The notes under the pieces are model-generated. The model ran no database searches. It worked only from the letters and a program-made list of their open reading frames with translations, and was not told where the DNA came from. Shown here piece after piece: positions 1 through 55,548 of a stretch of 55,548 nucleotides of DNA. The first letter of the stretch is position 1; each line of letters opens with the position of its first letter. The position numbers and the translations under genes are program-made. Source of the DNA: a virus; IMG/VR virus record IMGVR_UViG_3300029611_000007; one strand, written 5' to 3'.

Positions 1-99
1 GCTGAATAGTTAAAATAAACTCGAAAGAAATCGACACGGTTTCTTCCGGGTTTATTTTTTTGCGCATTTTTAGGAAACAAGGGGGATGAGAGAGCTTTG
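1..99. repeat. Terminal direct repeat, identical to 55450-55548 (assembly overlap of a circular or terminally redundant genome)
   Basis: Read directly: gctgaatagttaaaataaac...gagagctttg occurs at both extreme ends of the window. Confidence 0.95.
13..61 (+). terminator. Long imperfect hairpin plus T-run (rho-independent terminator-like); duplicated at 55462-55510 inside the terminal repeat
   Basis: aaataaac/gtttattt outer stem and gaaagaaa/tttcttc inner stem, loop tcgacacgg, followed by ttttttt. Lies downstream of the IS30-like region on the circular map. Confidence 0.6.
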
Positions 100-360
100 G
101 GCGGCAGACATTTGACGATTGAGGATCGTCGGAAGCTGGAAAAATATTACCTCGATAGGATCAGCGTGGAGAGTATCGCGGAAACTCTGAGGGTTCACCG
201 CTCCACCATTTATAACGAACTTCGCCGCGGTGACACCGGGCGGGTGGACAAGAACGGGAACTGCGAGTACAGCGCAGAGCTGGCACAGAAAAGAATCTGC
301 GATGCCCGCCGCAGCATCCATCATAAGAAGCAGGAGGACACCGCAAATGCCGATGTTTAA
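97..360 (+). CDS. IS30-family transposase N-terminal HTH-only protein (87 aa; truncated paralogue or stand-alone regulator)
   Basis: TTG start. 'HLTIEDRRKLEKYY..IAETLRVHRSTIYNELRRG' parallels the N-terminus of the full IS30-like ORF at 54205 ('HLTWTDRLRIEKWL..IASKLRVHISTVYNELHRG'). No DDE domain. Confidence 0.6.
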   Translation: MGGRHLTIEDRRKLEKYYLDRISVESIAETLRVHRSTIYNELRRGDTGRVDKNGNCEYSAELAQKRICDARRSIHHKKQEDTANADV

Positions 361-676
361 GACCTGCACGGCCTGTAAGGAAACATTCATTGCGGAGTCA
401 CCTTTCATCAAACTGTGTCCGATCTGCAATGCAAAGAGCCAGACCACCCCGGCGGAACGTGCGCAGTGCAAAACTCGCATTACCCCGGATCGGCTGATGC
501 TGGATGTTCGACAGGCGGATGCAGCGGGTAAATCCTATGGCCGGTGGCGGTACGAAGAAACCGAACGCCGCCGCAAAGAGGAAGAAGAGGAACGTCGCAA
601 GTTTGAGGAACGCCAGAAACGGCGTGAACAGATGAAAGCAGCAAAGGAGAACGAACATGGCGAAAGTGAAGCTTGA
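347..676 (+). CDS. Small zinc-ribbon protein with a Lys/Arg/Glu-rich tail
   Basis: ATG at 347 preceded by aggagg. 'CTACKE...CPICN' forms a CxxC..CxxC pair. The upstream part of track ORF 230-676 is judged to be overlap with the previous gene. Confidence 0.6.
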   Translation: MPMFKTCTACKETFIAESPFIKLCPICNAKSQTTPAERAQCKTRITPDRLMLDVRQADAAGKSYGRWRYEETERRRKEEEEERRKFEERQKRREQMKAAKENEHGESEA

Positions 677-1853
677 CTACATGAGCCTGAGCATGAGGGC
701 AGAGGGAAGCGACGACATGGTGCGGGAGCTGTCCGGCAGATTCCTTGACATGGCGGACAAGTATGCCGCACCCGGATTTTACTTCCCGGCTCTTCCTCCC
801 TCCGTTTTCGAGGACGGTTGCCGTGACCCGGAAGAACTGAACACGGGAGATATGAAGCCGCTGACCACGCCGAAAGAAGTTGCACCCGGCGCAGACTGGG
901 ACGTGGTGGCAATCTATGACGATGCGGGCATTCCGTCCATCATGCACCGATTCCGCCGCATGAGCAATAAAGAGTTGTTCGGTGGCAGCGACAAGCCGCA
1001 CCCGGCGTTCATCATCGGCGGCGAGGTATACGACGAAATCTATATTTCCGTGTGCCCCAATGTGATGATTAACGGAAAGCCGTACAGCCTGCCGTTTCAG
1101 AAACCGGCGGGAAACATCACGCTGGACGACTTCTCCAAAGCCTGTTTCAGCAAGGGCGAGGGCTGGCATCCAATGACGGCAGCAGAGTGGGGCTTCCTTG
1201 CAAACCTTAGTCTGAAACTGGGGACTCTGCCGCACGGGAACACCGACTACGGCGCATGGCATGGCGACCATAAGGAGCACGGCCAGAAAGCACCGAACAG
1301 CAATCGGACGCTCACCGGAACTGGCCCGGAAACGTGGACGCACGATCACACCAAAACCGGTGTCCACGATCTGTGCGGCAATATCTGGGAAGTGCTGGCC
1401 GGTCTGCGGATTAAAAACGGTGTGCTGATGGTGGCCGCGAATAACGATGCAGCACTCCCCGAAACCGACCTGACCCAGTGCGGCGACGACTGGAAGCTGC
1501 TGACGGACGATAAGGGCGCACCAGTGTATGTTTCCGCATCCGGCAGCGAGATCGTGTTTACCACTGACAACGATGAAGCGGGCGGCGTGGGCAGCTCTGA
1601 GTGGGGCAAGGTCAAGACGGAATGCAAGAGCGAAATGCTCAAAGAGTATGCGCTGTTCGCCGGGGAGGAAGAAGCCTACTGCTACATTGATGCAACTGAG
1701 GGCGAATACATTCCGTTCCGCGGCGGCGGCTGGGCCGGTGGCGGGAGTGCCGGTGTGTTCTGCTTGGACCTCAGCACCCCGCGCTCTCATTCGTGGGCGA
1801 GCGGCGGGGGCCGTTCCGCTTTCTTCAAGAAGAAGCAGAAAGCTGAACGCTGA
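657..1853 (+). CDS. DGR target protein 2 (FGE-sulfatase / C-type-lectin-fold protein carrying VR2 at its C-terminus)
   Basis: RBS aaaggaga plus ATG. 'GWHPMTAAEWGF', 'HDLCGNIWEVLAG' and C-terminal '..RGGGWAGGGSAGVFCLDLSTPRSHSWASGGGRSAF'. Paralogue of ORF 49648-50757. The 3' end matches the TR. Confidence 0.85.
   Translation: MAKVKLDYMSLSMRAEGSDDMVRELSGRFLDMADKYAAPGFYFPALPPSVFEDGCRDPEELNTGDMKPLTTPKEVAPGADWDVVAIYDDAGIPSIMHRFRRMSNKELFGGSDKPHPAFIIGGEVYDEIYISVCPNVMINGKPYSLPFQKPAGNITLDDFSKACFSKGEGWHPMTAAEWGFLANLSLKLGTLPHGNTDYGAWHGDHKEHGQKAPNSNRTLTGTGPETWTHDHTKTGVHDLCGNIWEVLAGLRIKNGVLMVAANNDAALPETDLTQCGDDWKLLTDDKGAPVYVSASGSEIVFTTDNDEAGGVGSSEWGKVKTECKSEMLKEYALFAGEEEAYCYIDATEGEYIPFRGGGWAGGGSAGVFCLDLSTPRSHSWASGGGRSAFFKKKQKAER
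1712..1822 (+). repeat. DGR variable repeat VR2
   Basis: Hand alignment to TR positions 51304-51414 gives 19 differences. 18 fall at TR adenines and one is T->C (TR 51370 / VR2 1778). Confidence 0.85.
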
Positions 1854-1863
1854 AAAGCTGATG

Positions 1864-1883
1864 GGCTGCGCGGTAGCGCAGCC
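1864..1883 (+). promoter_or_regulatory. GC hairpin 3' of VR2 (candidate DGR target-recognition hairpin)
   Basis: ggctgcgc-ggta-gcgcagcc, an 8-bp stem with a 4-nt loop, 41 nt after VR2. A near-identical element follows VR1 (50767-50786). Confidence 0.6.
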
Positions 1884-1900
1884 AAAAGCCGGGAGAGAAA

Positions 1901-2092
1901 ATGCTGATCTATTTTGTAGAGTGCTTTATCATGGGGTTTGCGTTGGGCCTATCGTGGGCTTCGTTCGCCACTCCGGTTTACCTGATCTGCTGTTTTGCAG
2001 GGCGGGTATTTGATTGGAAAATTCCAACGGCATTGTGGCTCGTTGCATTTGCTGTTCAGAACTGGGACAACGCAAAGAGCTGGTTCAAATAA
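1901..2092 (+). CDS. Small hydrophobic (2-TM-like) protein, 63 aa
   Basis: gggagag RBS plus ATG. Sequence 'FIMGFALGLSWASFATPVYLICCFAG..ALWLVAFAV' is mostly hydrophobic. Confidence 0.55.
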   Translation: MLIYFVECFIMGFALGLSWASFATPVYLICCFAGRVFDWKIPTALWLVAFAVQNWDNAKSWFK

Positions 2093-2379
2093 AAACGGTC
2101 TGGGCGTACCGAAACACGCCTGCCACATGACCGGGCACTTAGGGAGCGCACCGGTCAGCCGGTTTCCGCAAGACCGGCATCTTGCCTACCGGAGATGAAA
2201 AGAACACGGTAGGGCGACCCGCACGGGTATGGGGGCGGAAGCATTGCGCTGTACGACACCGCTCCTTTCTATGGCGCAGCCAGTGCAAGCGGGGAATTTA
2301 CACCGCCCCGCCGCCCAGTGCTGACTCTGGGATGCGCCGCCACTTCCGAATATTCATCAAGAAAAGAAAGGACAAAGTT

Positions 2380-2715
2380 ATGAACGACATGGAAAAGTGC
2401 TTTTACGAACCGGCTGAATTGTCGGTGGTGGACGAGGGAAAAGGACGCTCGCTGGTAAAGGCGAAAGGTAGTCCGTACAAGCTGAGCTTTCTGGTGGCGC
2501 AAGGTGCTGACGGCATTTTCAAAAGCCTTAACGACGCAGAAGCGGTAGATGCGATGGAGAGGGCAATCGTGGGCACCATTCGCATTATGGCGATGCGGCG
2601 TAAGGCGGAGTTCGAGAAAGGCACGGACGCATTCGATATGAACGGCGGTTTCAATGCCGTTCGGGACGAGGGTGCGCTGAAAGAAATCCTCAAGTCTATT
2701 TTTGGAAAGCAGTAA
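2380..2715 (+). CDS. Hypothetical protein (111 aa)
   Basis: ATG at 2380 after gaaagga. The N-terminal extension of track ORF 2182-2715 lies in a hairpin-rich non-coding-looking stretch. Confidence 0.65.
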   Translation: MNDMEKCFYEPAELSVVDEGKGRSLVKAKGSPYKLSFLVAQGADGIFKSLNDAEAVDAMERAIVGTIRIMAMRRKAEFEKGTDAFDMNGGFNAVRDEGALKEILKSIFGKQ

Positions 2716-2720
2716 AGAAC

Positions 2721-2897
2721 ATGAAGATACATAACAGAAGCCACACCATAAATGAAGTTCGCAAGAGCGAACAGTGCCGACACACGTTCAGAATCACGGT
2801 CGCGAAGTGTGCGCCGTGTGATGGGTACAACCTGAACTGTGAGCATTACGAGAAAACCAACAAGGGTGCTGCTGATACAAAACATCTTTCGAGGTAA
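2721..2897 (+). CDS. Small Cys-rich protein (58 aa), not in the ORF track (<60 aa)
   Basis: Own translation: MKIHNRSHTINEVRKSEQCRHTFRITVAKCAPCDGYNLNCEHYEKTNKGAADTKHLSR*. A terminator follows. Confidence 0.4.
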   Translation: MKIHNRSHTINEVRKSEQCRHTFRITVAKCAPCDGYNLNCEHYEKTNKGAADTKHLSR

Positions 2898-2900
2898 ACA

Positions 2901-2935
2901 AGCCGCCCTGCGCCGCGTCAGCGGGGCGGCTTTTA
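2901..2935 (+). terminator. Rho-independent terminator
   Basis: agccgccc ... gggcggct stem followed by tttt. Confidence 0.6.
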
Positions 2936-2940
2936 TATGT

Positions 2941-3001
2941 GGTGCGGGGTGGCTGGATGCGCGACCGGCTACCGAAAGCGGGGTCGAACCCCGTCCGCAC
3001 C
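2941..3001 (+). other. tRNA-like element 1 (acceptor stem + long hairpin + T-arm; too short for a canonical tRNA)
   Basis: ggtgcgg/ccgcacc 7-bp closing stem. 9-bp hairpin ggtggctgg..ccggctacc. T-arm-like gcggg-gtcgaac-cccgt directly abutting the 3' strand. 61 nt in total. Confidence 0.3.
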
Positions 3002-3225
3002 TGCTTTACTTGAAATCATGGAAGCCGGACTGCACCGGCAGGCGCGAAGCGTCAAGCCATACCTGCATGACAACGACGGAGGTTGAAAGGTATGCCCGCT
3101 GCATGAGCGAAGAAATGCCTTGTCCGATCCACCCAAGCCAAAGGTGGTAGGTCTGGTTTGGTAGATCAGACCGCCCCGCCGCCCTGTCTTTCTTAGAGTT
3201 CAGCAGGGCGGCGGGTGTCTATTAT

Positions 3226-3300
3226 GCGGATGCGCAATGGAGAAGAACGGCTTCCCTGTTACTCTGAGCCGAAAGGTCGGTTCGATCCCGACCGTCCGCA
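3226..3300 (+). other. tRNA-like element 2 (75 nt; canonical T-arm and acceptor, aberrant D and anticodon regions)
   Basis: gcggatg/cgtccgc acceptor pairing. gtcgg-ttcgatc-ccgac T-arm. Central stem cggct/agccg with a 14-nt loop. No D-stem found. Confidence 0.3.
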
Positions 3301-3322
3301 CAAGAAAGAATGGAGAACGTCA

Positions 3323-3460
3323 ATGGAAATCGAATGTTTGACACCGGAATTTCCGCAAGGAGCAAGGGTATATAGTTCGGATGGTATTGCTCCAACTCTC
3401 CTGAACAGCGCGTCGGCCATGCGGTCACAGTCGATTTTGATTCGGGGGGGGGTAGCATGA
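3323..3460 (+). CDS. 5' fragment of the C5-MTase gene (would fuse in frame to ORF 3457-5160 if the G9 tract were G10)
   Basis: ggaga RBS plus ATG at 3323. 'GARVYSSDGIAPTLLNS' is a C5-MTase TRD-type motif. The frame ends just after the G9 tract. Confidence 0.5.
   Translation: MEIECLTPEFPQGARVYSSDGIAPTLLNSASAMRSQSILIRGGVA
3444..3452 (+). repeat. Homopolymer G9 at the junction of the two C5-MTase ORFs
   Basis: ttc-ggggggggg-tagc read directly. G10 gives ...ILIRGGGSMKVHSEK... in one frame. Confidence 0.9.
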
Positions 3461-5160
3461 AAGTTCACAGTGAAAAATCAATGTGTCTGGCCGGGAATTT
3501 TGTCGATAGAAACACCAACCAAAACGGGAGCGGCGTAAAAGAAGATACGTCTTTTACGCTGAATACAGTAGACCGCCACGCAGTCGCTTATAGAGAACTG
3601 CAATATGACAGTTACATAGAGGATGATGTGAGCGGAACGCTTAAAAAATCAGGTGGAGCGTTGGGAGGGGGTTCGGAAACGGTGGTTTGCGAAGAAAGAG
3701 AACAGCCGGACTGGATCGTCCGCCGATTGATTCCGCTGGAATGTAGTCGATTGCAAGGGTTCCCGGATGGATGGGCGGAAATTGAATCGCTGAAAAATCC
3801 GAAAGAGTTCAACTTCTGGCGGGAAGTCTATGCCAGAAGTTGCGAAATCAAAAAGACAAAACCAAAACAGACCATCCTTCGCGCGGACGGCGCAAAGAGC
3901 GATGAAGTGTTGATGCGGTGGCACGATGGGCTGCACAGTTTGGCGGCAGAATATGCGATGTGGGGAAATGGCATGGCGTTGCCGAATGCCCTTTTCTTTA
4001 TCCAGAACGCATTCCGCGAGCTTGGAAAGCCGCCGCATGAGGTGAAGCTGGGAAGCCTGTTTGACGGAAGCGGAACAATGCCGCTGTGCGCCGCCATGTG
4101 CGGCGGTCATCCGGTCTGGGCGAGTGAAGTAGAACCTTACCCGATTGCGGTGACAAGAACCCATCTGCCGCACATGAAGCATTTGGGCAGTGTAACGGAA
4201 ATAAAAGGGTCGAAAATCGAGCCGGTGGATATTATCACGTTCGGTTCACCCTGTCAGGACTTGAGCATTGCAGGGAAACGCGCCGGTTTGAAGGGAGAAA
4301 GGTCCGGCCTGTTCAGAGAAGCAATACGGATCATCCGGGAAATGCTGGCAGCAACTAACGGAAGATACCCACGCTTTGTGATCTGGGAAAACGTGCCGGG
4401 CGCACTTTCATCGAACGGAGGTGAAGATTTTGAAGTTGTCCTCAATGAACTGCTCTGTCTTAGAGAATTTACCGGAGGTGGAGCAGCTAAGTTTATTCGG
4501 CAGCACGGAAAGTGGAGGAACTTCGCAGATTACGGAGCTGTTGCCTATCGAATCGTCAACGCGCAATTTTGGGGAGTACCCCAGCGCAGGCGAAGAATAT
4601 ATGCTATCTGCGATACTTGTGGAGAATCCGCCGGAGTGGTCGTTTTTGAGCGAAAAGGCACTCAATGGAATTTTGACCCGTGCATCCCGCAGGGGGGGGA
4701 AGTTGCAGGACTTACTGCTGACTGCTATTCATGGCATGATCGAATGGTGGCATCAAAACCCAGCGGGGGGGGGTCAGCAGCATATACCATGAAAATCCGT
4801 GGAGGATGTGAGGGCGGTGGAAAGGGCGCACTTGTGCAAGAAGAACTTTCCGCAACGCTGGCAACCCATCAAGACCAAACGCTTTTTGAAAGCCACGGGT
4901 GCTTCCCAATAAACACAATGCTTGCGACGCGGTACAAAGCCCTTGGTCGAGGAACGGGACTTGGTATCGGCAACGATGGCGACCCGCAGTATACGATAAC
5001 AAAAGGACACGAACACGCAGTAGCGTATAGCGTTGGCGATGTACCGGAAACGGCCTTTGCAAATGCCGGGGATACGGTAGCAAGAACGCTGACCGCTCGT
5101 GCAGACGGAAGTCCGATGATTGACCGAGGCCCGAACATTGTAACACAGAAAGGAAAGTAG
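3457..5160 (+). CDS. DNA (cytosine-5) methyltransferase with permuted motif order (IX-X precede I-VIII)
   Basis: Motifs in order: 'RRLIPLECSRLQGFPD' (IX), 'GNGMALP' (X), then 'LFDGSG' (I), 'GSPCQDLS' (IV), 'ENVPG' (VI), 'QRRRR' (VIII), then TRD-like 'KIRGGCEGGGKGALVQEELSATL'. No IX/X at the C-terminus. Confidence 0.9.
   Translation: MKVHSEKSMCLAGNFVDRNTNQNGSGVKEDTSFTLNTVDRHAVAYRELQYDSYIEDDVSGTLKKSGGALGGGSETVVCEEREQPDWIVRRLIPLECSRLQGFPDGWAEIESLKNPKEFNFWREVYARSCEIKKTKPKQTILRADGAKSDEVLMRWHDGLHSLAAEYAMWGNGMALPNALFFIQNAFRELGKPPHEVKLGSLFDGSGTMPLCAAMCGGHPVWASEVEPYPIAVTRTHLPHMKHLGSVTEIKGSKIEPVDIITFGSPCQDLSIAGKRAGLKGERSGLFREAIRIIREMLAATNGRYPRFVIWENVPGALSSNGGEDFEVVLNELLCLREFTGGGAAKFIRQHGKWRNFADYGAVAYRIVNAQFWGVPQRRRRIYAICDTCGESAGVVVFERKGTQWNFDPCIPQGGEVAGLTADCYSWHDRMVASKPSGGGSAAYTMKIRGGCEGGGKGALVQEELSATLATHQDQTLFESHGCFPINTMLATRYKALGRGTGLGIGNDGDPQYTITKGHEHAVAYSVGDVPETAFANAGDTVARTLTARADGSPMIDRGPNIVTQKGK
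4692..4699 (+). repeat. Homopolymer G8 inside the C5-MTase ORF
   Basis: a-gggggggg-a read directly. Confidence 0.9.
4765..4773 (+). repeat. Homopolymer G9 inside the C5-MTase ORF
   Basis: cagc-ggggggggg-tcag read directly. Confidence 0.9.
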
Positions 5161-5340
5161 ATGCAGAGGTACAAGGTGATTGTCGTCTGTTGCACCGCTG
5201 ACGAAACGGATGTACACACGATCCGCGTCAACGGCTGGGGTGAGAGCGAAGCAGAGTACAACGCCCGCCGAAAAATTCAAAAGTTCCACCGCCACGAGTA
5301 TGAAAAGATTACTGTGACAAGGATAGAAAAAATCAAATAG
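5161..5340 (+). CDS. Small hypothetical protein (59 aa), not in the ORF track
   Basis: ATG immediately after the MTase stop, aaaggaaag upstream. Own translation: MQRYKVIVVCCTADETDVHTIRVNGWGESEAEYNARRKIQKFHRHEYEKITVTRIEKIK*. Confidence 0.45.
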   Translation: MQRYKVIVVCCTADETDVHTIRVNGWGESEAEYNARRKIQKFHRHEYEKITVTRIEKIK

Positions 5341-5352
5341 GAGGTCGAGAAC

Positions 5353-5553
5353 GTGCTGTACGTTGATGCAATCAGGGTTCTGGAAAAGGTGGCACGGGCG
5401 AGGTTTGATCTTGCGTCGATGCCGAAGAAAGAGGAAATCGAAGAAGCAATTCCGATCGTGGCAGGCATGGCAACAGTTAAGGCTTGCCCGAAGTATGCGC
5501 TTCACGCCGCGCTGTGGTGGCTGGTGGTCAAATCCAAAGAGGTGGAACAGTGA
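5353..5553 (+). CDS. Hypothetical protein (66 aa)
   Basis: GTG start 7 nt after taggagg. GTGA overlap with the next gene. Confidence 0.5.
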   Translation: MLYVDAIRVLEKVARARFDLASMPKKEEIEEAIPIVAGMATVKACPKYALHAALWWLVVKSKEVEQ

Positions 5554-6080
5554 CGAGAAGAGAAAAAGCAATTCTGGCTCTGATCTGCGCCGCTGAAATC
5601 ATCAACTGCGCAAAGATCGGGGTGCTGAAAAGCCGGATCGCTGACCTTGAAACGCAGCGGGACATTTACGCAAGCCGGGCGCAGCACTGGATCGACCGGG
5701 CAGTAGAGGACGAAGAGGTTATAGATTCTATGCAGCTTCGCCTTGATGCTCTGGCCGATGGGAAAGTTGAGCTGGAAGATGCAGGAGTGTTTTTCTGCAC
5801 GGCTTACTGCACCGAGCAATACCCGCATATCTGCGGGGAGGGCAGCGGGATCACCGCAAGCGGCCAGCCGATACAGGCGGGTGTGACCGTGGCGGCAGAT
5901 CAGTCAATCTTTCCGTATGGAACAGTTCTGTACATTGAGAATGTGGGCATCCGCATTGTGCAGGACAAGGGCGCGGGAGTGCAGGGAGCGCACCTTGATG
6001 TTGCGGTTGATACCCACGAGAACGCGCTGACGTGGAGCGGGTACGGCGAACATCGGGTATGGATTTTGAAGGGAGAATGA
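5550..6080 (+). CDS. 3D-domain (RlpA/YabE-like) cell-wall-active protein with N-terminal TM helix and coiled coil
   Basis: GTG at 5550 after agaggtgg. 'ITASGQPIQAGVTVAADQSIFPYGTVLYIENVGIRIVQDKGAGVQGAHLDV' is 3D-domain-like. Confidence 0.7.
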   Translation: MTRREKAILALICAAEIINCAKIGVLKSRIADLETQRDIYASRAQHWIDRAVEDEEVIDSMQLRLDALADGKVELEDAGVFFCTAYCTEQYPHICGEGSGITASGQPIQAGVTVAADQSIFPYGTVLYIENVGIRIVQDKGAGVQGAHLDVAVDTHENALTWSGYGEHRVWILKGE

Positions 6081-6083
6081 ATT

Positions 6084-6575
6084 ATGGCGAACTGGGTAGA
6101 GGGAAAATTGAAAATCCGCGGAAAACCAGAAGATATTAAGCGGTGGGTGGAGGAATGTCTGCATTGCTACACTACGAACTGGCTGGGTGACGGCGCACAC
6201 ACGGAGCTTGTAGAGGGTGCTGTTCGATTTGAGCACGACCCTGACAGCGAAGAAATGTACCTATATGTAGACAAGAATGCTCGTATCGAGGGAACGAGAA
6301 GAAACTTCGTAGAAAAAGGCGAATATGTGGACATCTGCGAAGAGGGCAAAAAGTCAATCCTTGTTGTGAACATGAAAGCTGCATGGAATATCGAAGAGCA
6401 GCCCTATATTGAAATGTCCAAAAAGTACAACTTGGATTTCAGAGTGTACGGCTACGAAATGGGCATGGAGTTCAACAAGGAAATCGAGATCGTAGAGGGC
6501 GAGATCGCAACGTATCGGCTGATCCAATTTAAGGACTACAAGTGGGAATGCCCTGATCCGAAACTTGGAGGGTGA
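6084..6575 (+). CDS. Hypothetical protein (163 aa)
   Basis: gggaga RBS plus ATG, tight operon spacing. N-terminal 'MANWVEGKLKIRG' is reminiscent of DUF1281/YubB-type ferredoxin-like domains (unverified). Confidence 0.75.
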   Translation: MANWVEGKLKIRGKPEDIKRWVEECLHCYTTNWLGDGAHTELVEGAVRFEHDPDSEEMYLYVDKNARIEGTRRNFVEKGEYVDICEEGKKSILVVNMKAAWNIEEQPYIEMSKKYNLDFRVYGYEMGMEFNKEIEIVEGEIATYRLIQFKDYKWECPDPKLGG

Positions 6576-6578
6576 GCA

Positions 6579-7412
6579 ATGGATAAAGAACAGCTTGCCA
6601 TTGCGAGGTTGCGGGACGCAGCCAGACTGTCAGAGCATCGGTACAAGAAACCGCTGATGGTCACATACTCTGGCGGCAAGGATTCACAGTTGCTTGTAGC
6701 GTTGGCCGAACGTGCTGGAATCGACTTCGAGGTGGTCAACAGCCACACTACCGCAGATGCGCCGGAAACAGTCTATTTTATCCGTGAGCAATTCAAAGCA
6801 ATGGAAGAGAACGGAATCAAATGTTCCATTGTCATGCCACGATACAAGGACGAGCCTGTGTCTATGTGGACGTTGATTCCTCAAAAGCTGATGCCGCCTA
6901 CAAGACTTGTACGGTATTGCTGTGCAGTTCTCAAAGAAAATACTGGCCGCGATAGATTTATCGCTACCGGCGTTCGCTGGGCTGAATCAACAAACAGAAA
7001 GAAAAACCGTGGAACGATGGAATTTAACCATCGTGACAAGGAAAAGCGCATCATCCTTATGGGAGACAATGATGAAAAAAGACAGCTTTTTGAAACGTGC
7101 AGCATCAAGGGAAAAATGACCGTCAATCCGATTGTGGACTGGTCTGACAATGATGTATGGGACTACACGAACAGCGAACACCTGCCTGTCAATCCACTGT
7201 ATTGCGAAGGGCAAAAACGTGTTGGCTGCATTGGCTGTCCTATGGCCGGTAGGGGGGCAGACAGCGCGAGTTTATGCGCTGGCCTGCTTACGAAAAAATG
7301 TACATCTCAGCGTTTGAACGAATGCTTGATGCCAGAAAAGCAAAAGGCTTGCCGTGCGACTGGCAGACCGGTATGGACGTATTCCGCTGGTGGATGGAGG
7401 ACGATAACATAA
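6579..7412 (+). CDS. PAPS-reductase-family (PP-loop) protein; C-terminus frameshifted at a G6 tract (true end probably 7456)
   Basis: 'VTYSGGKDS' PP-loop and 'CIGCPMAG' Cys cluster. After 7252-7257 the family-like C-terminus 'REFMRWPAYEKMYISAFERML' continues in the frame of track ORF 7274-7456. Confidence 0.85.
   Translation: MDKEQLAIARLRDAARLSEHRYKKPLMVTYSGGKDSQLLVALAERAGIDFEVVNSHTTADAPETVYFIREQFKAMEENGIKCSIVMPRYKDEPVSMWTLIPQKLMPPTRLVRYCCAVLKENTGRDRFIATGVRWAESTNRKKNRGTMEFNHRDKEKRIILMGDNDEKRQLFETCSIKGKMTVNPIVDWSDNDVWDYTNSEHLPVNPLYCEGQKRVGCIGCPMAGRGADSASLCAGLLTKKCTSQRLNECLMPEKQKACRATGRPVWTYSAGGWRTIT
7252..7257 (+). repeat. Homopolymer G6 at the frame break of the PAPS-reductase-like gene
   Basis: ggt-a-gggggg-cag. 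G7 would read ..CPMAGRGGRQREFMRWPAYEK.. to the stop at 7456. Confidence 0.85.
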
Positions 7413-7452
7413 ACGGACAGTTGAGCATGGACGATCTGATGGAGGAAGAACA

Positions 7453-7692
7453 GTGAAAGACGAAGATTTCTACAAGATGATTTCCGGCATGATGGAAGCG
7501 CGGGAAAAAGAAAGGATGCTGGGGATAAGAGTTCTGATAATCGCGCACAACGCCTACAAGTTTCAGGGATGTGCGCAGATTTACCGCAATTACTTGCCGC
7601 AGCACATCGCAATCCATGTTCGGAAACAGTACCTTGCTGAACTGAACAGAAAAAGAAAGGGTGGACGTAATGCGCAGGGCGATAGCCATTGA
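7453..7692 (+). CDS. Hypothetical protein (79 aa)
   Basis: GTG start overlapping the stop at 7454-7456; operon context. Confidence 0.5.
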   Translation: MKDEDFYKMISGMMEAREKERMLGIRVLIIAHNAYKFQGCAQIYRNYLPQHIAIHVRKQYLAELNRKRKGGRNAQGDSH

Positions 7693-8026
7693 TTTTGACG
7701 GGTGCATTTGTCAGAGCAAATACCCGGAGATCGGGAAACCAAACTGGCACGTTATCGAGGAAGCCAAGAAAGAACAAGCGGCGGGTGCTGGTCTGATCCT
7801 GTGGACTTGCAGGGCGGGCAAGGAACTGGACGCAGCTATTGCAGCCTGCAAAGAGTGGGGCCTGAACTTTGATACCGTGAATCAGAGCTTGCCGGAGTGG
7901 ATCGAAGCGTGGGGCAGCGATTCCCGCAAAGTTGGCGCAGATGAATACTGGGACGACAAAGCGGTGATCGCGGACACGACCTGCATCCTGCGGAGTGCTA
8001 CCTGCTACCAGAGGAAAAACAAATGA
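7670..8026 (+). CDS. HAD-superfamily-like small protein
   Basis: ATG at 7670 after agggtgg. N-terminal 'AIAIDFDGCI' resembles HAD motif I (DxDG). Confidence 0.6.
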   Translation: MRRAIAIDFDGCICQSKYPEIGKPNWHVIEEAKKEQAAGAGLILWTCRAGKELDAAIAACKEWGLNFDTVNQSLPEWIEAWGSDSRKVGADEYWDDKAVIADTTCILRSATCYQRKNK

Positions 8027-8593
8027 ATTTGCCAGATAAAAAATACGCCGTGATCTATGCTGATCCTCCGTGGTCATATCGCCAGTGTGGAACCGGCCCA
8101 AAGAGCCGGGGCAATGCCGCGCAGCATTATAACACCATGACGACGGATGATATATGCGCCCTGCCGGTTAAAAACCTTGCGGGGGGGGGGGTCGGTGTGC
8201 TTCATGTGGGCGACATTCCCACAGATAGCCGATGCCCTGCGCGTCATGGAAGCATGGGGGTTCGAGTATAAGACCTGTGCCTTTGTGTGGATCAAGAAGA
8301 ACCGGAAGAGCAACACAAACTTTTGGGGCATGGGAGCGTATACACGAGCGAACGCCGAGATTTGCCTGCTGGGAGTAACACCCGGATTCAAACCGGCGGC
8401 GCAGATCAAGAACCATGCAGTACATCAAGTTATAGAGTCCCCAGTAGAGGAACACAGCAAGAAGCCAGAAGAAACAAGACGGCGGATTGTAGAACTGCTG
8501 GGCGACGTGCCGAGGATAGAACTTTTTGCCCGCCAGCGGTCGCCCGGATGGGACGCATGGGGCAATGAAATAGGTGAACAAGATGAAAAGTGA
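8023..8593 (+). pseudogene. MT-A70-family N6-adenine DNA methyltransferase split into two ORFs (8023-8271, 8147-8593) by a G11 tract
   Basis: 'VIYADPPWSY' (DPPW motif) upstream of the tract. 'SVCFMWATFPQIADALRVMEAWGFEY...ESPVEEHSKKPEE' downstream in the +1 frame. G10 joins them. Confidence 0.85.
8181..8191 (+). repeat. Homopolymer G11 at the frame break of the MT-A70 methyltransferase
   Basis: cttgc-ggggggggggg-tcgg read directly. Confidence 0.9.
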
Positions 8594-9293
8594 AAAAGCA
8601 ATTACGCCGATGCGCTGCGTCAACGCAAACCACGGAAAGTATGTCAGCATCATTACGAACTTTGGCTGTCATTACACCTGCCCGGAGTGTATCGTAAGAA
8701 ACAATGGGCTGAAAATGAGCGAAACAGACAATTTCAGCACACAGGAACCGCTCAACAAGGTGCTCTGCAAGGAAAGGCCGGAGTGGGTTTCGGTGTCCGG
8801 TGGTGGCGATCCGCTGTTCCATTGGAAAGAGCATTGGTCATTCTACGAGGGTCTTTTCCACACGGCAGAGCGGCGAAACGTCAAGTTGGAAATGCACACG
8901 AGCTATCTCCCGGATAGCCCGGAAGTGCAAGACTTCCCGCTTAATTGGTTTGAACGGGTGGTGTACCACGTCCATAAATTCGACGATCTGCTCCACGTTA
9001 AAAGAAAGTTCGGTGAGATCGTCCGCGTGGTATTTGTCGTTGACGACAATATGACCGAACAGGATGTGCTTTTCATCGCCGGTTATGTGGCGGGCAGCAA
9101 AGAGATTGACGAACTTTCTTTCCGCCAGCGGGTAGATGAAAACTACAAGGAAACCTACCACCTCCACGATTTGCTGACGGAGTATCACAAGAAGCTCTGG
9201 TGGTACATTACCCAGTGCGATTATAACCTCTACTTCCATAATGGCAAGGTGTACACGAAGTACACTGATATTTTTACGGAGGGCAAAGAGTGA
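8583..9293 (+). CDS. Radical-SAM-like protein
   Basis: ATG at 8583 after aggtga. 'NFGCHYTCPEC' gives a CxxxCxxC cluster. 'VSVSGGGDPL' is a glycine-rich SAM motif. Confidence 0.65.
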   Translation: MKSEKAITPMRCVNANHGKYVSIITNFGCHYTCPECIVRNNGLKMSETDNFSTQEPLNKVLCKERPEWVSVSGGGDPLFHWKEHWSFYEGLFHTAERRNVKLEMHTSYLPDSPEVQDFPLNWFERVVYHVHKFDDLLHVKRKFGEIVRVVFVVDDNMTEQDVLFIAGYVAGSKEIDELSFRQRVDENYKETYHLHDLLTEYHKKLWWYITQCDYNLYFHNGKVYTKYTDIFTEGKE

Positions 9294-9511
9294 CACAGTA
9301 TTGCCGGTATTGTTCTCTGGCGGTTCTGAATGACGACGATTTGATTTACTGCGAAGCAAAAGACGAAATGCGAGAGGGCAAGCAGATAAGAAATCCGAAC
9401 AAGTGCAAGCACTTTGAGTTCAACCCGGTGGACGTTCTGGACGAGAACAAAAAGTATAGACCGAGAGAACCGAAGAAGAAAAACATTGAGGGGCAGGTGA
9501 GCTTTTTATAA
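9290..9511 (+). CDS. Small Cys-containing protein (73 aa)
   Basis: GTGA start/stop overlap; 'CRYCS...CEAK...CKHF'. Confidence 0.55.
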   Translation: MTQYCRYCSLAVLNDDDLIYCEAKDEMREGKQIRNPNKCKHFEFNPVDVLDENKKYRPREPKKKNIEGQVSFL

Positions 9512-9594
9512 ACCACTGGAAACCGAACCTCCCACGATCAGACCCCACCGCAGCTTTCGCCCGTACATAAGCACATGAGCGAAAGCGAGGAAAT

Positions 9595-10506
9595 ATGATC
9601 TTTTTCATCATCGGAGTGCTGGCCGCGTTGGTTGCGCTGGCCGTCCTGCTCCTGTCCGAAGAGGGCAAGGCCGCAGCATTTATTCCCGGCGTGGTCGCCG
9701 TTATCCTGATCGGTGTGTCCTGTGTGTCCTACGTTCCCACCGGCTACACAGGCATTGTGACCACGTTCGGCAAAGTCGAAGATGGCACAAAGGACGCTGG
9801 TGTTGTGTTCAAGTCACCGTGGCAGTCTATCGTCAAGATGGATAATCGTGTTCAGGAAATGAACATGGATTTATCGGCGTTCAGTTCTGACATTCAGGAA
9901 GTCGCCACGAGCGTTGCCGTTGGCTACCGGATCAACCAGCAGAATGCCATGACGATTTACAAGTCGGTCGGCAAGAAGTACGAGGACACTCTGATTACTC
10001 CCCGTGTGCAGGAAACGGTCAAGGCCGTGGTCGCCCACTACGATGCAAGCAGTCTTATCTCGAACCGGGATGCCGTTGCATCACAGATGGACACGAAGCT
10101 GCGGGAAGTACTGGCAGAGTACAACATTGACTTGCAGTATATCAGCGTCACCAACTTCGACTTCACCGATACCTTTACGGATGCCGTTGAAGCCAAAGTA
10201 AAGGCCCAGCAGGAAAAGGAAAAGGCTGAAACCGATGCGGAAAAACGCCGCGTCGAAGCGCAGGCAACGGCGGACGCTGATTTGATCGCGGCCAATGCAG
10301 AAGCGGAGAAATCCAAGGTTGCGGCGGACGCGGAGCTGTACGTTGCCGAAAAGAAAGCGGAAGCAAACCGCGCCCTCAATGACAGCCTGAATAGCAATTT
10401 GCTGGAATACTACCGGATCACAAACGTCGATTCCCTCTGGAATGGCGAACTGCCTACATACGTTGGCGGTGATGGCAGTATTCCCGTCATCAACGGGATC
10501 AACTGA
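9595..10506 (+). CDS. SPFH / band-7 (prohibitin/HflC-like) membrane protein
   Basis: N-terminal TM helices, 'YVPTGYTGIVTTFGKV..GVVFKSPWQSIVKMDNRVQ', Ala/Glu/Lys coiled-coil tail. Confidence 0.8.
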   Translation: MIFFIIGVLAALVALAVLLLSEEGKAAAFIPGVVAVILIGVSCVSYVPTGYTGIVTTFGKVEDGTKDAGVVFKSPWQSIVKMDNRVQEMNMDLSAFSSDIQEVATSVAVGYRINQQNAMTIYKSVGKKYEDTLITPRVQETVKAVVAHYDASSLISNRDAVASQMDTKLREVLAEYNIDLQYISVTNFDFTDTFTDAVEAKVKAQQEKEKAETDAEKRRVEAQATADADLIAANAEAEKSKVAADAELYVAEKKAEANRALNDSLNSNLLEYYRITNVDSLWNGELPTYVGGDGSIPVINGIN

Positions 10507-10616
10507 TTTTCTCCTACCGGAGCCGCCCGGCGCGGCGGCTCCATTCTGTGAGCATGGGGACAGGCCCCTACCGGTTCAAGCCCGGAAATGCCCGAAACTA
10601 ACAGGAGGAAAGGACA

Positions 10617-10826
10617 ATGCCGAAATACTTAGTCATGCTGCGGTGCAGCAGAGCAAGAAGCAACGCAAACCGCCATAGGCAGGAAACACCGGCCTATCTG
10701 CCGTACCGCATAGAAGCACCGAAAGCACTTGACGCAGCGGACAAGGCAAAAGAAGAAGCGGCCCTGTACTACCCGCAGTACCAGAAAATCCAAGTGGACA
10801 GTGTAACGGAGGTGCGGGACTTGTGA
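10617..10826 (+). CDS. Hypothetical protein (69 aa)
   Basis: Strong RBS acaggaggaaagg plus ATG. Confidence 0.65.
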   Translation: MPKYLVMLRCSRARSNANRHRQETPAYLPYRIEAPKALDAADKAKEEAALYYPQYQKIQVDSVTEVRDL

Positions 10827-11005
10827 ACAGGTACTACATCAGCGTTGCCGGTTGGAATGGTGCTGGCGTGACTGCGCCGTGCATCATCATCGGTCGAGAA
10901 TTTGAAGCAGAAACGGAACGCACAGCCGGTGAAGCAGCGGAGAAATCCGCAGATGAACAGTTCCCCGAATATGCGCCGTTTGCAGTTATCAGAAAGGTGG
11001 TTTGA
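10823..11005 (+). CDS. Hypothetical protein (60 aa)
   Basis: GTG after ggaggtg; GTGA overlap with the previous stop. Confidence 0.55.
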   Translation: MNRYYISVAGWNGAGVTAPCIIIGREFEAETERTAGEAAEKSADEQFPEYAPFAVIRKVV

Positions 11006-11007
11006 AT

Positions 11008-11658
11008 ATGAAACTTTCGGGAGTTACAAAGATGGTGAAACGACAGCTTGTGTGCAACGTCTTTCACAATATCAAGAGCGACGACTTTTATATTGGAACA
11101 GCATCGGCTATCTACTGTGCGACAGGCTTCCCGCTCCCGCTGAACCGCAGCCAAATGGGTGCGCTGCTGGGAATCAGCGAAGATACCATGATCGAAAAGG
11201 TGGTCTACAACGATTTTGATTGCGCATACAAAAGCGATCTTGAGGGGTTCAATCTGGACGATAACGTCAAGAACGAAGTAGAAGTAAAGAAAATGGCCGT
11301 CGGCATCTACTACATGGGAGAAACGCTTATCCCGCTGGCGACGGAAGATAAAAAGATGGCTGGCCTTATCTGCTGGTCGCAGCTTGCGCCGGTTGAAGAT
11401 GAGATCAAGAACAATGGCTTCATTCGATTCTACCAAAGAAAGCTCGGCAACGGAAGAACGTACTTTGTGGTAAAAAACGGTATGAGAGTACGAGCAGCCG
11501 TAACGTCATACTCGCTGAACGAGTATGCGGAAGCAACACTGCAAGAGCTGGTAGCTATGCTGGCAGAAACGCATACTGGCGAACAGGAAGAGCATGAACA
11601 GACATTCGATAACCTGACGGATGAAGCGGAGGACAAAGCAGACGATGAAAAGGCTTGA
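11008..11658 (+). CDS. Hypothetical protein (acidic C-terminus)
   Basis: ATG at 11008, 7 nt after aaaggtgg (the track start at 11002 is TTG). Confidence 0.75.
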   Translation: MKLSGVTKMVKRQLVCNVFHNIKSDDFYIGTASAIYCATGFPLPLNRSQMGALLGISEDTMIEKVVYNDFDCAYKSDLEGFNLDDNVKNEVEVKKMAVGIYYMGETLIPLATEDKKMAGLICWSQLAPVEDEIKNNGFIRFYQRKLGNGRTYFVVKNGMRVRAAVTSYSLNEYAEATLQELVAMLAETHTGEQEEHEQTFDNLTDEAEDKADDEKA

Positions 11659-11890
11659 CGCTATGTACAAGTGCCGCCTGTGCGGAAAAGAGTATGTGGA
11701 GTGCTCCACCGGCGGAGAGAAAGGAAACCAGCAGTTTGTAATGGGCATAATGTATCGGGCTGTCAGCCAGAAAAAGCCGGAAGAGGTAATGGAACCGACG
11801 CTCTACGAATGTCATTTCTGCGGTGGTGGAAATTATGGCGTTGCTGATTTTCTGGGGTTCAAATTAAACGACAAGGAGGACACAGAATGA
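11645..11890 (+). CDS. Zinc-ribbon protein
   Basis: 'CRLCG...CHFCG'; the ATG overlaps the previous gene's end. Confidence 0.6.
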   Translation: MKRLDAMYKCRLCGKEYVECSTGGEKGNQQFVMGIMYRAVSQKKPEEVMEPTLYECHFCGGGNYGVADFLGFKLNDKEDTE

Positions 11891-12234
11891 GAGGTAGACC
11901 AGAATTTTACGTCAGAGTTATGTGTCCGCCGTATACCGCCGAAGATGCTGAATTTTTGGCCGAGAGAAATAAAGTTCTTGAAGAAGCCGTGAACAGAATA
12001 GCGGCTGAAAATTTTGAATTACGGGAGGATAACCGGAATCTCAAAGAGAGTTACAGGTATTTGAGCACGACTAGAATCGAGGAAAAAAAGGAGCTAAAGG
12101 AGCAAAGCGAAAAGTCGATTCTGTACAGAACGACCGTTGGCGTTACGCAATGGGTGATTTACTGGCTGAACGCTGCTGTAAAGGCGGGAAACTGGTTGAT
12201 CGGTAACTTGCTGGACGACATAGACTGTTTCTGA
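11887..12234 (+). CDS. Hypothetical coiled-coil protein
   Basis: aaggagg RBS plus ATG; ATGA overlap. Confidence 0.7.
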   Translation: MRGRPEFYVRVMCPPYTAEDAEFLAERNKVLEEAVNRIAAENFELREDNRNLKESYRYLSTTRIEEKKELKEQSEKSILYRTTVGVTQWVIYWLNAAVKAGNWLIGNLLDDIDCF

Positions 12235-12248
12235 ACGGAGGAAGAAAA

Positions 12249-12602
12249 ATGCAAGATAAATACATCAACGCAACGAAGCTGATCGAACGGCTAAAATGCG
12301 AGAAAAGAAGAGAAGTCGCGGAAGCGGCGAGCAATCCGTTTTCAACCGGTCACGCGCCGGAAATCAGAATATCGCAAATCTATGACGGCGTTGTGTCTGT
12401 TCTGGAAAAGGAACCGGCAGCAAATGTGGTTCCGCGCCCTGCTCCAAAGTGGCCGATATGCCAGAATTGCGGTAGGCCAATGGTCTATTGTGGAGAAGAA
12501 AACACGGACGGAATTGTCTGGAAGCGGTATTCGTGCAAGGACTGCTATAACCAGTTTTGTGCAAGAAGGGTGATGGCAGGAGAAGAAACATGGCCGAAAT
12601 GA
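12249..12602 (+). CDS. Hypothetical zinc-finger protein
   Basis: ggagga RBS; 'CQNCGRPMVYC...CKDC'. Confidence 0.7.
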   Translation: MQDKYINATKLIERLKCEKRREVAEAASNPFSTGHAPEIRISQIYDGVVSVLEKEPAANVVPRPAPKWPICQNCGRPMVYCGEENTDGIVWKRYSCKDCYNQFCARRVMAGEETWPK

Positions 12603-12961
12603 TAAGTAAGCAGCATTTATTGGAGCAGATCGACACGACGGGAAAAGGCTGCGAATATGAAGGCAAGGAATTTCTCGCATATCAAGAAGCAATGCTGGCC
12701 GTAGTAGAGTTGATCGAGAAAGAACCGGCGGTCGAGAAAGAATATGATGTGATGTTCAGCGGGACAGAACACATAGATTCACCGGGACCAGCACCGGTAG
12801 TTGGTTATAGAATCGCGGCGAAAAACTGGAAAGAAGCCGTGCAAAAAGGTAAATTTTACGCAGAAATGCAGCACCCGGCATTTATTCCGTTTGCGTTTGC
12901 AGGGCCGGTAATTGAAGTGCCAAAAGAAGAACTTGAAAATTTGGAAACGGAGAAAAAATAA
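12590..12961 (+). CDS. Hypothetical protein
   Basis: ATG at 12590 after aggag (the track ORF begins at 12557). Confidence 0.65.
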   Translation: MAEMISKQHLLEQIDTTGKGCEYEGKEFLAYQEAMLAVVELIEKEPAVEKEYDVMFSGTEHIDSPGPAPVVGYRIAAKNWKEAVQKGKFYAEMQHPAFIPFAFAGPVIEVPKEELENLETEKK

Positions 12962-13386
12962 TGGACGCAGTAAGAAAAGATGTTCGTCGTCTGGTAAACA
13001 AGGAGCTGGAAGCAGCAAACAAACGCTTCCCCCAGTTTGCCAGCCCGCACGAGGGACAGAATGTTGTCCGGGAAGAGCTGGAAGAAGCGGAACGGGCGAT
13101 TGTGCCGCTGAAACTTTACATCGAAACCCGGATGTGGAACATGGTCAAGGCAAACCAGACTGTGCCGAAAGACGATTTCAAAGCCATTCGGGAAGCCGCA
13201 GTAAATCTGGCTGTCGAAGCAATTCAGGTGGCAGCAATGGCGAAGAAGTTTGAACACGGCCAGCGGAACAACTGGCCCGGCGCAAGGGAGGATAGTCATG
13301 GAGAAGAAAAAAACCGTGCCGGAAGTGGAAACAGTGACAATCACCATGAGCCGACCGGTGGCGGAAGCGGTAAAGACCGCCTGTGA
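12961..13386 (+). CDS. MazG-like all-alpha NTP pyrophosphohydrolase (tentative)
   Basis: 'FASPHEGQNVVREELEEAERA' resembles the HEG..EE..E metal-binding helix of the MazG/dimeric dUTPase family. The 3' 89 nt overlap the next gene. Confidence 0.55.
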   Translation: MDAVRKDVRRLVNKELEAANKRFPQFASPHEGQNVVREELEEAERAIVPLKLYIETRMWNMVKANQTVPKDDFKAIREAAVNLAVEAIQVAAMAKKFEHGQRNNWPGAREDSHGEEKNRAGSGNSDNHHEPTGGGSGKDRL

Positions 13387-13780
13387 GTGGTATCTGAGGT
13401 TGCACATGGGCCAGTTCTGGGATATGGCCGACGACCTCTGCATGGAAAAATTTTATTCCGATCTGGAAAACAATGTGTATGAGACGAACGAGCAGCGGGA
13501 GAATACTTTTGACGTTGCCCTGCATCGGCGGGATACCATGCGGGAGGAAATGGAAAAGCTGTATAACCGTTGCGTTCTCCCTGCTCCAATTTCGGATGTG
13601 ATGAAAATTCCGTACAGAGCGGAAATTGTATGGCTGGTCATTCGACACGCGCTGTCGTGGCACGACAACCCGGACGGTGTTGCAGGGTGCGTCAGCTATT
13701 ATGCGCCGTTGAACCGCAGCGACCAGCCGCAGCCGAAAATCGAGCTGAAACTGAAAGGCAAAGGTAAAAATCATGAGTAG
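13298..13780 (+). CDS. Hypothetical protein
   Basis: ATG at 13298 after gggagga. Confidence 0.7.
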   Translation: MEKKKTVPEVETVTITMSRPVAEAVKTACEWYLRLHMGQFWDMADDLCMEKFYSDLENNVYETNEQRENTFDVALHRRDTMREEMEKLYNRCVLPAPISDVMKIPYRAEIVWLVIRHALSWHDNPDGVAGCVSYYAPLNRSDQPQPKIELKLKGKGKNHE

Positions 13781-13979
13781 TGTCTTACAGGTAATCGGCA
13801 TAATGCCGCTGAAAAAGAACGTCCCGCACCCGCGGACGGCAGATTGGAAACTGAAAACCTGCCCGGAGTGTGGCCGGGAGTGCTGGTATCCGACCAACAA
13901 CGCGAAGCTGGTTTTGCGGGTCAACCCGGATATGAAGTTTGTTTGCTCGGAATGTGCGCTGAAAGCTGGGAGGAATTGA
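13773..13979 (+). CDS. Zinc-ribbon protein (68 aa)
   Basis: 'CPECGREC...CSEC'. Confidence 0.6.
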   Translation: MSSVLQVIGIMPLKKNVPHPRTADWKLKTCPECGRECWYPTNNAKLVLRVNPDMKFVCSECALKAGRN

Positions 13980-13980
13980 G

Positions 13981-14370
13981 ATGGAACAGTTTACCAACAC
14001 GGAAGAGCTGCTTCGGAGAATCCGGGAGAACGTGCCTGAAATTTTGGGCGGCGAAAGTAACCCGGATATGGAAGATGAAGTGGAACAGATCATGTGCGTG
14101 GTCGAGAGCGCACCGAGGGTCGCCCCGGAGGGGGTGCGCCCGGTGGCGCACATCGCATGGAGAAAACGGCCCAAGCAGTTTGTCGTATATGATCCTGTTC
14201 CGACAAACGAGTGTTTGTACGATGGAAAGCCGGTTTACACACAGCGGGTTTTGAAAATCGAAGAATACACAGTGCCGTTTTGTTCTAACTGCGATCACCG
14301 TTTGGACGATTGCGCCGGGAGTTTTTGTCCAGTGTGCGGTTCAATTATAGAAGAAAGGCGCAAAACATGA
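13981..14370 (+). CDS. Hypothetical protein with C-terminal zinc ribbon
   Basis: gggagga RBS; 'CSNCDHRL..CPVCG'. Confidence 0.7.
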   Translation: MEQFTNTEELLRRIRENVPEILGGESNPDMEDEVEQIMCVVESAPRVAPEGVRPVAHIAWRKRPKQFVVYDPVPTNECLYDGKPVYTQRVLKIEEYTVPFCSNCDHRLDDCAGSFCPVCGSIIEERRKT

Positions 14371-14516
14371 AAAAAGAATGTTCCACCTGTGCATGGCATG
14401 ACGGCTATACATGGGTGTGCTTCAACGGAAATTCTGAGTACCGGGCGGACTTCACTGACCCGGAAAATACCTGCCCTGCATGGGAAGAAAGGAAAGAGCA
14501 AAATGAAAAAACTTGA
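14367..14516 (+). CDS. Small Cys-rich protein (49 aa)
   Basis: ATGA overlap with the previous stop; 'MKKECSTCAWHDGYTWVCFNG'. Confidence 0.45.
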   Translation: MKKECSTCAWHDGYTWVCFNGNSEYRADFTDPENTCPAWEERKEQNEKT

Positions 14517-14640
14517 ACCGGCGGAAATCCGCAGACTGGCCGTAATCGCCCTCTGGTGGCTGTGTGTTGGCATTGTGCTGTCAAACCTGCTGTCGGTGCT
14601 GCTGCAAAACCTGACAGAGTGGATCATGTCGCTTGTCTGA
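14503..14640 (+). CDS. Small membrane protein (45 aa)
   Basis: ATG at 14503; 'LAVIALWWLCVGIVLSNLLSVLL' TM helix. Confidence 0.45.
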   Translation: MKKLEPAEIRRLAVIALWWLCVGIVLSNLLSVLLQNLTEWIMSLV

Positions 14641-14651
14641 GCGGCCCGCCA

Positions 14652-14720
14652 AAGCCCCTATCTATATTATATAGGAAACCCGTCGTTAAATTGCCGCCCT
14701 GACGAGGCGGCAAGGGGCTT
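14652..14720 (+). promoter_or_regulatory. Branched palindromic structure upstream of the Rep gene (candidate origin or terminator)
   Basis: Outer stem aagcccc/ggggctt encloses the AT-rich palindrome cctatctatattatatagg (14657-14675) and the hairpin gccgcc-ctgacga-ggcggc. Confidence 0.4.
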
Positions 14721-14958
14721 GTATACCGTAGATAAACTAAGGGACACACAGAGAGAAGAGCGCGGAGAGATGCGCTCACCTCCGGCGGGGAAAGGGAGTG
14801 CAGAGGGAAAACGAGGGCGGCGTTACAGCAGCCTACCGGGATAGAGAGCAAAGGGAACGCGGCCCGGTGTTTCCCCTCTGCATCGTTCCCCCTCTCGTGT
14901 TTGTGGCCCATGATTAAGAAAATTCCATGACGTTTGCGGAAAGGAGGACGTGGAGAAT

Positions 14959-15789
14959 ATGACCGGCGGCTTTAGAGTTCGGGAACAGAAATTTATCTGC
15001 GGTATGAATTATGCCACGGCCCCCTCTATGCAGGTGGACTTCTTCGAGGTGACAGAGCAGCAGCACAAGGCCAGCACCCGGAAAAAGAAAGAGCTTGCCA
15101 CCAGCATTGCCAAGGAATCGTATAATCTGCGCAAGAGTGGTCGGTATTTGGAACTGCTGGCAAATCGGAACTTCCGAACCGGTGACTATTCCGTTACATA
15201 CACCTACAACGAAGAACACCACCCTGCGCCCGGTGATCTGCAACGCGCCGACCGGGATTTTTCCAATGCCATCAAAGCATTGTACCGTATCTGCGACAAA
15301 AACGGAATCGAACACCCGAAATGGATCGTGGTTTCGGAATACTGCACGATGGACGGGGACAAGCCGCTGGGCCGTCACCATCATCATGTTATCATGTCCC
15401 ACCCGGCGGGGCTGACCCGTGAAATGGTTGAAAAGGCATGGGGTAAGCGCGGCAGATCGCGGTGCGAGCCATTGGAGTTTGACCACAACAGCATTGAATC
15501 CCTCGCAAAGTACATCACCAAGAACGTGCGCTGCAAACGTCACTGGCGGCAGAGCCGCGGGCTGAAACCGCCGAAGATGCCGCGCCCAAATGACGGGAAA
15601 ATGAGCCGCACCCGGCTGAAAGACGTTTGCGAGAACCGGCTGGAAGATCGAGACTACTGGGAGAAGATGTACCCCGGCTATACCCTGCACCGGTGCGAGT
15701 GCATCATAACCGGCAACGCCACCCGCCACCTGATCGTGCGCCTGTACCGCAAGCCGGAACAGCGGAGGAATAGGAGGAATCAGCCTTGA
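14959..15789 (+). CDS. HUH-superfamily rolling-circle replication initiator (Rep)
   Basis: ATG at 14959, 11 nt after aggagg. Motifs in order: 'SVTYTY' (motif 1), 'GRHHHHVIM' (HUH), 'LAKYITKN' (catalytic Y..K). Confidence 0.75.
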   Translation: MTGGFRVREQKFICGMNYATAPSMQVDFFEVTEQQHKASTRKKKELATSIAKESYNLRKSGRYLELLANRNFRTGDYSVTYTYNEEHHPAPGDLQRADRDFSNAIKALYRICDKNGIEHPKWIVVSEYCTMDGDKPLGRHHHHVIMSHPAGLTREMVEKAWGKRGRSRCEPLEFDHNSIESLAKYITKNVRCKRHWRQSRGLKPPKMPRPNDGKMSRTRLKDVCENRLEDRDYWEKMYPGYTLHRCECIITGNATRHLIVRLYRKPEQRRNRRNQP

Positions 15790-16298
15790 ACCGTTTGACG
15801 CTGGACGACCTGCCGCCTAGATACCGGGCGCAGGCAGAAGCACAGATCGCGGCCAGAAGCCGGGGAAAGTGCGCCTTGCCGCAGTCTGTCCCCGCCGCAG
15901 TTGCCACCGCTGAAAAAATCGGCATGGACTTTGACAGCCGGGGCGAGTACGAATATTACATGGGGACGATTCTGCCCAAAGTGCAGACCGGGAAGATCGT
16001 GAAAGTGGAGCTGCACCGCGCGTTCCTGCTCCTGCCAGAAAAAGAGTATGACGCGGTGAAACTCCCGGCGGTGCATTATACCCCGGATTTTGTGCTGACC
16101 TATGCAGACGGCACGGTTGAAGCCGTCGAAGTGAAATCGAAGTTTGTCCGGCGGCAGCAGCGCGATTACATACACCGTCGCCGGATGTTCATTGACCTTG
16201 TGGCCGAGCCGCGGGGCTGGCATTTCATCGAGCATATCACCGCAGACACGGCGGCAGAGGTCAAAGCGTGGAAGAGTCTTGCAAAACAGAAAGGATGA
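15786..16298 (+). CDS. DUF1064-like PD-(D/E)XK nuclease (Holliday-junction-resolvase-like)
   Basis: 'FDSRGEYEYYMGTILP...YTPDFVLTYADGTVEAVEVKSKF' pattern. TTG start overlapping the Rep stop. Confidence 0.6.
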   Translation: MNRLTLDDLPPRYRAQAEAQIAARSRGKCALPQSVPAAVATAEKIGMDFDSRGEYEYYMGTILPKVQTGKIVKVELHRAFLLLPEKEYDAVKLPAVHYTPDFVLTYADGTVEAVEVKSKFVRRQQRDYIHRRRMFIDLVAEPRGWHFIEHITADTAAEVKAWKSLAKQKG

Positions 16299-16927
16299 AG
16301 AACATGGGAAAATCTATGCCGCCTGTTGAAGTGCGGAAGATGATGTACGAAAAGGCTGTCAACCGCTGCGTGGTCGCAAAGGGCGACACCATGAAGAACA
16401 TGAAGCTCAACCGGGCCGCTGTGGGGCAGGTGGTGACGTACTGCGCCATCATTGCCGCGCAGAATCTTTTCGACCTTGATCGGGACGGGGTGGAACGCTG
16501 GCAGGCAGAGCTTATCCGGCGGAGTGAGGTGTACACGCTGGAAACCAACGTGTACGGCACACCGAAAGCACGGGAAAATCTGCGCAAGCGCACGGCCCCC
16601 AAGATGAAAGAGGACTTCACCCTGCCGGTCGAGAAGTGTCCGCGCAAAGAGTGGGAGAGGGTGCAGCTCTATGAACGCCGCGGCGCGGGTGATCTTGTGG
16701 CCCGGTTCTTTGTCGAGGTCATGGACGGTCTGGGCTACACCACAGAAGAAATCGCCGCCGCCCTGAAAGAGATACAGGGCAACTTCCGGCAGTTCCTTGA
16801 ATGGTCGAAAGACGGCGAATATGTGGCCTACTACAAAATGGCCCAGCGCTATGAACAGGCAACGGGCATTGAAGCGGCGATAGACGAAGAACCCGGCGCG
16901 AAGCCGATCTTCGGGAAAGAAATCTGA
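16295..16927 (+). CDS. Hypothetical protein
   Basis: ATGA overlap with the previous stop; 210 aa. Confidence 0.7.
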   Translation: MKNMGKSMPPVEVRKMMYEKAVNRCVVAKGDTMKNMKLNRAAVGQVVTYCAIIAAQNLFDLDRDGVERWQAELIRRSEVYTLETNVYGTPKARENLRKRTAPKMKEDFTLPVEKCPRKEWERVQLYERRGAGDLVARFFVEVMDGLGYTTEEIAAALKEIQGNFRQFLEWSKDGEYVAYYKMAQRYEQATGIEAAIDEEPGAKPIFGKEI

Positions 16928-16955
16928 GAGATGACAGGCAGGAGGATAAACGCGG

Positions 16956-17456
16956 ATGCAGAAAAAGGACACTGAACAGATTTTGCTCTACTATGGCAAG
17001 ATCGAGAAGCAGCTTGATAGTGTCAACATGGAGCTGGCCGAGCTGCAAGACCGATACAGCCCGATCAAGGGCCTTGCGATGGACGGTATGCCACATGGCA
17101 GCACACCCGGCGACAGCACCGCGTCCCTTGCCGTCAAGCTGGCCGACAACGAAGAGTACCAGAACCGAGAAAATGAGCTGATTGTCCGGCGGGTCGTGTT
17201 GAAGTCGGATTTACAGGAAATCCGGCAGAAATTAGACCGGCTGAACGATGATTACAAAACGATCCTGAAAGGGCGGTATGTCTACGCCGACCGGTCGTTA
17301 CAAAAAACGTGGGAAAGCATTGCTATTTCCATCGGCAAAAAGAAGATCACCGCGCAGAGGTGGAAAGACGCGGCTCTGGTCGTTCTGGGCGGGATGTTCG
17401 ATGAAATTCCAATGATCGAAGAAATCCTCTCCCGCGCGTATGACGCGCGCGATTAA
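16956..17456 (+). CDS. Putative late-gene transcriptional regulator (ArpU/RinA/sigma-region-4-like), tentative
   Basis: gcaggagga RBS. Last gene of the rightward early operon. C-terminal 'ILKGRYVYADRSLQKTWESIAISIGKKKITAQRWKDAAL' is HTH-like. Confidence 0.45.
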   Translation: MQKKDTEQILLYYGKIEKQLDSVNMELAELQDRYSPIKGLAMDGMPHGSTPGDSTASLAVKLADNEEYQNRENELIVRRVVLKSDLQEIRQKLDRLNDDYKTILKGRYVYADRSLQKTWESIAISIGKKKITAQRWKDAALVVLGGMFDEIPMIEEILSRAYDARD

Positions 17457-17664
17457 AAGGGCCGGTATGCTGGGTATGCCGGGAAAGTGATAGAAAATCT
17501 ATCAGAACCGGCAGAAACAGTCGCCCGGACAGCGGGCAAGGGAACGGCCCGGAAAGCTGTCTATAAAGGCAAGTTGGTAAAGCTCTATGCGCGTGTGCGA
17601 TGAACCGCTTCCGCAAATCCTCCGAACCGCTCAGAAAAACAAACTTGCGAATACGCCAAAATAG

Positions 17665-17698
17665 AACGCCCTCGGCGGGTAATTCCGTCGAGGGCGTT
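17665..17698. terminator. Bidirectional hairpin terminator between the convergent operons
   Basis: aacgccctcg ... cgagggcgtt, a 10-bp stem. Confidence 0.6.
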
Positions 17699-17709
17699 AG
17701 TTTATATTA

Positions 17710-18438
17710 TCACTCACCAAAACGCACCGTGAAGCCGTCCAGAGGGTCACAGTGATGCTTTTGAAGCATAGCGTTGATCTTCTTGTCCTGTTCGGTGCGA
17801 TCCGGCGCGGTCACGGTGTAGGGGTGGCCGGGATCGTCCTCGTCATAGAAGGCGGTGCAGCCGTGCGGAACAGAGAATGTGCCACGGTTATAGGGGTCAA
17901 AGTAAATGTCAAAGTCGAATTTCCGACGCAGGTACTTGTCTAGCATGAAAGAGCTTTTGTCCAGATCGGTGCAGAGCCGATACCCGGCGGGATCGTCAAT
18001 CCACAAAAGCACGTTGCCGCCAACAAGAGCGCGGGCGGAATCCTCTGAAAGAGTGCCACTGTACACCTTGCCATTGAACAGGCTGGACAGGATGCCGAAC
18101 AGCTCTTTTTGTGCCGTGGCGGGAAGCTGCTCGATGCGGTCAACAGCAGTTTCAAAATCTACGCCGTCCAGCTTGTACTTGATTTTGCTGGGATCGTGGA
18201 TGAAATCACCGGGCATAAGATTAAGCTCCATTGCAAGGCGGTACTGGTGCTTGCAAGGCCGGGTGTGGCTACCGCAAACACAGCCGTTCGGCACGTCCAG
18301 CGTGACAACGTAGTTGCCGTGTCTGCTGCTGAAATAACCGGTCTGACCGTCAATGCAGGTCGGTGTCATGTCGGCTTTGAGGGCGGCAAGGTAGCTTTTG
18401 AGCAGCGGACCGTCCGAAACGGTGGGAATGTGGTTCAC
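17710..18438 (-). CDS. SWIM zinc-finger protein; the likely true start (ATG 18488 with SD) is out of frame because of a C10 tract
   Basis: 'GCVCGSHTRPCKHQYRL' gives the SWIM CxC..CxH pattern. The track start is a GTG without an SD. gaggtg-N5-ATG lies at 18499-18486, followed by the tract. Confidence 0.8.
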   Translation of the reverse strand: MNHIPTVSDGPLLKSYLAALKADMTPTCIDGQTGYFSSRHGNYVVTLDVPNGCVCGSHTRPCKHQYRLAMELNLMPGDFIHDPSKIKYKLDGVDFETAVDRIEQLPATAQKELFGILSSLFNGKVYSGTLSEDSARALVGGNVLLWIDDPAGYRLCTDLDKSSFMLDKYLRRKFDFDIYFDPYNRGTFSVPHGCTAFYDEDDPGHPYTVTAPDRTEQDKKINAMLQKHHCDPLDGFTVRFGE

Positions 18439-18462
18439 CCATTCTGGAACCCTATTTTCGTC

Positions 18463-18472
18463 GGGGGGGGGG
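18463..18472 (+). repeat. Homopolymer G10 (C10 in the gene sense) in the 5' end of the SWIM gene
   Basis: tc-gggggggggg-taac read directly. C11 or C8 would give MCRNVTPPP(P)DENRVPEWVNHIPTV... Confidence 0.9.
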
Positions 18473-18592
18473 TAACATTACGACACATATTTTCACCTCG
18501 TTATGTTCTTTTTTGCGTGTGGCCGGGGCGTTCCCGGCTGGCGCAAAATCTCCACTTCAATGATAGCGCAAAACGCGAATAAAAGCAACAAA

Positions 18593-18632
18593 ACGAGAAA
18601 AGAAAATCCCCGGCGGGATGTCCGCAGGGGAT
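18593..18632 (-). terminator. Rho-independent terminator (minus strand)
   Basis: atcccc..gcgg/ccgc..ggggat hairpin followed, in minus sense, by ttttcttttctcgtttt. Confidence 0.55.
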
Positions 18633-18647
18633 GGAAGAAATTCGTGT

Positions 18648-18914
18648 TCAATTCGTGGGAATCGTGAACGTACTGACCGGGATTCGTTCGGTGACGGTGA
18701 AAGTGTAAGTGCCGGGGCTGGTTTCGTGGCCGGAAACATCGACGTTCTCCGGCGCAAGGTGATGAACGGTGCAGAGCCGCATTTTTGCATCCGCTTCCAG
18801 CACCTTTAACCGTTCGGTGGAAGTCGTGCTTTCCTGCTTGAAGTATTCTTTAGTCATTTCTTCCTGCATCTGGTTCAAGAGCTGGCGGACAAATTCGTTG
18901 GTTTCGCTGGTCAT
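18648..18914 (-). CDS. Hypothetical protein (88 aa)
   Basis: ATGA-type overlap with the upstream gene; operon context. Confidence 0.65.
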   Translation of the reverse strand: MTSETNEFVRQLLNQMQEEMTKEYFKQESTTSTERLKVLEADAKMRLCTVHHLAPENVDVSGHETSPGTYTFTVTERIPVSTFTIPTN

Positions 18915-19327
18915 GTTTCGTTGTCCCCTTTCGGTTCGTTCTTCTTGAAGATGATTTTCGGAACGGTGGGCGGCTCACCATGCTGTTTCATGTATTCGCT
19001 GATCTCGTTCGGCAGACCGACCGGAAAACCGTTTTCATCCAGCGGGCCGTCATAGCCGGAAAAATCTACCACATGAACCGTGGGCGGCTGGCGGAGCGTC
19101 TTGTAATACTGGCCGTCGCTGTAATTTACATCGGTTACATGATCCCACCACGCAATGTCGCCATGTTCGTTCTGGGCGGCTTCCATAGCTGCGCGGGCTT
19201 GCTCTTCGGTGAATCCGTCAAAGGTCAGGCGGGAATCGTCGGCAAATTCGGCGACAACACGCCAAGGCGCGAAAAACTGGGCTTCGTTCACAAAAAAGAC
19301 CTCCTTTTTACGCATTTTGTAAAGCAT
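18911..19327 (-). CDS. Hypothetical protein (138 aa)
   Basis: ORF in the leftward operon; possible internal start at MRKKE. Confidence 0.65.
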   Translation of the reverse strand: MLYKMRKKEVFFVNEAQFFAPWRVVAEFADDSRLTFDGFTEEQARAAMEAAQNEHGDIAWWDHVTDVNYSDGQYYKTLRQPPTVHVVDFSGYDGPLDENGFPVGLPNEISEYMKQHGEPPTVPKIIFKKNEPKGDNET

Positions 19328-19379
19328 AGTTCAATCTCTGGCACGAAAAATAGAAAATTCGTTGATGAAAGTATAACAC

Positions 19380-19397
19380 AAAAAGCCCCGGCGGGGA
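19380..19397 (-). terminator. Short GC hairpin plus T-run (minus strand)
   Basis: Minus sense: ccccgccggggcttttt. Confidence 0.45.
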
Positions 19398-19412
19398 ACC
19401 GGGAGCGGAGAT

Positions 19413-19892
19413 TCAGCGGGCCGGTCGCCGCTGAAAAGTAAAGCCGGGGTTACGTTCGGTCATTCGTGCAACAACCTTGTCCGCCTGATCTTTCGTGAAC
19501 CGGGGCGCAAAAACCTTGTTCATGCCGCGCCTACCGCCCCACGGGTCGCAGAGGGTGAAATGCTGATCTCCGGGGCCTTTGCAGTAAATGAAGTAGTAAA
19601 TCGTGCTGGCCGCGGGCATATCGGGGTATCTGCGGGGCGTGGAACGTGCGGCGACATCGACAGAGAACGCGGACAGCATCGCACACCCGAAAAGGTGGGT
19701 GCAGCAGTTCGCTTTGCGGTCGAAAATCGCGGCTCCGTCCAGATCGCGCCCGTCTGCCGCATACTCCTTGACCAGATAGGCAATTCGTGTACGGGCTTCG
19801 GCAATGGTGCGAAAACTCATATCTTCATCGGTGAAATCGGCGGAAGCGCAGGTGATAACTTGATACCGGTGGTTCGGATCGTATTCACGCAT
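19413..19892 (-). CDS. Hypothetical protein (159 aa)
   Basis: aaaaggaga RBS plus ATG in minus sense. Confidence 0.7.
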   Translation of the reverse strand: MREYDPNHRYQVITCASADFTDEDMSFRTIAEARTRIAYLVKEYAADGRDLDGAAIFDRKANCCTHLFGCAMLSAFSVDVAARSTPRRYPDMPAASTIYYFIYCKGPGDQHFTLCDPWGGRRGMNKVFAPRFTKDQADKVVARMTERNPGFTFQRRPAR

Positions 19893-19920
19893 GGTTTGTA
19901 TCTCCTTTTCGTTTCGTGGT

Positions 19921-19973
19921 AGCCTTGCGGCTGGGGCTGGGCTGCTTTACGGTGCAACCCGGCTAGAGTATCC
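19921..19973 (-). repeat. Intergenic structured repeat, copy 1 (variant 2)
   Basis: agccttgcggct + ggggctgggctgc-tttacggt-gcaacccggctagagtatcc. Confidence 0.75.
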
Positions 19974-19976
19974 ATT

Positions 19977-21599
19977 TTATGCGTTGAGCTGTAAAAGCGT
20001 GGCTTTCGTGGGGATCAGATGCCGTGCAAGGGTGTCCGTGTAACTCGCTTCGCCCTCGTAGCTGTCCACGATCTTCTGCTCTGCCTTGCTCATGTCGTGA
20101 TAGGATTTCTTGCCGTAGGACGGCGGCAACCATCCTTTCTTCTGGCTGGCGAACAGGTTGAACGACTTCAAAACGTCGTCATTCGTGAATGTGATGTGGC
20201 AAGTGCCTTTTTTGTAGAAAGTGGCGGTGAAGTAGCGGAACTGCACGTTCTGGCTTTGTCTGCTCTCCTCGGCGGCTTTGAGCGTTGCCCGGAGTTCGTC
20301 GCCGTTGTACTTCTTGCCGTTCGTGTCGAGATAGTGCAGGGTGCGCTCGATTCGTGACAGGCAGCTTTCCGCGTTCCAACTGGGTTCAAACCGCCCGGAG
20401 TAATCACCCCACGCCGAACACCGAAAGATCACTTTCTTGCCGACTTTGTACGCTTCGTTCGTACACCAGCCGTTGTAGTAGTGGACATTCTTCGAGTATT
20501 CGGAATTGTAGTGCAGATTCGTCCAGTCGTCGAACAGTTCCACGATCTCGCTTTCGATGCCCTGCACGATGTTGGCGGACATTTCTTCCCGGATCGTGAG
20601 GATGTTGTAAGGGCTGAAATCGTAGTCAACCAGTTCGGAAACGCGGTTGTGATATTCGTCCTGCATCGCTCTGGTTAAGTTGTCCCGGATTTGGGGCAGG
20701 TCAAAGAGCTTTTGCCAGTACAAGCCACGCAAGCTGCGGATCGCTTCGTTATAGCTCTTGCTGAAGTTCAGCACTTCGGTTTCCTTGTCGTCTGCGGTAG
20801 CAGCAGAAAACAGGCTCTTGATTCCGTTGTACTCTTCGTAGATGCGGCGGATGCCCTCGGCGGCTGCGTTGTACCGTTCCACCGCGGCGGCGATGGGATC
20901 AGCAGACACCAGCGCGGCAAGCTGCGGATCGGCTTTCATGTGGTCGGTCATTTCGTTGTTGAGTTCCAACCGGATTTTGCTTACTGGCTCCTTGTCGGGA
21001 ATGTCAACGGAGATCAACGCCACTTCAACGCGGGCGGCGCGGCGGGCGTTCTTGAAAGCGTCCGGGATGTATTTGATCTGGGCGTTGAGTTCGTTTAGCT
21101 TTTGCGCCAGCTCTTTCCGCTCGTTCGTGTAGGGATTGCGGATAGTTTCGGCGTTGAGCAGACAGCGGATTTTGCCGCCGTCTTTCATGATCTCTAAAGC
21201 CTTGAGCAAGTGAGCAGCACCGGCGGAAAAAGGCGGGTTCATGATGATCGCCGCGTATTTCTTCGCGGGGCGGAACGTGAGAAAATCGTCATGCACCACG
21301 CGGAAACCGTCTTTCTTCAGTTTGGCGCGGAAGTCGCTGGACAGTTCCACACAGTCAAGATCAAACTCTTTCGCCTTGCTCGTGCTGTAACGGTCAAGCT
21401 CTCCCGTTTTGGGATCGTGCCGAATATCTGCGACGGCGTGAATCTGGCGGGCCAGTGCGCCGTCACCGGCAGAGGGTTCAAGGATGGGCTGCGGCAGGTG
21501 CTTCCAGCCGTATTTTGTGCTTTGCAGGCTGTAAGCCATTTCCCACGCGAGATTGTCCGGGGTGGGGTAAAAGTCCCGGCTATCGTTCGGGGTCGTCAT
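19977..21599 (-). CDS. N6-adenine DNA methyltransferase with a large C-terminal domain
   Basis: ATG at 21599 after aaaaggaga. 'ILEPSAGDGALA' (motif I) and 'AIIMNPPFS' (NPPF motif IV). Confidence 0.85.
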   Translation of the reverse strand: MTTPNDSRDFYPTPDNLAWEMAYSLQSTKYGWKHLPQPILEPSAGDGALARQIHAVADIRHDPKTGELDRYSTSKAKEFDLDCVELSSDFRAKLKKDGFRVVHDDFLTFRPAKKYAAIIMNPPFSAGAAHLLKALEIMKDGGKIRCLLNAETIRNPYTNERKELAQKLNELNAQIKYIPDAFKNARRAARVEVALISVDIPDKEPVSKIRLELNNEMTDHMKADPQLAALVSADPIAAAVERYNAAAEGIRRIYEEYNGIKSLFSAATADDKETEVLNFSKSYNEAIRSLRGLYWQKLFDLPQIRDNLTRAMQDEYHNRVSELVDYDFSPYNILTIREEMSANIVQGIESEIVELFDDWTNLHYNSEYSKNVHYYNGWCTNEAYKVGKKVIFRCSAWGDYSGRFEPSWNAESCLSRIERTLHYLDTNGKKYNGDELRATLKAAEESRQSQNVQFRYFTATFYKKGTCHITFTNDDVLKSFNLFASQKKGWLPPSYGKKSYHDMSKAEQKIVDSYEGEASYTDTLARHLIPTKATLLQLNA

Positions 21600-21622
21600 G
21601 GTTCGTTCTCCTTTTCGTGTTG

Positions 21623-21686
21623 GATTCACCCCGGCGGGGTGTGGGATCGGGTCGCTTTTCGTTCGGTGCGGCCCGTCAAGGTATCC
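21623..21686 (-). repeat. Intergenic structured repeat, copy 2 (variant 1)
   Basis: gattcaccccggcggggtgtgggatcgggtcgcttttcgttcggtgcggcccgtcaaggtatcc. Confidence 0.8.
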
Positions 21687-21689
21687 GTT

Positions 21690-22214
21690 TCACTGCTGGG
21701 CTAAAATCGTGCTCAACCATGTGGAAGAGTCGGCGCAATCAACCATTTTCGCAAAGTAGCGGCCCGTTACAAGCTGGAACGCATATTGCGTGGTGTAAGT
21801 GCCGCTGTACATTTCCCGGCTGCAAAACTCTTCGATGTTGTTCCGGGTGTGCCAGTTGCGTGGCGGCAACACGTTCAGCGCGTTCTCATAGTCCTGTTTC
21901 GTGATCTCGACCATTTCCGGGGTGAGCAGCTTTTCCCGCTCAAAGTCCAGCCATTCGCCGTAGGTCATGACGGCATAAGAGCGGGCCTTTTCTTGCGCAA
22001 GGCGGCTTTCCCAATATCCCCGGTCGCTTTCGTAGTCGCCGGACTCGATGATCTGGGTGATCCGCTGGATGCTTTCGGCGGTGCTCTTCCGGGCGGCATT
22101 CAACACCTCTTCGGCGGTGCGGGGCGTGGGCCAGCCGGACACGGTGAAAGCGTAGATCTGGACGTTGGGAACATCCACAACAACAAGTTCGTTCTTCTCT
22201 TCGTTGGCGGTCAT
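21690..22214 (-). CDS. Hypothetical protein (174 aa)
   Basis: ATG at 22214 after aaaaggaga. The track ORF extension to 22343 runs through the repeat. Confidence 0.7.
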   Translation of the reverse strand: MTANEEKNELVVVDVPNVQIYAFTVSGWPTPRTAEEVLNAARKSTAESIQRITQIIESGDYESDRGYWESRLAQEKARSYAVMTYGEWLDFEREKLLTPEMVEITKQDYENALNVLPPRNWHTRNNIEEFCSREMYSGTYTTQYAFQLVTGRYFAKMVDCADSSTWLSTILAQQ

Positions 22215-22239
22215 GGTATAATCTCCTTTTCGTTTTCGT

Positions 22240-22302
22240 GATTCACCCCGGCGGGGTGTGGGGCTGGGCTGCTTTGTGCGGTGCAACCCGGCTAGAGTGT
22301 CC
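22240..22302 (-). repeat. Intergenic structured repeat, copy 3 (variant 2)
   Basis: gattcaccccggcggggtgtggggctgggctgctttgtgcggtgcaacccggctagagtgtcc. Confidence 0.8.
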
Positions 22303-22311
22303 GCGCTGGAA

Positions 22312-23430
22312 TCATGCCAGCACACCGGCGGCGATGCTTGCAAAGTCGAGCTGTTGGACGCTGGGAACCATTTCGGGGGCGTTGTGCTTGTGGTTGAGTT
22401 CGTCGAGAGCCATCACAAACGCGGCGGCTTCGCGGTCGCTGCTGATAAAGTCGCAACGGCAATTCGTGAATTGCTGGACAATGGCCGAAAATTCGGGGTC
22501 GTTCTTGCTCTTCTGGTCAAACGTCTTGACGGCTTCCCGGTATTCCTTGCTGTCGTTGTCGTCGTGGGTGCGGTAAAAGTTGGAATACCACTTTTCAAAA
22601 ACCGGCTCTAATTCTTCCATGCTCACGGTGACGGCGGGGGCTTCGTCTGCTGCTTTTTCGGCAGCTTTCCGGGTGGCGGTCGCCTTGCGCCATGCTTCCA
22701 GCGTGGCAGCTTGTCCGGCGCGGTCGGTTTCGGGAACGGCCATAAATTCGTGCATTGCCTTGCGTTCTGCCTTTTTGAGTTCGGCAACGTCGGCGGCGGG
22801 CTTCTTCGTGGTGCGGGGATTCTTCGGGGCCGGTTTCGTGGGAAGCGGTTCAACGTGAACCAGTTCGGGAAGTTCGTGGTGCTCTTCAACGACGACCGGC
22901 GCGGGGCGGGCAACTTCGGCGGCAGCTTTTGCGGCGGCTTCCTTTGCGGCCTTGCGTTCGGCGGCAAGCTGCTTGTTGTAAGCGATGATCTCCGCCGTGG
23001 ACTTGAACCGGGCTTGCGGGGCTGGCTTGCTGCTTTCAACCTGTAAGCAACTGAAAAGATGGGATTTCGTAGGGTAGTAATGCGGATCGGGTGCGGCTTC
23101 CTTGCCCTCTGCCGCGGCCTTTTCGCGCTGCTCTTTGCTGGGCTTCGTGGTGTACTTCCACAAGTAGCATTCAAGCAACGCTTTTTCGCCTTTCTTGACG
23201 CTCTTGCCCTCTTTCTTCCAGAAGTCGAACGTGTGCAGTTCGTCCGCTGCAAACATGATCTCAATGTCCGCGGCGGTGGCGGGCTTTTCGTTGCCGTCCT
23301 TGTCAACGATCTTGCAAGATGCAGCAACGGCGGCGATCTCTTCCGGGGTGTGGTGCGCGGTGGCGATCTGGTGAAGCGTGGCCGGGTCAAGACGTTCGGC
23401 GGCGGCGCGGATGATCTGTTTATTCGTCAT
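22312..23430 (-). CDS. ArdC-N-like (ssDNA-binding/antirestriction-type) domain protein with Ala/Lys/Pro-rich linker
   Basis: ATG at 23430. 'LHTFDFWKKEGKSVKKGEKALLECYLWKY' resembles the ArdC N-terminal domain. Confidence 0.6.
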   Translation of the reverse strand: MTNKQIIRAAAERLDPATLHQIATAHHTPEEIAAVAASCKIVDKDGNEKPATAADIEIMFAADELHTFDFWKKEGKSVKKGEKALLECYLWKYTTKPSKEQREKAAAEGKEAAPDPHYYPTKSHLFSCLQVESSKPAPQARFKSTAEIIAYNKQLAAERKAAKEAAAKAAAEVARPAPVVVEEHHELPELVHVEPLPTKPAPKNPRTTKKPAADVAELKKAERKAMHEFMAVPETDRAGQAATLEAWRKATATRKAAEKAADEAPAVTVSMEELEPVFEKWYSNFYRTHDDNDSKEYREAVKTFDQKSKNDPEFSAIVQQFTNCRCDFISSDREAAAFVMALDELNHKHNAPEMVPSVQQLDFASIAAGVLA

Positions 23431-23465
23431 GGTAAATACTTCCTTTCGTGTTTCGTTTTGCGGAT

Positions 23466-23533
23466 CGTCCCGGCGGTGTGCCGGGGGAATGGGATCGGGT
23501 CGCTTTCGTTCGGTGCGGCCCGTCAAGGTGTCC
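23466..23533 (-). repeat. Intergenic structured repeat, copy 4 (variant 1)
   Basis: cgtcccggcggtgtgccgggggaatgggatcgggtcgctttcgttcggtgcggcccgtcaaggtgtcc. Confidence 0.8.
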
Positions 23534-23541
23534 GGCGGGGT

Positions 23542-23883
23542 TCAATCTTCGGTTTCGTCGCAATCGTGGCAATACAGCGCGTCAATAACCTTGTCGTCGC
23601 TGAAATCGTCCGGGGTTCCGTTGGCATCGACCACAAGATCGATCCGGTCAAAAATCCGCAAATCGGTTTCACCGTCCACCAGAAAATACCAGTCGTCGCC
23701 GTCCAGCGCGTCACTGCACCAGACTTCAATCTGGTTTTCGTTGGTGGCGGTCATGCCTTTCACAATGGCCGGGGCGATATACCGCCCAAAAGGACCGACT
23801 TTGTAGGGACAGGCGGCAGCGGCGCGGGGTGCGCTGGACAGCAGCGCGGCGGCAAGTGCGGCGGCGGTCAAAATTCGTTTCAT
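23542..23883 (-). CDS. Secreted or lipoprotein-like small protein
   Basis: 'MKRILTAAALAAALLSSAPRAAAAC' is a signal peptide with Cys; acidic C-terminus. Confidence 0.7.
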   Translation of the reverse strand: MKRILTAAALAAALLSSAPRAAAACPYKVGPFGRYIAPAIVKGMTATNENQIEVWCSDALDGDDWYFLVDGETDLRIFDRIDLVVDANGTPDDFSDDKVIDALYCHDCDETED

Positions 23884-23928
23884 GGTTGTTTCTCCTTTTC
23901 GTTTCGTGGTGTGGCTTTTCGTGCTTTT

Positions 23929-23991
23929 CCCCGGCTATTGTCGGGGCGTGGGATCGGGTCGCTTTTCGTGGTGCGGCCCGTCAAGGTATCC
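23929..23991 (-). repeat. Intergenic structured repeat, copy 5 (variant 1)
   Basis: ccccggctattgtcggggcgtgggatcgggtcgcttttcgtggtgcggcccgtcaaggtatcc. Confidence 0.8.
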
Positions 23992-23996
23992 GGGGG

Positions 23997-24386
23997 TCAT
24001 GCGTAAATTTCATTGAACACTTCGACGGCGTTCCATTGCACCGCCTTTTCACGCTGGGCAGCTTTCGCGGCGTTCTGGTCGCCGCCGTTGGCTTTCAATG
24101 CCATATAGAAAGCATCAACAAGGGCGGCTTTTTGCCGTTCGCGTTCCCGATATGCGGCGATCTGTCTAGCGTCATACACCTTGACCGCCCACGATTCATA
24201 GTGAATCGGGGTCAATGTTTCATGGTGCAAGCCCTTGCAGCGGTTCAGAACGGCAACGATCTTTCCGGCATCCTCATAAGTTGGGGCGGCGATGATGTAG
24301 CAAGGGACAGCGGCGCGGGCTTGCTTCTCGATGTTCCACCGGTGACGGGTGGCGATCTGGTTTATTTTCTTGTCGAATGCGGTCAT
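23997..24386 (-). CDS. Hypothetical protein (129 aa)
   Basis: aaaaggaga RBS plus ATG in minus sense. Confidence 0.7.
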   Translation of the reverse strand: MTAFDKKINQIATRHRWNIEKQARAAVPCYIIAAPTYEDAGKIVAVLNRCKGLHHETLTPIHYESWAVKVYDARQIAAYRERERQKAALVDAFYMALKANGGDQNAAKAAQREKAVQWNAVEVFNEIYA

Positions 24387-24413
24387 GTTCTCGATCTCCT
24401 TTTGATTTTGATT

Positions 24414-24476
24414 TGCCCCGGCGGGGCGGTGGCATAGGGTTGCTTTTGCGGCAGCGGTGCAGCCCTTGAAAGTGTC
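24414..24476 (-). repeat. Intergenic structured repeat, copy 6 (variant 3)
   Basis: gccccggcggggcggtggcatagggttgcttttgcggcagcggtgcagcccttgaaagtgtcc. Confidence 0.7.
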
Positions 24477-24556
24477 CGCTTGACTTTACCGGCGAAAGCT
24501 GGTAAAATCATTGCAAGATCGGAACTCGAAAACCTATCTTGCAAGCCTGTCACCCT

Positions 24557-24655
24557 TTACCGGGTGGCGGGCTTTTTCTTTTGCCATTCGGCAAGAAGAG
24601 CGGCCCAAACTGCCCGCTTGACGGCTTTCGGCAGCTTGAAAAACTCTTTATTCAC
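24557..24655 (-). CDS. Very small basic protein (32 aa), not in the ORF track
   Basis: Minus sense: aagaggtgaaaagc-GTG NKEFFKLPKAVKRAVWAALLAEWQKKKPATR*. Bracketed by repeat copies 6 and 7, like the other genes. Confidence 0.35.
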   Translation of the reverse strand: MNKEFFKLPKAVKRAVWAALLAEWQKKKPATR

Positions 24656-24678
24656 GCTTTTCACCTCTTTTCTGGTTT

Positions 24679-24741
24679 GATTCACCCCGGCGGGGCGTTG
24701 GGATCGGGTCGCTTTCAGCGGTGCGGCCCGTCAAGGTGTCC
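24679..24741 (-). repeat. Intergenic structured repeat, copy 7 (variant 1)
   Basis: gattcaccccggcggggcgttgggatcgggtcgctttcagcggtgcggcccgtcaaggtgtcc. Confidence 0.8.
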
Positions 24742-24747
24742 GGCGGT

Positions 24748-24945
24748 TCATGCGGTGTAGTGGTTCGCGGCGGCGAAAATGTCCAGATCATCGGGGCTGT
24801 CAATCGCGCCCATCGGTTCGCCGTTGCGATAAACGACGTAATACGGGCCATAATCGGCGGCTTTCATGATCGACCCGTCGGGGGTCGTCCATGTTACGGC
24901 GTATTCGCCGGATTCAATCGCGGCGATTTTTTCAGAAAGTTTCAT
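24748..24945 (-). CDS. Hypothetical protein (65 aa), first gene of the leftward operon
   Basis: aaaagaggtcaaaccgc-ATG in minus sense. Confidence 0.65.
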   Translation of the reverse strand: MKLSEKIAAIESGEYAVTWTTPDGSIMKAADYGPYYVVYRNGEPMGAIDSPDDLDIFAAANHYTA

Positions 24946-24994
24946 GCGGTTTGACCTCTTTTCTGTTTTGCGGTGTTTCGCTTGCTGTGGCTAT

Positions 24995-25023
24995 ATCATA
25001 GCATGAATCATGCGATGTGTCAA
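24995..25023 (-). promoter_or_regulatory. Leftward sigma70-type promoter (TTGACA-17-TATGAT)
   Basis: Minus sense: ttgaca (25023-25018), 17-nt spacer, tatgat (25000-24995). About 50 nt upstream of the ATG at 24945. Confidence 0.65.
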
Positions 25024-25070
25024 GCATGAATCATGCTATTTTACGAAATGCACAAAAAAGCATGATTCAT
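25000..25070. promoter_or_regulatory. Three copies of the palindromic operator AGCATGA(A/T)TCATGC(T)
   Basis: 25000-25013, 25023-25037 and a partial copy at 25059-25070. The first two overlap the spacer and -35 of the leftward promoter. Confidence 0.65.
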
Positions 25071-25106
25071 TCCGTCAATTTTTGCATGGTGCATTCCGGG
25101 AAAATT

Positions 25107-25115
25107 TGATATAAT
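25107..25115 (+). promoter_or_regulatory. Rightward extended -10 promoter element (TGaTATAAT)
   Basis: tgatataat lies 21 nt upstream of the GTG at 25136. Confidence 0.5.
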
Positions 25116-25135
25116 GAGGACAGGCAGAAAGAGAG

Positions 25136-25363
25136 GTGACAAAAATGCCGCTCACAGACAAGAAAAGAATAACGAACGATCGTTATTTATCGAAGTTTGC
25201 GACAAAATCAATCAGAATCCCGAAAGAAATTGAAGAGGATTTGAACGCCGCCGCCGCCCACGCCGGGGAAAGCGTGGCGGGGTATATCGTAAACGCCACG
25301 CGGGAAAGAATGGCCCGCGATGGATTCCAGCCGCCCGACGACAGCAGCACCGGCGGCGGGTGA
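25136..25363 (+). CDS. Ribbon-helix-helix (Arc/CopG/MetJ-type) DNA-binding protein
   Basis: 'KSIRIPKEIEEDLNAAAAHAGESVAGYIVNATRERMARDG' has a beta-strand-helix-helix pattern. Alternative ATG at 25145. Confidence 0.7.
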   Translation: MTKMPLTDKKRITNDRYLSKFATKSIRIPKEIEEDLNAAAAHAGESVAGYIVNATRERMARDGFQPPDDSSTGGG

Positions 25364-25394
25364 TTCCAGCCGCGCGAAAATTTGACGCGAAAAA

Positions 25395-25434
25395 AGAGGT
25401 AGACACGGCCCGCGCCGCGCCTACCTCTTTTTTG
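25395..25434 (+). terminator. Rho-independent terminator after the RHH gene
   Basis: agaggtag ... ctacctct stem followed by tttttt. Confidence 0.7.
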
Positions 25435-25440
25435 TTGCCT

Positions 25441-25482
25441 GTTTTCCGTGGGGCGTTTTCCGTGGGGCGTTTTCCGTGGGCG
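25441..25482. repeat. 14-bp tandem repeat x3 (gttttccgtggggc)
   Basis: Read directly; the third copy is slightly degenerate. Confidence 0.85.
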
Positions 25483-25487
25483 GCTCG

Positions 25488-26060
25488 ATGATGCCGCGCC
25501 GGTAGGAGATCGCACCCCGCCGCCGCTGAACGCTGGACAGGCCACGCCCCGCCGCCGCCCCGCGCCGGGCCGATGATGCCCCGCGCCGGTAGGAGATCGC
25601 CCGCCGCCGCGCCCTACATAGCTATATAGGAGAGGGCAGCAGCACCCCGCCCCGCTGGACAGATCGCCCCGGACAGGCCGCGCCGGTAGGAGATCGCACC
25701 CCGCCGCCGCCCCGCGCCGGGCCGATGATGCCCGCGCAGGTAGGAGATCGCCCGCCGCCGCGCCCTACATAGCTATATAGGACAGGGCAGCAGCACACCG
25801 GCAGAACCTCACACCAGCACCAGACAGCAGCACCGCCCGCCATACGCCCGCCGCCGCGCCCCGCCGCCCTACATAGCTATATAGGACAGGACCGCCCCGC
25901 GCCGGGCCGATGATGCCGCCGATCTGCACCCCGCGCCGGGCAGATGATGCCCGCGCCGGTAGGAGATCGCGCCCCGCCGCCCTACATAGCTATATAGGAG
26001 AGGGAAGCGGCACCCCGCCCCGCTGGACAGATCGCCCCGGACAGGCCGCGCCGGGCCGAT
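25488..26060. repeat. GC-rich complex repeat region without credible ORFs (interspersed motifs; two ~115-bp near-identical units)
   Basis: gatgatgcc(c)cgcgccggtaggagatcgc occurs 4 times (the 25488 copy reads gatgatgccgcgcc..). cctacatagctatatagg occurs 4 times (25613, 25764, 25868, 25981). gccgggccgatgatgcc occurs 4 times. Unit 25572-25690 is nearly identical to 25934-26058. Confidence 0.85.
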
Positions 26061-26089
26061 GATGCCCCGCCGCCGCGCCGGATCGAATT

Positions 26090-26106
26090 GGTGACAGTCT
26101 GTCACC
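26090..26106. repeat. Perfect 17-bp palindrome ggtgacag-t-ctgtcacc
   Basis: Read directly. Confidence 0.85.
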
Positions 26107-26152
26107 AGTTCAGCCCGCCCCGCGATACCTTAAAGGATGCCCGCCGCCGGTG

Positions 26153-26283
26153 TTTTGCCGCCCTTTTCCGTCATTTTGACGGCTTTTCAGCCTGTTTTGG
26201 CGGGATTTTTCCCGGATTTTTGGCGATTTTGACGGCTGAAAAAGTACGATTTTTCGGTCTTTTCTTCCTTTTTCTACCATTTT
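26153..26283 (+). promoter_or_regulatory. Phased T-tract array (predicted intrinsically bent DNA)
   Basis: T4-T5 runs start at 26153, 164, 174, 184, 195, 206, 217, 227, 250, 260, 269 and 280 (spacing 9-11 bp). The direct repeat attttgacggct occurs twice. Confidence 0.7.
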
Positions 26284-26461
26284 CCGGGCCACCGGCAAGG
26301 TACTGGGGAGGAAATTCTTTCCACTCACGGGTCCTAAAGTCCGAAAATTTTCTAGGTATAGGGGCTTTTTTGCACTTCCCCGGAGGGGGGGTCTGAAAAA
26401 GTTAGGGGGGATTTTTTCGGGAAAATTTTCAAAATGATACACTGTGATACACTTTTCCGGG

Positions 26462-26467
26462 TATAAT
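26462..26467 (+). promoter_or_regulatory. Candidate late promoter -10 (tataat) preceded by tgatacac x2 direct repeats and no good -35
   Basis: ..atgatacactgtgatacacttttccgggtataatggg.. Confidence 0.45.
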
Positions 26468-26490
26468 GGGTACAGTGAAAAGTAAGCGAA

Positions 26491-26524
26491 GCTCCACGGC
26501 GTTATGTCGTGGGGCTTTTTCTTT
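26491..26524 (+). terminator. Leader terminator between the candidate late promoter and the first packaging gene
   Basis: gctccacg-gcgttatgt-cgtggggc followed by tttttctttt. Confidence 0.55.
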
Positions 26525-26563
26525 TGCGCGGATTCGAGAAACGGGGTGCAGGAGTGATGCAGG

Positions 26564-27352
26564 ATGCCGAAGCGGAACGACAAGCGCGACACCGCCAAGG
26601 CTGAGTACGTCAAGCGGCGGAGGTCGGGCGAGAAGATCAACCTCAAAGAGTTTGCGGCCACGCTGGGCGTGACCTACGGCACGGTTCGCAACTGGAAGAA
26701 GATCGACCGGTGGGAGGATGCCATAGAGCGCAAGCGCGGCGGGCAACCCGGCAACAAGAACAGCCGGGGCAAGAAGAACGCAAAGGGCAACACCGGTGGC
26801 GGTGCGCCGGACGGCAACACCAACGCCGAGAAAGACGGCGCATATAGCACCATCCACCTTGACCGGCTGACCGAAGAGGAACGGGCGTGGCTGGATGCGA
26901 TACCCACCGGGGCCAGCGCGAACAACGCCTATGAGTTGAAGCTGCTGCGGATTCAGCAACGGCACATCATGGAGAAGATCGCGGAGTACGAAAAGTGCAA
27001 CCCGGAAGAACTGTTCACAGCTACAATCACAGATATGCGCAAACCCGGCCCGGATGCCGAGGGCAAGACGGCGGACAGTGCCGTGCAGAAGATGGCGATG
27101 GTCAACAAAGACAGTGCCTTTGTCCGGGTGACGCAGTTGCGGGAAGCTCTGAACAAGGTTTCAGGCAGAATCATTTCCCTTACGACCCAGATTCGCCAGC
27201 AAGAAGAATTTGAAAAGCGGTACGCTCTGGAACTGGCCCGCCTTGACATTGCAAAGATGCGGGCGACCGGTGAGGTAGACGTAGACCCGGAGGGGGACGA
27301 AGAGGATGAAGAAGAAGCTCCACACGACAAAGATAGTGGCGCAGTATCTTGA
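26564..27352 (+). CDS. terS: Terminase small subunit (HTH plus Gly/Asn-rich repeat type)
   Basis: 'LKEFAATLGVTYGTVRNWKK' HTH. The 'GGQPGNKNSRGKKNAKGNTGGGAPDGNTNAEKDG' repeat is typical of P27/YqaS-type small terminases. Confidence 0.75.
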   Translation: MPKRNDKRDTAKAEYVKRRRSGEKINLKEFAATLGVTYGTVRNWKKIDRWEDAIERKRGGQPGNKNSRGKKNAKGNTGGGAPDGNTNAEKDGAYSTIHLDRLTEEERAWLDAIPTGASANNAYELKLLRIQQRHIMEKIAEYEKCNPEELFTATITDMRKPGPDAEGKTADSAVQKMAMVNKDSAFVRVTQLREALNKVSGRIISLTTQIRQQEEFEKRYALELARLDIAKMRATGEVDVDPEGDEEDEEEAPHDKDSGAVS

Positions 27353-27812
27353 CCTGTCCGAACGCCGGGTGCGCCAGCTCCGGGACGAGGGTGTGCTGGA
27401 AGAGAAAGCCCCCGGCCTGTATGATCTGCGTTCCAGTGTCAGGCGGTACATCAACTACCTGCGGGGCGACGAGGGCGGCAAGGCTGATCTCAACGAAGAG
27501 CGGGCGAAGCTGACCAAGGAAAAGCGGATCGCTGCTGAAACCGAGAACAAGGTGCGGAACGGTGAGCTTTACCGCAAGTCGGATATTATGACCGGCATGA
27601 CCACCATCGTCATGAACCTGCGTTCAAGATTGCTTGCCCTGCCGAACAAGCTGGCGGCGAACATCGCCAAGCTGGACGGCGACGAGGACAAGATCATGGA
27701 TTTGCTGCAAAGCTCCCTCCACGAGATCATGGAAGAGTTTTCAAATTATCAGGTCGCGTTGGAACGGCCAAAGGATGATGAAGATGAACAAGACGGAGAG
27801 AAAACCGGATAA
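27306..27812 (+). CDS. Second small-terminase-like protein (lambda Nu1-like winged HTH)
   Basis: 'TKIVAQYLDLSERRVRQLRDEGVL..GLYDLRSSVRRYINYL' and 'ERAKLTKEKRIAAETENKVRNGELY'. Overlaps terS by 47 nt. Confidence 0.55.
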   Translation: MKKKLHTTKIVAQYLDLSERRVRQLRDEGVLEEKAPGLYDLRSSVRRYINYLRGDEGGKADLNEERAKLTKEKRIAAETENKVRNGELYRKSDIMTGMTTIVMNLRSRLLALPNKLAANIAKLDGDEDKIMDLLQSSLHEIMEEFSNYQVALERPKDDEDEQDGEKTG

Positions 27813-27939
27813 GCCCGGAAGCCAGTGCAAGGGCTGTCCGTGGGGCAAGCGCATCCACAAGCAGCTTATCCTGTGTATGTTCCCGGAATGTGTCAGGGGT
27901 GAGCCGAAACGTGAAAAAGAAACGGATCGTAAAACTTGA
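27784..27939 (+). CDS. Possible small Cys-rich protein (51 aa) overlapping the Nu1-like/terL junction
   Basis: ATG after aaagga; 'CKGCPWGKRIHKQLILCMFPEC'. It overlaps both neighbours, so it is uncertain. Confidence 0.3.
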   Translation: MNKTERKPDKPGSQCKGCPWGKRIHKQLILCMFPECVRGEPKREKETDRKT

Positions 27940-29758
27940 ACCGCAGACCGTGGAACTGTTCGCGGAGGTTTTGAGTAAGCTCCGCCCGCCCCCGCCGCTG
28001 ACCGTCAGCCAGTGGGCGGACAAGTACCGGGTATTGTCCGCTGAGTCCAGTGCAGAGCCGGGACGGTGGCACACCGAGAAAGCCCCCTACCAGCGGGCTA
28101 TCATGGATGCCATTGGTGATCCTCATGTCCGGTCGGTCGTCGTCATGTCGGCGGCGCAGATCGGAAAGACGGACGCTTTTATCCTCAACCCGTTGGGCTA
28201 CTACATGGACTATGCACCCTGCCCGGTGATGTGTATGCAGCCTACCCTTGATATGGGGCAAACGCTCTCGAAAGACCGCATTGCTCCCATGATCCGGGAC
28301 ACGCCCCGGCTTACCGGCCTTGTAGATACCAAGAGCCGGTACGCGGGCAACACCGTCATGAAGAAAAATTTTCCCGGCGGACACATCACCATTGTGGGTG
28401 CAAACAGCCCGTCCAGCCTTGCCAGCCGCCCCATCAAGGTGCTGCTGGCGGACGAGATCGACCGTTACCCCAAGAGCGCGGGAACTGAGGGCGACCCCCT
28501 TGATCTGGCAAAGAAACGCCAGACGACCTTTTGGGACTACAAGACCGTCATGGTCAGCACTCCCACCATCAAGGGGGACAGCCGCATTGAGGATGCCTAC
28601 TTGCTTTCTACGCAAGAGGAATGGAACATACCCTGCCCGGAATGTGGGGCATATCAGCCGTTCCTCTGGGAGAACGTCAAGTTCGACCCGGACGATCTCG
28701 ACAAGGGCGTGAACTACGTCTGCCGGGAGTGTGGCTGCATCGCCAATGAATACCGGTGGAAAGAGCAGGGCGTTCACGGCAAGTACGTTGCCGCCAACCC
28801 CGGCGCAGAATCCAGAGGGTTCCACCTGAACACGTTGGCTTCAACTTTTGTTGGCTGGAAAGAGGTCGTGCAGAAGTTCATAGAAGCCAAGATTGCCCTT
28901 GACCACGGCAACCCAGAACAGATGAAAGTTTGGGTAAACACCGAGCTGGGCGAAACGTGGGAAGAACGTGGAATCCAGTTGGAGGACACCGAGCTGTTCA
29001 ACCGCCGCGAAATCTACGCCGCAGAAGTGCCGGACGATGTTCTGTATCTTACCGCCGGTGTTGACGTGCAGGACGACCGCTTTGAAGTTGAGGTGGTCGG
29101 CTGGGGCGAGGGTGTGGAGAGCTGGGGCGTTCGATACCAAAAAATCTACGGCGATATGCTGTCGGATCAGGTATGGGACGACCTTGACAACTTCCTGCTC
29201 CAAACGTGGCGCAAGGCAGACGGCACGGCCTACCCGCTGTTGGCTACCTGCATCGACTCCGGCGGACACCACACCGATGCGGTGTACCGCTTCGCCAAGG
29301 AACGGCTCAACCGCCGTATCTTTGCGATCAAAGGCATGGGCGGCAGCGGTGTCCCGTTCATCCGCAACCCGTCCAAGAACAACCGCGTCAAGGCGGATTT
29401 ATTCATTCTGGGCGTTGACGCTGGCAAGACGACCATCTACCAGCGGTTGGAGGTCAAGACACCCGGCCCGAACTACTGCCACTTCCCGTCCAACCCGGAA
29501 GCGGGTTACACGGAGGAATACTTCAAGGGCCTAACGGCTGAGAAGAAAGTGGTGCGGTTTGTCAAAGGCCGCTTGAAAGAATACTGGGAAATCAAAGATA
29601 AAGAGCACAAACGAAACGAGCCGTTGGATCTGCGCAATTACGCGACCGCGGCTCTTGCCATTTCTCGCCCTGTGCTGAAAAAGCCGGATGCAGACGGAAC
29701 GCCTGTCCAGCCGGTCAAGAAAGCACGGGGCCGTCGTCAACTTTCGGGAGGTATCTAA
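27890..29758 (+). CDS. terL: Terminase large subunit, lambda gpA family
   Basis: 'SQWADKYRVLSAESSAEPGRWHTEKAPYQRAIMDA' and Walker-A-like 'SAAQIGKTD'. 622 aa. The start could also be GTG at 27899 or 27911. Confidence 0.9.
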   Translation: MSGVSRNVKKKRIVKLEPQTVELFAEVLSKLRPPPPLTVSQWADKYRVLSAESSAEPGRWHTEKAPYQRAIMDAIGDPHVRSVVVMSAAQIGKTDAFILNPLGYYMDYAPCPVMCMQPTLDMGQTLSKDRIAPMIRDTPRLTGLVDTKSRYAGNTVMKKNFPGGHITIVGANSPSSLASRPIKVLLADEIDRYPKSAGTEGDPLDLAKKRQTTFWDYKTVMVSTPTIKGDSRIEDAYLLSTQEEWNIPCPECGAYQPFLWENVKFDPDDLDKGVNYVCRECGCIANEYRWKEQGVHGKYVAANPGAESRGFHLNTLASTFVGWKEVVQKFIEAKIALDHGNPEQMKVWVNTELGETWEERGIQLEDTELFNRREIYAAEVPDDVLYLTAGVDVQDDRFEVEVVGWGEGVESWGVRYQKIYGDMLSDQVWDDLDNFLLQTWRKADGTAYPLLATCIDSGGHHTDAVYRFAKERLNRRIFAIKGMGGSGVPFIRNPSKNNRVKADLFILGVDAGKTTIYQRLEVKTPGPNYCHFPSNPEAGYTEEYFKGLTAEKKVVRFVKGRLKEYWEIKDKEHKRNEPLDLRNYATAALAISRPVLKKPDADGTPVQPVKKARGRRQLSGGI

Positions 29759-29989
29759 ATGGCAGGAATTACGCTGGAAACAGCACAACGGATGCTGGAC
29801 GTTTGGGTAGCCGCCGAAGAGAGCGTATCGCACGGCCAGAGCTACCAAATCGGAAACCGGTCGCTGACCAAAGCCGACCTGACGCAGATCGGCAAACGAA
29901 TCGAATACTGGTCGAACAAGGTGACGGAACTTTCCCGTCAGCGGAACGGCAGGAATCGCATGGGGCATTTTGTCCCCCGTGACCTGTAA
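29759..29989 (+). CDS. gpW-like head-tail joining protein
   Basis: 76 aa between terL and the portal (lambda A-W-B order); 'GQSYQIGNRSLTKADLTQIGKRIEYW'. Confidence 0.6.
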   Translation: MAGITLETAQRMLDVWVAAEESVSHGQSYQIGNRSLTKADLTQIGKRIEYWSNKVTELSRQRNGRNRMGHFVPRDL

Positions 29990-30000
29990 GGAGGGCTGGC

Positions 30001-31623
30001 ATGGGAATGTTTGATAGCCTGCTCACGGCGATTGCCCCGGAGCGGGCGGTAAAACGTGCTGCTGCTCAGTCGGCAATACGGGCAATGAATTCTGGCTACT
30101 CCAACTATGGAGCCAGCCTGCACAAGAAATCTATGCGGGGCTGGACATGGCACGGAGGAAGCCCGAAAGAGGACATCGAAGATAATCTTCGCGTCCTGCG
30201 AGAAAGAAGCCGAGACGCTTTCATGGGCGTTCCGTTGGCAACAGGAGCAATCAAGACGATGCGAACCAACGTGGTGTGCGGCGGCTTGACCCCGACACCA
30301 CAGATCGACAACGCCTTTCTGGGTATCTCCGATGAAGAAGCCCAGAAAATCAACGCCCAGATCGCACGGGAGTTTGGCCTGTGGGCGAACAAACCGACCT
30401 GCGATGCAGACCGGCTCGATAACTTCTATATGCTCCAACAGCTCGTGTTCACGGGTTTCCTGCTGAACGGTGACGCTGTGGCGGTGCTGCAAAACAAGAA
30501 GTCGCCCGGTGTGCTGTATGACCTGCGGCTGCGGATCATCGAAGCCGACCGGCTGTGTTCGCCCAGCTTCATGGACGTGCTTTCGCCCTGCGAGATCAAC
30601 GGTCGCCATGTTGAAAAGATCGTGCAAGGTGTTGAAACCGATGCCGAGGGCATGGTCGTTGCGTACTGGATTTGTGACCGTCACCCACTGGCAAGCACGG
30701 TGGCGGCGGGCCTGTCTGCATCACACTGGACGCGAGTGGAAGCCTACGGCGCAAAGACCGGGCGGCAAAACATCCTGTGTCTGATGCAGCGTGACCGCGC
30801 CGGTCAGGTACGCGGTGTGCCGCTGCTGGCCCCGGTGCTGGAAAGTTTGAAGCAGTTGGGTCGCTTCACGGACGCAGAGCTGACCGCCGCTGTGGTGTCA
30901 GCCATGTTCACGGTTTTCATCAAGAAAACGGATCAGTCTGACGAGATACCGTTTGGCGAGATGCTTCCGCCGGAGGTGCAAGTGGATGCCCCGGACAAAA
31001 CCAGTGTAGAGCTGGCTCCCGGCGCGTTTATCGACCTGAACCCCGGCGAAGATGTACAGTTTGCAGACCCAAAACATCCGACAACGGGATTTGAAGCGTT
31101 CATGAACGCCATTGTGAAGCAGATGGCCGCAGCGTTGGAAATTCCGTCCGAGGTGCTTTACAAACAGTTCAGCACAAGTTACTCAGCGGCGCGGGGCGCA
31201 CTGAACGAGTTCTGGCGAACAACCGGGATGCACCGTGACTGGTTTGCAGATTATTTCTGCCAGCCGGTCTACGAAGCATGGTTCCGGGAAGCTGTGTGCA
31301 AGGGCAGGATCAAAGCCCCCGGTTTTCTGGTTGACCCGGCTGTGGCCGCGGCCTACATGAACTGCACATGGAACGGCCCAGCACGGACAAACCTCAACCC
31401 CAAGGACGAAGCCGCAGCCGCCCAGATGCGGGTGAACAGCGGCTTCTCTACGGCAGCACAGGAAACCGCCCAAATGACCGGCGGAAGTTACGAAGCAAAT
31501 ATGCGGCAGCGGAAATCCGAAGCCGCACTGAAACGGGAGGTGGACGAAATTGCAGGAGCGCAAGCACAACAGCAAACCGCTGTTCCTGAACGGGACGGCG
31601 GCGACCCCGGCAAAGACGAATAA
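30001..31623 (+). CDS. Portal protein (lambda gpB family)
   Basis: 540 aa, aaggaggg RBS, positioned after gpW and before the protease. Confidence 0.85.
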   Translation: MGMFDSLLTAIAPERAVKRAAAQSAIRAMNSGYSNYGASLHKKSMRGWTWHGGSPKEDIEDNLRVLRERSRDAFMGVPLATGAIKTMRTNVVCGGLTPTPQIDNAFLGISDEEAQKINAQIAREFGLWANKPTCDADRLDNFYMLQQLVFTGFLLNGDAVAVLQNKKSPGVLYDLRLRIIEADRLCSPSFMDVLSPCEINGRHVEKIVQGVETDAEGMVVAYWICDRHPLASTVAAGLSASHWTRVEAYGAKTGRQNILCLMQRDRAGQVRGVPLLAPVLESLKQLGRFTDAELTAAVVSAMFTVFIKKTDQSDEIPFGEMLPPEVQVDAPDKTSVELAPGAFIDLNPGEDVQFADPKHPTTGFEAFMNAIVKQMAAALEIPSEVLYKQFSTSYSAARGALNEFWRTTGMHRDWFADYFCQPVYEAWFREAVCKGRIKAPGFLVDPAVAAAYMNCTWNGPARTNLNPKDEAAAAQMRVNSGFSTAAQETAQMTGGSYEANMRQRKSEAALKREVDEIAGAQAQQQTAVPERDGGDPGKDE

Positions 31624-32782
31624 TAAGAAATTTTGGGAGTTCCGCAATGCAGCCGACACCGGCGGCACGGCGGAACTTCTGCTTTATGGCTACATCAGCG
31701 AAACGAGCTGGATGGGCGATGAAGTGACCCCGAAAGAGTTCGCCGCTGATCTTGCGACGATCCCGGCAACGGAGGATTTGACAGTGCGCATTTGCAGCGG
31801 CGGCGGTGACGTTTGGGCTGCACAGGCCATCGGTGCGCTGCTGGAAAACCGGATCGGAACAGTCACGGCGCAGATCGAGGGCATTTGCGCCAGTGCCGCA
31901 ACCATCGTGGCAAGTCATTGCAAGGTGGTCAAGGCGGCGGAAGATGCAACCTACATGATCCATCCCATCCGGGTGAACCCGAACGGGTTTGTGGACATGG
32001 CGGGCTTGCAGCAGCTTATGGATGCGCTGACCGTGATGCGTACCAACGTGCTGAACCAGTACGCCAAAAAGACCGGTCACACCGTCGAGGAAGTGGCGGC
32101 GTGGATGGATGCTACATCGTGGTGGTCTGCAAACGAAGCCAAAGAACACGGCTTTGTGGATGAAGTCACGACCGGCAACCAAACCAAGGCACAGGTCGAA
32201 AACCGCAACGGTGCGCTGTTCATCAACAGCGTTGCCGTGCCGGGTGCTTTCGACGATGCCCCTGAATTTGTACGAAACCGCGCTGTGGTGGCCCCTGCCG
32301 CAGAGGGCGGTTTTGTAAATACCACCGACAACAGCAACCCGGCGGAAGAGCCGGACAACGACAACGGAGGAACCGAAATGGAGTTCAAGAACAAAGAAGA
32401 GCTTCGGGCGGGCTGTCCTGATCTGGTCAATGAGATCGTGAACGATGCCCGTGCAGAAGCACAGAAGCAGGAACGTGACCGTCTTGCCGCCATTGACGAG
32501 ATCGCAGACACCATCCCGTCCGAGCTGGTGGCAGAAGCCAAGTATGGCGCAAAGGCTTGCACCGCACAGGAGCTTACCTACCGCGCCGCTCTGGATGCAA
32601 AGAAGAAAGGCCATAAGCTGCTGGACGATGTGCAGGACGACGCACAGGCCAGCGGCGCAAATGCCGTGGGCGGTGCAACCGCTGGCGGTGTGGGCGGTAC
32701 TGGCGTGACCAACACCAAGCCGACCGATGCCGAGAAGCGGGCCGCTTTCAAGAACCTGCTGCACCCCAAAAAGGAGGACTGA
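31550..32782 (+). CDS. ClpP/S49-like prohead protease fused to a scaffold-like C-terminal region
   Basis: TTG after gggaggtgg. 'RICSGGGDVWAAQAI', 'GICASAATIVASHC', 'YMIHP'. Ala/Glu-rich tail. Confidence 0.85.
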   Translation: MQERKHNSKPLFLNGTAATPAKTNNKKFWEFRNAADTGGTAELLLYGYISETSWMGDEVTPKEFAADLATIPATEDLTVRICSGGGDVWAAQAIGALLENRIGTVTAQIEGICASAATIVASHCKVVKAAEDATYMIHPIRVNPNGFVDMAGLQQLMDALTVMRTNVLNQYAKKTGHTVEEVAAWMDATSWWSANEAKEHGFVDEVTTGNQTKAQVENRNGALFINSVAVPGAFDDAPEFVRNRAVVAPAAEGGFVNTTDNSNPAEEPDNDNGGTEMEFKNKEELRAGCPDLVNEIVNDARAEAQKQERDRLAAIDEIADTIPSELVAEAKYGAKACTAQELTYRAALDAKKKGHKLLDDVQDDAQASGANAVGGATAGGVGGTGVTNTKPTDAEKRAAFKNLLHPKKED

Positions 32783-32785
32783 CCT

Positions 32786-33187
32786 ATGGCAACTAAGATG
32801 CTGAGTGAAAAGCTGGGCGAGGTTGAGTACGACAACCTGATCGTGGGTCTGACCCCGCCCAAGCGCGTCGGTGCTGGCAAGATTGCCAGCACCGGCAGTA
32901 AAGAAGCAACCTATGCCCGCGGTACTGTGTTCGCCAAGAGCGCAAAGGACGGCAAGCTGTACATTCTGGGCAGCACCGCAGCTTCCGGCGACACGCTGAC
33001 CGCTGACTGCATCCTGACCGACGACGTGACCGTCCCGGCCACCGGCGATGCGACCACCACCGTTTATCTGGCTGGCTGTTTCAACCCGGACAAGCTGGTG
33101 GTCAAGGACGAGTACGCCATGACCGAAGCGGACAAGAGCGCACTGCGCATGAACGGCATTGCAGTCCTGCCCGTGACTGAGATGTGA
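32786..33187 (+). CDS. Head decoration protein (gpD-like)
   Basis: 133 aa immediately upstream of the major capsid gene, in the lambda-like order. Confidence 0.6.
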   Translation: MATKMLSEKLGEVEYDNLIVGLTPPKRVGAGKIASTGSKEATYARGTVFAKSAKDGKLYILGSTAASGDTLTADCILTDDVTVPATGDATTTVYLAGCFNPDKLVVKDEYAMTEADKSALRMNGIAVLPVTEM

Positions 33188-33203
33188 AAGGAGGATACAT
33201 ACA

Positions 33204-34286
33204 ATGGCTGAGATTCTTCTGAATTTCTTCGACAATATCATTCTGGCAGCAGCCGTTGAAGAGGTCGTCCCGGCGGTCGGCTTCTTCAAAGATCGCTATT
33301 TCCCGACCGGCGCAGGTGACATTTTCAAGGCTGACAAGGTTATTACCGAGTACCGCGACGGCGACCGCAAACTGGCCGCGTTTGTTGCTCCCCGTGTTGG
33401 CGACATTCCCATGACCCGCCGCGGCTATGAGATCACCAGCATCCAGCCCGCCTACATCGCACCGTCCCGTCTGCTGACGCTGGACGAGCTGACTAAGCGC
33501 GGCTTTGGCGAAGCAATCTATCCCGGCATGGACGAGCAGCAGAGAGCCGCCCGCCTGCTGGTGGATGATATGGCCGACATGGATGCCCGCATTACCCGCC
33601 GCGAAGAGTGGATGGCTGCGCAGACCATGATTAACAACGGCTGCGATATGGTGGAGTACATCGACGATGTGACGCAGGGCGACACCAAGCAGGTGCGCTT
33701 CTTCACCGGCGAAAAGAGCGACCACCTGTATACCGTGGCAAAGAAGTGGAACGAGACTGGCGGCGATTATCGCAGCGATGTGCGTAATATGTGCCGTATG
33801 CTGTCCGCTCGTGGCCTGCCTGCCGCCGATCTGATCCTCGGAACGGATGTTGCTGATTACATCCTGACCGATGAAGCAACCCAGCGGCTTCTGGACAAGA
33901 ACAGCGGTATCATCACCGGTGAGATTCGCCAGCAGCTTTCCAAGTACGACGGTGTTGTGCTCATGGGTACTCTGAACTTCGGCGGCTTCATGCTCACCGT
34001 GTTCAGCGTTGATGAAACCTACTCCGACGACAACGGCGTGACGAAGAAGTATTTTCCTGCCGATGCTGCCATGGTGACTGCTCCCAACTGCGGCCACATG
34101 ATGTACGGCTCCATCACCCAGATGGATTACGGTCAGGTGAACTACTCGACCTACGCCGCAAAGCGTGTTCCGAAGTTCGTCGTGGATCAGGACAAGGACA
34201 CCCGCAAGCTCCGTCTGGGCTGTCGTCCTCTGGCCGCTCCCAAGAACAGGAACCCGTACATCTTCGCCGCAAACGTGGTGGGCTAA
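33204..34286 (+). CDS. Major capsid protein (lambda gpE family)
   Basis: 360 aa, strong RBS, N-terminal '..FFKDRYFPTG..' and position after the decoration protein. Confidence 0.85.
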   Translation: MAEILLNFFDNIILAAAVEEVVPAVGFFKDRYFPTGAGDIFKADKVITEYRDGDRKLAAFVAPRVGDIPMTRRGYEITSIQPAYIAPSRLLTLDELTKRGFGEAIYPGMDEQQRAARLLVDDMADMDARITRREEWMAAQTMINNGCDMVEYIDDVTQGDTKQVRFFTGEKSDHLYTVAKKWNETGGDYRSDVRNMCRMLSARGLPAADLILGTDVADYILTDEATQRLLDKNSGIITGEIRQQLSKYDGVVLMGTLNFGGFMLTVFSVDETYSDDNGVTKKYFPADAAMVTAPNCGHMMYGSITQMDYGQVNYSTYAAKRVPKFVVDQDKDTRKLRLGCRPLAAPKNRNPYIFAANVVG

Positions 34287-34305
34287 ACCGGAAAGGAGCA
34301 GCTAC

Positions 34306-34578
34306 ATGAAAATCGTTCAGATCATCGCCGGTGGTTACGGCCACCGTCCCAAGGCAACCGCCCCCGCCAAGCTGATTCTGGCGGGGGAATTTGTTTGCCT
34401 TGATGATGCCGAAGCTGACCGCCTTGTGCAGCAGGGCGTGGCAGTCTATGGCGAACCGGACGAGGAAACCCGCGAGATTGTGGAACAGGCAGATGCCGAC
34501 GGCAACGAGCCTGAACCGCACCCCGCCGCGGCGGACAAAACGCCCCGCAGGAAGGCCCGCAAGACCTCTGCGGAGTAA
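34306..34578 (+). CDS. Hypothetical head-module protein (90 aa)
   Basis: ATG at 34306 after gaaaggag. The track ORF 34165 start lies inside the capsid gene. Confidence 0.65.
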   Translation: MKIVQIIAGGYGHRPKATAPAKLILAGEFVCLDDAEADRLVQQGVAVYGEPDEETREIVEQADADGNEPEPHPAAADKTPRRKARKTSAE

Positions 34579-34590
34579 ACGGGTGCGACC

Positions 34591-34926
34591 ATGACCGACT
34601 TTCTGGAAATGGCAATGGCTGACATTGACGAGGTTTTCTTTCAAGAGTTTGTCGAAAAGCACACCATCGACGGAGAAGAGTTCGATGTTGTGCCGTATGA
34701 GGTAGACCTGAGAGAACGCAAGTCGCACTGGGAAGCCGGAGCCAAACAAAACTTCGACCAAGGACTGTATATTTCTCAAAAGCAGTTTTTTGTTCGCGTT
34801 GCTGATTATGGCCCTGCTCCTAAAATCGGGAAACCGATGGAGTACGACAAGATCACCTACTCGGTGAAGAGCTGCCAGACAGAACATGGTCTGTATTTGG
34901 TCACATTGGAGAGGGTGCGGCAGTAA
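34591..34926 (+). CDS. Putative head-tail connector/adaptor
   Basis: Called on size and position only. Confidence 0.6.
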   Translation: MTDFLEMAMADIDEVFFQEFVEKHTIDGEEFDVVPYEVDLRERKSHWEAGAKQNFDQGLYISQKQFFVRVADYGPAPKIGKPMEYDKITYSVKSCQTEHGLYLVTLERVRQ

Positions 34927-35609
34927 TGGCAAAAGCAATCTATGACGTGCAAGTGCCAAACATCGGTGAGGTGGAACGTGCGCTCGGCGATCTGCATGAC
35001 AAGGCTCCCAGAGCCATGAAAAATGCAGTAAATCAGACCGCAACGAGAGCCAAGAACATGATGGTGCGGCAAGCACGGCTTCGGTACGCCGTCAATTCCG
35101 CCGGTCGCCGTCACCTGAATGCGTTGAAAATCCGCAACAGGGCGACGACGCAGAACCCCACGGCGGAGATTTTTATTTCCAGCCGCCGAAACGATCTGGG
35201 CGATTTTCAGTCAAACCCGGCTGTTCCTCACATGGGAACAAGCTGGATTTTGTCGCCTGAGTTCCACACCTCCCGTGTCTTGAAGAAAAATCCGATGGCC
35301 CCGCTGACCGGCGGACGGACCGATTACGGTCAGGCGAGTAAGGGCTTTCTGGTGAAGTTCGACAGTGGACACGTTGGCATGGTGCAGAGGATTCTCGGTC
35401 GTTCGGCGACAAACCCGAAATCGACAAGATGGAGGAACAGGAACGGCATTGTAGAAAAACTCTACACCATGTCCAGCCCGTCGGCCAGTGCTATGCACAG
35501 TACGGTATGGCGGGAAGAGGTGGAGCCGGACAGCGAGATCATCTTGCAGGAGCGGTTACAGCATGAGGTGTCCAAGATTCTGCTGCAAGCCGGGAGGAAA
35601 GCAAAGTGA
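34926..35609 (+). CDS. Putative head-closure / virion morphogenesis protein (HK97 gp10-like)
   Basis: ATGG overlap start, position in the head-tail joining module; functional call is weak. Confidence 0.6.
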   Translation: MAKAIYDVQVPNIGEVERALGDLHDKAPRAMKNAVNQTATRAKNMMVRQARLRYAVNSAGRRHLNALKIRNRATTQNPTAEIFISSRRNDLGDFQSNPAVPHMGTSWILSPEFHTSRVLKKNPMAPLTGGRTDYGQASKGFLVKFDSGHVGMVQRILGRSATNPKSTRWRNRNGIVEKLYTMSSPSASAMHSTVWREEVEPDSEIILQERLQHEVSKILLQAGRKAK

Positions 35610-36142
35610 GAGAAAGCAACTATACGCCGGTTGACGCTGTGAAGTGTCTGCACGAAGAGCTTGAAAAACTCTTTGAGGGCAAGACGTTCAGCGGTCAGGG
35701 CAAAGATAAGCCGCTCAACATCTTCGACTTTGAATTTCCAACCGACTTCGGCAACGACGAAGATGTGGACACAGTAGCCGCCGCCGCCCCGTTTATTCTG
35801 GTCAAGGCCGCAGGTTGGAGCATCGACAAGATGGAAGAGCCGGAACTGGTGGACATGAGCCTGATTATTTGTACATACCAGACACCCAGCCGCAATAAGG
35901 CGGAGGGAGCGCGGGACATGAAAGCCCCGGCGGTGCTGGATTTGTACAACATCATGCAGGATTTGGCCCAGCATTTCCGCGTCTACAACGTCTTTGGCGA
36001 TTACTTCAACGTGCTGCTCCCCATTGATTGTGCGATCCAGCAGGATAACACAAGTCCGTACTACTTCGCTACCGTGCAGATGGACGTGACCTGCCCCAGC
36101 ATGAGCAGCGAGAACAACCCGGAAATTGAGGTGTTAATATGA
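35606..36142 (+). CDS. Putative tail-completion/terminator protein
   Basis: GTGA overlap; immediately upstream of the sheath module. Confidence 0.65.
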   Translation: MRESNYTPVDAVKCLHEELEKLFEGKTFSGQGKDKPLNIFDFEFPTDFGNDEDVDTVAAAAPFILVKAAGWSIDKMEEPELVDMSLIICTYQTPSRNKAEGARDMKAPAVLDLYNIMQDLAQHFRVYNVFGDYFNVLLPIDCAIQQDNTSPYYFATVQMDVTCPSMSSENNPEIEVLI

Positions 36143-36423
36143 GCGAGAGAAAGCAGACCGCCGCAGAGAATACCGCAGCGGTGGAAAAGACCGGCCCTGT
36201 TGTGTACTGTGGCCCGTCCGTAAAGAACACTGTGAAGCAGTTTACCGTGTACAGCGACGGCGACGCGCTGCCGGACGCGGTGGCTGACTTCCTGAACAGA
36301 ATCCCGGCGGCACGGGGCCTGATGGTTCCCATCGCCGACTTCGCAAATACTCGCGCAGCTCTGGAAAACCCCAAGAGCGGCGCGGGTATTATTTTTGCCG
36401 CGGTTAAGGCGGCACTGAACTAA
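36139..36423 (+). CDS. Hypothetical structural-module protein (94 aa)
   Basis: ATGA overlap; operon context. Confidence 0.65.
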   Translation: MSERKQTAAENTAAVEKTGPVVYCGPSVKNTVKQFTVYSDGDALPDAVADFLNRIPAARGLMVPIADFANTRAALENPKSGAGIIFAAVKAALN

Positions 36424-36438
36424 AGGAGGGAGTAACGC

Positions 36439-37890
36439 ATGGCAGTTTATAAGCATGGCGTTTACGTCACTGAGCAGCCGACCGGTGTTGTTGCACCGGT
36501 ACAGTCTACCGCTGGTTTGCAGGTGGTGATCGGTACTGCGCCGATCAACCGCGCCAGCGACCCCTATCACTGCACCAACACCCCGATGCTGGCAAACACC
36601 CTGAAAGGTGCGACCGCAGCGGTCGGTTATAGCAACGACTACGACAAGTACACCATCTGTCAGAGCATGGGGGCCTGTTTCAAGGTGATGGGCGTTGCGC
36701 CGGTGATCCTGATTAACGTCCTCGACCCCAACAAGCACAAGAAGGACATGGCAGAAACCACCGTGCAGGTCAACAGTGGCGTTGCAACTGTGGAGCAGAA
36801 AGACATTCTGCTGGACAAGCTGGTTGTCAAGTCCGCATCTACGACCCTGACCGCTGGCACGGACTACACCGCAGCCTTTGACGATGACGGTTATGTGACC
36901 ATTGCCATCATCCCCGGCGGAAAGGCCGCGAGCGCAACCAGCCTGACCGTGAGTGGTGTGCAGATCGACCCCGATGCCGTTACCGCCGCCGACATTGTGG
37001 GCGGTGTGAATGCCAAGGGCGTAGAAACCGGCATGGAGGTAATCCGTCAGATTTACCCCGCGCTGAACATGACCCCCGGTATTCTGCTGGCTCCCGGTTG
37101 GTCGGAGAATGCTACCGTTGCCGCTGGCTTGCAGGCGAAAACCGGCAACATCAACGGCGTGTTCCGGGCTGTTTGTATCGTGGATATTGACAGCTCTGCC
37201 ACAGGCGCAACCACCTACACCGAGGTAAAGCAGCAGAAAGAGAAGCAGGCGGTCACTAGCCCGAACTGCTACCCTGTCTGGCTGTATGCCAAGGTGGGCG
37301 ATGTGGTCTATGCCGGTTCTGCTATGGCCGCTGCACTGACCGTGGCGACCGATGCAGCCAATGGCGACATTCCCTATGTCAGCCCGTCCAACAAGACGCT
37401 GGCAATCTCCGCCGCCTGCCTGAAAGACGGCACGGAAGTGCTGCTGGATCAGGAGCAGGCAAACGTCGTCAACTCGTTCGGCGTGGCAACGTGGCTGAAC
37501 ATGAACGGCTTCCGTCTGTGGGGCAACAATACGGCCTGCTACCCCGGCAACACCGACCCCAAGGATCGCTGGTTCAGCGTCCGCCGCTTTATGAGCTGGG
37601 ACGATAACACGTTCATTCAGATCTACTTCCAGAAAGTCGATGATCCGCTGAACAAAAGGCTTATCGAAGCTCTGGTGGACAGCGAGAACGTGCGCGGCAA
37701 CAGCTTTGTTTCCCGCGGCATCTGCGCCCGCCATGAGATTCAGTACATCGAGAGCGAGAACCCGACCACCTCGCTGCTGAATGGCTGCATCACGTTCCAC
37801 AAGTACCTGTCCCCGTTCAACCCGGCGGAGGACATCGAAGAGCTGGTGGAGTTCGACCCCAACGCGATCTCTGACGCGCTGGGCGGTTAA
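36439..37890 (+). CDS. Contractile tail sheath protein
   Basis: 483 aa; 'MAVYKHGVYVTEQPT..' is a sheath-type N-terminus; followed by the tube gene. Confidence 0.85.
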   Translation: MAVYKHGVYVTEQPTGVVAPVQSTAGLQVVIGTAPINRASDPYHCTNTPMLANTLKGATAAVGYSNDYDKYTICQSMGACFKVMGVAPVILINVLDPNKHKKDMAETTVQVNSGVATVEQKDILLDKLVVKSASTTLTAGTDYTAAFDDDGYVTIAIIPGGKAASATSLTVSGVQIDPDAVTAADIVGGVNAKGVETGMEVIRQIYPALNMTPGILLAPGWSENATVAAGLQAKTGNINGVFRAVCIVDIDSSATGATTYTEVKQQKEKQAVTSPNCYPVWLYAKVGDVVYAGSAMAAALTVATDAANGDIPYVSPSNKTLAISAACLKDGTEVLLDQEQANVVNSFGVATWLNMNGFRLWGNNTACYPGNTDPKDRWFSVRRFMSWDDNTFIQIYFQKVDDPLNKRLIEALVDSENVRGNSFVSRGICARHEIQYIESENPTTSLLNGCITFHKYLSPFNPAEDIEELVEFDPNAISDALGG

Positions 37891-37912
37891 ACGAGAAAGG
37901 AGGATATGAGTT

Positions 37913-38440
37913 ATGGCACTGGATACTAACCTGACCCCGGAAATTGTAAACAGTTTCAACGTCTACATTGACGGCGTGAAAGCCATCGGCACGGCCCCGG
38001 AGATCACCCTGCCGCAGATCACCTCGGAAACTATTGATGTTTCCGGTTCTGGCATCCTCGGCAAGATCAGCGCACCGAACATCGGCCAGTTTGAGAGCAT
38101 CGAGCAGGAGGTTTCTTTCAACCTCGTGTATTCGAGCTTTGTCAACGTGCTGTCCCCGAAGCGTCAGGTCAATCTGACTTTCCGCGTGGCGCAGCAGGCG
38201 GTCGATAAGAGCCTTGGCTATGCCTACAAGGGCCTGCGAATCGTCGAGATCGGTCGTGTCAAAGAGTTCACTCCCGGCAAGATCAAGGCGGGCGAGGGCA
38301 TGGAAGCAAAGGTCAAGCTCGAATTGACGTACCTCATGATCGAGAACGACGGCGAAGAGATTATCGCCATCGACAAACTGAACGGTATCTACCGTGTGCA
38401 GGGTGAGGATATGCTGGCGGATGTTGCCGCTCTGATCTGA
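37913..38440 (+). CDS. Tail tube protein
   Basis: 175 aa directly after the sheath, strong RBS. Confidence 0.75.
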   Translation: MALDTNLTPEIVNSFNVYIDGVKAIGTAPEITLPQITSETIDVSGSGILGKISAPNIGQFESIEQEVSFNLVYSSFVNVLSPKRQVNLTFRVAQQAVDKSLGYAYKGLRIVEIGRVKEFTPGKIKAGEGMEAKVKLELTYLMIENDGEEIIAIDKLNGIYRVQGEDMLADVAALI

Positions 38441-38517
38441 TCCCAAAGGAAACGAATGACCGCCCCGAAAGACCGGGGCGGTCAATTTTTTGTATCTGAC
38501 AGAAAGGAAACTTCATC

Positions 38518-39183
38518 ATGGAGAAGAACATTTCTACCGCCGCAGAGCAGACCAAAACCGCAGAGGTCAAGAAGAACCCGAAGATCATCGAGCTGGCCCG
38601 TCCCTATAAGTTCGACGACAAGGAGTATACCGAGATCGACCTGTCCGGTCTGGACGGACTGACCATCAAGGACGCGGTGCTTATCATCAAGAAGCTGTAC
38701 AACGAGGGTGAGCTGGCCGCGATGATTACCCCCGAAACTGCCACCGCATACACCGACGCTCTGGCCGCAGCAGCAACGAAGCTCCCCATTGAGTTCTTCC
38801 AGTTGCTTCCCATCGGCGCAAGCAAAAAGGTACGCCAGACCGTACAGGCATCCCTCCGCAGCGCGACGGCAGAGGACGGCGACGACAAGGACGATCATAG
38901 CCACGTCATGAAGTTCGGCAAGCCCTATACCTACAAGGGCGAAACCTACACTTCCATTGATCTGTCCGGTGTCGCCAACATGACCGGCATGAATGTCCGT
39001 CAGGCGGAGAACCGCATGGAGGAAGAGGACATTCGCGCAGCAGAAAAGACCCTGAACTACTACTACTGCTGCCTGATCGCTTCTATGGCGACCGGCAAGG
39101 ATGTTGCGTTCTTCCTCGGCCTGCCCCTGTCGGAAGCTGTGCAGCTCCGCGCAGGTGTCAACCACAAGGATTTTTTCGCTTAA
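38518..39183 (+). CDS. Tail assembly chaperone (internally duplicated domain)
   Basis: 'ELARPYKFDDKEYTEIDLSGLDGLT' and 'MKFGKPYTYKGETYTSIDLSGVANMT' form a tandem repeat. Lies between tube and tape measure. Confidence 0.7.
   Translation: MEKNISTAAEQTKTAEVKKNPKIIELARPYKFDDKEYTEIDLSGLDGLTIKDAVLIIKKLYNEGELAAMITPETATAYTDALAAAATKLPIEFFQLLPIGASKKVRQTVQASLRSATAEDGDDKDDHSHVMKFGKPYTYKGETYTSIDLSGVANMTGMNVRQAENRMEEEDIRAAEKTLNYYYCCLIASMATGKDVAFFLGLPLSEAVQLRAGVNHKDFFA
39171..39177 (+). other. Candidate -1 programmed frameshift slippery heptamer T_TTT_TTC
   Basis: X_XXY_YYZ in the 0 frame, 4 nt before the chaperone stop. The -1 frame stays open to the tag at 39330-39332. Confidence 0.6.
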
Positions 39184-39332
39184 AGGGCGGCTACAAAACA
39201 ATCAGAAAGGCGGCGATAGCTCTCGCCACAGTCACGCACACAAGCGCAGATTTTTACCTGAACTTGCCTGTGCGTGAGCTGGTGGAGATTCACGGGGAGG
39301 TTGCGGAGGAATGGCAAAAAATCAAGAACTAG
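39177..39332 (+). CDS. -1 frame extension of the tail chaperone (G/GT-type fusion product)
   Basis: Own translation: RLKGGYKTIRKAAIALATVTHTSADFYLNLPVRELVEIHGEVAEEWQKIKN*. Confidence 0.5.
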   Translation, partial: RLKGGYKTIRKAAIALATVTHTSADFYLNLPVRELVEIHGEVAEEWQKIKN

Positions 39333-42300
39333 AGCTTTCCATCCTGATCGGCGGTCACGTTGACAACTCACTTGCGCAGGCGGTGAAGTTGGCGAACACG
39401 CAGATCGGGAGCATTGCAAACGGCGCATCGAAGTTCGCGGAGAATATCGCCAAAGGTGCAGTAGCCGCCGCCGGTGGCATAGCCGCAGCCGTGGTCGATA
39501 CCACGAAAGAATCGGTTTCGTTTGAAAGCGAAATGCTGGATGTGACGAAGTACGTTAGCGGACTGACGGACGACAGCGGAAAAGTCATTCGTAGCAACTA
39601 CGAAGAAATGTCGAAAGACATTCTTGATTTGAGCACGGATATTCCGTATACCGCCGAAGAACTGACCCGTCTTGCGGCTGCTGCCGGTCAGTCTGGTAAG
39701 AGCATGGACGACCTGATAAGTGACGGCTTCCTGCGTGATGTTGCTGAAATGGGAACGGCTATGGACATTTCCGCAGATCAGGCGGGCGACTGGGCCGCAA
39801 AGTGGGAAGTGGCTTTCGACATAAACCACGATCAGGTTATGGAGCTGGCTGACCAGATCAACTATCTGGGGGCGCATTATGCGACGACCGCCGCAGAAAT
39901 CGCCCAGACGGTGAATGACACCGGTTCTCTCGGCCAGATCGCCGGTATGGACGTTGCAAGTACGGCGGCTCTGTCTACGGCACTTCTGGCAATGGGTGTT
40001 GACTCCGGTAAGGTTGCAACGTCTATTCGCCGGATGTACACAAACCTCTCGATGGGATCAAAGGCGACCGACGCACAGGCGGCGGCATTTGAACAGCTCG
40101 GCTTTACTGCGGAACAGTTTGCAAAGGATATGCAGACGGATGCACCGGCAGCAATAAAGAGCCTGTTCACGGCCATTGGAAGCCAGCCGAAAGACAAACA
40201 GGTTGGCTATCTGAAAACGCTGCTCGGCCAATGGGCCATTGAATCCGGTGCAAAGCTGACCGGAAACCTTGACCTGTTCATAAAGACGCTGGACGATGTG
40301 GGCGATGCTTCTAAATACAACGGCAGTATGTACAAGGAGTTCTTGCTGAAATGCGAAACCTCCGAATCTGTACTGACGATGTTGAGCAACGCATGGCGGG
40401 CTGTCCGCATCGAAGTCGGAAACAACTTCCTGCCTATTCTGAAAGACGTTGCCGGGTTCGGCATCGAGAAGATCAACGACTTCCGCGCAGCCCTGCCGGA
40501 TATAACGGCACGGGTAAAGGAAGTAATCGAATACCTGCTGAACAATGGCGACAAGGTAGCCGCCACGCTCGGCGGCATCGGCGCGGCGTGGGCCGGTATG
40601 CGGTTTGCGCCGCAGATTCTTCAAGTCGTCAGCGGGGTCACAAAGGGAGTGAGCGGGGCCGCTACCGGCGGCGGGAAGATTTTCAACGGCATCCGCACCA
40701 TCGCCAGCGGCATGAGCTACGGCGCACAGATGGCGGGCATCCAGTCCCCGTCTATTGGCCCGCAGCCGCAAAGCTCGTTCCTGAAAAATATTGCGACTAA
40801 GGCGAACGGTGCGGGTGTTGGCCTGTGGGCTACACTGAAAAACTTTACCGGCCTGACAAAGAACGATGGAAAAACAAAAATCGACTTTGTTCGAGACGTT
40901 ATGGGCGCATCGGAACGCGGGCAGACCATCCGGCAGAGCTTCCCTTATATCAACGGCGTTATGTCTGCTGCGTCTGACTTCGGAAAGACGAAAATCGCAT
41001 CCGGCATCGGTGGCGTTACCAAGCAGATTTTCACGGGAATCATCGGCCCGAACGGTATCGACGTGGCGAAACTTGCAGGAGGACTAAAAAACTTCGGTGG
41101 GGCTACGGCTGCTGTATTTGGAGCGATGCCCGGAAATGCTGCAAAAGCTGGCGTGAATTTCCTCTCAAAGATGAACTTTGCAAACGGTACTGGTTTGGGA
41201 AGAACCATCTACCGAATGGCAAACAGCACGCAGGGATTGAGCGGAAAGGCTGCTCTTGCGCAGATGGGGTACATCTTCAACCAGACGCGCCCCGGACAAG
41301 TGCTGTCTGGCGCAACCGGATTTGTTAAAAATGCAGCTCCGGCGGTGGCAGACTTCGGCGGCAAGGCGTTCGGGCTGGGCAAGGCCGTGGCATCGCCCGT
41401 CCTGAAAGGCGGCTTCAACATCTTCGCGGGCCTTATGTCCACATTCGGCCCGGTGATCGCCGGTCTTGGTTCTGTGATCGCGGTGGTCAGCCTGTTGGGA
41501 GATCACTTCGAGGACATTCGCCAGATCATCGGACAGGTGTTTGGCGAAAAGGGCTTGACGCTCTTTGACGGATTCACCGGGAAAGTGCAGGGCATCGCAG
41601 GGAACATCCACGATACCTTGGCTGGCGCGTTCTCGCTGGAAAACCTGCAAAACATCCAGCAGAGTTTGAGCGGGAAGAGCATCTTCGGCATCGACGATCT
41701 GGGAACTACGTTTGGCGCGGTGATCCCGATTATCGAGTCGGTAAAGGGTTTGATCGGGCAGATCGTAGACCTCGGCGTGAACCACATCAAGCCGCTGCTG
41801 GCGGACGTGCTGAGTTTCGCTGTGAACGAGCTGTTTCCGGCGGTGTCGCCGCTGATAAGCGCGATTATTAGTCTGGTCGGTACGACCCTGATAAACGCGA
41901 TCAAGTTGGTAGTCGATGTGATCCACGGCCTGCTGCCGGTGATAGAGCCTGTGATCCAGTCCATCGTTGGGCTGATAAAGGGCATCGTATCGGTGACGGT
42001 CACGGTCGTCAACGGCATCATTCGCGCCCTGAATAGCTTCTCGTTCACGGTTCCCCAGTGGCTTGAAAATGTCCCAGTGGCGAAGAACTTCGCCGGTAAG
42101 ACGTTCGGCTTTAACCTGTCGGAAGTGGCAATGCCCGCTTTCGCAAACGGCGGCTTTACCCGTGGAGTGAGCATCGCCGGTGAAGCTGGAACGGAAGCTG
42201 TCATTTCTTTCAAGCCCAGCGTCCATGACAGCAACGTGGAAAACTGGGTGCGGGCTGGCCGTATGCTGGGCGTGTCTGGTGAGGACGCGACCCGCGCAGC

Positions 42301-43363
42301 CGGTGTGCAGAACGTCCAGTATTTTGCGAACGGCGGCTTCACCGACGGAAGCAAGGAAAAGCTGGACAACTTGATCGACTTCTCCAAAGCCTACGACGAT
42401 TACGCTCTGCGCTCCAACGGCATCAAATCCACCGGTGATGTGGTGTCGATGATGTGGACGGTGGCGAACAACGCCATGTCCGGGGACGGCTCTTTGGAAC
42501 TGGTGGCGACCAGCATCGCCGCCGACGTTGCACCCATCATCCTGAACAAGTATCTGGGAAGCGACAGCACGGTAACAAAGGCCGTAACGGAAGCCGCCAA
42601 GACCTACAACGGCGGCACGGTGCTGTCGAGCTGGCAGGATGGTGTCTTGACCGACACTGGAACGCCGCTCTATATGCTGTCGCAGCAGGACGCGGCACAG
42701 CCGCCCGCCGCAGAAACGCCCGATGTTCCGGCTGAAACGCGCCAGACCGCGAAAGACTTTGCAGAGAACAGCGCAAGTGCAACGGGCAACGAGAAGCTGG
42801 ACAACTTGATCGACTTCTCCAAAGCCTATGCCGACTACGCCCTGCGCTCCAACGGCATCCGCACGGCGGGGGACGTTGCATCTATGCTGTGGACGGTAGC
42901 CAACAACTCGCTGGCCGGTGACGGCTCTCTGGCTCTGGCAGCTACCAGCATTGCCGCTGACGTTGCGCCGCTGGTACTGAACAAGTATTTTGGCGGGGAC
43001 AGCACGATAACCTCTATGCTGACCGAAGCGGCCAAGACCTACAACGGCGGCACGGTGCTGTCGAGCTGGGAAAACGGTGTTCTGACCGACACCGGAACAC
43101 CGCTCTATATGCTGTCGCAGAGGGACACCGAGAAAACCCTGCCGGATATGCCGTCCAGTGCCTACCGCGCCGCGGGCGGCGGTGACGGCGGAAGTTCCAG
43201 CAGCATCAAGGATTCCCAGTTTGTCTTTTCGCCGCACATCACTGTCGGCAGCGGGACAAACATGGAAGAGCTTGAACGTGAAATGCGGAAGCTGTTTGAA
43301 GAGTTCAAACAGGAAATGCGTGAAGAAGAGCGTGAACAGGGCCGTGTCAAATATGCTTCGTAA
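39311..43363 (+). CDS. Tail tape measure protein
   Basis: 1350 aa, Ala/Gly-rich and TM-like central region, after the chaperones. Confidence 0.9.
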   Translation: MAKNQELELSILIGGHVDNSLAQAVKLANTQIGSIANGASKFAENIAKGAVAAAGGIAAAVVDTTKESVSFESEMLDVTKYVSGLTDDSGKVIRSNYEEMSKDILDLSTDIPYTAEELTRLAAAAGQSGKSMDDLISDGFLRDVAEMGTAMDISADQAGDWAAKWEVAFDINHDQVMELADQINYLGAHYATTAAEIAQTVNDTGSLGQIAGMDVASTAALSTALLAMGVDSGKVATSIRRMYTNLSMGSKATDAQAAAFEQLGFTAEQFAKDMQTDAPAAIKSLFTAIGSQPKDKQVGYLKTLLGQWAIESGAKLTGNLDLFIKTLDDVGDASKYNGSMYKEFLLKCETSESVLTMLSNAWRAVRIEVGNNFLPILKDVAGFGIEKINDFRAALPDITARVKEVIEYLLNNGDKVAATLGGIGAAWAGMRFAPQILQVVSGVTKGVSGAATGGGKIFNGIRTIASGMSYGAQMAGIQSPSIGPQPQSSFLKNIATKANGAGVGLWATLKNFTGLTKNDGKTKIDFVRDVMGASERGQTIRQSFPYINGVMSAASDFGKTKIASGIGGVTKQIFTGIIGPNGIDVAKLAGGLKNFGGATAAVFGAMPGNAAKAGVNFLSKMNFANGTGLGRTIYRMANSTQGLSGKAALAQMGYIFNQTRPGQVLSGATGFVKNAAPAVADFGGKAFGLGKAVASPVLKGGFNIFAGLMSTFGPVIAGLGSVIAVVSLLGDHFEDIRQIIGQVFGEKGLTLFDGFTGKVQGIAGNIHDTLAGAFSLENLQNIQQSLSGKSIFGIDDLGTTFGAVIPIIESVKGLIGQIVDLGVNHIKPLLADVLSFAVNELFPAVSPLISAIISLVGTTLINAIKLVVDVIHGLLPVIEPVIQSIVGLIKGIVSVTVTVVNGIIRALNSFSFTVPQWLENVPVAKNFAGKTFGFNLSEVAMPAFANGGFTRGVSIAGEAGTEAVISFKPSVHDSNVENWVRAGRMLGVSGEDATRAAGVQNVQYFANGGFTDGSKEKLDNLIDFSKAYDDYALRSNGIKSTGDVVSMMWTVANNAMSGDGSLELVATSIAADVAPIILNKYLGSDSTVTKAVTEAAKTYNGGTVLSSWQDGVLTDTGTPLYMLSQQDAAQPPAAETPDVPAETRQTAKDFAENSASATGNEKLDNLIDFSKAYADYALRSNGIRTAGDVASMLWTVANNSLAGDGSLALAATSIAADVAPLVLNKYFGGDSTITSMLTEAAKTYNGGTVLSSWENGVLTDTGTPLYMLSQRDTEKTLPDMPSSAYRAAGGGDGGSSSSIKDSQFVFSPHITVGSGTNMEELEREMRKLFEEFKQEMREEEREQGRVKYAS
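42356..42690 (+). repeat. Tape-measure internal duplication, copy 1
   Basis: 'EKLDNLIDFSKAYDDYALRSNGIKSTGDV...GTPLYMLSQQD'; the partner copy is at 42791-43125. Confidence 0.85.
42791..43125 (+). repeat. Tape-measure internal duplication, copy 2
   Basis: 'EKLDNLIDFSKAYADYALRSNGIRTAGDV...GTPLYMLSQRD'. Confidence 0.85.
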
Positions 43364-43375
43364 GGGGGTGGTCTG

Positions 43376-43579
43376 ATGGCGTACACGACAAAGAGCGGCG
43401 ACACTTGGGACGGCATTGCGAAATCCGTCTACGGTGACGAGCTGAAAGCCGATGTGCTGATGGCCGCAAACCGGGAGTACATCGAGATTTACAGATTCGA
43501 TTCCGGCGTTGAGCTAGTCACGCCGGACATTGAAGAAGAGGTGGCGGCAAACGATAACCTGCCGCCGTGGAAAAGGTAG
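43376..43579 (+). CDS. LysM-domain tail protein (P2 gpX / PBSX XkdP-like)
   Basis: 'YTTKSGDTWDGIAKSVYGDELKADVLMAANRE' LysM motif; position after the tape measure. Confidence 0.75.
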   Translation: MAYTTKSGDTWDGIAKSVYGDELKADVLMAANREYIEIYRFDSGVELVTPDIEEEVAANDNLPPWKR

Positions 43580-44596
43580 GTGGTGATATATATGATTGCG
43601 ATTCAGCCCAGAAAAACGATCCTGAAATTGGAGTACAACGACACCGATATTTCCGGGGACATTTCCGGGGATGTGGAGAGCTTCACCTATAACGACCGGG
43701 GAGCAGATTCGAGCGACAGCATTTCCATCAAGGTAAACGCGGTGGATGATAAGTGGATCAACTCGTGGTTGCCGGATAAGGAAGCTGTGCTACACCCGAC
43801 ACTCTGCACGAAAAACTGGATCGTGCAGGGTGACAGCACCCCGCTTGACTGCGGGACGCTGGTGGTGGACGATCTCAGCTATTCCGCTGGGCCATGTGTG
43901 CTGACCATCGGCGCGGTGGCCCGTCCGAACGGAACGAGCTTTCACGAAAAAAAACAAGAGTGCGTCTGGAAAAAGACCTCCATCAAGCGCATCGCTCAGA
44001 CCATTGCCGACCGGTACGGGCTGGGGTGCAGCATGGATGCCGAGGACGTGGACATTGCGCTGAAAGAGCAGGACGACACGGATAGTTCGTTCCTGCAAAA
44101 ACTTTGCAGCACCTATGGCCTGATCCTCAAAACCTACCGGAGCAAAATCTGGATTTTTGATCGTGAGCAGTACAAGAAAAAGGATGCAGTAGCAACCTTT
44201 ACCCCGGCGGACATTGTGCCTAACTCTTTGAGCTGGAACACAACGCTTTCCGGGACGTACACCGGCGGAGAGTTCACCTACTCGAACCAAAAAAAGAAAG
44301 TCAACATCAAGGTCACAATCGGTACTGCCGACAGGATGCTGAAACTGAACCAGTATGCGTCCAGCGAAGCGGACGCAAAAAGGCAGCTTCAAGCGGCCAT
44401 CGACAACAAGAACCATTCGGCCACGACCATTTCTTTTTCGACGATGGGAAACCTGAGTCTGTGTTCGACCATGTGCATCAATATAAAGGGACTAGGGAAA
44501 CTGAACGGGAAGTATTACATGGACACCGTGAGCCACACGCTGAACAAATCTTCCGGTCTGGTGACGAAAGTTTCTGCAAGCAGAGTGGGAGGGTAA
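43580..44596 (+). CDS. Late-control-D / XkdQ-like tail (baseplate hub) protein
   Basis: 338 aa, position after the LysM protein. Start is GTG 43580 or ATG 43592. Confidence 0.65.
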   Translation: MVIYMIAIQPRKTILKLEYNDTDISGDISGDVESFTYNDRGADSSDSISIKVNAVDDKWINSWLPDKEAVLHPTLCTKNWIVQGDSTPLDCGTLVVDDLSYSAGPCVLTIGAVARPNGTSFHEKKQECVWKKTSIKRIAQTIADRYGLGCSMDAEDVDIALKEQDDTDSSFLQKLCSTYGLILKTYRSKIWIFDREQYKKKDAVATFTPADIVPNSLSWNTTLSGTYTGGEFTYSNQKKKVNIKVTIGTADRMLKLNQYASSEADAKRQLQAAIDNKNHSATTISFSTMGNLSLCSTMCINIKGLGKLNGKYYMDTVSHTLNKSSGLVTKVSASRVGG

Positions 44597-44600
44597 CAGC

Positions 44601-45239
44601 ATGAGCAGCGTTATCCGAATTGGCTCTGTGTCCAAGGTGAACTACGAGGACGGAACCATTGAGGTTACATACGAGGATCGCGCCGATTCGGTCACGGATG
44701 AAATCTGCATGGTTTCCAATGCCATGTACCGGATGCCGGTCGTAGGCAAGCTGGTCTGCGTCCTCCACAACTCCGACAGTCAGGAAATGGGAACGTGCAT
44801 CGGCACGATCTGGAATGAGGACAACAAGCCCGTCGAGGGCAAGAAAGGCCGCTACCGGCACGACTACAACGACGAGCAGGGAAAAGCATTTGAGCAGTAC
44901 GACGGCGACACCGGCGACTACACGGAAACCATCGACGGCAATGTGAAAGAAACCGTTGGGAAGAACGTGGAGTACACCGTCAAGGGTGACATGACTTTCA
45001 AGGTGGGAAGTTCCACCGTAAAGGTGTGTCAGAACGGAACGGTTGAGATCAAGGGCGTTACGCTGAACTTCAACGGAACGACGGTGAACATCAAGGGATC
45101 GACCGTGAATATCTCTGGCGGCTCCGGCGATTGCAAGATCAACGGCATTTCTCTGGTAAACCACAAGCACACTCATTCTGGTGCGGCCACGGCTGGCCCG
45201 TATGTTGTTGCTGGCGAAACCGGAACTCCGACACCGTAA
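44601..45239 (+). CDS. Baseplate spike protein (gpV-like)
   Basis: OB-fold-like N-terminus; C-terminal 'NGISLVNHKHTHSG' resembles the gpV spike tip. Confidence 0.65.
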   Translation: MSSVIRIGSVSKVNYEDGTIEVTYEDRADSVTDEICMVSNAMYRMPVVGKLVCVLHNSDSQEMGTCIGTIWNEDNKPVEGKKGRYRHDYNDEQGKAFEQYDGDTGDYTETIDGNVKETVGKNVEYTVKGDMTFKVGSSTVKVCQNGTVEIKGVTLNFNGTTVNIKGSTVNISGGSGDCKINGISLVNHKHTHSGAATAGPYVVAGETGTPTP

Positions 45240-45251
45240 GGGGGTGATCCT

Positions 45252-45656
45252 ATGGCATGGGGAAGCATTGGATGCTATGCGGGACTGATATTTACGGTAT
45301 CAAGTTGGCGTGTCTTGACACCTGCCAATATCACCGGAAGTACATCAAGCAACTGGGCCACGCACAGTGTAATCGGCGGCAAAGACAAGAGCGAGTACAC
45401 GGGGCCGGGTTTGAAGTCGTACCAGTTTGAAATCCAGTTGGTTTCAAAGCTGGGCGTGAACCCGCGCAAAATCTTTGACGCACTCATGAAGCACTGTGAA
45501 GCTGGAACGATTGACTACTTCATCCTGAACAACAAACCTATGTCGCAGAATCCGTTCAAGTTGACAAAGGTGACGACGGGATGGGGTGCGGTGCATCGTT
45601 TCTGGGGACTGAAAGACGGTAAGGTTACTTTGACGTTGGAGGAATACGCACCGTGA
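45252..45656 (+). CDS. Small baseplate/tail protein (P2 GpU-like, tentative)
   Basis: 134 aa; '..NWATHSVIGGKDKSEYTGPGLKSYQFEIQL..' pattern. Confidence 0.6.
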   Translation: MAWGSIGCYAGLIFTVSSWRVLTPANITGSTSSNWATHSVIGGKDKSEYTGPGLKSYQFEIQLVSKLGVNPRKIFDALMKHCEAGTIDYFILNNKPMSQNPFKLTKVTTGWGAVHRFWGLKDGKVTLTLEEYAP

Positions 45657-45979
45657 GCGACGATATGGAAACTATGACGCTTGGCGGCTTCGACGTTGAG
45701 ATTGAGCCGTCTGGCAAAACCGAAGAACTGGATATTTACAACTGTCTGCTGACACTCTATGGCAGCAAAGAGGGAGAACAAGCCCTTGACCGGGAGTTTG
45801 GCTTGAACATGGAATGTTTGAGTTTGCCCGCCGAAGCTGCACAGGCGATGCTCACGGCAGAGATCATTCGCAAAACAAAGAAGTACGAGCCGCGGGCGGA
45901 AGTGCTGGAAGTGGAGTATGAAACGAGCCACAGCCAGCAAGGACGCATCCGGCCAAAGGTGGTGGTACAGATTGTCTAA
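45653..45979 (+). CDS. Baseplate wedge protein (gpW / gp25-like)
   Basis: 108 aa; 'TAEIIRKTKKYEPRAEVLEVEY'. GTGA overlap start. Confidence 0.7.
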   Translation: MSDDMETMTLGGFDVEIEPSGKTEELDIYNCLLTLYGSKEGEQALDREFGLNMECLSLPAEAAQAMLTAEIIRKTKKYEPRAEVLEVEYETSHSQQGRIRPKVVVQIV

Positions 45980-47153
45980 CATTGCCGAGTTTGCCGATAT
46001 ACCGGAGTACAGCGTTACCGGAAACCTTACGTTGCAGGATGTAAGCAATCTGGTGACGGAAATCTATACCCGGAACTATAAGGCCGTGAACGGTACGGCC
46101 CCGCCCCTGAACAAAGCAGACCCGATTATGCTTACCCTGAAAAGCATGACGGAGCTGTACTACATGATGATTCAGATTGCGGAGAAGCGCACCCGCTGTG
46201 CGCTGCTGAAAACAGCGACCGGCGCAGAGCTGGACAACATGGGCTTGCCGTTTGGCGTGAAGCGCACCCCGGCAACCTATGCAACGGTGACGGTTCGCTT
46301 TACGCTGTCTGCCGTTCAGAAAACCGTTGCCATGATCCCGCAAGGAACCCGCGTCAGAACTGCCGCGGGGGTTTATTTTGCCACAATGGACTATGCACAG
46401 ATCGACATTGGCAAGACCTATGTGGATGTGCTGGCACAGGCCGAAGTGGTAGGCGCGGGCGGCAACGATATTCCGCCCGGTGTTGTTGATACACTGGTTG
46501 ATGCCATTCCGTATGTGGCGGCGGTGGAGAACACCGACACCAGCAGCGGCGGCGCAGACGTGGAGAGCGACGACAGCCTGACCCGTAGAATCTGGCTTTC
46601 TCCCACGACCTACTCCTGCGCTGGCCCAAAGGACGCTTACGAGTTCTGGGCTATGTCGTTTCGGTCGGACGTAGAGAGCGCAATCGCTGTCAGCCCGCGG
46701 GACGTGGCCTGCACGGTGTACATTTTCTTCATGCTGACCGGCGGAAAGATGCCGAGCGAAAAGGATATGAGCGAAATGCAAACGTATCTGATGAACGAAG
46801 CCCGCCGCCCTATGACAGACCGCGTAATCTGCAAAGCACCGGAAGAGGTGGAATATTCCATCGACTTCACCTATTACATCGGCTCTGGAAATTCCAAAGG
46901 CGCAAGCATCGTTCAGGAGAGCGTGGCAAAAGCGGTGGAGGAATTTCAGGAGTGGCAGCGTTCCATTGGTCGGGACATTAACCCGATGGAGCTGATCGCC
47001 CGCCTGCGGGCCGCTGGCGTGAAGCGAGTGGAGCTGCGCCAGCCGGTCGATAAGGTGATCGAGAACGGCATGGATTCGGGAAAAGCCGTTGTGCAGATTC
47101 CGAAACTGAGCGGAACGCCGACGATCATCTACGGAGGTATCGAGGATGATTAA
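45918..47153 (+). CDS. Baseplate J-like protein
   Basis: About 400 aa after the gp25-like gene. Alternative TTG start at 45972 (aaggtgg RBS) would avoid the 62-nt overlap. Confidence 0.8.
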   Translation: MKRATASKDASGQRWWYRLSNIAEFADIPEYSVTGNLTLQDVSNLVTEIYTRNYKAVNGTAPPLNKADPIMLTLKSMTELYYMMIQIAEKRTRCALLKTATGAELDNMGLPFGVKRTPATYATVTVRFTLSAVQKTVAMIPQGTRVRTAAGVYFATMDYAQIDIGKTYVDVLAQAEVVGAGGNDIPPGVVDTLVDAIPYVAAVENTDTSSGGADVESDDSLTRRIWLSPTTYSCAGPKDAYEFWAMSFRSDVESAIAVSPRDVACTVYIFFMLTGGKMPSEKDMSEMQTYLMNEARRPMTDRVICKAPEEVEYSIDFTYYIGSGNSKGASIVQESVAKAVEEFQEWQRSIGRDINPMELIARLRAAGVKRVELRQPVDKVIENGMDSGKAVVQIPKLSGTPTIIYGGIEDD

Positions 47154-48159
47154 CCTGCGGGACGCAAGGATCACGGACGGCCTGCCGCGGATTGTTGCAG
47201 AACAGCCGTGGGCGCAAGTCCTGTCCGCTGTCTACGGAGAATTGCAAGACCGGATGTTTGAATATCTCGACACCGGCATGACGTTCTCCGAAGTGGACAC
47301 ATGCGACGAGGGTGTGCTGGATCAGATGGCCGTTTACCTCAAAATCGAGTGGTACGACTCCACCGCCGACGTGGAAACGAAGCGGAGAATCGTCCGAACG
47401 GCGATTGAGATTCAGCGGTACGCCGGTACGGTCAAGGCCGTCCGGGAACAGGCAAGTGCCGTGTACCCTGATTCCGAGGTAGAAGAGTGGTTCGACTACG
47501 GCGGCACTCCGGGCTTCTGGCGGCTGAACGTCAACATTACGGAAGCGGCGGCGCAGTATCACACCATCCGGGAAATGGAGGACTTGCTGGGCTACACCAA
47601 ACGCCTGTCTGCTCACCTTGAACAGATCAGCTACATGGTGCGGCACAGCATCGGCGTTGGCGTGACGGTGGAGTGCATGGCTTACAAAGTGCCGGAGTGC
47701 GGTATTCCGTACTGCGGAACATACTGGAAGCCCGCCCAACTGGGCTACTCGACCGGCGCAGAGCTGGACGCAGCGGCGAACACCGGAGTGTTCCTTGCGT
47801 TCCCGAAAATCACCGGCACAATCCCGAAGGTGGCGACGAAAGGTTGGAGCGCAGGACAAGAGCTGCAAACCACCCCGGCGGTGGATGGCTACTCCATCAC
47901 CCCGGCGGAAACCGGTAGCGGCGTGACCGGTGACCTGCCCGTTACCAGTACAAAGGGCTACACCGCCAATATGCCGCTTTACTCTGAAACCAGAGTGGAA
48001 GCATTCACCGGAAGTCCGGGAGAAGCGGGCGATTCGACCACCGGCACAAAACCGAGCGCGGCAACGCTGGGAACCAGCGCAGCGGCCACGGCGGGCGGTC
48101 AGGTGAAAGTCGAAGCGTTCAAGATCACGCCGCGTGTCTGCGGCAAGACCTACCTGTAA
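47146..48159 (+). CDS. Tail protein I-like / XkdU (DUF2313)-like baseplate protein
   Basis: 'LPRIVAEQPWAQVLSAVYGELQDRM..' N-terminus; position after J. Confidence 0.65.
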   Translation: MINLRDARITDGLPRIVAEQPWAQVLSAVYGELQDRMFEYLDTGMTFSEVDTCDEGVLDQMAVYLKIEWYDSTADVETKRRIVRTAIEIQRYAGTVKAVREQASAVYPDSEVEEWFDYGGTPGFWRLNVNITEAAAQYHTIREMEDLLGYTKRLSAHLEQISYMVRHSIGVGVTVECMAYKVPECGIPYCGTYWKPAQLGYSTGAELDAAANTGVFLAFPKITGTIPKVATKGWSAGQELQTTPAVDGYSITPAETGSGVTGDLPVTSTKGYTANMPLYSETRVEAFTGSPGEAGDSTTGTKPSAATLGTSAAATAGGQVKVEAFKITPRVCGKTYL

Positions 48160-48170
48160 CAAGCTGCAAC

Positions 48171-48193
48171 AGCCCGCAAGGGCTTTTTCTTTT
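48171..48193 (+). terminator. Rho-independent terminator between the baseplate genes and the fibre/DGR module
   Basis: agccc-gcaa-gggct followed by ttttctttt. Confidence 0.6.
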
Positions 48194-48213
48194 GCAGAGA
48201 AAGGAGAAAGAGG

Positions 48214-48573
48214 ATGGCTTTTTTTACGGATAATTTTCTGAATAACCGCCGCGCTGAACTGCTGCGGGCGGTCACTCGCTTCCAGTACCAGCTCAACAAG
48301 AGCACTTGGGTTGACGGCGAGATCAACAGCAAGGAGATTGCCGGGACTGCCGTGGTGGTCTATGTCAATGCACCGAGTTCCGGTGCAAAGGACACGATCA
48401 CCGGTGTGCGCGTCTACGACAACAACGGTGTGCTGGCCGGGAGCCAGAGCGTGAGCCTGTCCCGCGACAGCATCAACGCCGGTCTGCTGCGGTTTACGTT
48501 CCCGCTGATCGAGGTCGAACCCGAAGTGCTGCGGCTGGCGGAAGCAAACGCAGAACTGGAAAAGACTTTCTGA
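48214..48573 (+). CDS. Hypothetical fibre-module protein (119 aa)
   Basis: gaaaggagaaagagg RBS plus ATG. Confidence 0.7.
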   Translation: MAFFTDNFLNNRRAELLRAVTRFQYQLNKSTWVDGEINSKEIAGTAVVVYVNAPSSGAKDTITGVRVYDNNGVLAGSQSVSLSRDSINAGLLRFTFPLIEVEPEVLRLAEANAELEKTF

Positions 48574-48593
48574 GCAAGGAGGGATAGAAGAAA

Positions 48594-49217
48594 ATGCTGA
48601 TGTTTAAGAGAACCTTTTGGCGCAACCATGTTGAGGATCAGGACGGCAAGGTTATCCAGCAGGGTACATTGCTGGAACAGGATCAGTTCAACCGTATGGA
48701 GGTTGGTATCTCTGATTCCAACATGGCGGCGAACATCATCCACATTATGCTGCTCTGGTTCGGTCGTCGTCTGGGTGTGCTGGAAACGTCCAGCAACAGC
48801 CATGACACCGACATTGCCAGCATCAAGACCCTGAACGGCCAGCAGGACACCCGGCTGGCCGCACTGGAAAAGACCACCGGCAGTCACACTACGGACATTG
48901 CCAGCATGAAGAACACCGACACGCAGCAGAACAGCCGCTTGTCTGCGCTGGAACCGGAGGTGGCGGCAGAAGTCAAAGAGGTGACGCTGAAAAACGGTAG
49001 CAAGTGGCCGTTCGGGATCAACGAGGTCAGCGTGGGACTGGCAAAGACCCGAAAGAATGCCAACTATGGCGTGGACGTGTACGTTAAGAGCTACACCGGC
49101 GGGCGGCTGGGAGACGTTACCGTGTCCGGTAAGCTGACCAACGGTTTCAAGCTGAAACATGACGGCTCTGCTCAGACCGTCGTGGTCGTTGTGAGAGTAA
49201 CGGGAGGTATGAACTGA
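48594..49217 (+). CDS. Tail-fibre-like protein with tandem coiled-coil repeats
   Basis: 'SHDTDIASIKTLNGQQDTRLAALE' and 'SHTTDIASMKNTDTQQNSRLSALE' repeats. Confidence 0.7.
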   Translation: MLMFKRTFWRNHVEDQDGKVIQQGTLLEQDQFNRMEVGISDSNMAANIIHIMLLWFGRRLGVLETSSNSHDTDIASIKTLNGQQDTRLAALEKTTGSHTTDIASMKNTDTQQNSRLSALEPEVAAEVKEVTLKNGSKWPFGINEVSVGLAKTRKNANYGVDVYVKSYTGGRLGDVTVSGKLTNGFKLKHDGSAQTVVVVVRVTGGMN

Positions 49218-49633
49218 TGAATGTTATCGAACTGAACGAGGGCAGAAAGGTTGAGTATGAGCTGCGCGGCACGAAGCTGGACTTCGCAGACGGCACTCTG
49301 ACCATGAACCTTGCCAAGTACCAGCGTGACTACCCTGTGACCAAGACCATCACCGGCGATGCCGAGGGCAATCTGCTGATTGACGGCAGCGACAGCCGCT
49401 TCTATGTCGCAGAGGTAGAAATCCCCGCAATCGAGTATGAGGACGTGGAGGTTGAGGGCGAAGCCGAAAACGCTACCATGACCGAAGCTGTGGAGGGTGA
49501 AACCGAAGCAGCAGAGGACACCACGGCGGAAGATACCGCCCATAAGACCCACATCGAGCGCAAGGCCAAGCCGCTGAACACCGACGACGTGACCCTGCGC
49601 CTGTGGTCTATCGAAGATTTTGACATTCTGTAA
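49217..49633 (+). CDS. Hypothetical fibre-module protein (138 aa)
   Basis: gggagg RBS plus ATG; acidic central stretch. Confidence 0.7.
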   Translation: MNVIELNEGRKVEYELRGTKLDFADGTLTMNLAKYQRDYPVTKTITGDAEGNLLIDGSDSRFYVAEVEIPAIEYEDVEVEGEAENATMTEAVEGETEAAEDTTAEDTAHKTHIERKAKPLNTDDVTLRLWSIEDFDIL

Positions 49634-49647
49634 GGGAGGAAAAGACT

Positions 49648-50757
49648 ATGGCAACTAACTTTGATGCTACCCGCCTTGCGGTGCAGACTGCATTCCCCAC
49701 CAATGACCTGCTCTTTGACGACAAGGAAATGCCGTCCATCCATGTGTTTATCCCGAAGTTCCGCCTGTGCGATGTGCTGTCCACCCAGAGCACCGAAACC
49801 CACCCGGCGTTCATCGTGAACGGCAAGGAGATTGACGGCTTCTGGTTTGGCAAGTATCAGAGCACCTGCACCGACACTGGCCGCGCATACAGCCTGCCCG
49901 CAGAAGATCCCACCGTGTCCCATCCGCTTGACTGGTTCGTGACCCAGACCAACGCCAAGGGCGCGGGCTGGCACGAGATCAGCAATGCAGAGTGGGCGGC
50001 GGTCGCACTGTGGTGTCACAAGCACGGTTGTGAGCCGAAAGGCAATAACAACTATGGCAAGGACAGCTCCGAAACCTACTACGAAGCAATCCCTGTCCCC
50101 GGTGTGCAGGACAACGGCAAGACTGCCCGTGTCCGCACCGGCACTGGCCCGCTGCCGTGGAGCCACAACGGGCGCATGGACGGCATCTGGGACATGAACG
50201 GTAATATTTGGGAGTGGTGCATCGGTCTGCGTCTGGTCAAGGGCGAGTTGCAGATCATCCCCAACAACAACGCCGCCGACAACAGCGTGAGCAACAGTGC
50301 ATCCAGCAGCGCATGGCGGGCAATCAAGGCCAGTGACGGCTCTCTGGTTGCACCGGACGGCAACGGCACGACTACCGGAACCATCAAGCTGAACCGAGTA
50401 AACAATCACTGGGAGTGGGATACCACAATCAGCGATTCCAAGGACGAGAGCCGCAGCGCAGCGTTCAAGGACACCACGGCTGCGGCCAGTGTTGGCGATG
50501 CTGCAAAGCTGATCCTTATGTCCCTTGCTCTGATGCCGGACACCGCGCCGACCGGTGATGGCATTGATGCAAACTATGGCGGCGATTACTTCTGGGCGAA
50601 CAATGCCGCTGACGAGCGGTGTCCGATCCGCGGCGGCTACTGGGGCGGTGGCGAGGGTGCCGGTGTGTTCTACTTGAGCCTCAACCATCCGCGCTCTGGT
50701 TCGTGGGCGCTCAGCGGGGGCCGTTCCGCTTTTGTAAAGCTGCCCGCTGAAGCCTGA
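49648..50757 (+). CDS. DGR target protein 1 (FGE-sulfatase / C-type-lectin-fold receptor-binding candidate carrying VR1)
   Basis: 'GAGWHEISNAEWAAVALW', 'MNGNIWEWCIG' and C-terminal 'RGGYWGGGEGAGVFYLSLNHPRSGSWALSGGRSAF'. The 3' end matches the TR. Confidence 0.9.
   Translation: MATNFDATRLAVQTAFPTNDLLFDDKEMPSIHVFIPKFRLCDVLSTQSTETHPAFIVNGKEIDGFWFGKYQSTCTDTGRAYSLPAEDPTVSHPLDWFVTQTNAKGAGWHEISNAEWAAVALWCHKHGCEPKGNNNYGKDSSETYYEAIPVPGVQDNGKTARVRTGTGPLPWSHNGRMDGIWDMNGNIWEWCIGLRLVKGELQIIPNNNAADNSVSNSASSSAWRAIKASDGSLVAPDGNGTTTGTIKLNRVNNHWEWDTTISDSKDESRSAAFKDTTAAASVGDAAKLILMSLALMPDTAPTGDGIDANYGGDYFWANNAADERCPIRGGYWGGGEGAGVFYLSLNHPRSGSWALSGGRSAFVKLPAEA
50618..50731 (+). repeat. DGR variable repeat VR1
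   Basis: 114 nt aligned by hand to the TR. 15 differences, all at TR adenines. Confidence 0.9.
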
Positions 50758-50766
50758 TAAGCTGAC

Positions 50767-50786
50767 GGGCTGCGCGGTAGCGCAGA
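50767..50786 (+). promoter_or_regulatory. GC hairpin 3' of VR1 (candidate DGR target-recognition hairpin)
   Basis: ggctgcgc-ggta-gcgcagac, 35 nt after VR1. The partner lies at 1864-1883. Confidence 0.6.
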
Positions 50787-50808
50787 CCAAAGCAAAAATA
50801 GAACATAA

Positions 50809-50843
50809 GGCGCGGTGGGCCAGCGGCCCGCCGCGCTGATTTT
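50809..50843 (+). terminator. Strong rho-independent terminator between target 1 and avd
   Basis: gcgcggtgggcc-agc-ggcccgccgcgc (12-bp stem with one G.U) followed by tgattttt. Confidence 0.7.
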
Positions 50844-50857
50844 TGGAGGTGTTGACT

Positions 50858-51262
50858 GTGCCGAACGCAGAAGCCGAAGTGCCGCCCCAGCAGGGCGACA
50901 AAAAGAAAAAGCCTGAACCGTTCCATTTGGCGGAGAAGATCGGAGAAATGGTTGACTATGGCTACCCGCTCACAATGAGCTTTCCTCGGAAAGACCGTGA
51001 GCTGGCCGATGAACTTCGCAGAAGTATGTTGGCAATTCTCCGGTACAGCGTTGAGATAGACCGGCGATATTTCAAAAAGACCACCACGCAAAATATGGAC
51101 GTGGAGCTGGCCGTATTGAGAAAGTTTGTACGGCTGGCGGCGAGTAAAGATTTACACGGGGGCAAGTACCCGCCGCCCTTGACGATGCACCAGTATGAAA
51201 CGTGGGCGAAATTCAACGATGAAATAGGCAGGCTGTTGGGCGGCTACATTGCTTCGCTCTAA
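50858..51262 (+). CDS. avd: DGR accessory variability determinant (Avd, four-helix-bundle type)
   Basis: GTG at 50858, 8 nt after ggagg. Basic N-terminus; 'ELAVLRKFVRLA' and C-terminal 'FNDEIGRLLGGYI' are typical of Avd. Located between target and TR. Confidence 0.8.
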   Translation: MPNAEAEVPPQQGDKKKKPEPFHLAEKIGEMVDYGYPLTMSFPRKDRELADELRRSMLAILRYSVEIDRRYFKKTTTQNMDVELAVLRKFVRLAASKDLHGGKYPPPLTMHQYETWAKFNDEIGRLLGGYIASL

Positions 51263-51300
51263 AGCCTGCCATTTTCATACGGGAACGGGTTATTTACGGC

Positions 51301-51414
51301 GTGTCCGATCCGCGGCGGCAACTGGAACAATGGCGAGAGTGCCGGTGTGTTCAACTTGAACCTCAACAATCCGCGCTCTAATTCGTGGACGAACAACGGG
51401 GGCCGTTCCGCTTT
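51301..51414 (+). repeat. DGR template repeat (TR)
   Basis: Non-coding copy of VR1/VR2, rich in aac/aat triplets (24 adenines counted). Lies 185 nt upstream of the RT. Confidence 0.9.
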
Positions 51415-51599
51415 ACACCACAAGAACATTTTTGTTCGGCGGGATTCCACGCCGGATATGGGGGCTGTGATCTACGGGTCGCAGTCGGTGTGTGGGTCTA
51501 AAGGAATCCGTTTCCGTTCCGGTCAGCACGACCGGAAAAAATATGTATTGCCGCGAAAACGGAAACGCTACGCGCGGCGCGGTGGAATTGAGGGCGGAA

Positions 51600-52760
51600 A
51601 TGCCAAACGAAATAAACACGATTCAAAATGCGTGGAATGTGATCTGCGAGTTTGAATACCTCGTAGAAGCTGACCACTCAGCCCGCAAGGGCAAACGATA
51701 CCGGGCGGAAGTGCTGGCGTTTACTGCAAATCTGGAACACAATCTGTTTCAGATTCAAGAGCAGATGATCGCCGTGGACTGTCCGCTCGGCCCATACCGG
51801 AAACTGTGGGTGTCCGTGCCGAAGAAGCGGTTAGTGATGGCCTTGCCATACTCTGACCGGATCGTGCAATGGTCACTGTACCAATACCTCAATCCGATTT
51901 ACGACCGGCTATTTATTGAGGACTCCTATGCCTGTCGCAAAGGCAAGGGAAGCCACAAGGCCGCAGCACGGTTACAATACTGGATGCGGCAAGTAGACCG
52001 GAAACCGGGGCCGGGATGGTACTACCTGAAACTGGATATAAGCAAGTTCTTTTACCGGGTGAACCATGCGAAGCTACTGAAAATTTTGGCAAAGCGTATC
52101 AAAGACCCGGAGTTGATGAAGTTCCTCGGAAGCGTGGTAAACAGCAGAGCAGAGCCGTTCGGGTTGCCCCGCGGCAAAGCCCCGCAAGATACTCCGCCGG
52201 AGGAATGGTTGTACGATGTGGGGATGCCGATAGGCAATCTCACTTCTCAACTCTTCGCCAATATTTACATGAACGAACTTGACCAGTATTGCAAGCACGT
52301 TCTGAAAATCCACTACTACATCCGGTACATGGACGACATTGTGATCCTTGGGGAGAACAAGGAAACCTTGCACGAGTGGAAAGCGAAGATCGAAACATTC
52401 CTGCATGAAGAGTTGGAGCTTGACCTGAACAATAAAACCTGCATCCGACCGGTGCGGATGGGCGTGGAGTTTGTTGGTGTGCGCATTTGGCCCGCCTACA
52501 TGAAGCTGCGCAAAAGCACGGTTGGCCGGTTGAAACGGGAGGTCAAGAAAATATCAGAGCTTTACGCTTCCGGGCAGATGGATGAAGAAGCGTTCAAACG
52601 CCGTGTTGCCAGTATTAAGGGGCTGCTGGAACACACGGAGAGTGAGAGTCTACGGTGGCGGCTGAACCAGATTTATCTTAATGCTGTACGGAAGTACGGA
52701 AAGACAGACCCAGAGGAAACGCTCTGGAAGGGAAAGAACGATGGAAAGAAAGTGGCCTGA
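51600..52760 (+). CDS. DGR reverse transcriptase
   Basis: ATG at 51600 after gaggg. 'PIGNLTSQLFANIYMNELD' and 'IRYMDDIVILG' (YMDD). The track ORF start at 51492 would run into the TR-proximal spacer. Confidence 0.9.
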   Translation: MPNEINTIQNAWNVICEFEYLVEADHSARKGKRYRAEVLAFTANLEHNLFQIQEQMIAVDCPLGPYRKLWVSVPKKRLVMALPYSDRIVQWSLYQYLNPIYDRLFIEDSYACRKGKGSHKAAARLQYWMRQVDRKPGPGWYYLKLDISKFFYRVNHAKLLKILAKRIKDPELMKFLGSVVNSRAEPFGLPRGKAPQDTPPEEWLYDVGMPIGNLTSQLFANIYMNELDQYCKHVLKIHYYIRYMDDIVILGENKETLHEWKAKIETFLHEELELDLNNKTCIRPVRMGVEFVGVRIWPAYMKLRKSTVGRLKREVKKISELYASGQMDEEAFKRRVASIKGLLEHTESESLRWRLNQIYLNAVRKYGKTDPEETLWKGKNDGKKVA

Positions 52761-52911
52761 TCTGTGCGAAACGCTGCTCGGTAAGCTGGAAGCGGCGGGA
52801 GTAGACACGACCGCAGAACGCGGAGAGTTTGCCGTGCTGTACGCTGAGTGCTGCGCGGGCGGCTGTGGTAAGGCATTGAGCCGGAAAGGAAAAAAAGAAA
52901 ATGGCAATTAA
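52741..52911 (+). CDS. Small hypothetical protein (56 aa)
   Basis: ATG at 52741 overlapping the RT 3' end; 'MERKWPDLCETLLGKLEAAG..'. Confidence 0.4.
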   Translation: MERKWPDLCETLLGKLEAAGVDTTAERGEFAVLYAECCAGGCGKALSRKGKKENGN

Positions 52912-53314
52912 CGCATATTCGCTGGCAAAGGATGGGGGCAAGAAACTGTCTGCAAACTTTACCGTGAAAGAGTTCCGTTGTAAGGATGGGACTGATCCCA
53001 TCTTTATTGATGATGCTCTTGTGAAGCTGTTGCAGAATATCCGGGATCACTTCGGAAAGGCCGTGACGATCACAAGCGCATATCGCACTGCCGCCCACAA
53101 CAAGGCGGTCAAGGGCGCAACGTATAGCCAGCATTGCTACGGCATGGCGGCAGATATTCGGGTGCAGGGCGTGGCCGTAGAAACGGTTGCGGCCTACGCC
53201 GAAACTCTGCTGAAAGATACCGGTGGCATTGGACGTTATCCCGTGAAGAACGGTCGCCCTGCTGGTTGGGTACATATCGACACCCGTGCAGTAAAGAGCC
53301 GTTGGGTTGGTTAA
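52901..53314 (+). CDS. Endolysin, peptidase M15A (Zn D-Ala-D-Ala-carboxypeptidase-like)
   Basis: 'ITSAYRTAAHNKAVKGATYSQHCYGMAADI' and 'GWVHIDTR' give the H..D..H metal-site pattern. Confidence 0.75.
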   Translation: MAINAYSLAKDGGKKLSANFTVKEFRCKDGTDPIFIDDALVKLLQNIRDHFGKAVTITSAYRTAAHNKAVKGATYSQHCYGMAADIRVQGVAVETVAAYAETLLKDTGGIGRYPVKNGRPAGWVHIDTRAVKSRWVG

Positions 53315-53332
53315 GAGTAGGAGGAAAACAGT

Positions 53333-53734
53333 ATGGAGAACATTCTGAAAGTTTTTCTGATGGCATTCCCTGAATGGCTGGCTGTCATCTTTATGGTGGT
53401 CGGCCTTGTGGTCACGGCACTGGCGGCGGTACGTCTGGGCTATGGCCTTGTTGTCGCAAAGACCGTGTACAAGTGGATCGTCAATGCAGAAGAAAAGTTC
53501 GGTAGCGGCGCGGGCGCAGAAAAGAAAGCTCACGTCATTGCCGTACTGCGTGGGTATACCCCCGACTGGCTGGACTGGGCGATCAATGAGCGGACGCTGG
53601 ACTGGATCGTGCAGATCGTGTTCAACTTCACCAAGAAGAAGCTCGAAGATTACATGGAAAAGAAATCCGCAGAAACCACTACTGTGGCCCACTTCGGTAA
53701 CGTGGGGGAGGACAACAAGAATCGCAAGGAGTAA
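53333..53734 (+). CDS. Holin-like membrane protein (LL-H-type, tentative)
   Basis: N-terminal TM 'WLAVIFMVVGLVVTALAAV' then 'GSGAGAEKKAHVIAVL'. Adjacent to the endolysin. Confidence 0.55.
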   Translation: MENILKVFLMAFPEWLAVIFMVVGLVVTALAAVRLGYGLVVAKTVYKWIVNAEEKFGSGAGAEKKAHVIAVLRGYTPDWLDWAINERTLDWIVQIVFNFTKKKLEDYMEKKSAETTTVAHFGNVGEDNKNRKE

Positions 53735-53737
53735 ACG

Positions 53738-54058
53738 ATGCTGGAATTTATCGTCAAATACTGGGCGCAATGGCTTTTCGGCATCGTGGCGGCAGGTCTG
53801 ACCGCTGCATACCGTAATCTCTCCAAGAAGATCAAGACACAGAAAGAGGAAAACAAGGCAATCAAAAACGGTCTGCTGGCAATTCTCCACGACCGGCTGT
53901 ATCAGGCGTGTACCCATTACATTGAGAAAGGGTACATCGACCTGCCCGGTTTGAAGAACATTGAATACCTCTATAAGAGTTATCACGCTCTGGGAGGTAA
54001 CGGAACCGGAACTGAATTGTATACGAGAGCAAAGGCACTCCCCATCCGGGACGACTGA
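53738..54058 (+). CDS. Second lysis-cassette membrane protein
   Basis: N-terminal TM 'YWAQWLFGIVAAGLTAAY'. Last gene before the terminator. Confidence 0.55.
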   Translation: MLEFIVKYWAQWLFGIVAAGLTAAYRNLSKKIKTQKEENKAIKNGLLAILHDRLYQACTHYIEKGYIDLPGLKNIEYLYKSYHALGGNGTGTELYTRAKALPIRDD

Positions 54059-54068
54059 GCTAAACTAC

Positions 54069-54113
54069 ATCCCCGCTGGTGATCCTACCCGGATCGCTGG
54101 CGGGGATTTTTTT
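54069..54113 (+). terminator. Rho-independent terminator ending the late/lysis operon
   Basis: atccccgc ... gcggggat followed by ttttttt. Confidence 0.75.
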
Positions 54114-54154
54114 GTTGCCCTGCGGTGGCCCCGTTGACAAAACGCCAAAAGTCG

Positions 54155-55401
54155 GTTACATTTGAAATGCGAAACAAAGCGACAAAGAAAGGAGGAAAAA
54201 TAACGTGCGAAGATTCAAACATCTAACATGGACAGACCGGCTTCGGATCGAGAAGTGGCTGAACGAGGGCATGAAACCCAAGGACATTGCCAGCAAATTG
54301 CGGGTGCATATCTCCACGGTGTACAATGAGCTACACCGCGGGGAGTATCAGCGGCTGGTGGGCGATACATGGGAGCTTGTGAGCGCGTACAGCCCGGACA
54401 TTGCGGAGCAGAAATACCAAGCGCACCTGCGGGACAAAGGCCCAGCCCTGAAAATCGGCAAGGATCACGAGCTTGCAAACTACATCGAAACCACGATCCT
54501 GAATAAAGAGTGCAGCCCGGCGGCGGTGTTCGGATATGCGCAGCAGGAGGGCAAGCAGTTCAAGACGAGCGTTTCTGTGCAGACGGTATACCACTATATA
54601 AAGAAAGGCTTGTTCCTGAATCTCACTCAAGAAGAACTTCCCCGGCACGGGAAACACAAGCAGGCATATAAGAAAGTCTGCAAGAAAGAAGCTGCTCGCG
54701 CCCCGGCGGGGGAGAGTATCGAACAGCGGCCCACGGAAGTGAATGAACGGCAGGAGTTCGGACACTGGGAGGGCGACACGGTGTATAGCGGCAAGGGAAA
54801 AGTAAAGACGACCTGTGCGCTGTTCACCATGACGGAGCGCAAGACGCGCAACGAGATTATAATAGGGGTTCCGAACCGCAAGGCAGAAACCATTGTGAAA
54901 GCGGTTGACGCGCTGGAAAGGAAGCTGGGCGCAAGGAAGTTCCGGCTGATCTTCAAGAGCATCACGTTTGACAATGGCACAGAATTTGCGGCGGCGGATA
55001 TGCTGGAACGGTCGTGCATCAACAAGACGATCCCGCGGACAAAGGTTTACTTCTGCCATCCCTATTCTTCATGGGAGCGCGGCAGCAATGAACACGTCAA
55101 CGGCATGATTCGCAGGAAGCATCCGAAAGGCACGGACTTTTCAAAGGTTTCCAAAGAGCAGTTGGCGGAGACAGAGAAGTGGATCAATGAGTACCCGCGA
55201 AAAATCTTCGGGTACAAGAGCAGTGCGATCATGTTCCAACAGTGTTTGAATGAACTTGGCATAGCCATGTAAGAAAAGTGCAACACCACACCCCAAAAGA
55301 AAGCGTGGTAATAAAGAAAATACGGCGAACAGAATAGATCAAAGGTTGGCTGCAAGAAAAGTGAAACCTTGACGGCCTATTTGTATTGTTTCAAAATGAA
55401 C
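54155..55401 (+). mobile_element. Possible IS30-like element; boundaries uncertain
   Basis: Only weak imperfect inverted repeats were found by eye: gttacatttgaaatgcgaaacaaa (54155-54178) against the reverse complement of 55379-55401 (gttcattttgaaacaatacaaat). Confidence 0.3.
54205..55272 (+). CDS. IS30-family DDE transposase/recombinase
   Basis: GTG after aaaggagg. N-terminal HTH; 'FGHWEGDTV', 'ITFDNGTEFA', 'SWERGSNEHVNGMIRR' form the DDE triad context typical of IS30. Confidence 0.9.
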   Translation: MRRFKHLTWTDRLRIEKWLNEGMKPKDIASKLRVHISTVYNELHRGEYQRLVGDTWELVSAYSPDIAEQKYQAHLRDKGPALKIGKDHELANYIETTILNKECSPAAVFGYAQQEGKQFKTSVSVQTVYHYIKKGLFLNLTQEELPRHGKHKQAYKKVCKKEAARAPAGESIEQRPTEVNERQEFGHWEGDTVYSGKGKVKTTCALFTMTERKTRNEIIIGVPNRKAETIVKAVDALERKLGARKFRLIFKSITFDNGTEFAAADMLERSCINKTIPRTKVYFCHPYSSWERGSNEHVNGMIRRKHPKGTDFSKVSKEQLAETEKWINEYPRKIFGYKSSAIMFQQCLNELGIAM

Positions 55402-55449
55402 AGAAATCTTTCTGAATTTTTGTAGAATTTAATGGTTGACTTCCGAGGA

Positions 55450-55548
55450 GCTGAATAGTTAAAATAAACTCGAAAGAAATCGACACGGTTTCTTCCGGGT
55501 TTATTTTTTTGCGCATTTTTAGGAAACAAGGGGGATGAGAGAGCTTTG
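55450..55548. repeat. Terminal direct repeat, second copy of bases 1-99
   Basis: Identical 99-nt string at the start of the window. Confidence 0.95.

Follow-up and report, generated by a model that had tools for sequence, protein, structure and literature searches.

Seven RAGATH-5 copies in one operon

The seven repeats between the genes of a leftward phage operon belong to RAGATH-5, a structured RNA motif with an existing Rfam entry, and the kind of element is thus known. The covariance model of this family (RF02685) was applied to the whole 55.5 kb stretch of DNA analysed here (the window) at its curated gathering score of 50 bits, and 7/7 copies were matched on the minus strand over the full length of the model (positions 1–53). 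The scores were 53.6–68.1 bits with E-values of 3.8e-9 to 4.7e-6 for the whole window, and our own covariance model gave E-values of 5e-14 to 3e-9 for the same copies. These values are far beyond what chance can account for. The copies show the hallmarks of RAGATH-5, namely a hairpin, the conserved loop ACCG...AAAG and the single-stranded flanks CGGAYAC and CCCA; hairpin, loop, flanks and a phage-like gene context are shared with the Rfam entry, from which the copies do not differ at the family level. A preliminary description of this DNA had proposed seven same-strand copies of a sense-oriented, structured intergenic RNA that was not seen elsewhere in the genome. Both points are confirmed, as neither the Rfam model nor our own found an eighth copy in the 55.5 kb window.

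The type label of RAGATH-5 in Rfam is ‘ribozyme’. Weinberg et al., writing in Nat Chem Biol in 2015, reportedly listed it among the candidates and did not show that it cleaves itself. No other family, ribozyme or otherwise, matched the window at its gathering score; specifically, the class models of twister, twister-sister, hammerhead, HDV-like, pistol, hatchet, hairpin and glmS ribozymes were unmatched there. Within the operon, no family other than RAGATH-5 was found at E-values up to 1, bar a weak ctRNA match on the other strand.

The window is from a Faecalibacterium phage with 95% identity to phage Lelie. The transcription unit extends on the minus strand from 25023 to 19386 and contains eight genes and seven gaps, each gap with one RAGATH-5 copy. 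The earlier statement of one copy per intergenic gap is correct for this defined promoter-to-terminator unit, the features of which are listed below.

24995..25023 (-): sigma-70-like promoter of the operon (TTGACA, 17 nt, TATGAT, with TG)
19413..24945 (-): eight cistrons, ORFs with AAGGAG-type ribosome-binding sites
24748-24945 (-): gene 1
24557-24655 (-): gene 2 (g2), a small ORF
23997-24386 (-): gene 3
23542-23883 (-): gene 4
22312-23430 (-): gene 5, weakly ArdC-N-like (Pfam/PHROG searches)
21690-22214 (-): gene 6
19977-21599 (-): gene 7, N6-adenine DNA methyltransferase with DUF4942 (Pfam/PHROG searches)
19413-19892 (-): gene 8
19386..19404 (-): intrinsic terminator just past gene 8 (stem TCCCGG..CCGGGG, then CTTTTTGTGT)

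The seven copies are given with their RF02685 scores and, where noted, the bases at x9x10/R35R36 (see below).

24683..24743 (-): copy A, between genes 1 and 2; core 24743-24692, hairpin 2 24697-24683; 68.1 bits, E 3.8e-9
24415..24479 (-): copy B, between genes 2 and 3; core 24479-24423, hairpin 2 24427-24415; 53.8 bits; variant TT/AA; tail GCCA
23929..23993 (-): copy C, between genes 3 and 4; core 23993-23942, hairpin 2 23946-23929 (8-nt loop); 61.0 bits
23469..23535 (-): copy D, between genes 4 and 5; core 23535-23483, hairpin 2 23485-23469 (CCCGGC-ACACC-GCCGGG); 66.8 bits
22244..22304 (-): copy E, between genes 5 and 6; core 22304-22252, hairpin 2 22258-22244; 64.7 bits; variant TC/AG
21627..21688 (-): copy F, between genes 6 and 7; core 21688-21635, hairpin 2 21641-21627; 64.3 bits
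19921..19975 (-): copy G, between genes 7 and 8; core 19975-19925, hairpin 2 19932-19921 (AGCC-GCAA-GGCT); 53.6 bits; variant TC/AG

Six copies start 1–7 nt past the upstream stop codon, as had been described for all, but copy B lies 77 nt 3' of the stop codon of g2. The plus-strand start coordinates reported previously correspond to the left ends of the second hairpins plus a few bases. Downstream of hairpin 2, an A/C-rich spacer precedes the next ribosome-binding site.

The operon promoter has 11/12 consensus matches in our scan and is surrounded by operator-like palindromes. The best explanation is that the repeats are transcribed as parts of a single polycistronic mRNA, which would carry early or accessory genes of a Faecalibacterium siphophage. 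Two roles that had been suggested for the element found no support. Against an intrinsic terminator or attenuator, and with it antitermination, the sequence 3' of hairpin 2 is AAUC or rich in A/C, neither hairpin has a U-tract after it, and no minus-strand terminator-like site was found from 19700 to 24990. Against a sigma-70 promoter or promoter-stem-loop cassette, no -10 box lies 3' of TTGAC, and the operon promoter alone scores well; a weak 9/12 match overlaps copy G, and TTGAC is missing from copies E and G and present in the others. The PeSL cassettes of T4-type phages are likewise short, conserved and intergenic, flank small accessory genes and lie at mosaic joints, but they carry an early promoter, whereas the RAGATH-5 copies have none and the operon is served by a single upstream promoter.

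Covariation and predicted fold of the element

Stem S2, the first stem of the preliminary description, has 9–10 pairs with C.A or A.C mismatches and covaries across the family (pair 21-42, CG 76 and UA 51; pair 15-47, CG 38 and GC 35). The observed score of S2 was reached by 0/500 shuffles. Taken singly, the copies have unimpressive thermodynamic z-scores (-0.7 to -2.3), and the structural support is covariation, not folding energy. Compensatory changes had been reported at two variable positions of the stem. Only position 20-35 covaries in the Watson-Crick sense in the window copies, because the plus-strand T-G wobble at the other position reads C.A (five copies) or U.G (two copies) on the sense strand. 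The sense-strand stem cells comprise 140 C.A or A.C versus 26 G.U. With G.U/G.T allowed, pairing in the stem is 92% on the antisense strand versus 83% on the sense strand, a difference confounded by the C/A-rich composition of the latter.

Covariation also supports a putative pseudoknot stem of 3 bp (S1) between the 5' CGG and the CCG of the loop. One pair of S1 is variable, with five unique compensatory sequences; unique sequences at the first pair are C-G 104, G-C 3 and U-A 2. The loop of copy C is CCA, not CCG, which gives C.A at this pair, and UGG replaces the 5' CGG in copy G, which gives U.G. The relevant positions in copy A are as follows.

24742-24740 (-): S1a, CGG
24735/24734 (-): x9/x10
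24721-24719 (-): S1b, CCG
24710/24709 (-): R35/R36
24699 (-): end of CCA

The two pairs with the highest mutual information in the whole element are x9-R35 and x10-R36. They are 99.3% complementary with 103 double changes, while slid controls were far lower, and the rule is kept in 52–53/53 sequences of an independent bacterial-genome set. Among near-identical pairs of sequences that differ at R36, x10 also differs in 13/16. These data indicate a strict contact between two adjacent pyrimidines on the 5' side and two purines in the 3' arm. The contact is compatible with two major-groove base triples, which would give the 5' tract a triple-helix geometry. The register of the triples is not unique, as an antiparallel x10-43 / x11-42 contact is always pairable too, but it has zero double changes.

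Hairpin 2 was found in 142/185 unique tails versus 35 after shuffling. Its shape is conserved while sequence and loop vary. Column counts over the relatives indicated that GGA, ACC, AAAG and CCA are invariant in 142–143/143 copies, and about 30 bases are invariant in the 143-copy alignment. Many of the invariant bases could just as well be due to a site bound by a protein, or to recent shared ancestry in a narrow range of hosts.

The sense RNA of each copy would fold into a compact H-type pseudoknot of S2 and S1, with the 5' pyrimidine tract running along the 3' arm of S2 and reading the two purines, most simply by C+*G-C and U*A triples. Next, towards the 3' end, would come the A-rich strand of a loop, the invariant CCA, the variable GC-rich hairpin, the A/C-rich spacer and the ribosome-binding site. 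The Rfam structure line for RAGATH-5 is a single hairpin; pseudoknot, accessory hairpin and contact of the 5' tract go beyond this annotation. The two-stem-loop structure described before lacked the putative pseudoknot and tertiary contact, and the Rfam family had been missed.

The predicted topology is shared with H-type pseudoknots that have major-groove triples, such as those of luteovirus frameshifting (BWYV), the SAM-II riboswitch and telomerase RNA, in which a 5' strand pairs with a hairpin loop, loop 1 runs along stem 2 and loop 3 is A-rich. The rule of C with G and U with A, with loop 1 against the purine strand, is also the same. Their function and position are unlike those of RAGATH-5, the geometry of which comes from covariation only. 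No in-frame slippery site was found at copy C, and the ribosome-binding site is not sequestered.

Related phages, ribozymes in the same slot and mosaic joints

Searches of related phages for the motif, as recommended in the preliminary description, gave 281 RAGATH-5 model matches at 120 viral loci, none of which (0 of 120) is of mixed strand. Among 250 matches, 239 lie directly 3' of a same-sense ORF (46% for random positions), and 235 have a ribosome-binding site and an ORF downstream. The close relatives Lelie and Toutatis, phages named in GenBank with Faecalibacterium as the named host, each have a seven-copy array by our own model. At the Rfam gathering score, there are seven copies in Lelie and six in Toutatis; the seventh Toutatis copy is the own-model match at L002 5000-5049. 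In bacterial genomes, true model matches are confined to Oscillospirales contigs, where they form same-strand arrays, and pattern matches in other phyla were unconfirmed by the covariance model. The alternative of a dispersed host repeat of the REP/MITE type, which had been named as a possible refutation, is at odds with the same-strand arrays, the restriction to Oscillospirales and the fixed orientation and position in the 120 viral loci.

RAGATH-5 arrays also hold four twister-sister ribozymes and one hammerhead II ribozyme on the same strand, with a stop codon directly upstream and a ribosome-binding site downstream. Gene 6, which follows copy E, has a homologue in L025 (52% identity, E 1e-66) with a twister-sister upstream, and a Toutatis gene after a RAGATH-5 copy is 50–55% identical to genes in L075 and L020 that are preceded by a twister-sister. 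Twister-sister and hammerhead ribozymes thus occupy the equivalent slot upstream of homologous genes in related phages. The twister-sister (RF02681) and type II hammerhead (RF02276) ribozymes agree with RAGATH-5 in slot (after a stop codon, ahead of an A/C-rich spacer and a ribosome-binding site), strand, arrays and homologous downstream genes, and have no sequence or model similarity to it. Self-cleavage is proven for the twister-sister and hammerhead classes and is not proven for RAGATH-5. Tandem hammerhead arrays are described beside genes of the anti-restriction type; those that flank ardA and other genes in prophages cleave, and their proposed role is to divide long phage transcripts into mRNAs of gene length (PMC3088659).

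Homology breakpoints between the window phage and Lelie and Toutatis lie at copies A, D and E, and the 5' edge of copy D is itself a breakpoint with Toutatis. One downstream gene family follows up to seven different upstream families. As a side effect, the conserved module of 60–100 nt could provide homologous joints for the exchange of gene cassettes between phages. The gene-shuffling role suggested earlier gains indirect support from these breakpoints, though not in its promoter-stem-loop form.

Probable function of the intercistronic copies

On balance, the RAGATH-5 copies probably act as an intercistronic RNA processing or insulator module, in which cleavage is putative. They most likely mark points of mRNA cutting or insulation because related phages have self-cleaving ribozymes in the same slot. 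The long transcript would be cut at or beside each copy, either by self-cleavage or by a nuclease, from the host or the phage, for which the fold is the signal. Every cistron would then be on an mRNA of its own that has a structured end and a separate ribosome-binding site. In other phages, this job would fall to the twister-sister and hammerhead ribozymes. The processing-site role proposed earlier is thus supported indirectly by the proven ribozyme classes, but its T7-like form is not. The RNase III sites between T7 early genes are similar in being structured RNAs repeated between early cistrons, where they are presumed to yield discrete mRNAs. In T7, however, host RNase III cuts long irregular duplexes, and an extended duplex of about two helical turns is expected of such a site, whereas S2 is a 9–10-bp helix with C.A/A.C mismatches; unlike the T7 sites, RAGATH-5 has high sequence conservation and a pseudoknot.

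A bolder form of the processing reading is possible but distinctly less probable: RAGATH-5 may be a small pseudoknot-triplex RNA (~50 nt) that has a chemistry of its own or acts with an unusual partner, and it would be used interchangeably with ribozymes to cut early operon mRNAs. With its own chemistry, it would be a not-yet-recognised self-cleaving class that needs the accessory hairpin, a cofactor or low pH, the last for the C+*G-C triples and an A+.C wobble. With an unusual partner, it would mimic a tRNA acceptor and RNase P would be the cutter. In both versions, phages would swap RAGATH-5 with twister-sister or hammerhead ribozymes, and early operon mRNAs would become cassettes.

Apart from processing by the copies, they might stabilise RNA without cleavage, which we consider unlikely. 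Exonucleases, whether 5'-to-3' (RNase J1-type) or 3'-to-5', would be stopped by the pseudoknot, triplex and hairpin, much as they are by xrRNAs or stabiliser hairpins at 5' ends, and the cistrons would differ in stability after cuts made elsewhere. The compact fold with many tertiary contacts and a 5' end tucked into the pseudoknot, the stable variable hairpin immediately downstream and the presence of a copy before every cistron would suit such a blocker. It leaves the substitution by self-cleaving ribozymes in the same slot unexplained, and simple blockers seldom need ~30 invariant bases.

Recognition by a trans-acting protein is rather improbable. The copies would be recognised by a RegB-like endoribonuclease, encoded by phage or host, or by a translational regulator through which all early cistrons are shut off or tuned together. 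The very high conservation of the unpaired GGA, ACC, AAAG and CCA and the position of one copy ahead of each ribosome-binding site are in line with this. The operon has no candidate RNA-binding protein, its cassette genes being variable and mostly unannotated, the tertiary covariation suggests a self-folding RNA, and the nuclease version merges into the processing-module reading.

The tRNA-acceptor mimic, taken by itself, is very unlikely. The element would present a coaxial S2+S1 stack (~12–13 layers) and then N-CCA, with host RNase P cutting at the stem's 5' base; comparable cases are the tRNA-like structure of TYMV, which is pseudoknotted, and the RNase P sites that lie between cistrons in E. 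coli operons. The CCA is invariant with one variable base 3' of the stem (columns 50-53), the pseudoknot stacks a 3-bp helix on a 9–10-bp helix, and a trans-acting ribozyme would suit the absence of reports of self-cleavage. However, ARAGORN finds no tRNA-like or tmRNA-like gene, no T-loop-like motif is evident, the would-be 5' leader is occupied by the tertiary contact, and hairpin 2 starts at the A of CCA in many copies.

The least probable reading is a DNA-level or antisense function, as a recombination linker only or as a plus-strand hairpin in antisense late transcripts or single-stranded DNA: the copies do coincide with mosaic breakpoints and the stem pairs better on the antisense strand (an asymmetry confounded by composition), but at the 120 loci the element is strictly sense-oriented, with a fixed place with respect to stop codons and ribosome-binding sites, the interchangeable ribozymes act only in sense RNA, and the third-strand rule follows the sense 3'-arm purine, not its partner.

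The pseudoknot, the purine contact, the variable hairpin 2, the sharing of slots with ribozymes and the breakpoints at copies are added here to the known family. The part of the advance that concerns the fold consists of the pseudoknot, the strict contact of the 5' tract with purines and the conserved wobble-like C.A / U.G position. Through the fold, the replacement by twister-sister and the copies at mosaic joints, a catalogue entry becomes a subject of specific experiments. The locus is a clean test bed, with a single promoter, a single terminator and, between them, eight genes and seven copies, and the close relatives Lelie and Toutatis, named phages with a named host, add to its value. If cleavage is true, synthetic operons would also gain a compact insulator part of natural origin. 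The locus addresses the question of why phages put self-cleaving ribozymes and look-alike motifs between accessory genes.

RAGATH-5 copies in the gaps of the operon

An Rfam scan of the whole window returned exactly seven matches, every one to RF02685 (RAGATH-5) and on the gene-sense strand. The matches cover model positions 1–53 with scores of 53.6–68.1 bits (E-values of 3.8e-9 to 4.7e-6), and the gathering score of RF02685 is 50 bits. The element thus belongs to a catalogued kind: the repeat, observed in the preliminary description from sequence as a seven-copy two-stem-loop element, is the known motif RAGATH-5, with one match per operon gap. No other ribozyme families were added in the operon by a permissive Rfam scan. 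RF02685 carries the type label "ribozyme" in Rfam; the RAGATH-5 candidate is not known to self-cleave. RAGATH-5 was not found mentioned by name in the literature searched, and the main text of the 2017 follow-up paper contains no mention of RAGATH.

The minus strand between 19500 and 25200 encodes eight short-to-medium ORFs (g1–g8), each with an AAGGAG-type ribosome-binding site. The seven intergenic gaps are 84–170 nt each and contain one copy apiece (designated copies A–G). The operon is delimited by the following sites:

25023 to 24995, minus strand: strong sigma-70-like promoter of the operon (TTGACA, 17 nt, TATGAT; 11/12 consensus matches)
19404 to 19386, minus strand: intrinsic terminator directly 3' of the eighth gene (consensus scan)

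The consensus scan found no minus-strand terminator-like sites within the promoter-to-terminator unit besides that at 19404–19386. Because the promoter and the single end terminator bracket the eight genes, the earlier statement that each gap between genes of the leftward operon holds one copy is literally true for this unit. The distances from the stop codon to the element in the window are 4, 77, 3, 6, 7, 1 and 1 nt, and the core of the seven copies ends 32–58 nt before the next start codon. The operon encodes an N6-adenine methyltransferase with DUF4942, a weakly ArdC-N-like protein and, besides these, small proteins without assigned function; the cassette genes mostly gave no matches to Pfam.

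Several other features were observed in and around the operon. Three near-palindromic boxes (GCATGATTCATGC twice and GAATGAATCATGC once; approximately 25000–25075, minus strand) lie across or beside the -35 box and the spacer of this promoter and look like repressor operators. Opposite the small ORF g2 (24557–24655, minus strand), the plus strand has a promoter-like site at 24480–24508 (TTGACT, 17 nt, TAAAAT), followed by a terminator-like hairpin of 13 bp with a T-run (24543–24574) and a sub-threshold Rfam match to the counter-transcribed RNA ctRNA_p42d (24540–24584; 23.8 bits, E-value of 0.09); taken together, these predicted features hint at a small antisense RNA encoded within the operon. 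Dense direct repeats of 14-nt, 25-nt, 52-nt and 85-nt families occupy 25428–26070, with the operon promoter on one side and the small terminase gene (26564–27352) on the other; this stretch may serve in packaging or as an origin-type region. Ten consecutive C residues at 18463–18472 (minus strand), shortly downstream of an ATG at 18486 and ahead of the ORF at 17710–18216, may be a tract for slippage or frameshifting, or else a sequencing error.

The window ends in an exact 99-nt direct repeat (1–99 and 55450–55548), which indicates a circular assembly overlap, and the window is therefore a complete genome of ~55.4 kb. It has a normal phage gene set, including a replication initiator, a transcriptional activator and terminases. 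Elsewhere, a repeat of 123–190 nt with ~80% identity is present at three sites (1712–1902, 50622–50806 and 51304–51426), and a tandem duplication of ~340 nt (42351–42691 and 42786–43126) lies within a 1350-aa ORF at 39311–43363.

Covariation and the fold of the element

The hairpin of the Rfam model (S2, stem 1 of the preliminary description) is supported by covariation. Pair 21-42 is CG in 76 and UA in 51 sequences, pair 15-47 is CG in 38 and GC in 35, and pair 13-49 is GC in 85, with CG and AU as further variants. In 500 shuffles the covariation score of S2 was never reached, and slid controls collapsed. On the sense strand, position 19-43 does not form a normal pair: among distinct rows it is C.A in 85, U.G in 23 and C-G in 24, and U-A never occurs. 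The T-G wobble assigned to the variable stem position at first resulted from reading the plus strand; the sense strand has mostly C.A at 19-43. C.A or A.C oppositions dominate on the sense strand in columns 19/43 and 15/47 of the RAGATH-5 family alignment. Their dominance and the absence of U-A at 19/43 suggest that a wobble-like or protonated A+.C geometry has been selected for.

An invariant 5' CGG can pair with an invariant loop CCG to form a 3-bp pseudoknot stem (S1), whose sole variable pair, C2-G28, is C-G in 104, G-C in 3, U-A in 2, U.G in 2 and mismatched in 4 unique sequences. The top two mutual-information signals of the whole element fall outside the hairpin and connect a 5' pyrimidine pair after GGAYAC (x9/x10) with two purines of the 3' arm (R35/R36): x9-R35 is CG in 76, UA in 57 and UG in 1, and x10-R36 is UA in 85, CG in 46 and UG in 1. 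The register is parallel and not attainable by a Watson-Crick helix, and the rule matches exactly the pyrimidine-motif major-groove triples (C+*G-C and U*A-U) of loop 1 in H-type pseudoknots. Of the 53 unique copies found in bacterial genomes, 52–53 keep to this rule, and x10 also differs in 13 of 16 near-identical pairs that differ at R36. Three of its four states are seen in the window, namely CT/GA (copies A, C, D and F), TT/AA (B) and TC/AG (E and G). An alternative antiparallel register (x10-43, x11-42) is always pairable, shows zero double changes and leaves x9 unexplained. The best reading of these sequence patterns would be two base triples, from which we infer a triple-helix geometry, and this tertiary covariation of RAGATH-5 may be new.

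A second, variable hairpin (hairpin 2) directly follows the invariant CCA in 142 of 185 unique tails, compared with 35 after shuffling. Its stems and loops are highly diverse (e.g., CACCCC-GCC-GGGGTG, CCCGGC-AGCC-GCCGGG, GCCC-AAAA-GGGC and AGCC-GCAA-GGCT), and a CRISPR-repeat mimic was ruled out since the sequence is too variable between copies. ARAGORN detected no tRNA-like features, and no covariation signal supported a closing helix in which the 5' flank would pair with the bases 3' of CCA. The folding energies of single sequences were uninformative, as their z-scores were only -0.7 to -2.3.

Distribution, cassette joints and ribozymes in the same slot

The region is 95% identical to that of Faecalibacterium phage Lelie and, in part only, 84% identical to that of FP_Toutatis. 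Our covariance model, built from 20 copies, found seven-copy arrays in both phages; Rfam at the gathering score found seven copies in Lelie and six in the Toutatis array, whose remaining copy is the model match at 5000–5049 of its locus (L002). A pattern scan of viral contigs gave at least 118 stretches, and the covariance model identified 281 copies in the window and 120 loci among the matches listed. None of these 120 loci has copies on both strands. Of 250 copies, 239 fall in the interval from -60 to +15 nt around the end of a same-sense ORF that has 40 or more codons, compared with 46% for random positions, and 235 have a ribosome-binding site, start codon and ORF within 160 nt downstream. 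The spacer between the stop codon and the first paired base (C2) is variable, mostly 6–11 nt with a peak at 6–9 nt.

The genome-wide pattern scan produced many chance matches in high-GC phyla, and these, like the matches in Streptomyces, Klebsiella and other genera, were rejected by the covariance model. The model-confirmed bacterial copies occur solely as same-strand arrays in Faecalibacterium, Oscillibacter, Gemmiger, Acutalibacter, Allofournierella and unnamed Oscillospiraceae or Clostridiales. This restriction to same-strand arrays in Oscillospirales removes the scenario of a host REP or MITE raised at the outset.

Comparison of related loci places cassette joints at the copies. Homology to Lelie breaks off between the promoter and copy A, where gene 1 is replaced, and returns exactly at copy A. 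In the comparison with Toutatis, an additional element-plus-gene unit is inserted exactly at copy D, and homology to Toutatis stops at copy E, beyond which different genes are still separated by copies. Across loci, a single downstream gene family can stand behind as many as seven distinct upstream families.

In 15 related loci, Rfam scans placed four ribozymes of the twister-sister class and one type II hammerhead within RAGATH-5 arrays, all on the same strand as the array:

L025 1664–1746, minus strand: twister-sister inside the RAGATH-5 array
L075 5370–5451, plus strand: twister-sister inside the RAGATH-5 array
L020 6909–6988, minus strand: twister-sister inside the RAGATH-5 array
L003 4333–4416 and 4606–4673, minus strand: twister-sister and type II hammerhead flanking a single 54-aa gene

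These ribozymes start at or just after the stop codon (0–3 nt past it for twister-sister) and after them come the A/C-rich spacer and ribosome-binding site that also follow RAGATH-5. Gene 6 of the window, which follows copy E, is 52% identical (E-value of 1e-66) to the gene behind the twister-sister of L025, and a Toutatis gene behind a RAGATH-5 copy is 50–55% identical to the genes behind the twister-sisters of L075 and L020. Because homologous genes stand behind either RNA, RAGATH-5 and proven self-cleaving RNAs are interchangeable occupants of the slot.

Probable function of the copies

The copies are most likely cis-acting modules of the sense mRNA that mark sites of intercistronic processing or insulation. 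RAGATH-5 would be functionally equivalent to the ribozymes that replace it, and we infer cleavage at the copies, which would be either autocatalytic or by a nuclease. Tandem hammerheads with demonstrated cleavage flank ardA and other variable prophage genes, and were proposed to convert long phage transcripts into gene-length mRNAs (Perreault et al., 2011; PMC3088659). The weak ArdC-N-like protein, the methyltransferase and the small proteins encoded here have a similar flavour.

The rival explanations are that RAGATH-5 is a non-cleaving block to exonucleases, a protein-binding site or a mimic of an RNase P substrate, or that it functions at the DNA level or as antisense RNA. The excess of C.A and A.C over G.U on the sense strand (140 vs 26) points to the antisense strand; however, this count is confounded by the C/A-rich sense composition and the strand inference was dropped, and both the context rules and the third-strand rule of x9/x10 contradict an antisense function. 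A frameshift or readthrough stimulator is disfavoured by the variable stop-to-C2 spacer and the twister-sisters 0–3 nt after the stop codon; no in-frame slippery heptamer precedes the stop at copy C, the one inspected, and readthrough at copy A would meet an in-frame stop inside the element.

Among the roles listed in the preliminary description, intergenic RNA processing and gene cassettes gain indirect support from slot equivalence and the breakpoints, respectively. A terminator or attenuator is not supported, as U-tracts are lacking, and neither is a promoter reading of the TTGAC in the 5' part, which has no -10 box after it and is missing from copies E and G. With RAGATH-5 between its genes, this operon is a good experimental handle on why phages carry RNAs of this kind there.

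Follow-up and report, generated by a model that had tools for sequence, protein, structure and literature searches.

The window, a stretch of 55,548 nucleotides of viral DNA (IMG/VR record IMGVR_UViG_3300029611_000007), carries at 49648-52760 a target gene, an avd (accessory variability determinant) gene, a template repeat (TR) and a reverse transcriptase (RT) gene, in this order; these and all other features described below lie on the plus strand. Target gene 1 (49648-50757, 369 aa) encodes a variable protein of the C-type-lectin type found in diversity-generating retroelements (DGRs) and ends with variable repeat 1 (VR1, 50619-50732), which occupies the last 38 codons before a C-terminal tail of seven residues. 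The avd ORF (50843-51262) opens at TTG 50843, with GTG 50858, 8 nt 3' of a GGAGG at 50845-50849, as the likely start. A strong terminator had been proposed to separate the target gene from the avd-TR-RT unit; the interval between target 1 and avd indeed holds an intrinsic-terminator-like stem-loop (50809-50846) with a 13-bp stem (11 GC pairs) and a T-run, just upstream of that unit. No sigma-70-like promoter for avd-TR-RT was found in a scan upstream of avd. The TR (51301-51414; 114 nt, 24 adenines) is followed, after a gap of 185 nt that agrees with the preliminary description, by the ATG (51600) of the RT gene (51600-52760, 386 aa; RBS GAGGG 5' of the ATG). The preliminary description treated this cassette as a complete DGR. 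All of the parts that it named are present, but the system extends beyond this cassette, as a second variable repeat (VR2, 1712-1822) ends ORF 657-1853, target gene 2, a paralogue of target 1 with 398 aa that includes an extra N-terminus of 85 aa.

The RT ORF matched Pfam RVT_1 (8e-23) and contains IGNLTSQ and YMDD, which fit the motif definition of DGR-clade RTs (PMC3521204), with (I/V/L)GxxxSQ as motif 4 and YxDD as motif 5. The best PDB match was bRT of BPP-1 (8UB7_A, 2e-45), ahead of the group II intron RTs (2e-17) and 'retron-type' RTs (4e-16) by about 28 orders of magnitude. The initial assignment of the gene to the DGR type is thus borne out, and membership of the DGR clade is supported by the motifs and PDB matches. 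The top NCBIfam models for this protein were group II intron RT (1.8e-35), Drt3a and retron RT, and some database sources attach the label 'retron-type' to its homologues, as would be expected if the RT belonged to the group II intron, retron or Drt/Abi class and the repeat were an unrelated duplication of a gene 3' end. The scores, however, remained below the cut-offs throughout: 122.8 bits for TIGR04416 (group II intron RT; cut-off 300), 66 bits for Drt3a (cut-off 200) and 52 bits for Retron St85 RT (cut-off 235). Rfam yielded no intron RNA, retron RNA or other family in the DGR region at the gathering threshold and no intron in the window. Together with the SQ motif, the avd gene adjoining the RT and TR and the adenine-only mismatches between TR and VR1 (see below), these results leave that explanation a negligible probability.

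The Avd-like ORF that had been noticed between the target and the TR scored 72.6 bits (4e-20) against Pfam bAvd, above the cut-off of 40 bits, and 71.1 bits (8e-20) against NCBIfam DivGenRetAVD, under the 80-bit cut-off of that model. Its PDB matches were Bbp7 (4DWL, 2e-5) and chain B of 8UB7.

A repeat search returned 50619-50732 and 51301-51414 as a direct repeat of 114 nt with 87% identity. In an ungapped comparison all 15 mismatches between TR and VR1 coincided with TR adenines (24 A in 114 nt; hypergeometric P = 6e-13), so that the computed alignment, with mismatches tallied by TR base, reproduces the 15 adenine-only differences previously counted by hand; the coordinates then given for VR1 (50618-50731) were off by 1 nt, and at this shifted position one non-A mismatch to the TR appears. 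VR2 differs from TR positions 51304-51414 at 19 sites, 18 of which are TR adenines and one of which is a T>C change. The TR adenines occupy codon positions 1 and 2 only, with none at position 3 and with 10 AAY codons; a stop codon is therefore impossible in the VRs, and the 14 variable codons (including the 10 AAY) give a coding capacity of about 1.5e14 variants without a stop. In both targets the distance from the end of the VR to the stop codon is 7-10 codons. The repeats share a GC-rich, IMH-like 3' end, CGGGGGCCGTTCCGCTTT, and no IMH/IMH* pair of the BPP-1 type, with its few mismatches, is present.

Target 1 showed full-length homology to TaqVP (PDB 5VF4, E 7e-49), matched phrog_2889 (4e-113) and, at its C-terminus, the 'tail protein' phrog_5302. 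Target 2 shares 32% identity with target 1 (E 2e-35) and matched TaqVP with 2e-40 and phrog_2889 with 1e-88. A C-type-lectin fold is assigned to both targets because they are homologous to the protein of the TaqVP crystal structure. Of the FGE-sulfatase/C-type-lectin motifs first read into target 1, the C-type-lectin part thus holds, whereas the FGE-sulfatase part could not be confirmed by domain searches, no Pfam or NCBIfam domain being found in either target at E<=0.01. The position of target 1 was also described correctly, but the genes ahead of it, taken earlier for fibre-like genes, are two baseplate J/I-like genes followed by three small conserved ORFs. Target 2 lies at the left, i.e. 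opposite, prophage end, where it follows an HTH ORF and is found among early/lysogeny genes; from VR2 to the TR the distance is 5.7 kb in the circular genome and approximately 49 kb in the prophage.

Judged from its gene position and its homology to DGR variable proteins, target 1 most likely represents a receptor-binding tip. The targets could instead serve as adhesins that attach to mucus or the environment, or be proteins that do not belong to the virion, with an output other than host-range switching; this is unlikely but deserves consideration, since target 2 stands outside the structural module beside HTH and transposase genes at the prophage end, phrog_2889 is annotated as 'unknown function', TaqVP has no known ligand, and other DGRs of Faecalibacterium phages are reported in the literature to target Ig-like, Hoc-type proteins. 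Against it stand the location of target 1 directly after the baseplate J/I-like genes, as in phage Lagaffe, the match of the C-terminal region to a 'tail protein' PHROG and the published HHpred alignment of the Lagaffe homologues with Mtd of BPP-1.

Both VRs are followed by a hairpin. Target-site hairpin 1 (50767-50788; GGGCTGCGC-GGTA-GCGCAGACC) lies 37 nt 3' of VR1 and target-site hairpin 2 (1864-1883; GGCTGCGC-GGTA-GCGCAGCC) 43 nt 3' of VR2; the stems comprise 6(+2) bp and 8 bp, respectively, and the 4-nt loop is GGTA in both. They fit the hairpin/cruciform consensus of Guo 2011 (GC-rich stem of 7-10 bp, 4-nt GRNA loop), the published distance range being 4-34 bp versus the 37 and 43 nt observed here. 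In the RT clade used for comparison (gut-phage DGRs with RT identities of 47-100% and thousands of metagenomic copies) a GRNA hairpin was present at 25 of 49 loci versus 6 of 980 control windows, and the stems differ in sequence and covary.

CTG triplets recur at regular spacing around the stop codons of both targets, which fall inside these arrays. Array 1 (50740-50772; CTG at 50740, 50747, 50754, 50762 and 50770) sits between VR1 and hairpin 1, and array 2 (1843-1868) has CTG at 1843, 1850, 1858 and 1866. The four to five triplets are 7-8 nt apart and stand at -36, -29, -22, -14 and -6 relative to the hairpin loop, a register with the hairpin that is kept across the RT clade; no array follows the TR. 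The window has arrays of four CTG at the two VR sites and nowhere else (0.02 expected by chance), and no description of a phased CTG array was found in the literature. Tentatively, and with rather less than even odds, the array may be a hitherto undescribed determinant of target recognition, a counterpart of the 21-bp IMH of BPP-1 that would mark recipients as a DNA or ssDNA binding or positioning site. If so, this would account for the use of a single TR by two targets that lie 49 kb apart in the prophage.

The TR is embedded in a structured RNA. The 5' arm of a long-range helix, H1 (51280-51291), pairs with 51505-51516 and so brackets the TR; 9 of its 12 bp show compensatory changes, and 97% of cells are paired (20 sequences). 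The spacer (51415-51579) contains, besides the 3' arm of H1, the helices H2 (51443-51452/51490-51498), H3 (51464-51472/51477-51485; a 9-bp stem with a UACG loop), H4 (51517-51523/51531-51537, then A6) and H5 (51549-51555/51573-51579, enclosing a stem capped by GAAA). By RNAalifold and pair counts the five helices (46 pairs) are 95.5% paired, versus 39-45% in slid controls, and 34 of the 46 pairs carry double (compensatory) changes, a value reached by none of 500 shuffles. The structure is put forward on covariation and not on energy, because the single-sequence MFE fold of the TR region (z -2.1) is only marginally better than shuffles. The helices match types of RNA elements reported by Handa et al. 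for BPP-1 and 207 other DGRs, H1 resembling the 'cPRT-stop' duplex; they are probably equivalent to the BPP-1 elements by analogy, not by sequence homology. Regarding a BPP-1-style primer duplex between TR and spacer, one weak candidate was found (TR GUUCCGC/spacer GCGGGAU), which lacks clean covariation; the priming site was not identified.

The source is a temperate, Lagaffe-like phage of Faecalibacterium from the human gut. It is present as a prophage in the cultured strain F. intestinale CLA-AA-H281 and is therefore experimentally accessible. The phage is abundant, as clusters of its RT at 99% identity comprise thousands of metagenomic sequences. No convincing terminal inverted repeats were seen at the prophage ends. 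A DGR with two VRs has already been published for FP_Lagaffe (Lagaffevirus; Cornuault 2018, Gulyaeva 2024), which has Faecalibacterium as host genus and shares the gene order with the phage studied here: baseplate J/I, three small ORFs, target 1, avd, TR and RT, then lysis genes, an IS30-family transposase, HTH and target 2. In Lagaffe, too, the two VRs lie in two paralogous Mtd/TaqVP-like targets with a CTG array 3' of each, and both are reported to vary in cognate IMG/VR genomes. At the amino acid level the identity to Lagaffe is 47% for the RT, where homology begins near ATG 51600, 36% for target 2 (gp40) and 49% for the transposase, whereas the cassette shows 68% nucleotide identity over 25%. 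Because of this low identity the phage represents a different lineage, and the protein divergence suggests that it is probably not in the same genus as Lagaffe. The two also differ in that VR2 of Lagaffe is internal, about 118 codons before the stop, whereas VR2 is near the gene end here; that Lagaffe target 2 lacks the N-terminal extension; that no 4-nt GRNA hairpin was found downstream of the Lagaffe VRs, whereas one is present after both VRs here; and that the lysis genes include an M15 peptidase here and an amidase in Lagaffe.

In nine independent IMG/VR contigs and the F. intestinale isolate the TR was 100% identical. The VR copies in related contigs (7 of VR1 and 12 of VR2), by contrast, were all distinct; all 24 A-columns vary among these 19 copies, with substitutions at 52-57% of the A-templated positions and hardly any elsewhere (non-A cells changed: 3 of 609 and 4 of 1044, i.e. 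<=0.5%), and the sequences flanking the VRs were mostly 98-100% identical. A restriction of the variation to A-templated positions, which had been predicted for VR1, thus appears across related contigs. With the TR invariant, the 19 VRs different and the flanks near-identical, the DGR is considered to act on both targets in nature. The spectrum of fixed substitutions is rich in A>G, whereas the in-vitro spectrum of bRT corresponds to A>T first, a difference that may reflect selection.

The same genomes bear on the idea of a fossil DGR, in which repeats and genes would be relics and the VR differences between genomes old and inherited. In the only published read-level test of the related Lagaffe prophage, cultures showed no variation, and the failure to find a promoter for avd-TR-RT points in the same direction. 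The 19 VR copies, however, come from near-identical genomes and differ mutually at up to 24 A-positions, which therefore requires many recent, independent A-specific events, while the TR and the non-A positions stayed constant over these genomes and every ORF and cis element is intact. A fossil state is accordingly very improbable.

With RT motifs, an A-type TR/VR pair, VRs at the 3' ends of genes, Avd, cis elements, structured RNA and A-specific variation between genomes all found, the locus is interpreted, with a probability of roughly 95%, as a functional DGR, carried by a temperate Faecalibacterium phage of the Lagaffe-like type, in which one template serves two targets. Following the BPP-1 model, transcription would yield an RNA that reaches from the end of avd through TR and spacer and that would fold, as covariation shows, with the 12-bp duplex bracketing the TR. 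This structure would bind RT-Avd and prime and stop cDNA synthesis, and RT-Avd would copy the TR to cDNA with misincorporation opposite adenines only, a mechanism borrowed from BPP-1 whose outcome is seen in the VRs. The cDNA would then, as in BPP-1, take the place of the homologous stretch (111-114 nt) at the 3' end of one or the other target gene, the targets presumably being marked by the 3' end CGGGGGCCGTTCCGCTTT, the phased CTG array and the GRNA-loop hairpin. As the TR has neither array nor hairpin, a one-way flow of information from TR to VR would be explained. The predicted outcome is a diversified ligand-binding face of two C-type-lectin-fold proteins.

Systems of this kind are well known, and the present one mainly corroborates what is known and adds less that is new; its value is mainly that of a clean and well-documented example from a phage of a health-associated gut genus. 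For the question of how the cDNA of a DGR locates its target and is taken up there, the covarying RNA, the GRNA hairpin and the CTG array provide concrete cis elements.

TaqVP, a bacterial, chromosomal protein of Thermus aquaticus that is not phage-borne, is homologous over its full length to both phage-encoded targets, and the VRs align with its C-terminal VR; the 85-aa N-terminal segment of target 2 extends beyond it. Compared with the prototype DGR of BPP-1 (mtd-avd-TR-brt), the target-avd-TR-RT order is the same, RT and Avd have bRT and Bbp7 as their respective homologues, and the differences from TR to VR are A-specific, with about 50% of the A sites changed. Shared as well are a repeat with a GC-rich 3' end, a hairpin with a GRNA loop downstream of the VR and the types of spacer RNA elements (TR-bracketing duplex, tetraloop stem-loop, and stem-loop followed by an A-run). 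BPP-1 has one target, whereas two are present here; its hairpin follows 4 nt after the VR and its 21-bp IMH lies within the TR/VR homology, whereas here 37-43 nt with a phased CTG array separate VR and hairpin, and neither follows the TR. Integration of BPP-1 uses a tRNA-His att site, whereas insertion of the phage described here is of the transposase type and occurs at multiple sites.

The window carries a diversity-generating retroelement (DGR) with a DGR-type RT, Avd and targets, and an adenine-specific relation between the template repeat (TR) and the variable repeats (VRs) of two targets. A repeat search of the window returned a direct repeat of 114 nt (87% identity), consisting of VR1 of target 1 (50619-50732) and, downstream of it, the TR (51301-51414). 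Ungapped comparison gave 15 mismatches, all 15 at adenines of the TR copy (24 A in 114 nt; chance 6e-13), which bears out the count made by hand in the preliminary description; the repeat reported there stood as well, whereas its position for VR1 (50618-50731) was off by one base and yields one non-A mismatch at the edge. In the frame of target 1 (ORF 49648-50757), 13 of the TR adenines fall in codon position 1 and 11 in position 2, with none elsewhere; ten codons of the TR are AAY. The 14 variable codons allow about 1.5e14 possible proteins, and conversion to a stop codon is impossible. The distance from the TR end to the RT start at ATG 51600 was again found to be 185 nt, and the terminator reported at the junction of target 1 and avd was recovered as a terminator-like stem of 13 bp, of which 11 are GC pairs, and a T-run (50809-50846).

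Regarding the RT (ORF 51600-52760), the expected motifs are present as IGNLTSQ and YMDD, with a match to RVT_1; the DGR RT clade is defined by (I/V/L)GxxxSQ and YxDD signatures (PMC3521204). The top solved-structure match in the PDB was 8UB7 chain A (2.4e-45), from an entry which also contains an 'Avd' chain and is therefore the bRT-Avd complex of Bordetella phage BPP-1, the prototype DGR. Matches to group II intron RTs (2e-17) and 'retron-type' RTs (4e-16) were far weaker in the same search, and the motifs together with bRT as top structure match place the enzyme with the DGRs, as had been proposed, rather than with introns or retrons. The NCBIfam models for RTs of group II intron, retron or Drt type all scored far under their cut-offs, and these assignments were rejected. 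ATG 51600 is the likely RT start because homology to the RT of Faecalibacterium phage FP_Lagaffe (Lagaffe) begins about 15 residues past it, GAGGG lies in front of it, and the alternative ATG 51543 is overlapped by a covarying RNA helix. The ORF between target 1 and the TR (50843-51262), described earlier as Avd-like, matched Pfam bAvd with 72.6 bits (cut-off 40 bits) as well as Bbp7 (the BPP-1 Avd) and 8UB7 chain B in the PDB; its score against NCBIfam DivGenRetAVD was 71 bits, under the 80-bit cut-off. A Pfam search of target 1 gave no match. The protein aligned over its full length to PDB 5VF4 (7e-49). This structure is of TaqVP, a variable protein with a C-type-lectin fold that belongs to the DGR of Thermus aquaticus (PMC6328139), and VR1 was aligned with the C-terminal VR of TaqVP. 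Upstream of target 1 lie genes of baseplate J-like and baseplate I-like type and, between these and target 1, three small ORFs of unknown function; target 1 presumably acts in receptor binding.

The segment 49648-52760 had been regarded as a complete DGR; the elements listed for it are all present, but a second target was missed. When the whole window was scanned for TR matches with the A positions left free, a third TR-like copy was found at 1709-1822. VR2 (1712-1822) differs from the TR at 19 positions, namely 18 TR adenines and one T>C, and forms the end of ORF 657-1853 (target 2, 398 aa), which is paralogous to target 1 (32% identity, E 2e-35) and also matches TaqVP (2e-40). Positions 1-99 of the window are identical to 55450-55548, which makes the window a circle of 55,449 bp. 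Homology to related contigs ends exactly at positions 1 and 55446, the prophage ends, and gives way there to host DNA. Because of their location, VR2 lies 5.7 kb downstream of the TR in the circle and 49 kb from it, at the opposite end, in the integrated prophage. In Faecalibacterium intestinale CLA-AA-H281 a single contig carries the TR and VR1 near 94 kb and VR2 near 143 kb.

Both targets are diversified in nature. Relatives were retrieved with a degenerate pattern derived from the TR (22 IMG/VR loci and one cultured genome). The TR was 100% identical in nine contigs and the cultured isolate, and the VR copies, the window included, were mutually distinct (7/7 for VR1, 12/12 for VR2). All 24 A-columns varied in each set, while mismatches to the TR in non-A cells were limited to 3 of 609 (VR1) and 4 of 1044 (VR2); the 250-nt flanks of the VR copies were mostly 98-100% identical. 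The A-restricted heterogeneity anticipated in the preliminary description was found at both VRs, as variation between related contigs with an invariant TR. The share of A sites changed was approximately 52-57%, close to the approximately 50% of BPP-1. Fixed substitutions at A-templated sites are rich in A>G (55-72% G, 18-25% T, 9-20% C; window, L002-L025 and L027-L105 of the related loci), whereas the in-vitro spectrum of bRT corresponds to A>T first (T>G>C). The A>G excess could reflect selection, e.g., for Gly, Asp or Ser codons, or a misincorporation bias specific to the enzyme or clade.

Through RT alignment, 80 viral loci were retrieved (RT identity 51-99%); at 62 of them a VR/TR pair that differs at A positions only lies upstream, arranged as in the window. 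The template RNA has a conserved structure: in an alignment of 20 non-redundant segments (avd end, TR and spacer), RNAalifold and a controlled pair count supported five helices, all outside the TR. H1 (51280-51291 with 51505-51516) brackets the TR, H2 pairs 51443-51452 with 51490-51498, H3 (51464-51472 with 51477-51485) has 9 bp and a UACG loop, H4 (51517-51523 with 51531-51537) is followed by A6, and H5 (51549-51555 with 51573-51579) has an inner stem capped by GAAA. Paired cells amounted to 95.5%, compared with 39-45% when partners were slid by 1-3 columns; compensatory changes occurred in 34 of 46 pairs, and the observed values were reached by 0 of 500 shuffles. Handa et al. described DGR RNA elements for BPP-1 and predicted them in 207 other DGRs, among them a 'cPRT-stop' duplex joining sequences on either side of the TR, a neighbouring stem-loop followed by adenosines, and an Avd-binding stem-loop of about 9 bp capped by a tetraloop. 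The helices found here correspond to these element types, and their roles are assigned by analogy. The priming nucleotide of the template RNA was not identified. The steps by which the DGR of the window would operate are likewise taken from BPP-1.

Elements at the target sites are conserved as well. The GC-rich 3' end CGGGGGCCGTTCCGCTTT is common to TR, VR1 and VR2, beyond which the sequences diverge. The same hairpin follows both VRs (50767-50788, GGGCTGCGC-GGTA-GCGCAGACC, after VR1; 1864-1883, GGCTGCGC-GGTA-GCGCAGCC, after VR2) and is absent after the TR. Efficient retrohoming depends on a hairpin 3' of the VR, made up of a GC-rich stem of 7-10 bp and a 4-nt 5'-GRNA loop (Guo et al. 2011), a consensus with which the GGTA loop agrees. 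In 25 of 49 non-redundant relatives, versus 6 of 980 control windows, a GRNA loop on a perfectly paired stem (6 bp or more) was present 34-53 nt after the VR, with differing stem sequences; at most of the other loci the hairpin is the same except for a mismatch or tandem G·A pairs. The gap between VR and hairpin is 37-43 nt and carries four to five CTG triplets 7-8 nt apart, in fixed registers from the hairpin loop (-36, -29, -22, -14, -6). After VRs the triplets averaged 3.9 per 48 nt, the corresponding means being 1.4 (after TRs) and 0.85 (control windows), and within the window a 4xCTG array is confined to the two VR sites (chance expectation 0.02). In BPP-1, by contrast, the hairpin lies 4 nt after the VR and there is no post-VR CTG array; no mention of an array of this kind was found in the DGR papers searched. 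The array is a candidate target-only determinant which may replace the IMH of BPP-1, a 21-bp element within the TR/VR homology. (Note that the array mostly reads (A/G)CTGA [50733-50790, 1823-1885, L026-L105] and therefore supplies stop codons in all three frames after the VR; such stops within 55 nt were seen in 38 of 49 loci versus 57 of 1960 control windows, and the stop codons of both targets belong to their CTG arrays.)

The closest cultured phage is Lagaffe, which matches 25% of the cassette at 68.5% nucleotide identity and shows amino-acid identities of 47% (RT), 36% (target 2) and 49% (transposase). The genes of Lagaffe are arranged throughout as in the window, with an IS30-family 'integrase' and a further SUMF1-like gene, the second, likewise in place. 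Two VRs, located in paralogous proteins of Mtd-like type, belong to the Lagaffe DGR; both vary across cognate IMG/VR genomes, and read-level activity was not seen in culture (Gulyaeva et al. 2024). In phage DGRs an adjacent target is often accompanied by a non-adjacent one in the same prophage (Wu et al. 2018). Since these layouts are already published, the DGR of the window is a further example of a known system; its initial interpretation as a DGR was correct, though incomplete as to the second target and not novel. Lagaffe differs in sequence, in the internal position of its VR2, which is C-terminal here, and with respect to the GRNA hairpin present here. The RT clade is very abundant, with 99%-identity clusters of 718 and 2,905 member sequences.

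The circle junction (window 1-99, 55447-55548) reads right prophage end, 3 nt (GGA), left end. The host flank is different at each of the junctions found in other contigs (seven left, four right), L012 and L017 (from one metagenome) have a 15-bp sequence ATGCAAGACAAAGTC common to both sides which resembles a target-site duplication, and an IS30-family DDE transposase (HTH_38 and rve; ORF 54205-55272) lies 175 nt from the right prophage end; together these point to integration at multiple sites by a transposition-like route, not by an att-site integrase. The Lagaffe homologue is annotated 'Integrase, IS30 transposase family'. At the left prophage end, just 5' of target 2, the small ORF 97-360 (87 aa) is similar to the N-terminal HTH part of IS30-type transposases and matches phrog_11420 (DNA-binding protein) and phrog_4646 (transposase); the equivalent HTH gene of Lagaffe (gp38) follows its transposase. 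The product of ORF 97-360 may serve as a cofactor of transposition or excision.

Seven copies of Rfam RAGATH-5 (RF02685; 54-68 bits, cut-off 50 bits) were found on the minus strand at 19925-24743, between the ORFs of a minus-strand operon which includes a DUF4942/Dam-like methyltransferase (19977-21629); the AT skew of this region is inverted. A C-5 cytosine DNA methylase gene (ORF 3457-5160; segment 3308-5152) is a presence/absence cassette, and in several otherwise collinear relatives (L002, L012, L019) position ~3307 joins directly to ~5153. The tape-measure-sized ORF 39311-43363 (1350 aa) contains an internal duplication, seen as BLAST cross-matches against related contigs, of two segments of about 340 nt (42351-42689 and 42786-43123; about 80% mutual identity) 435 nt apart.
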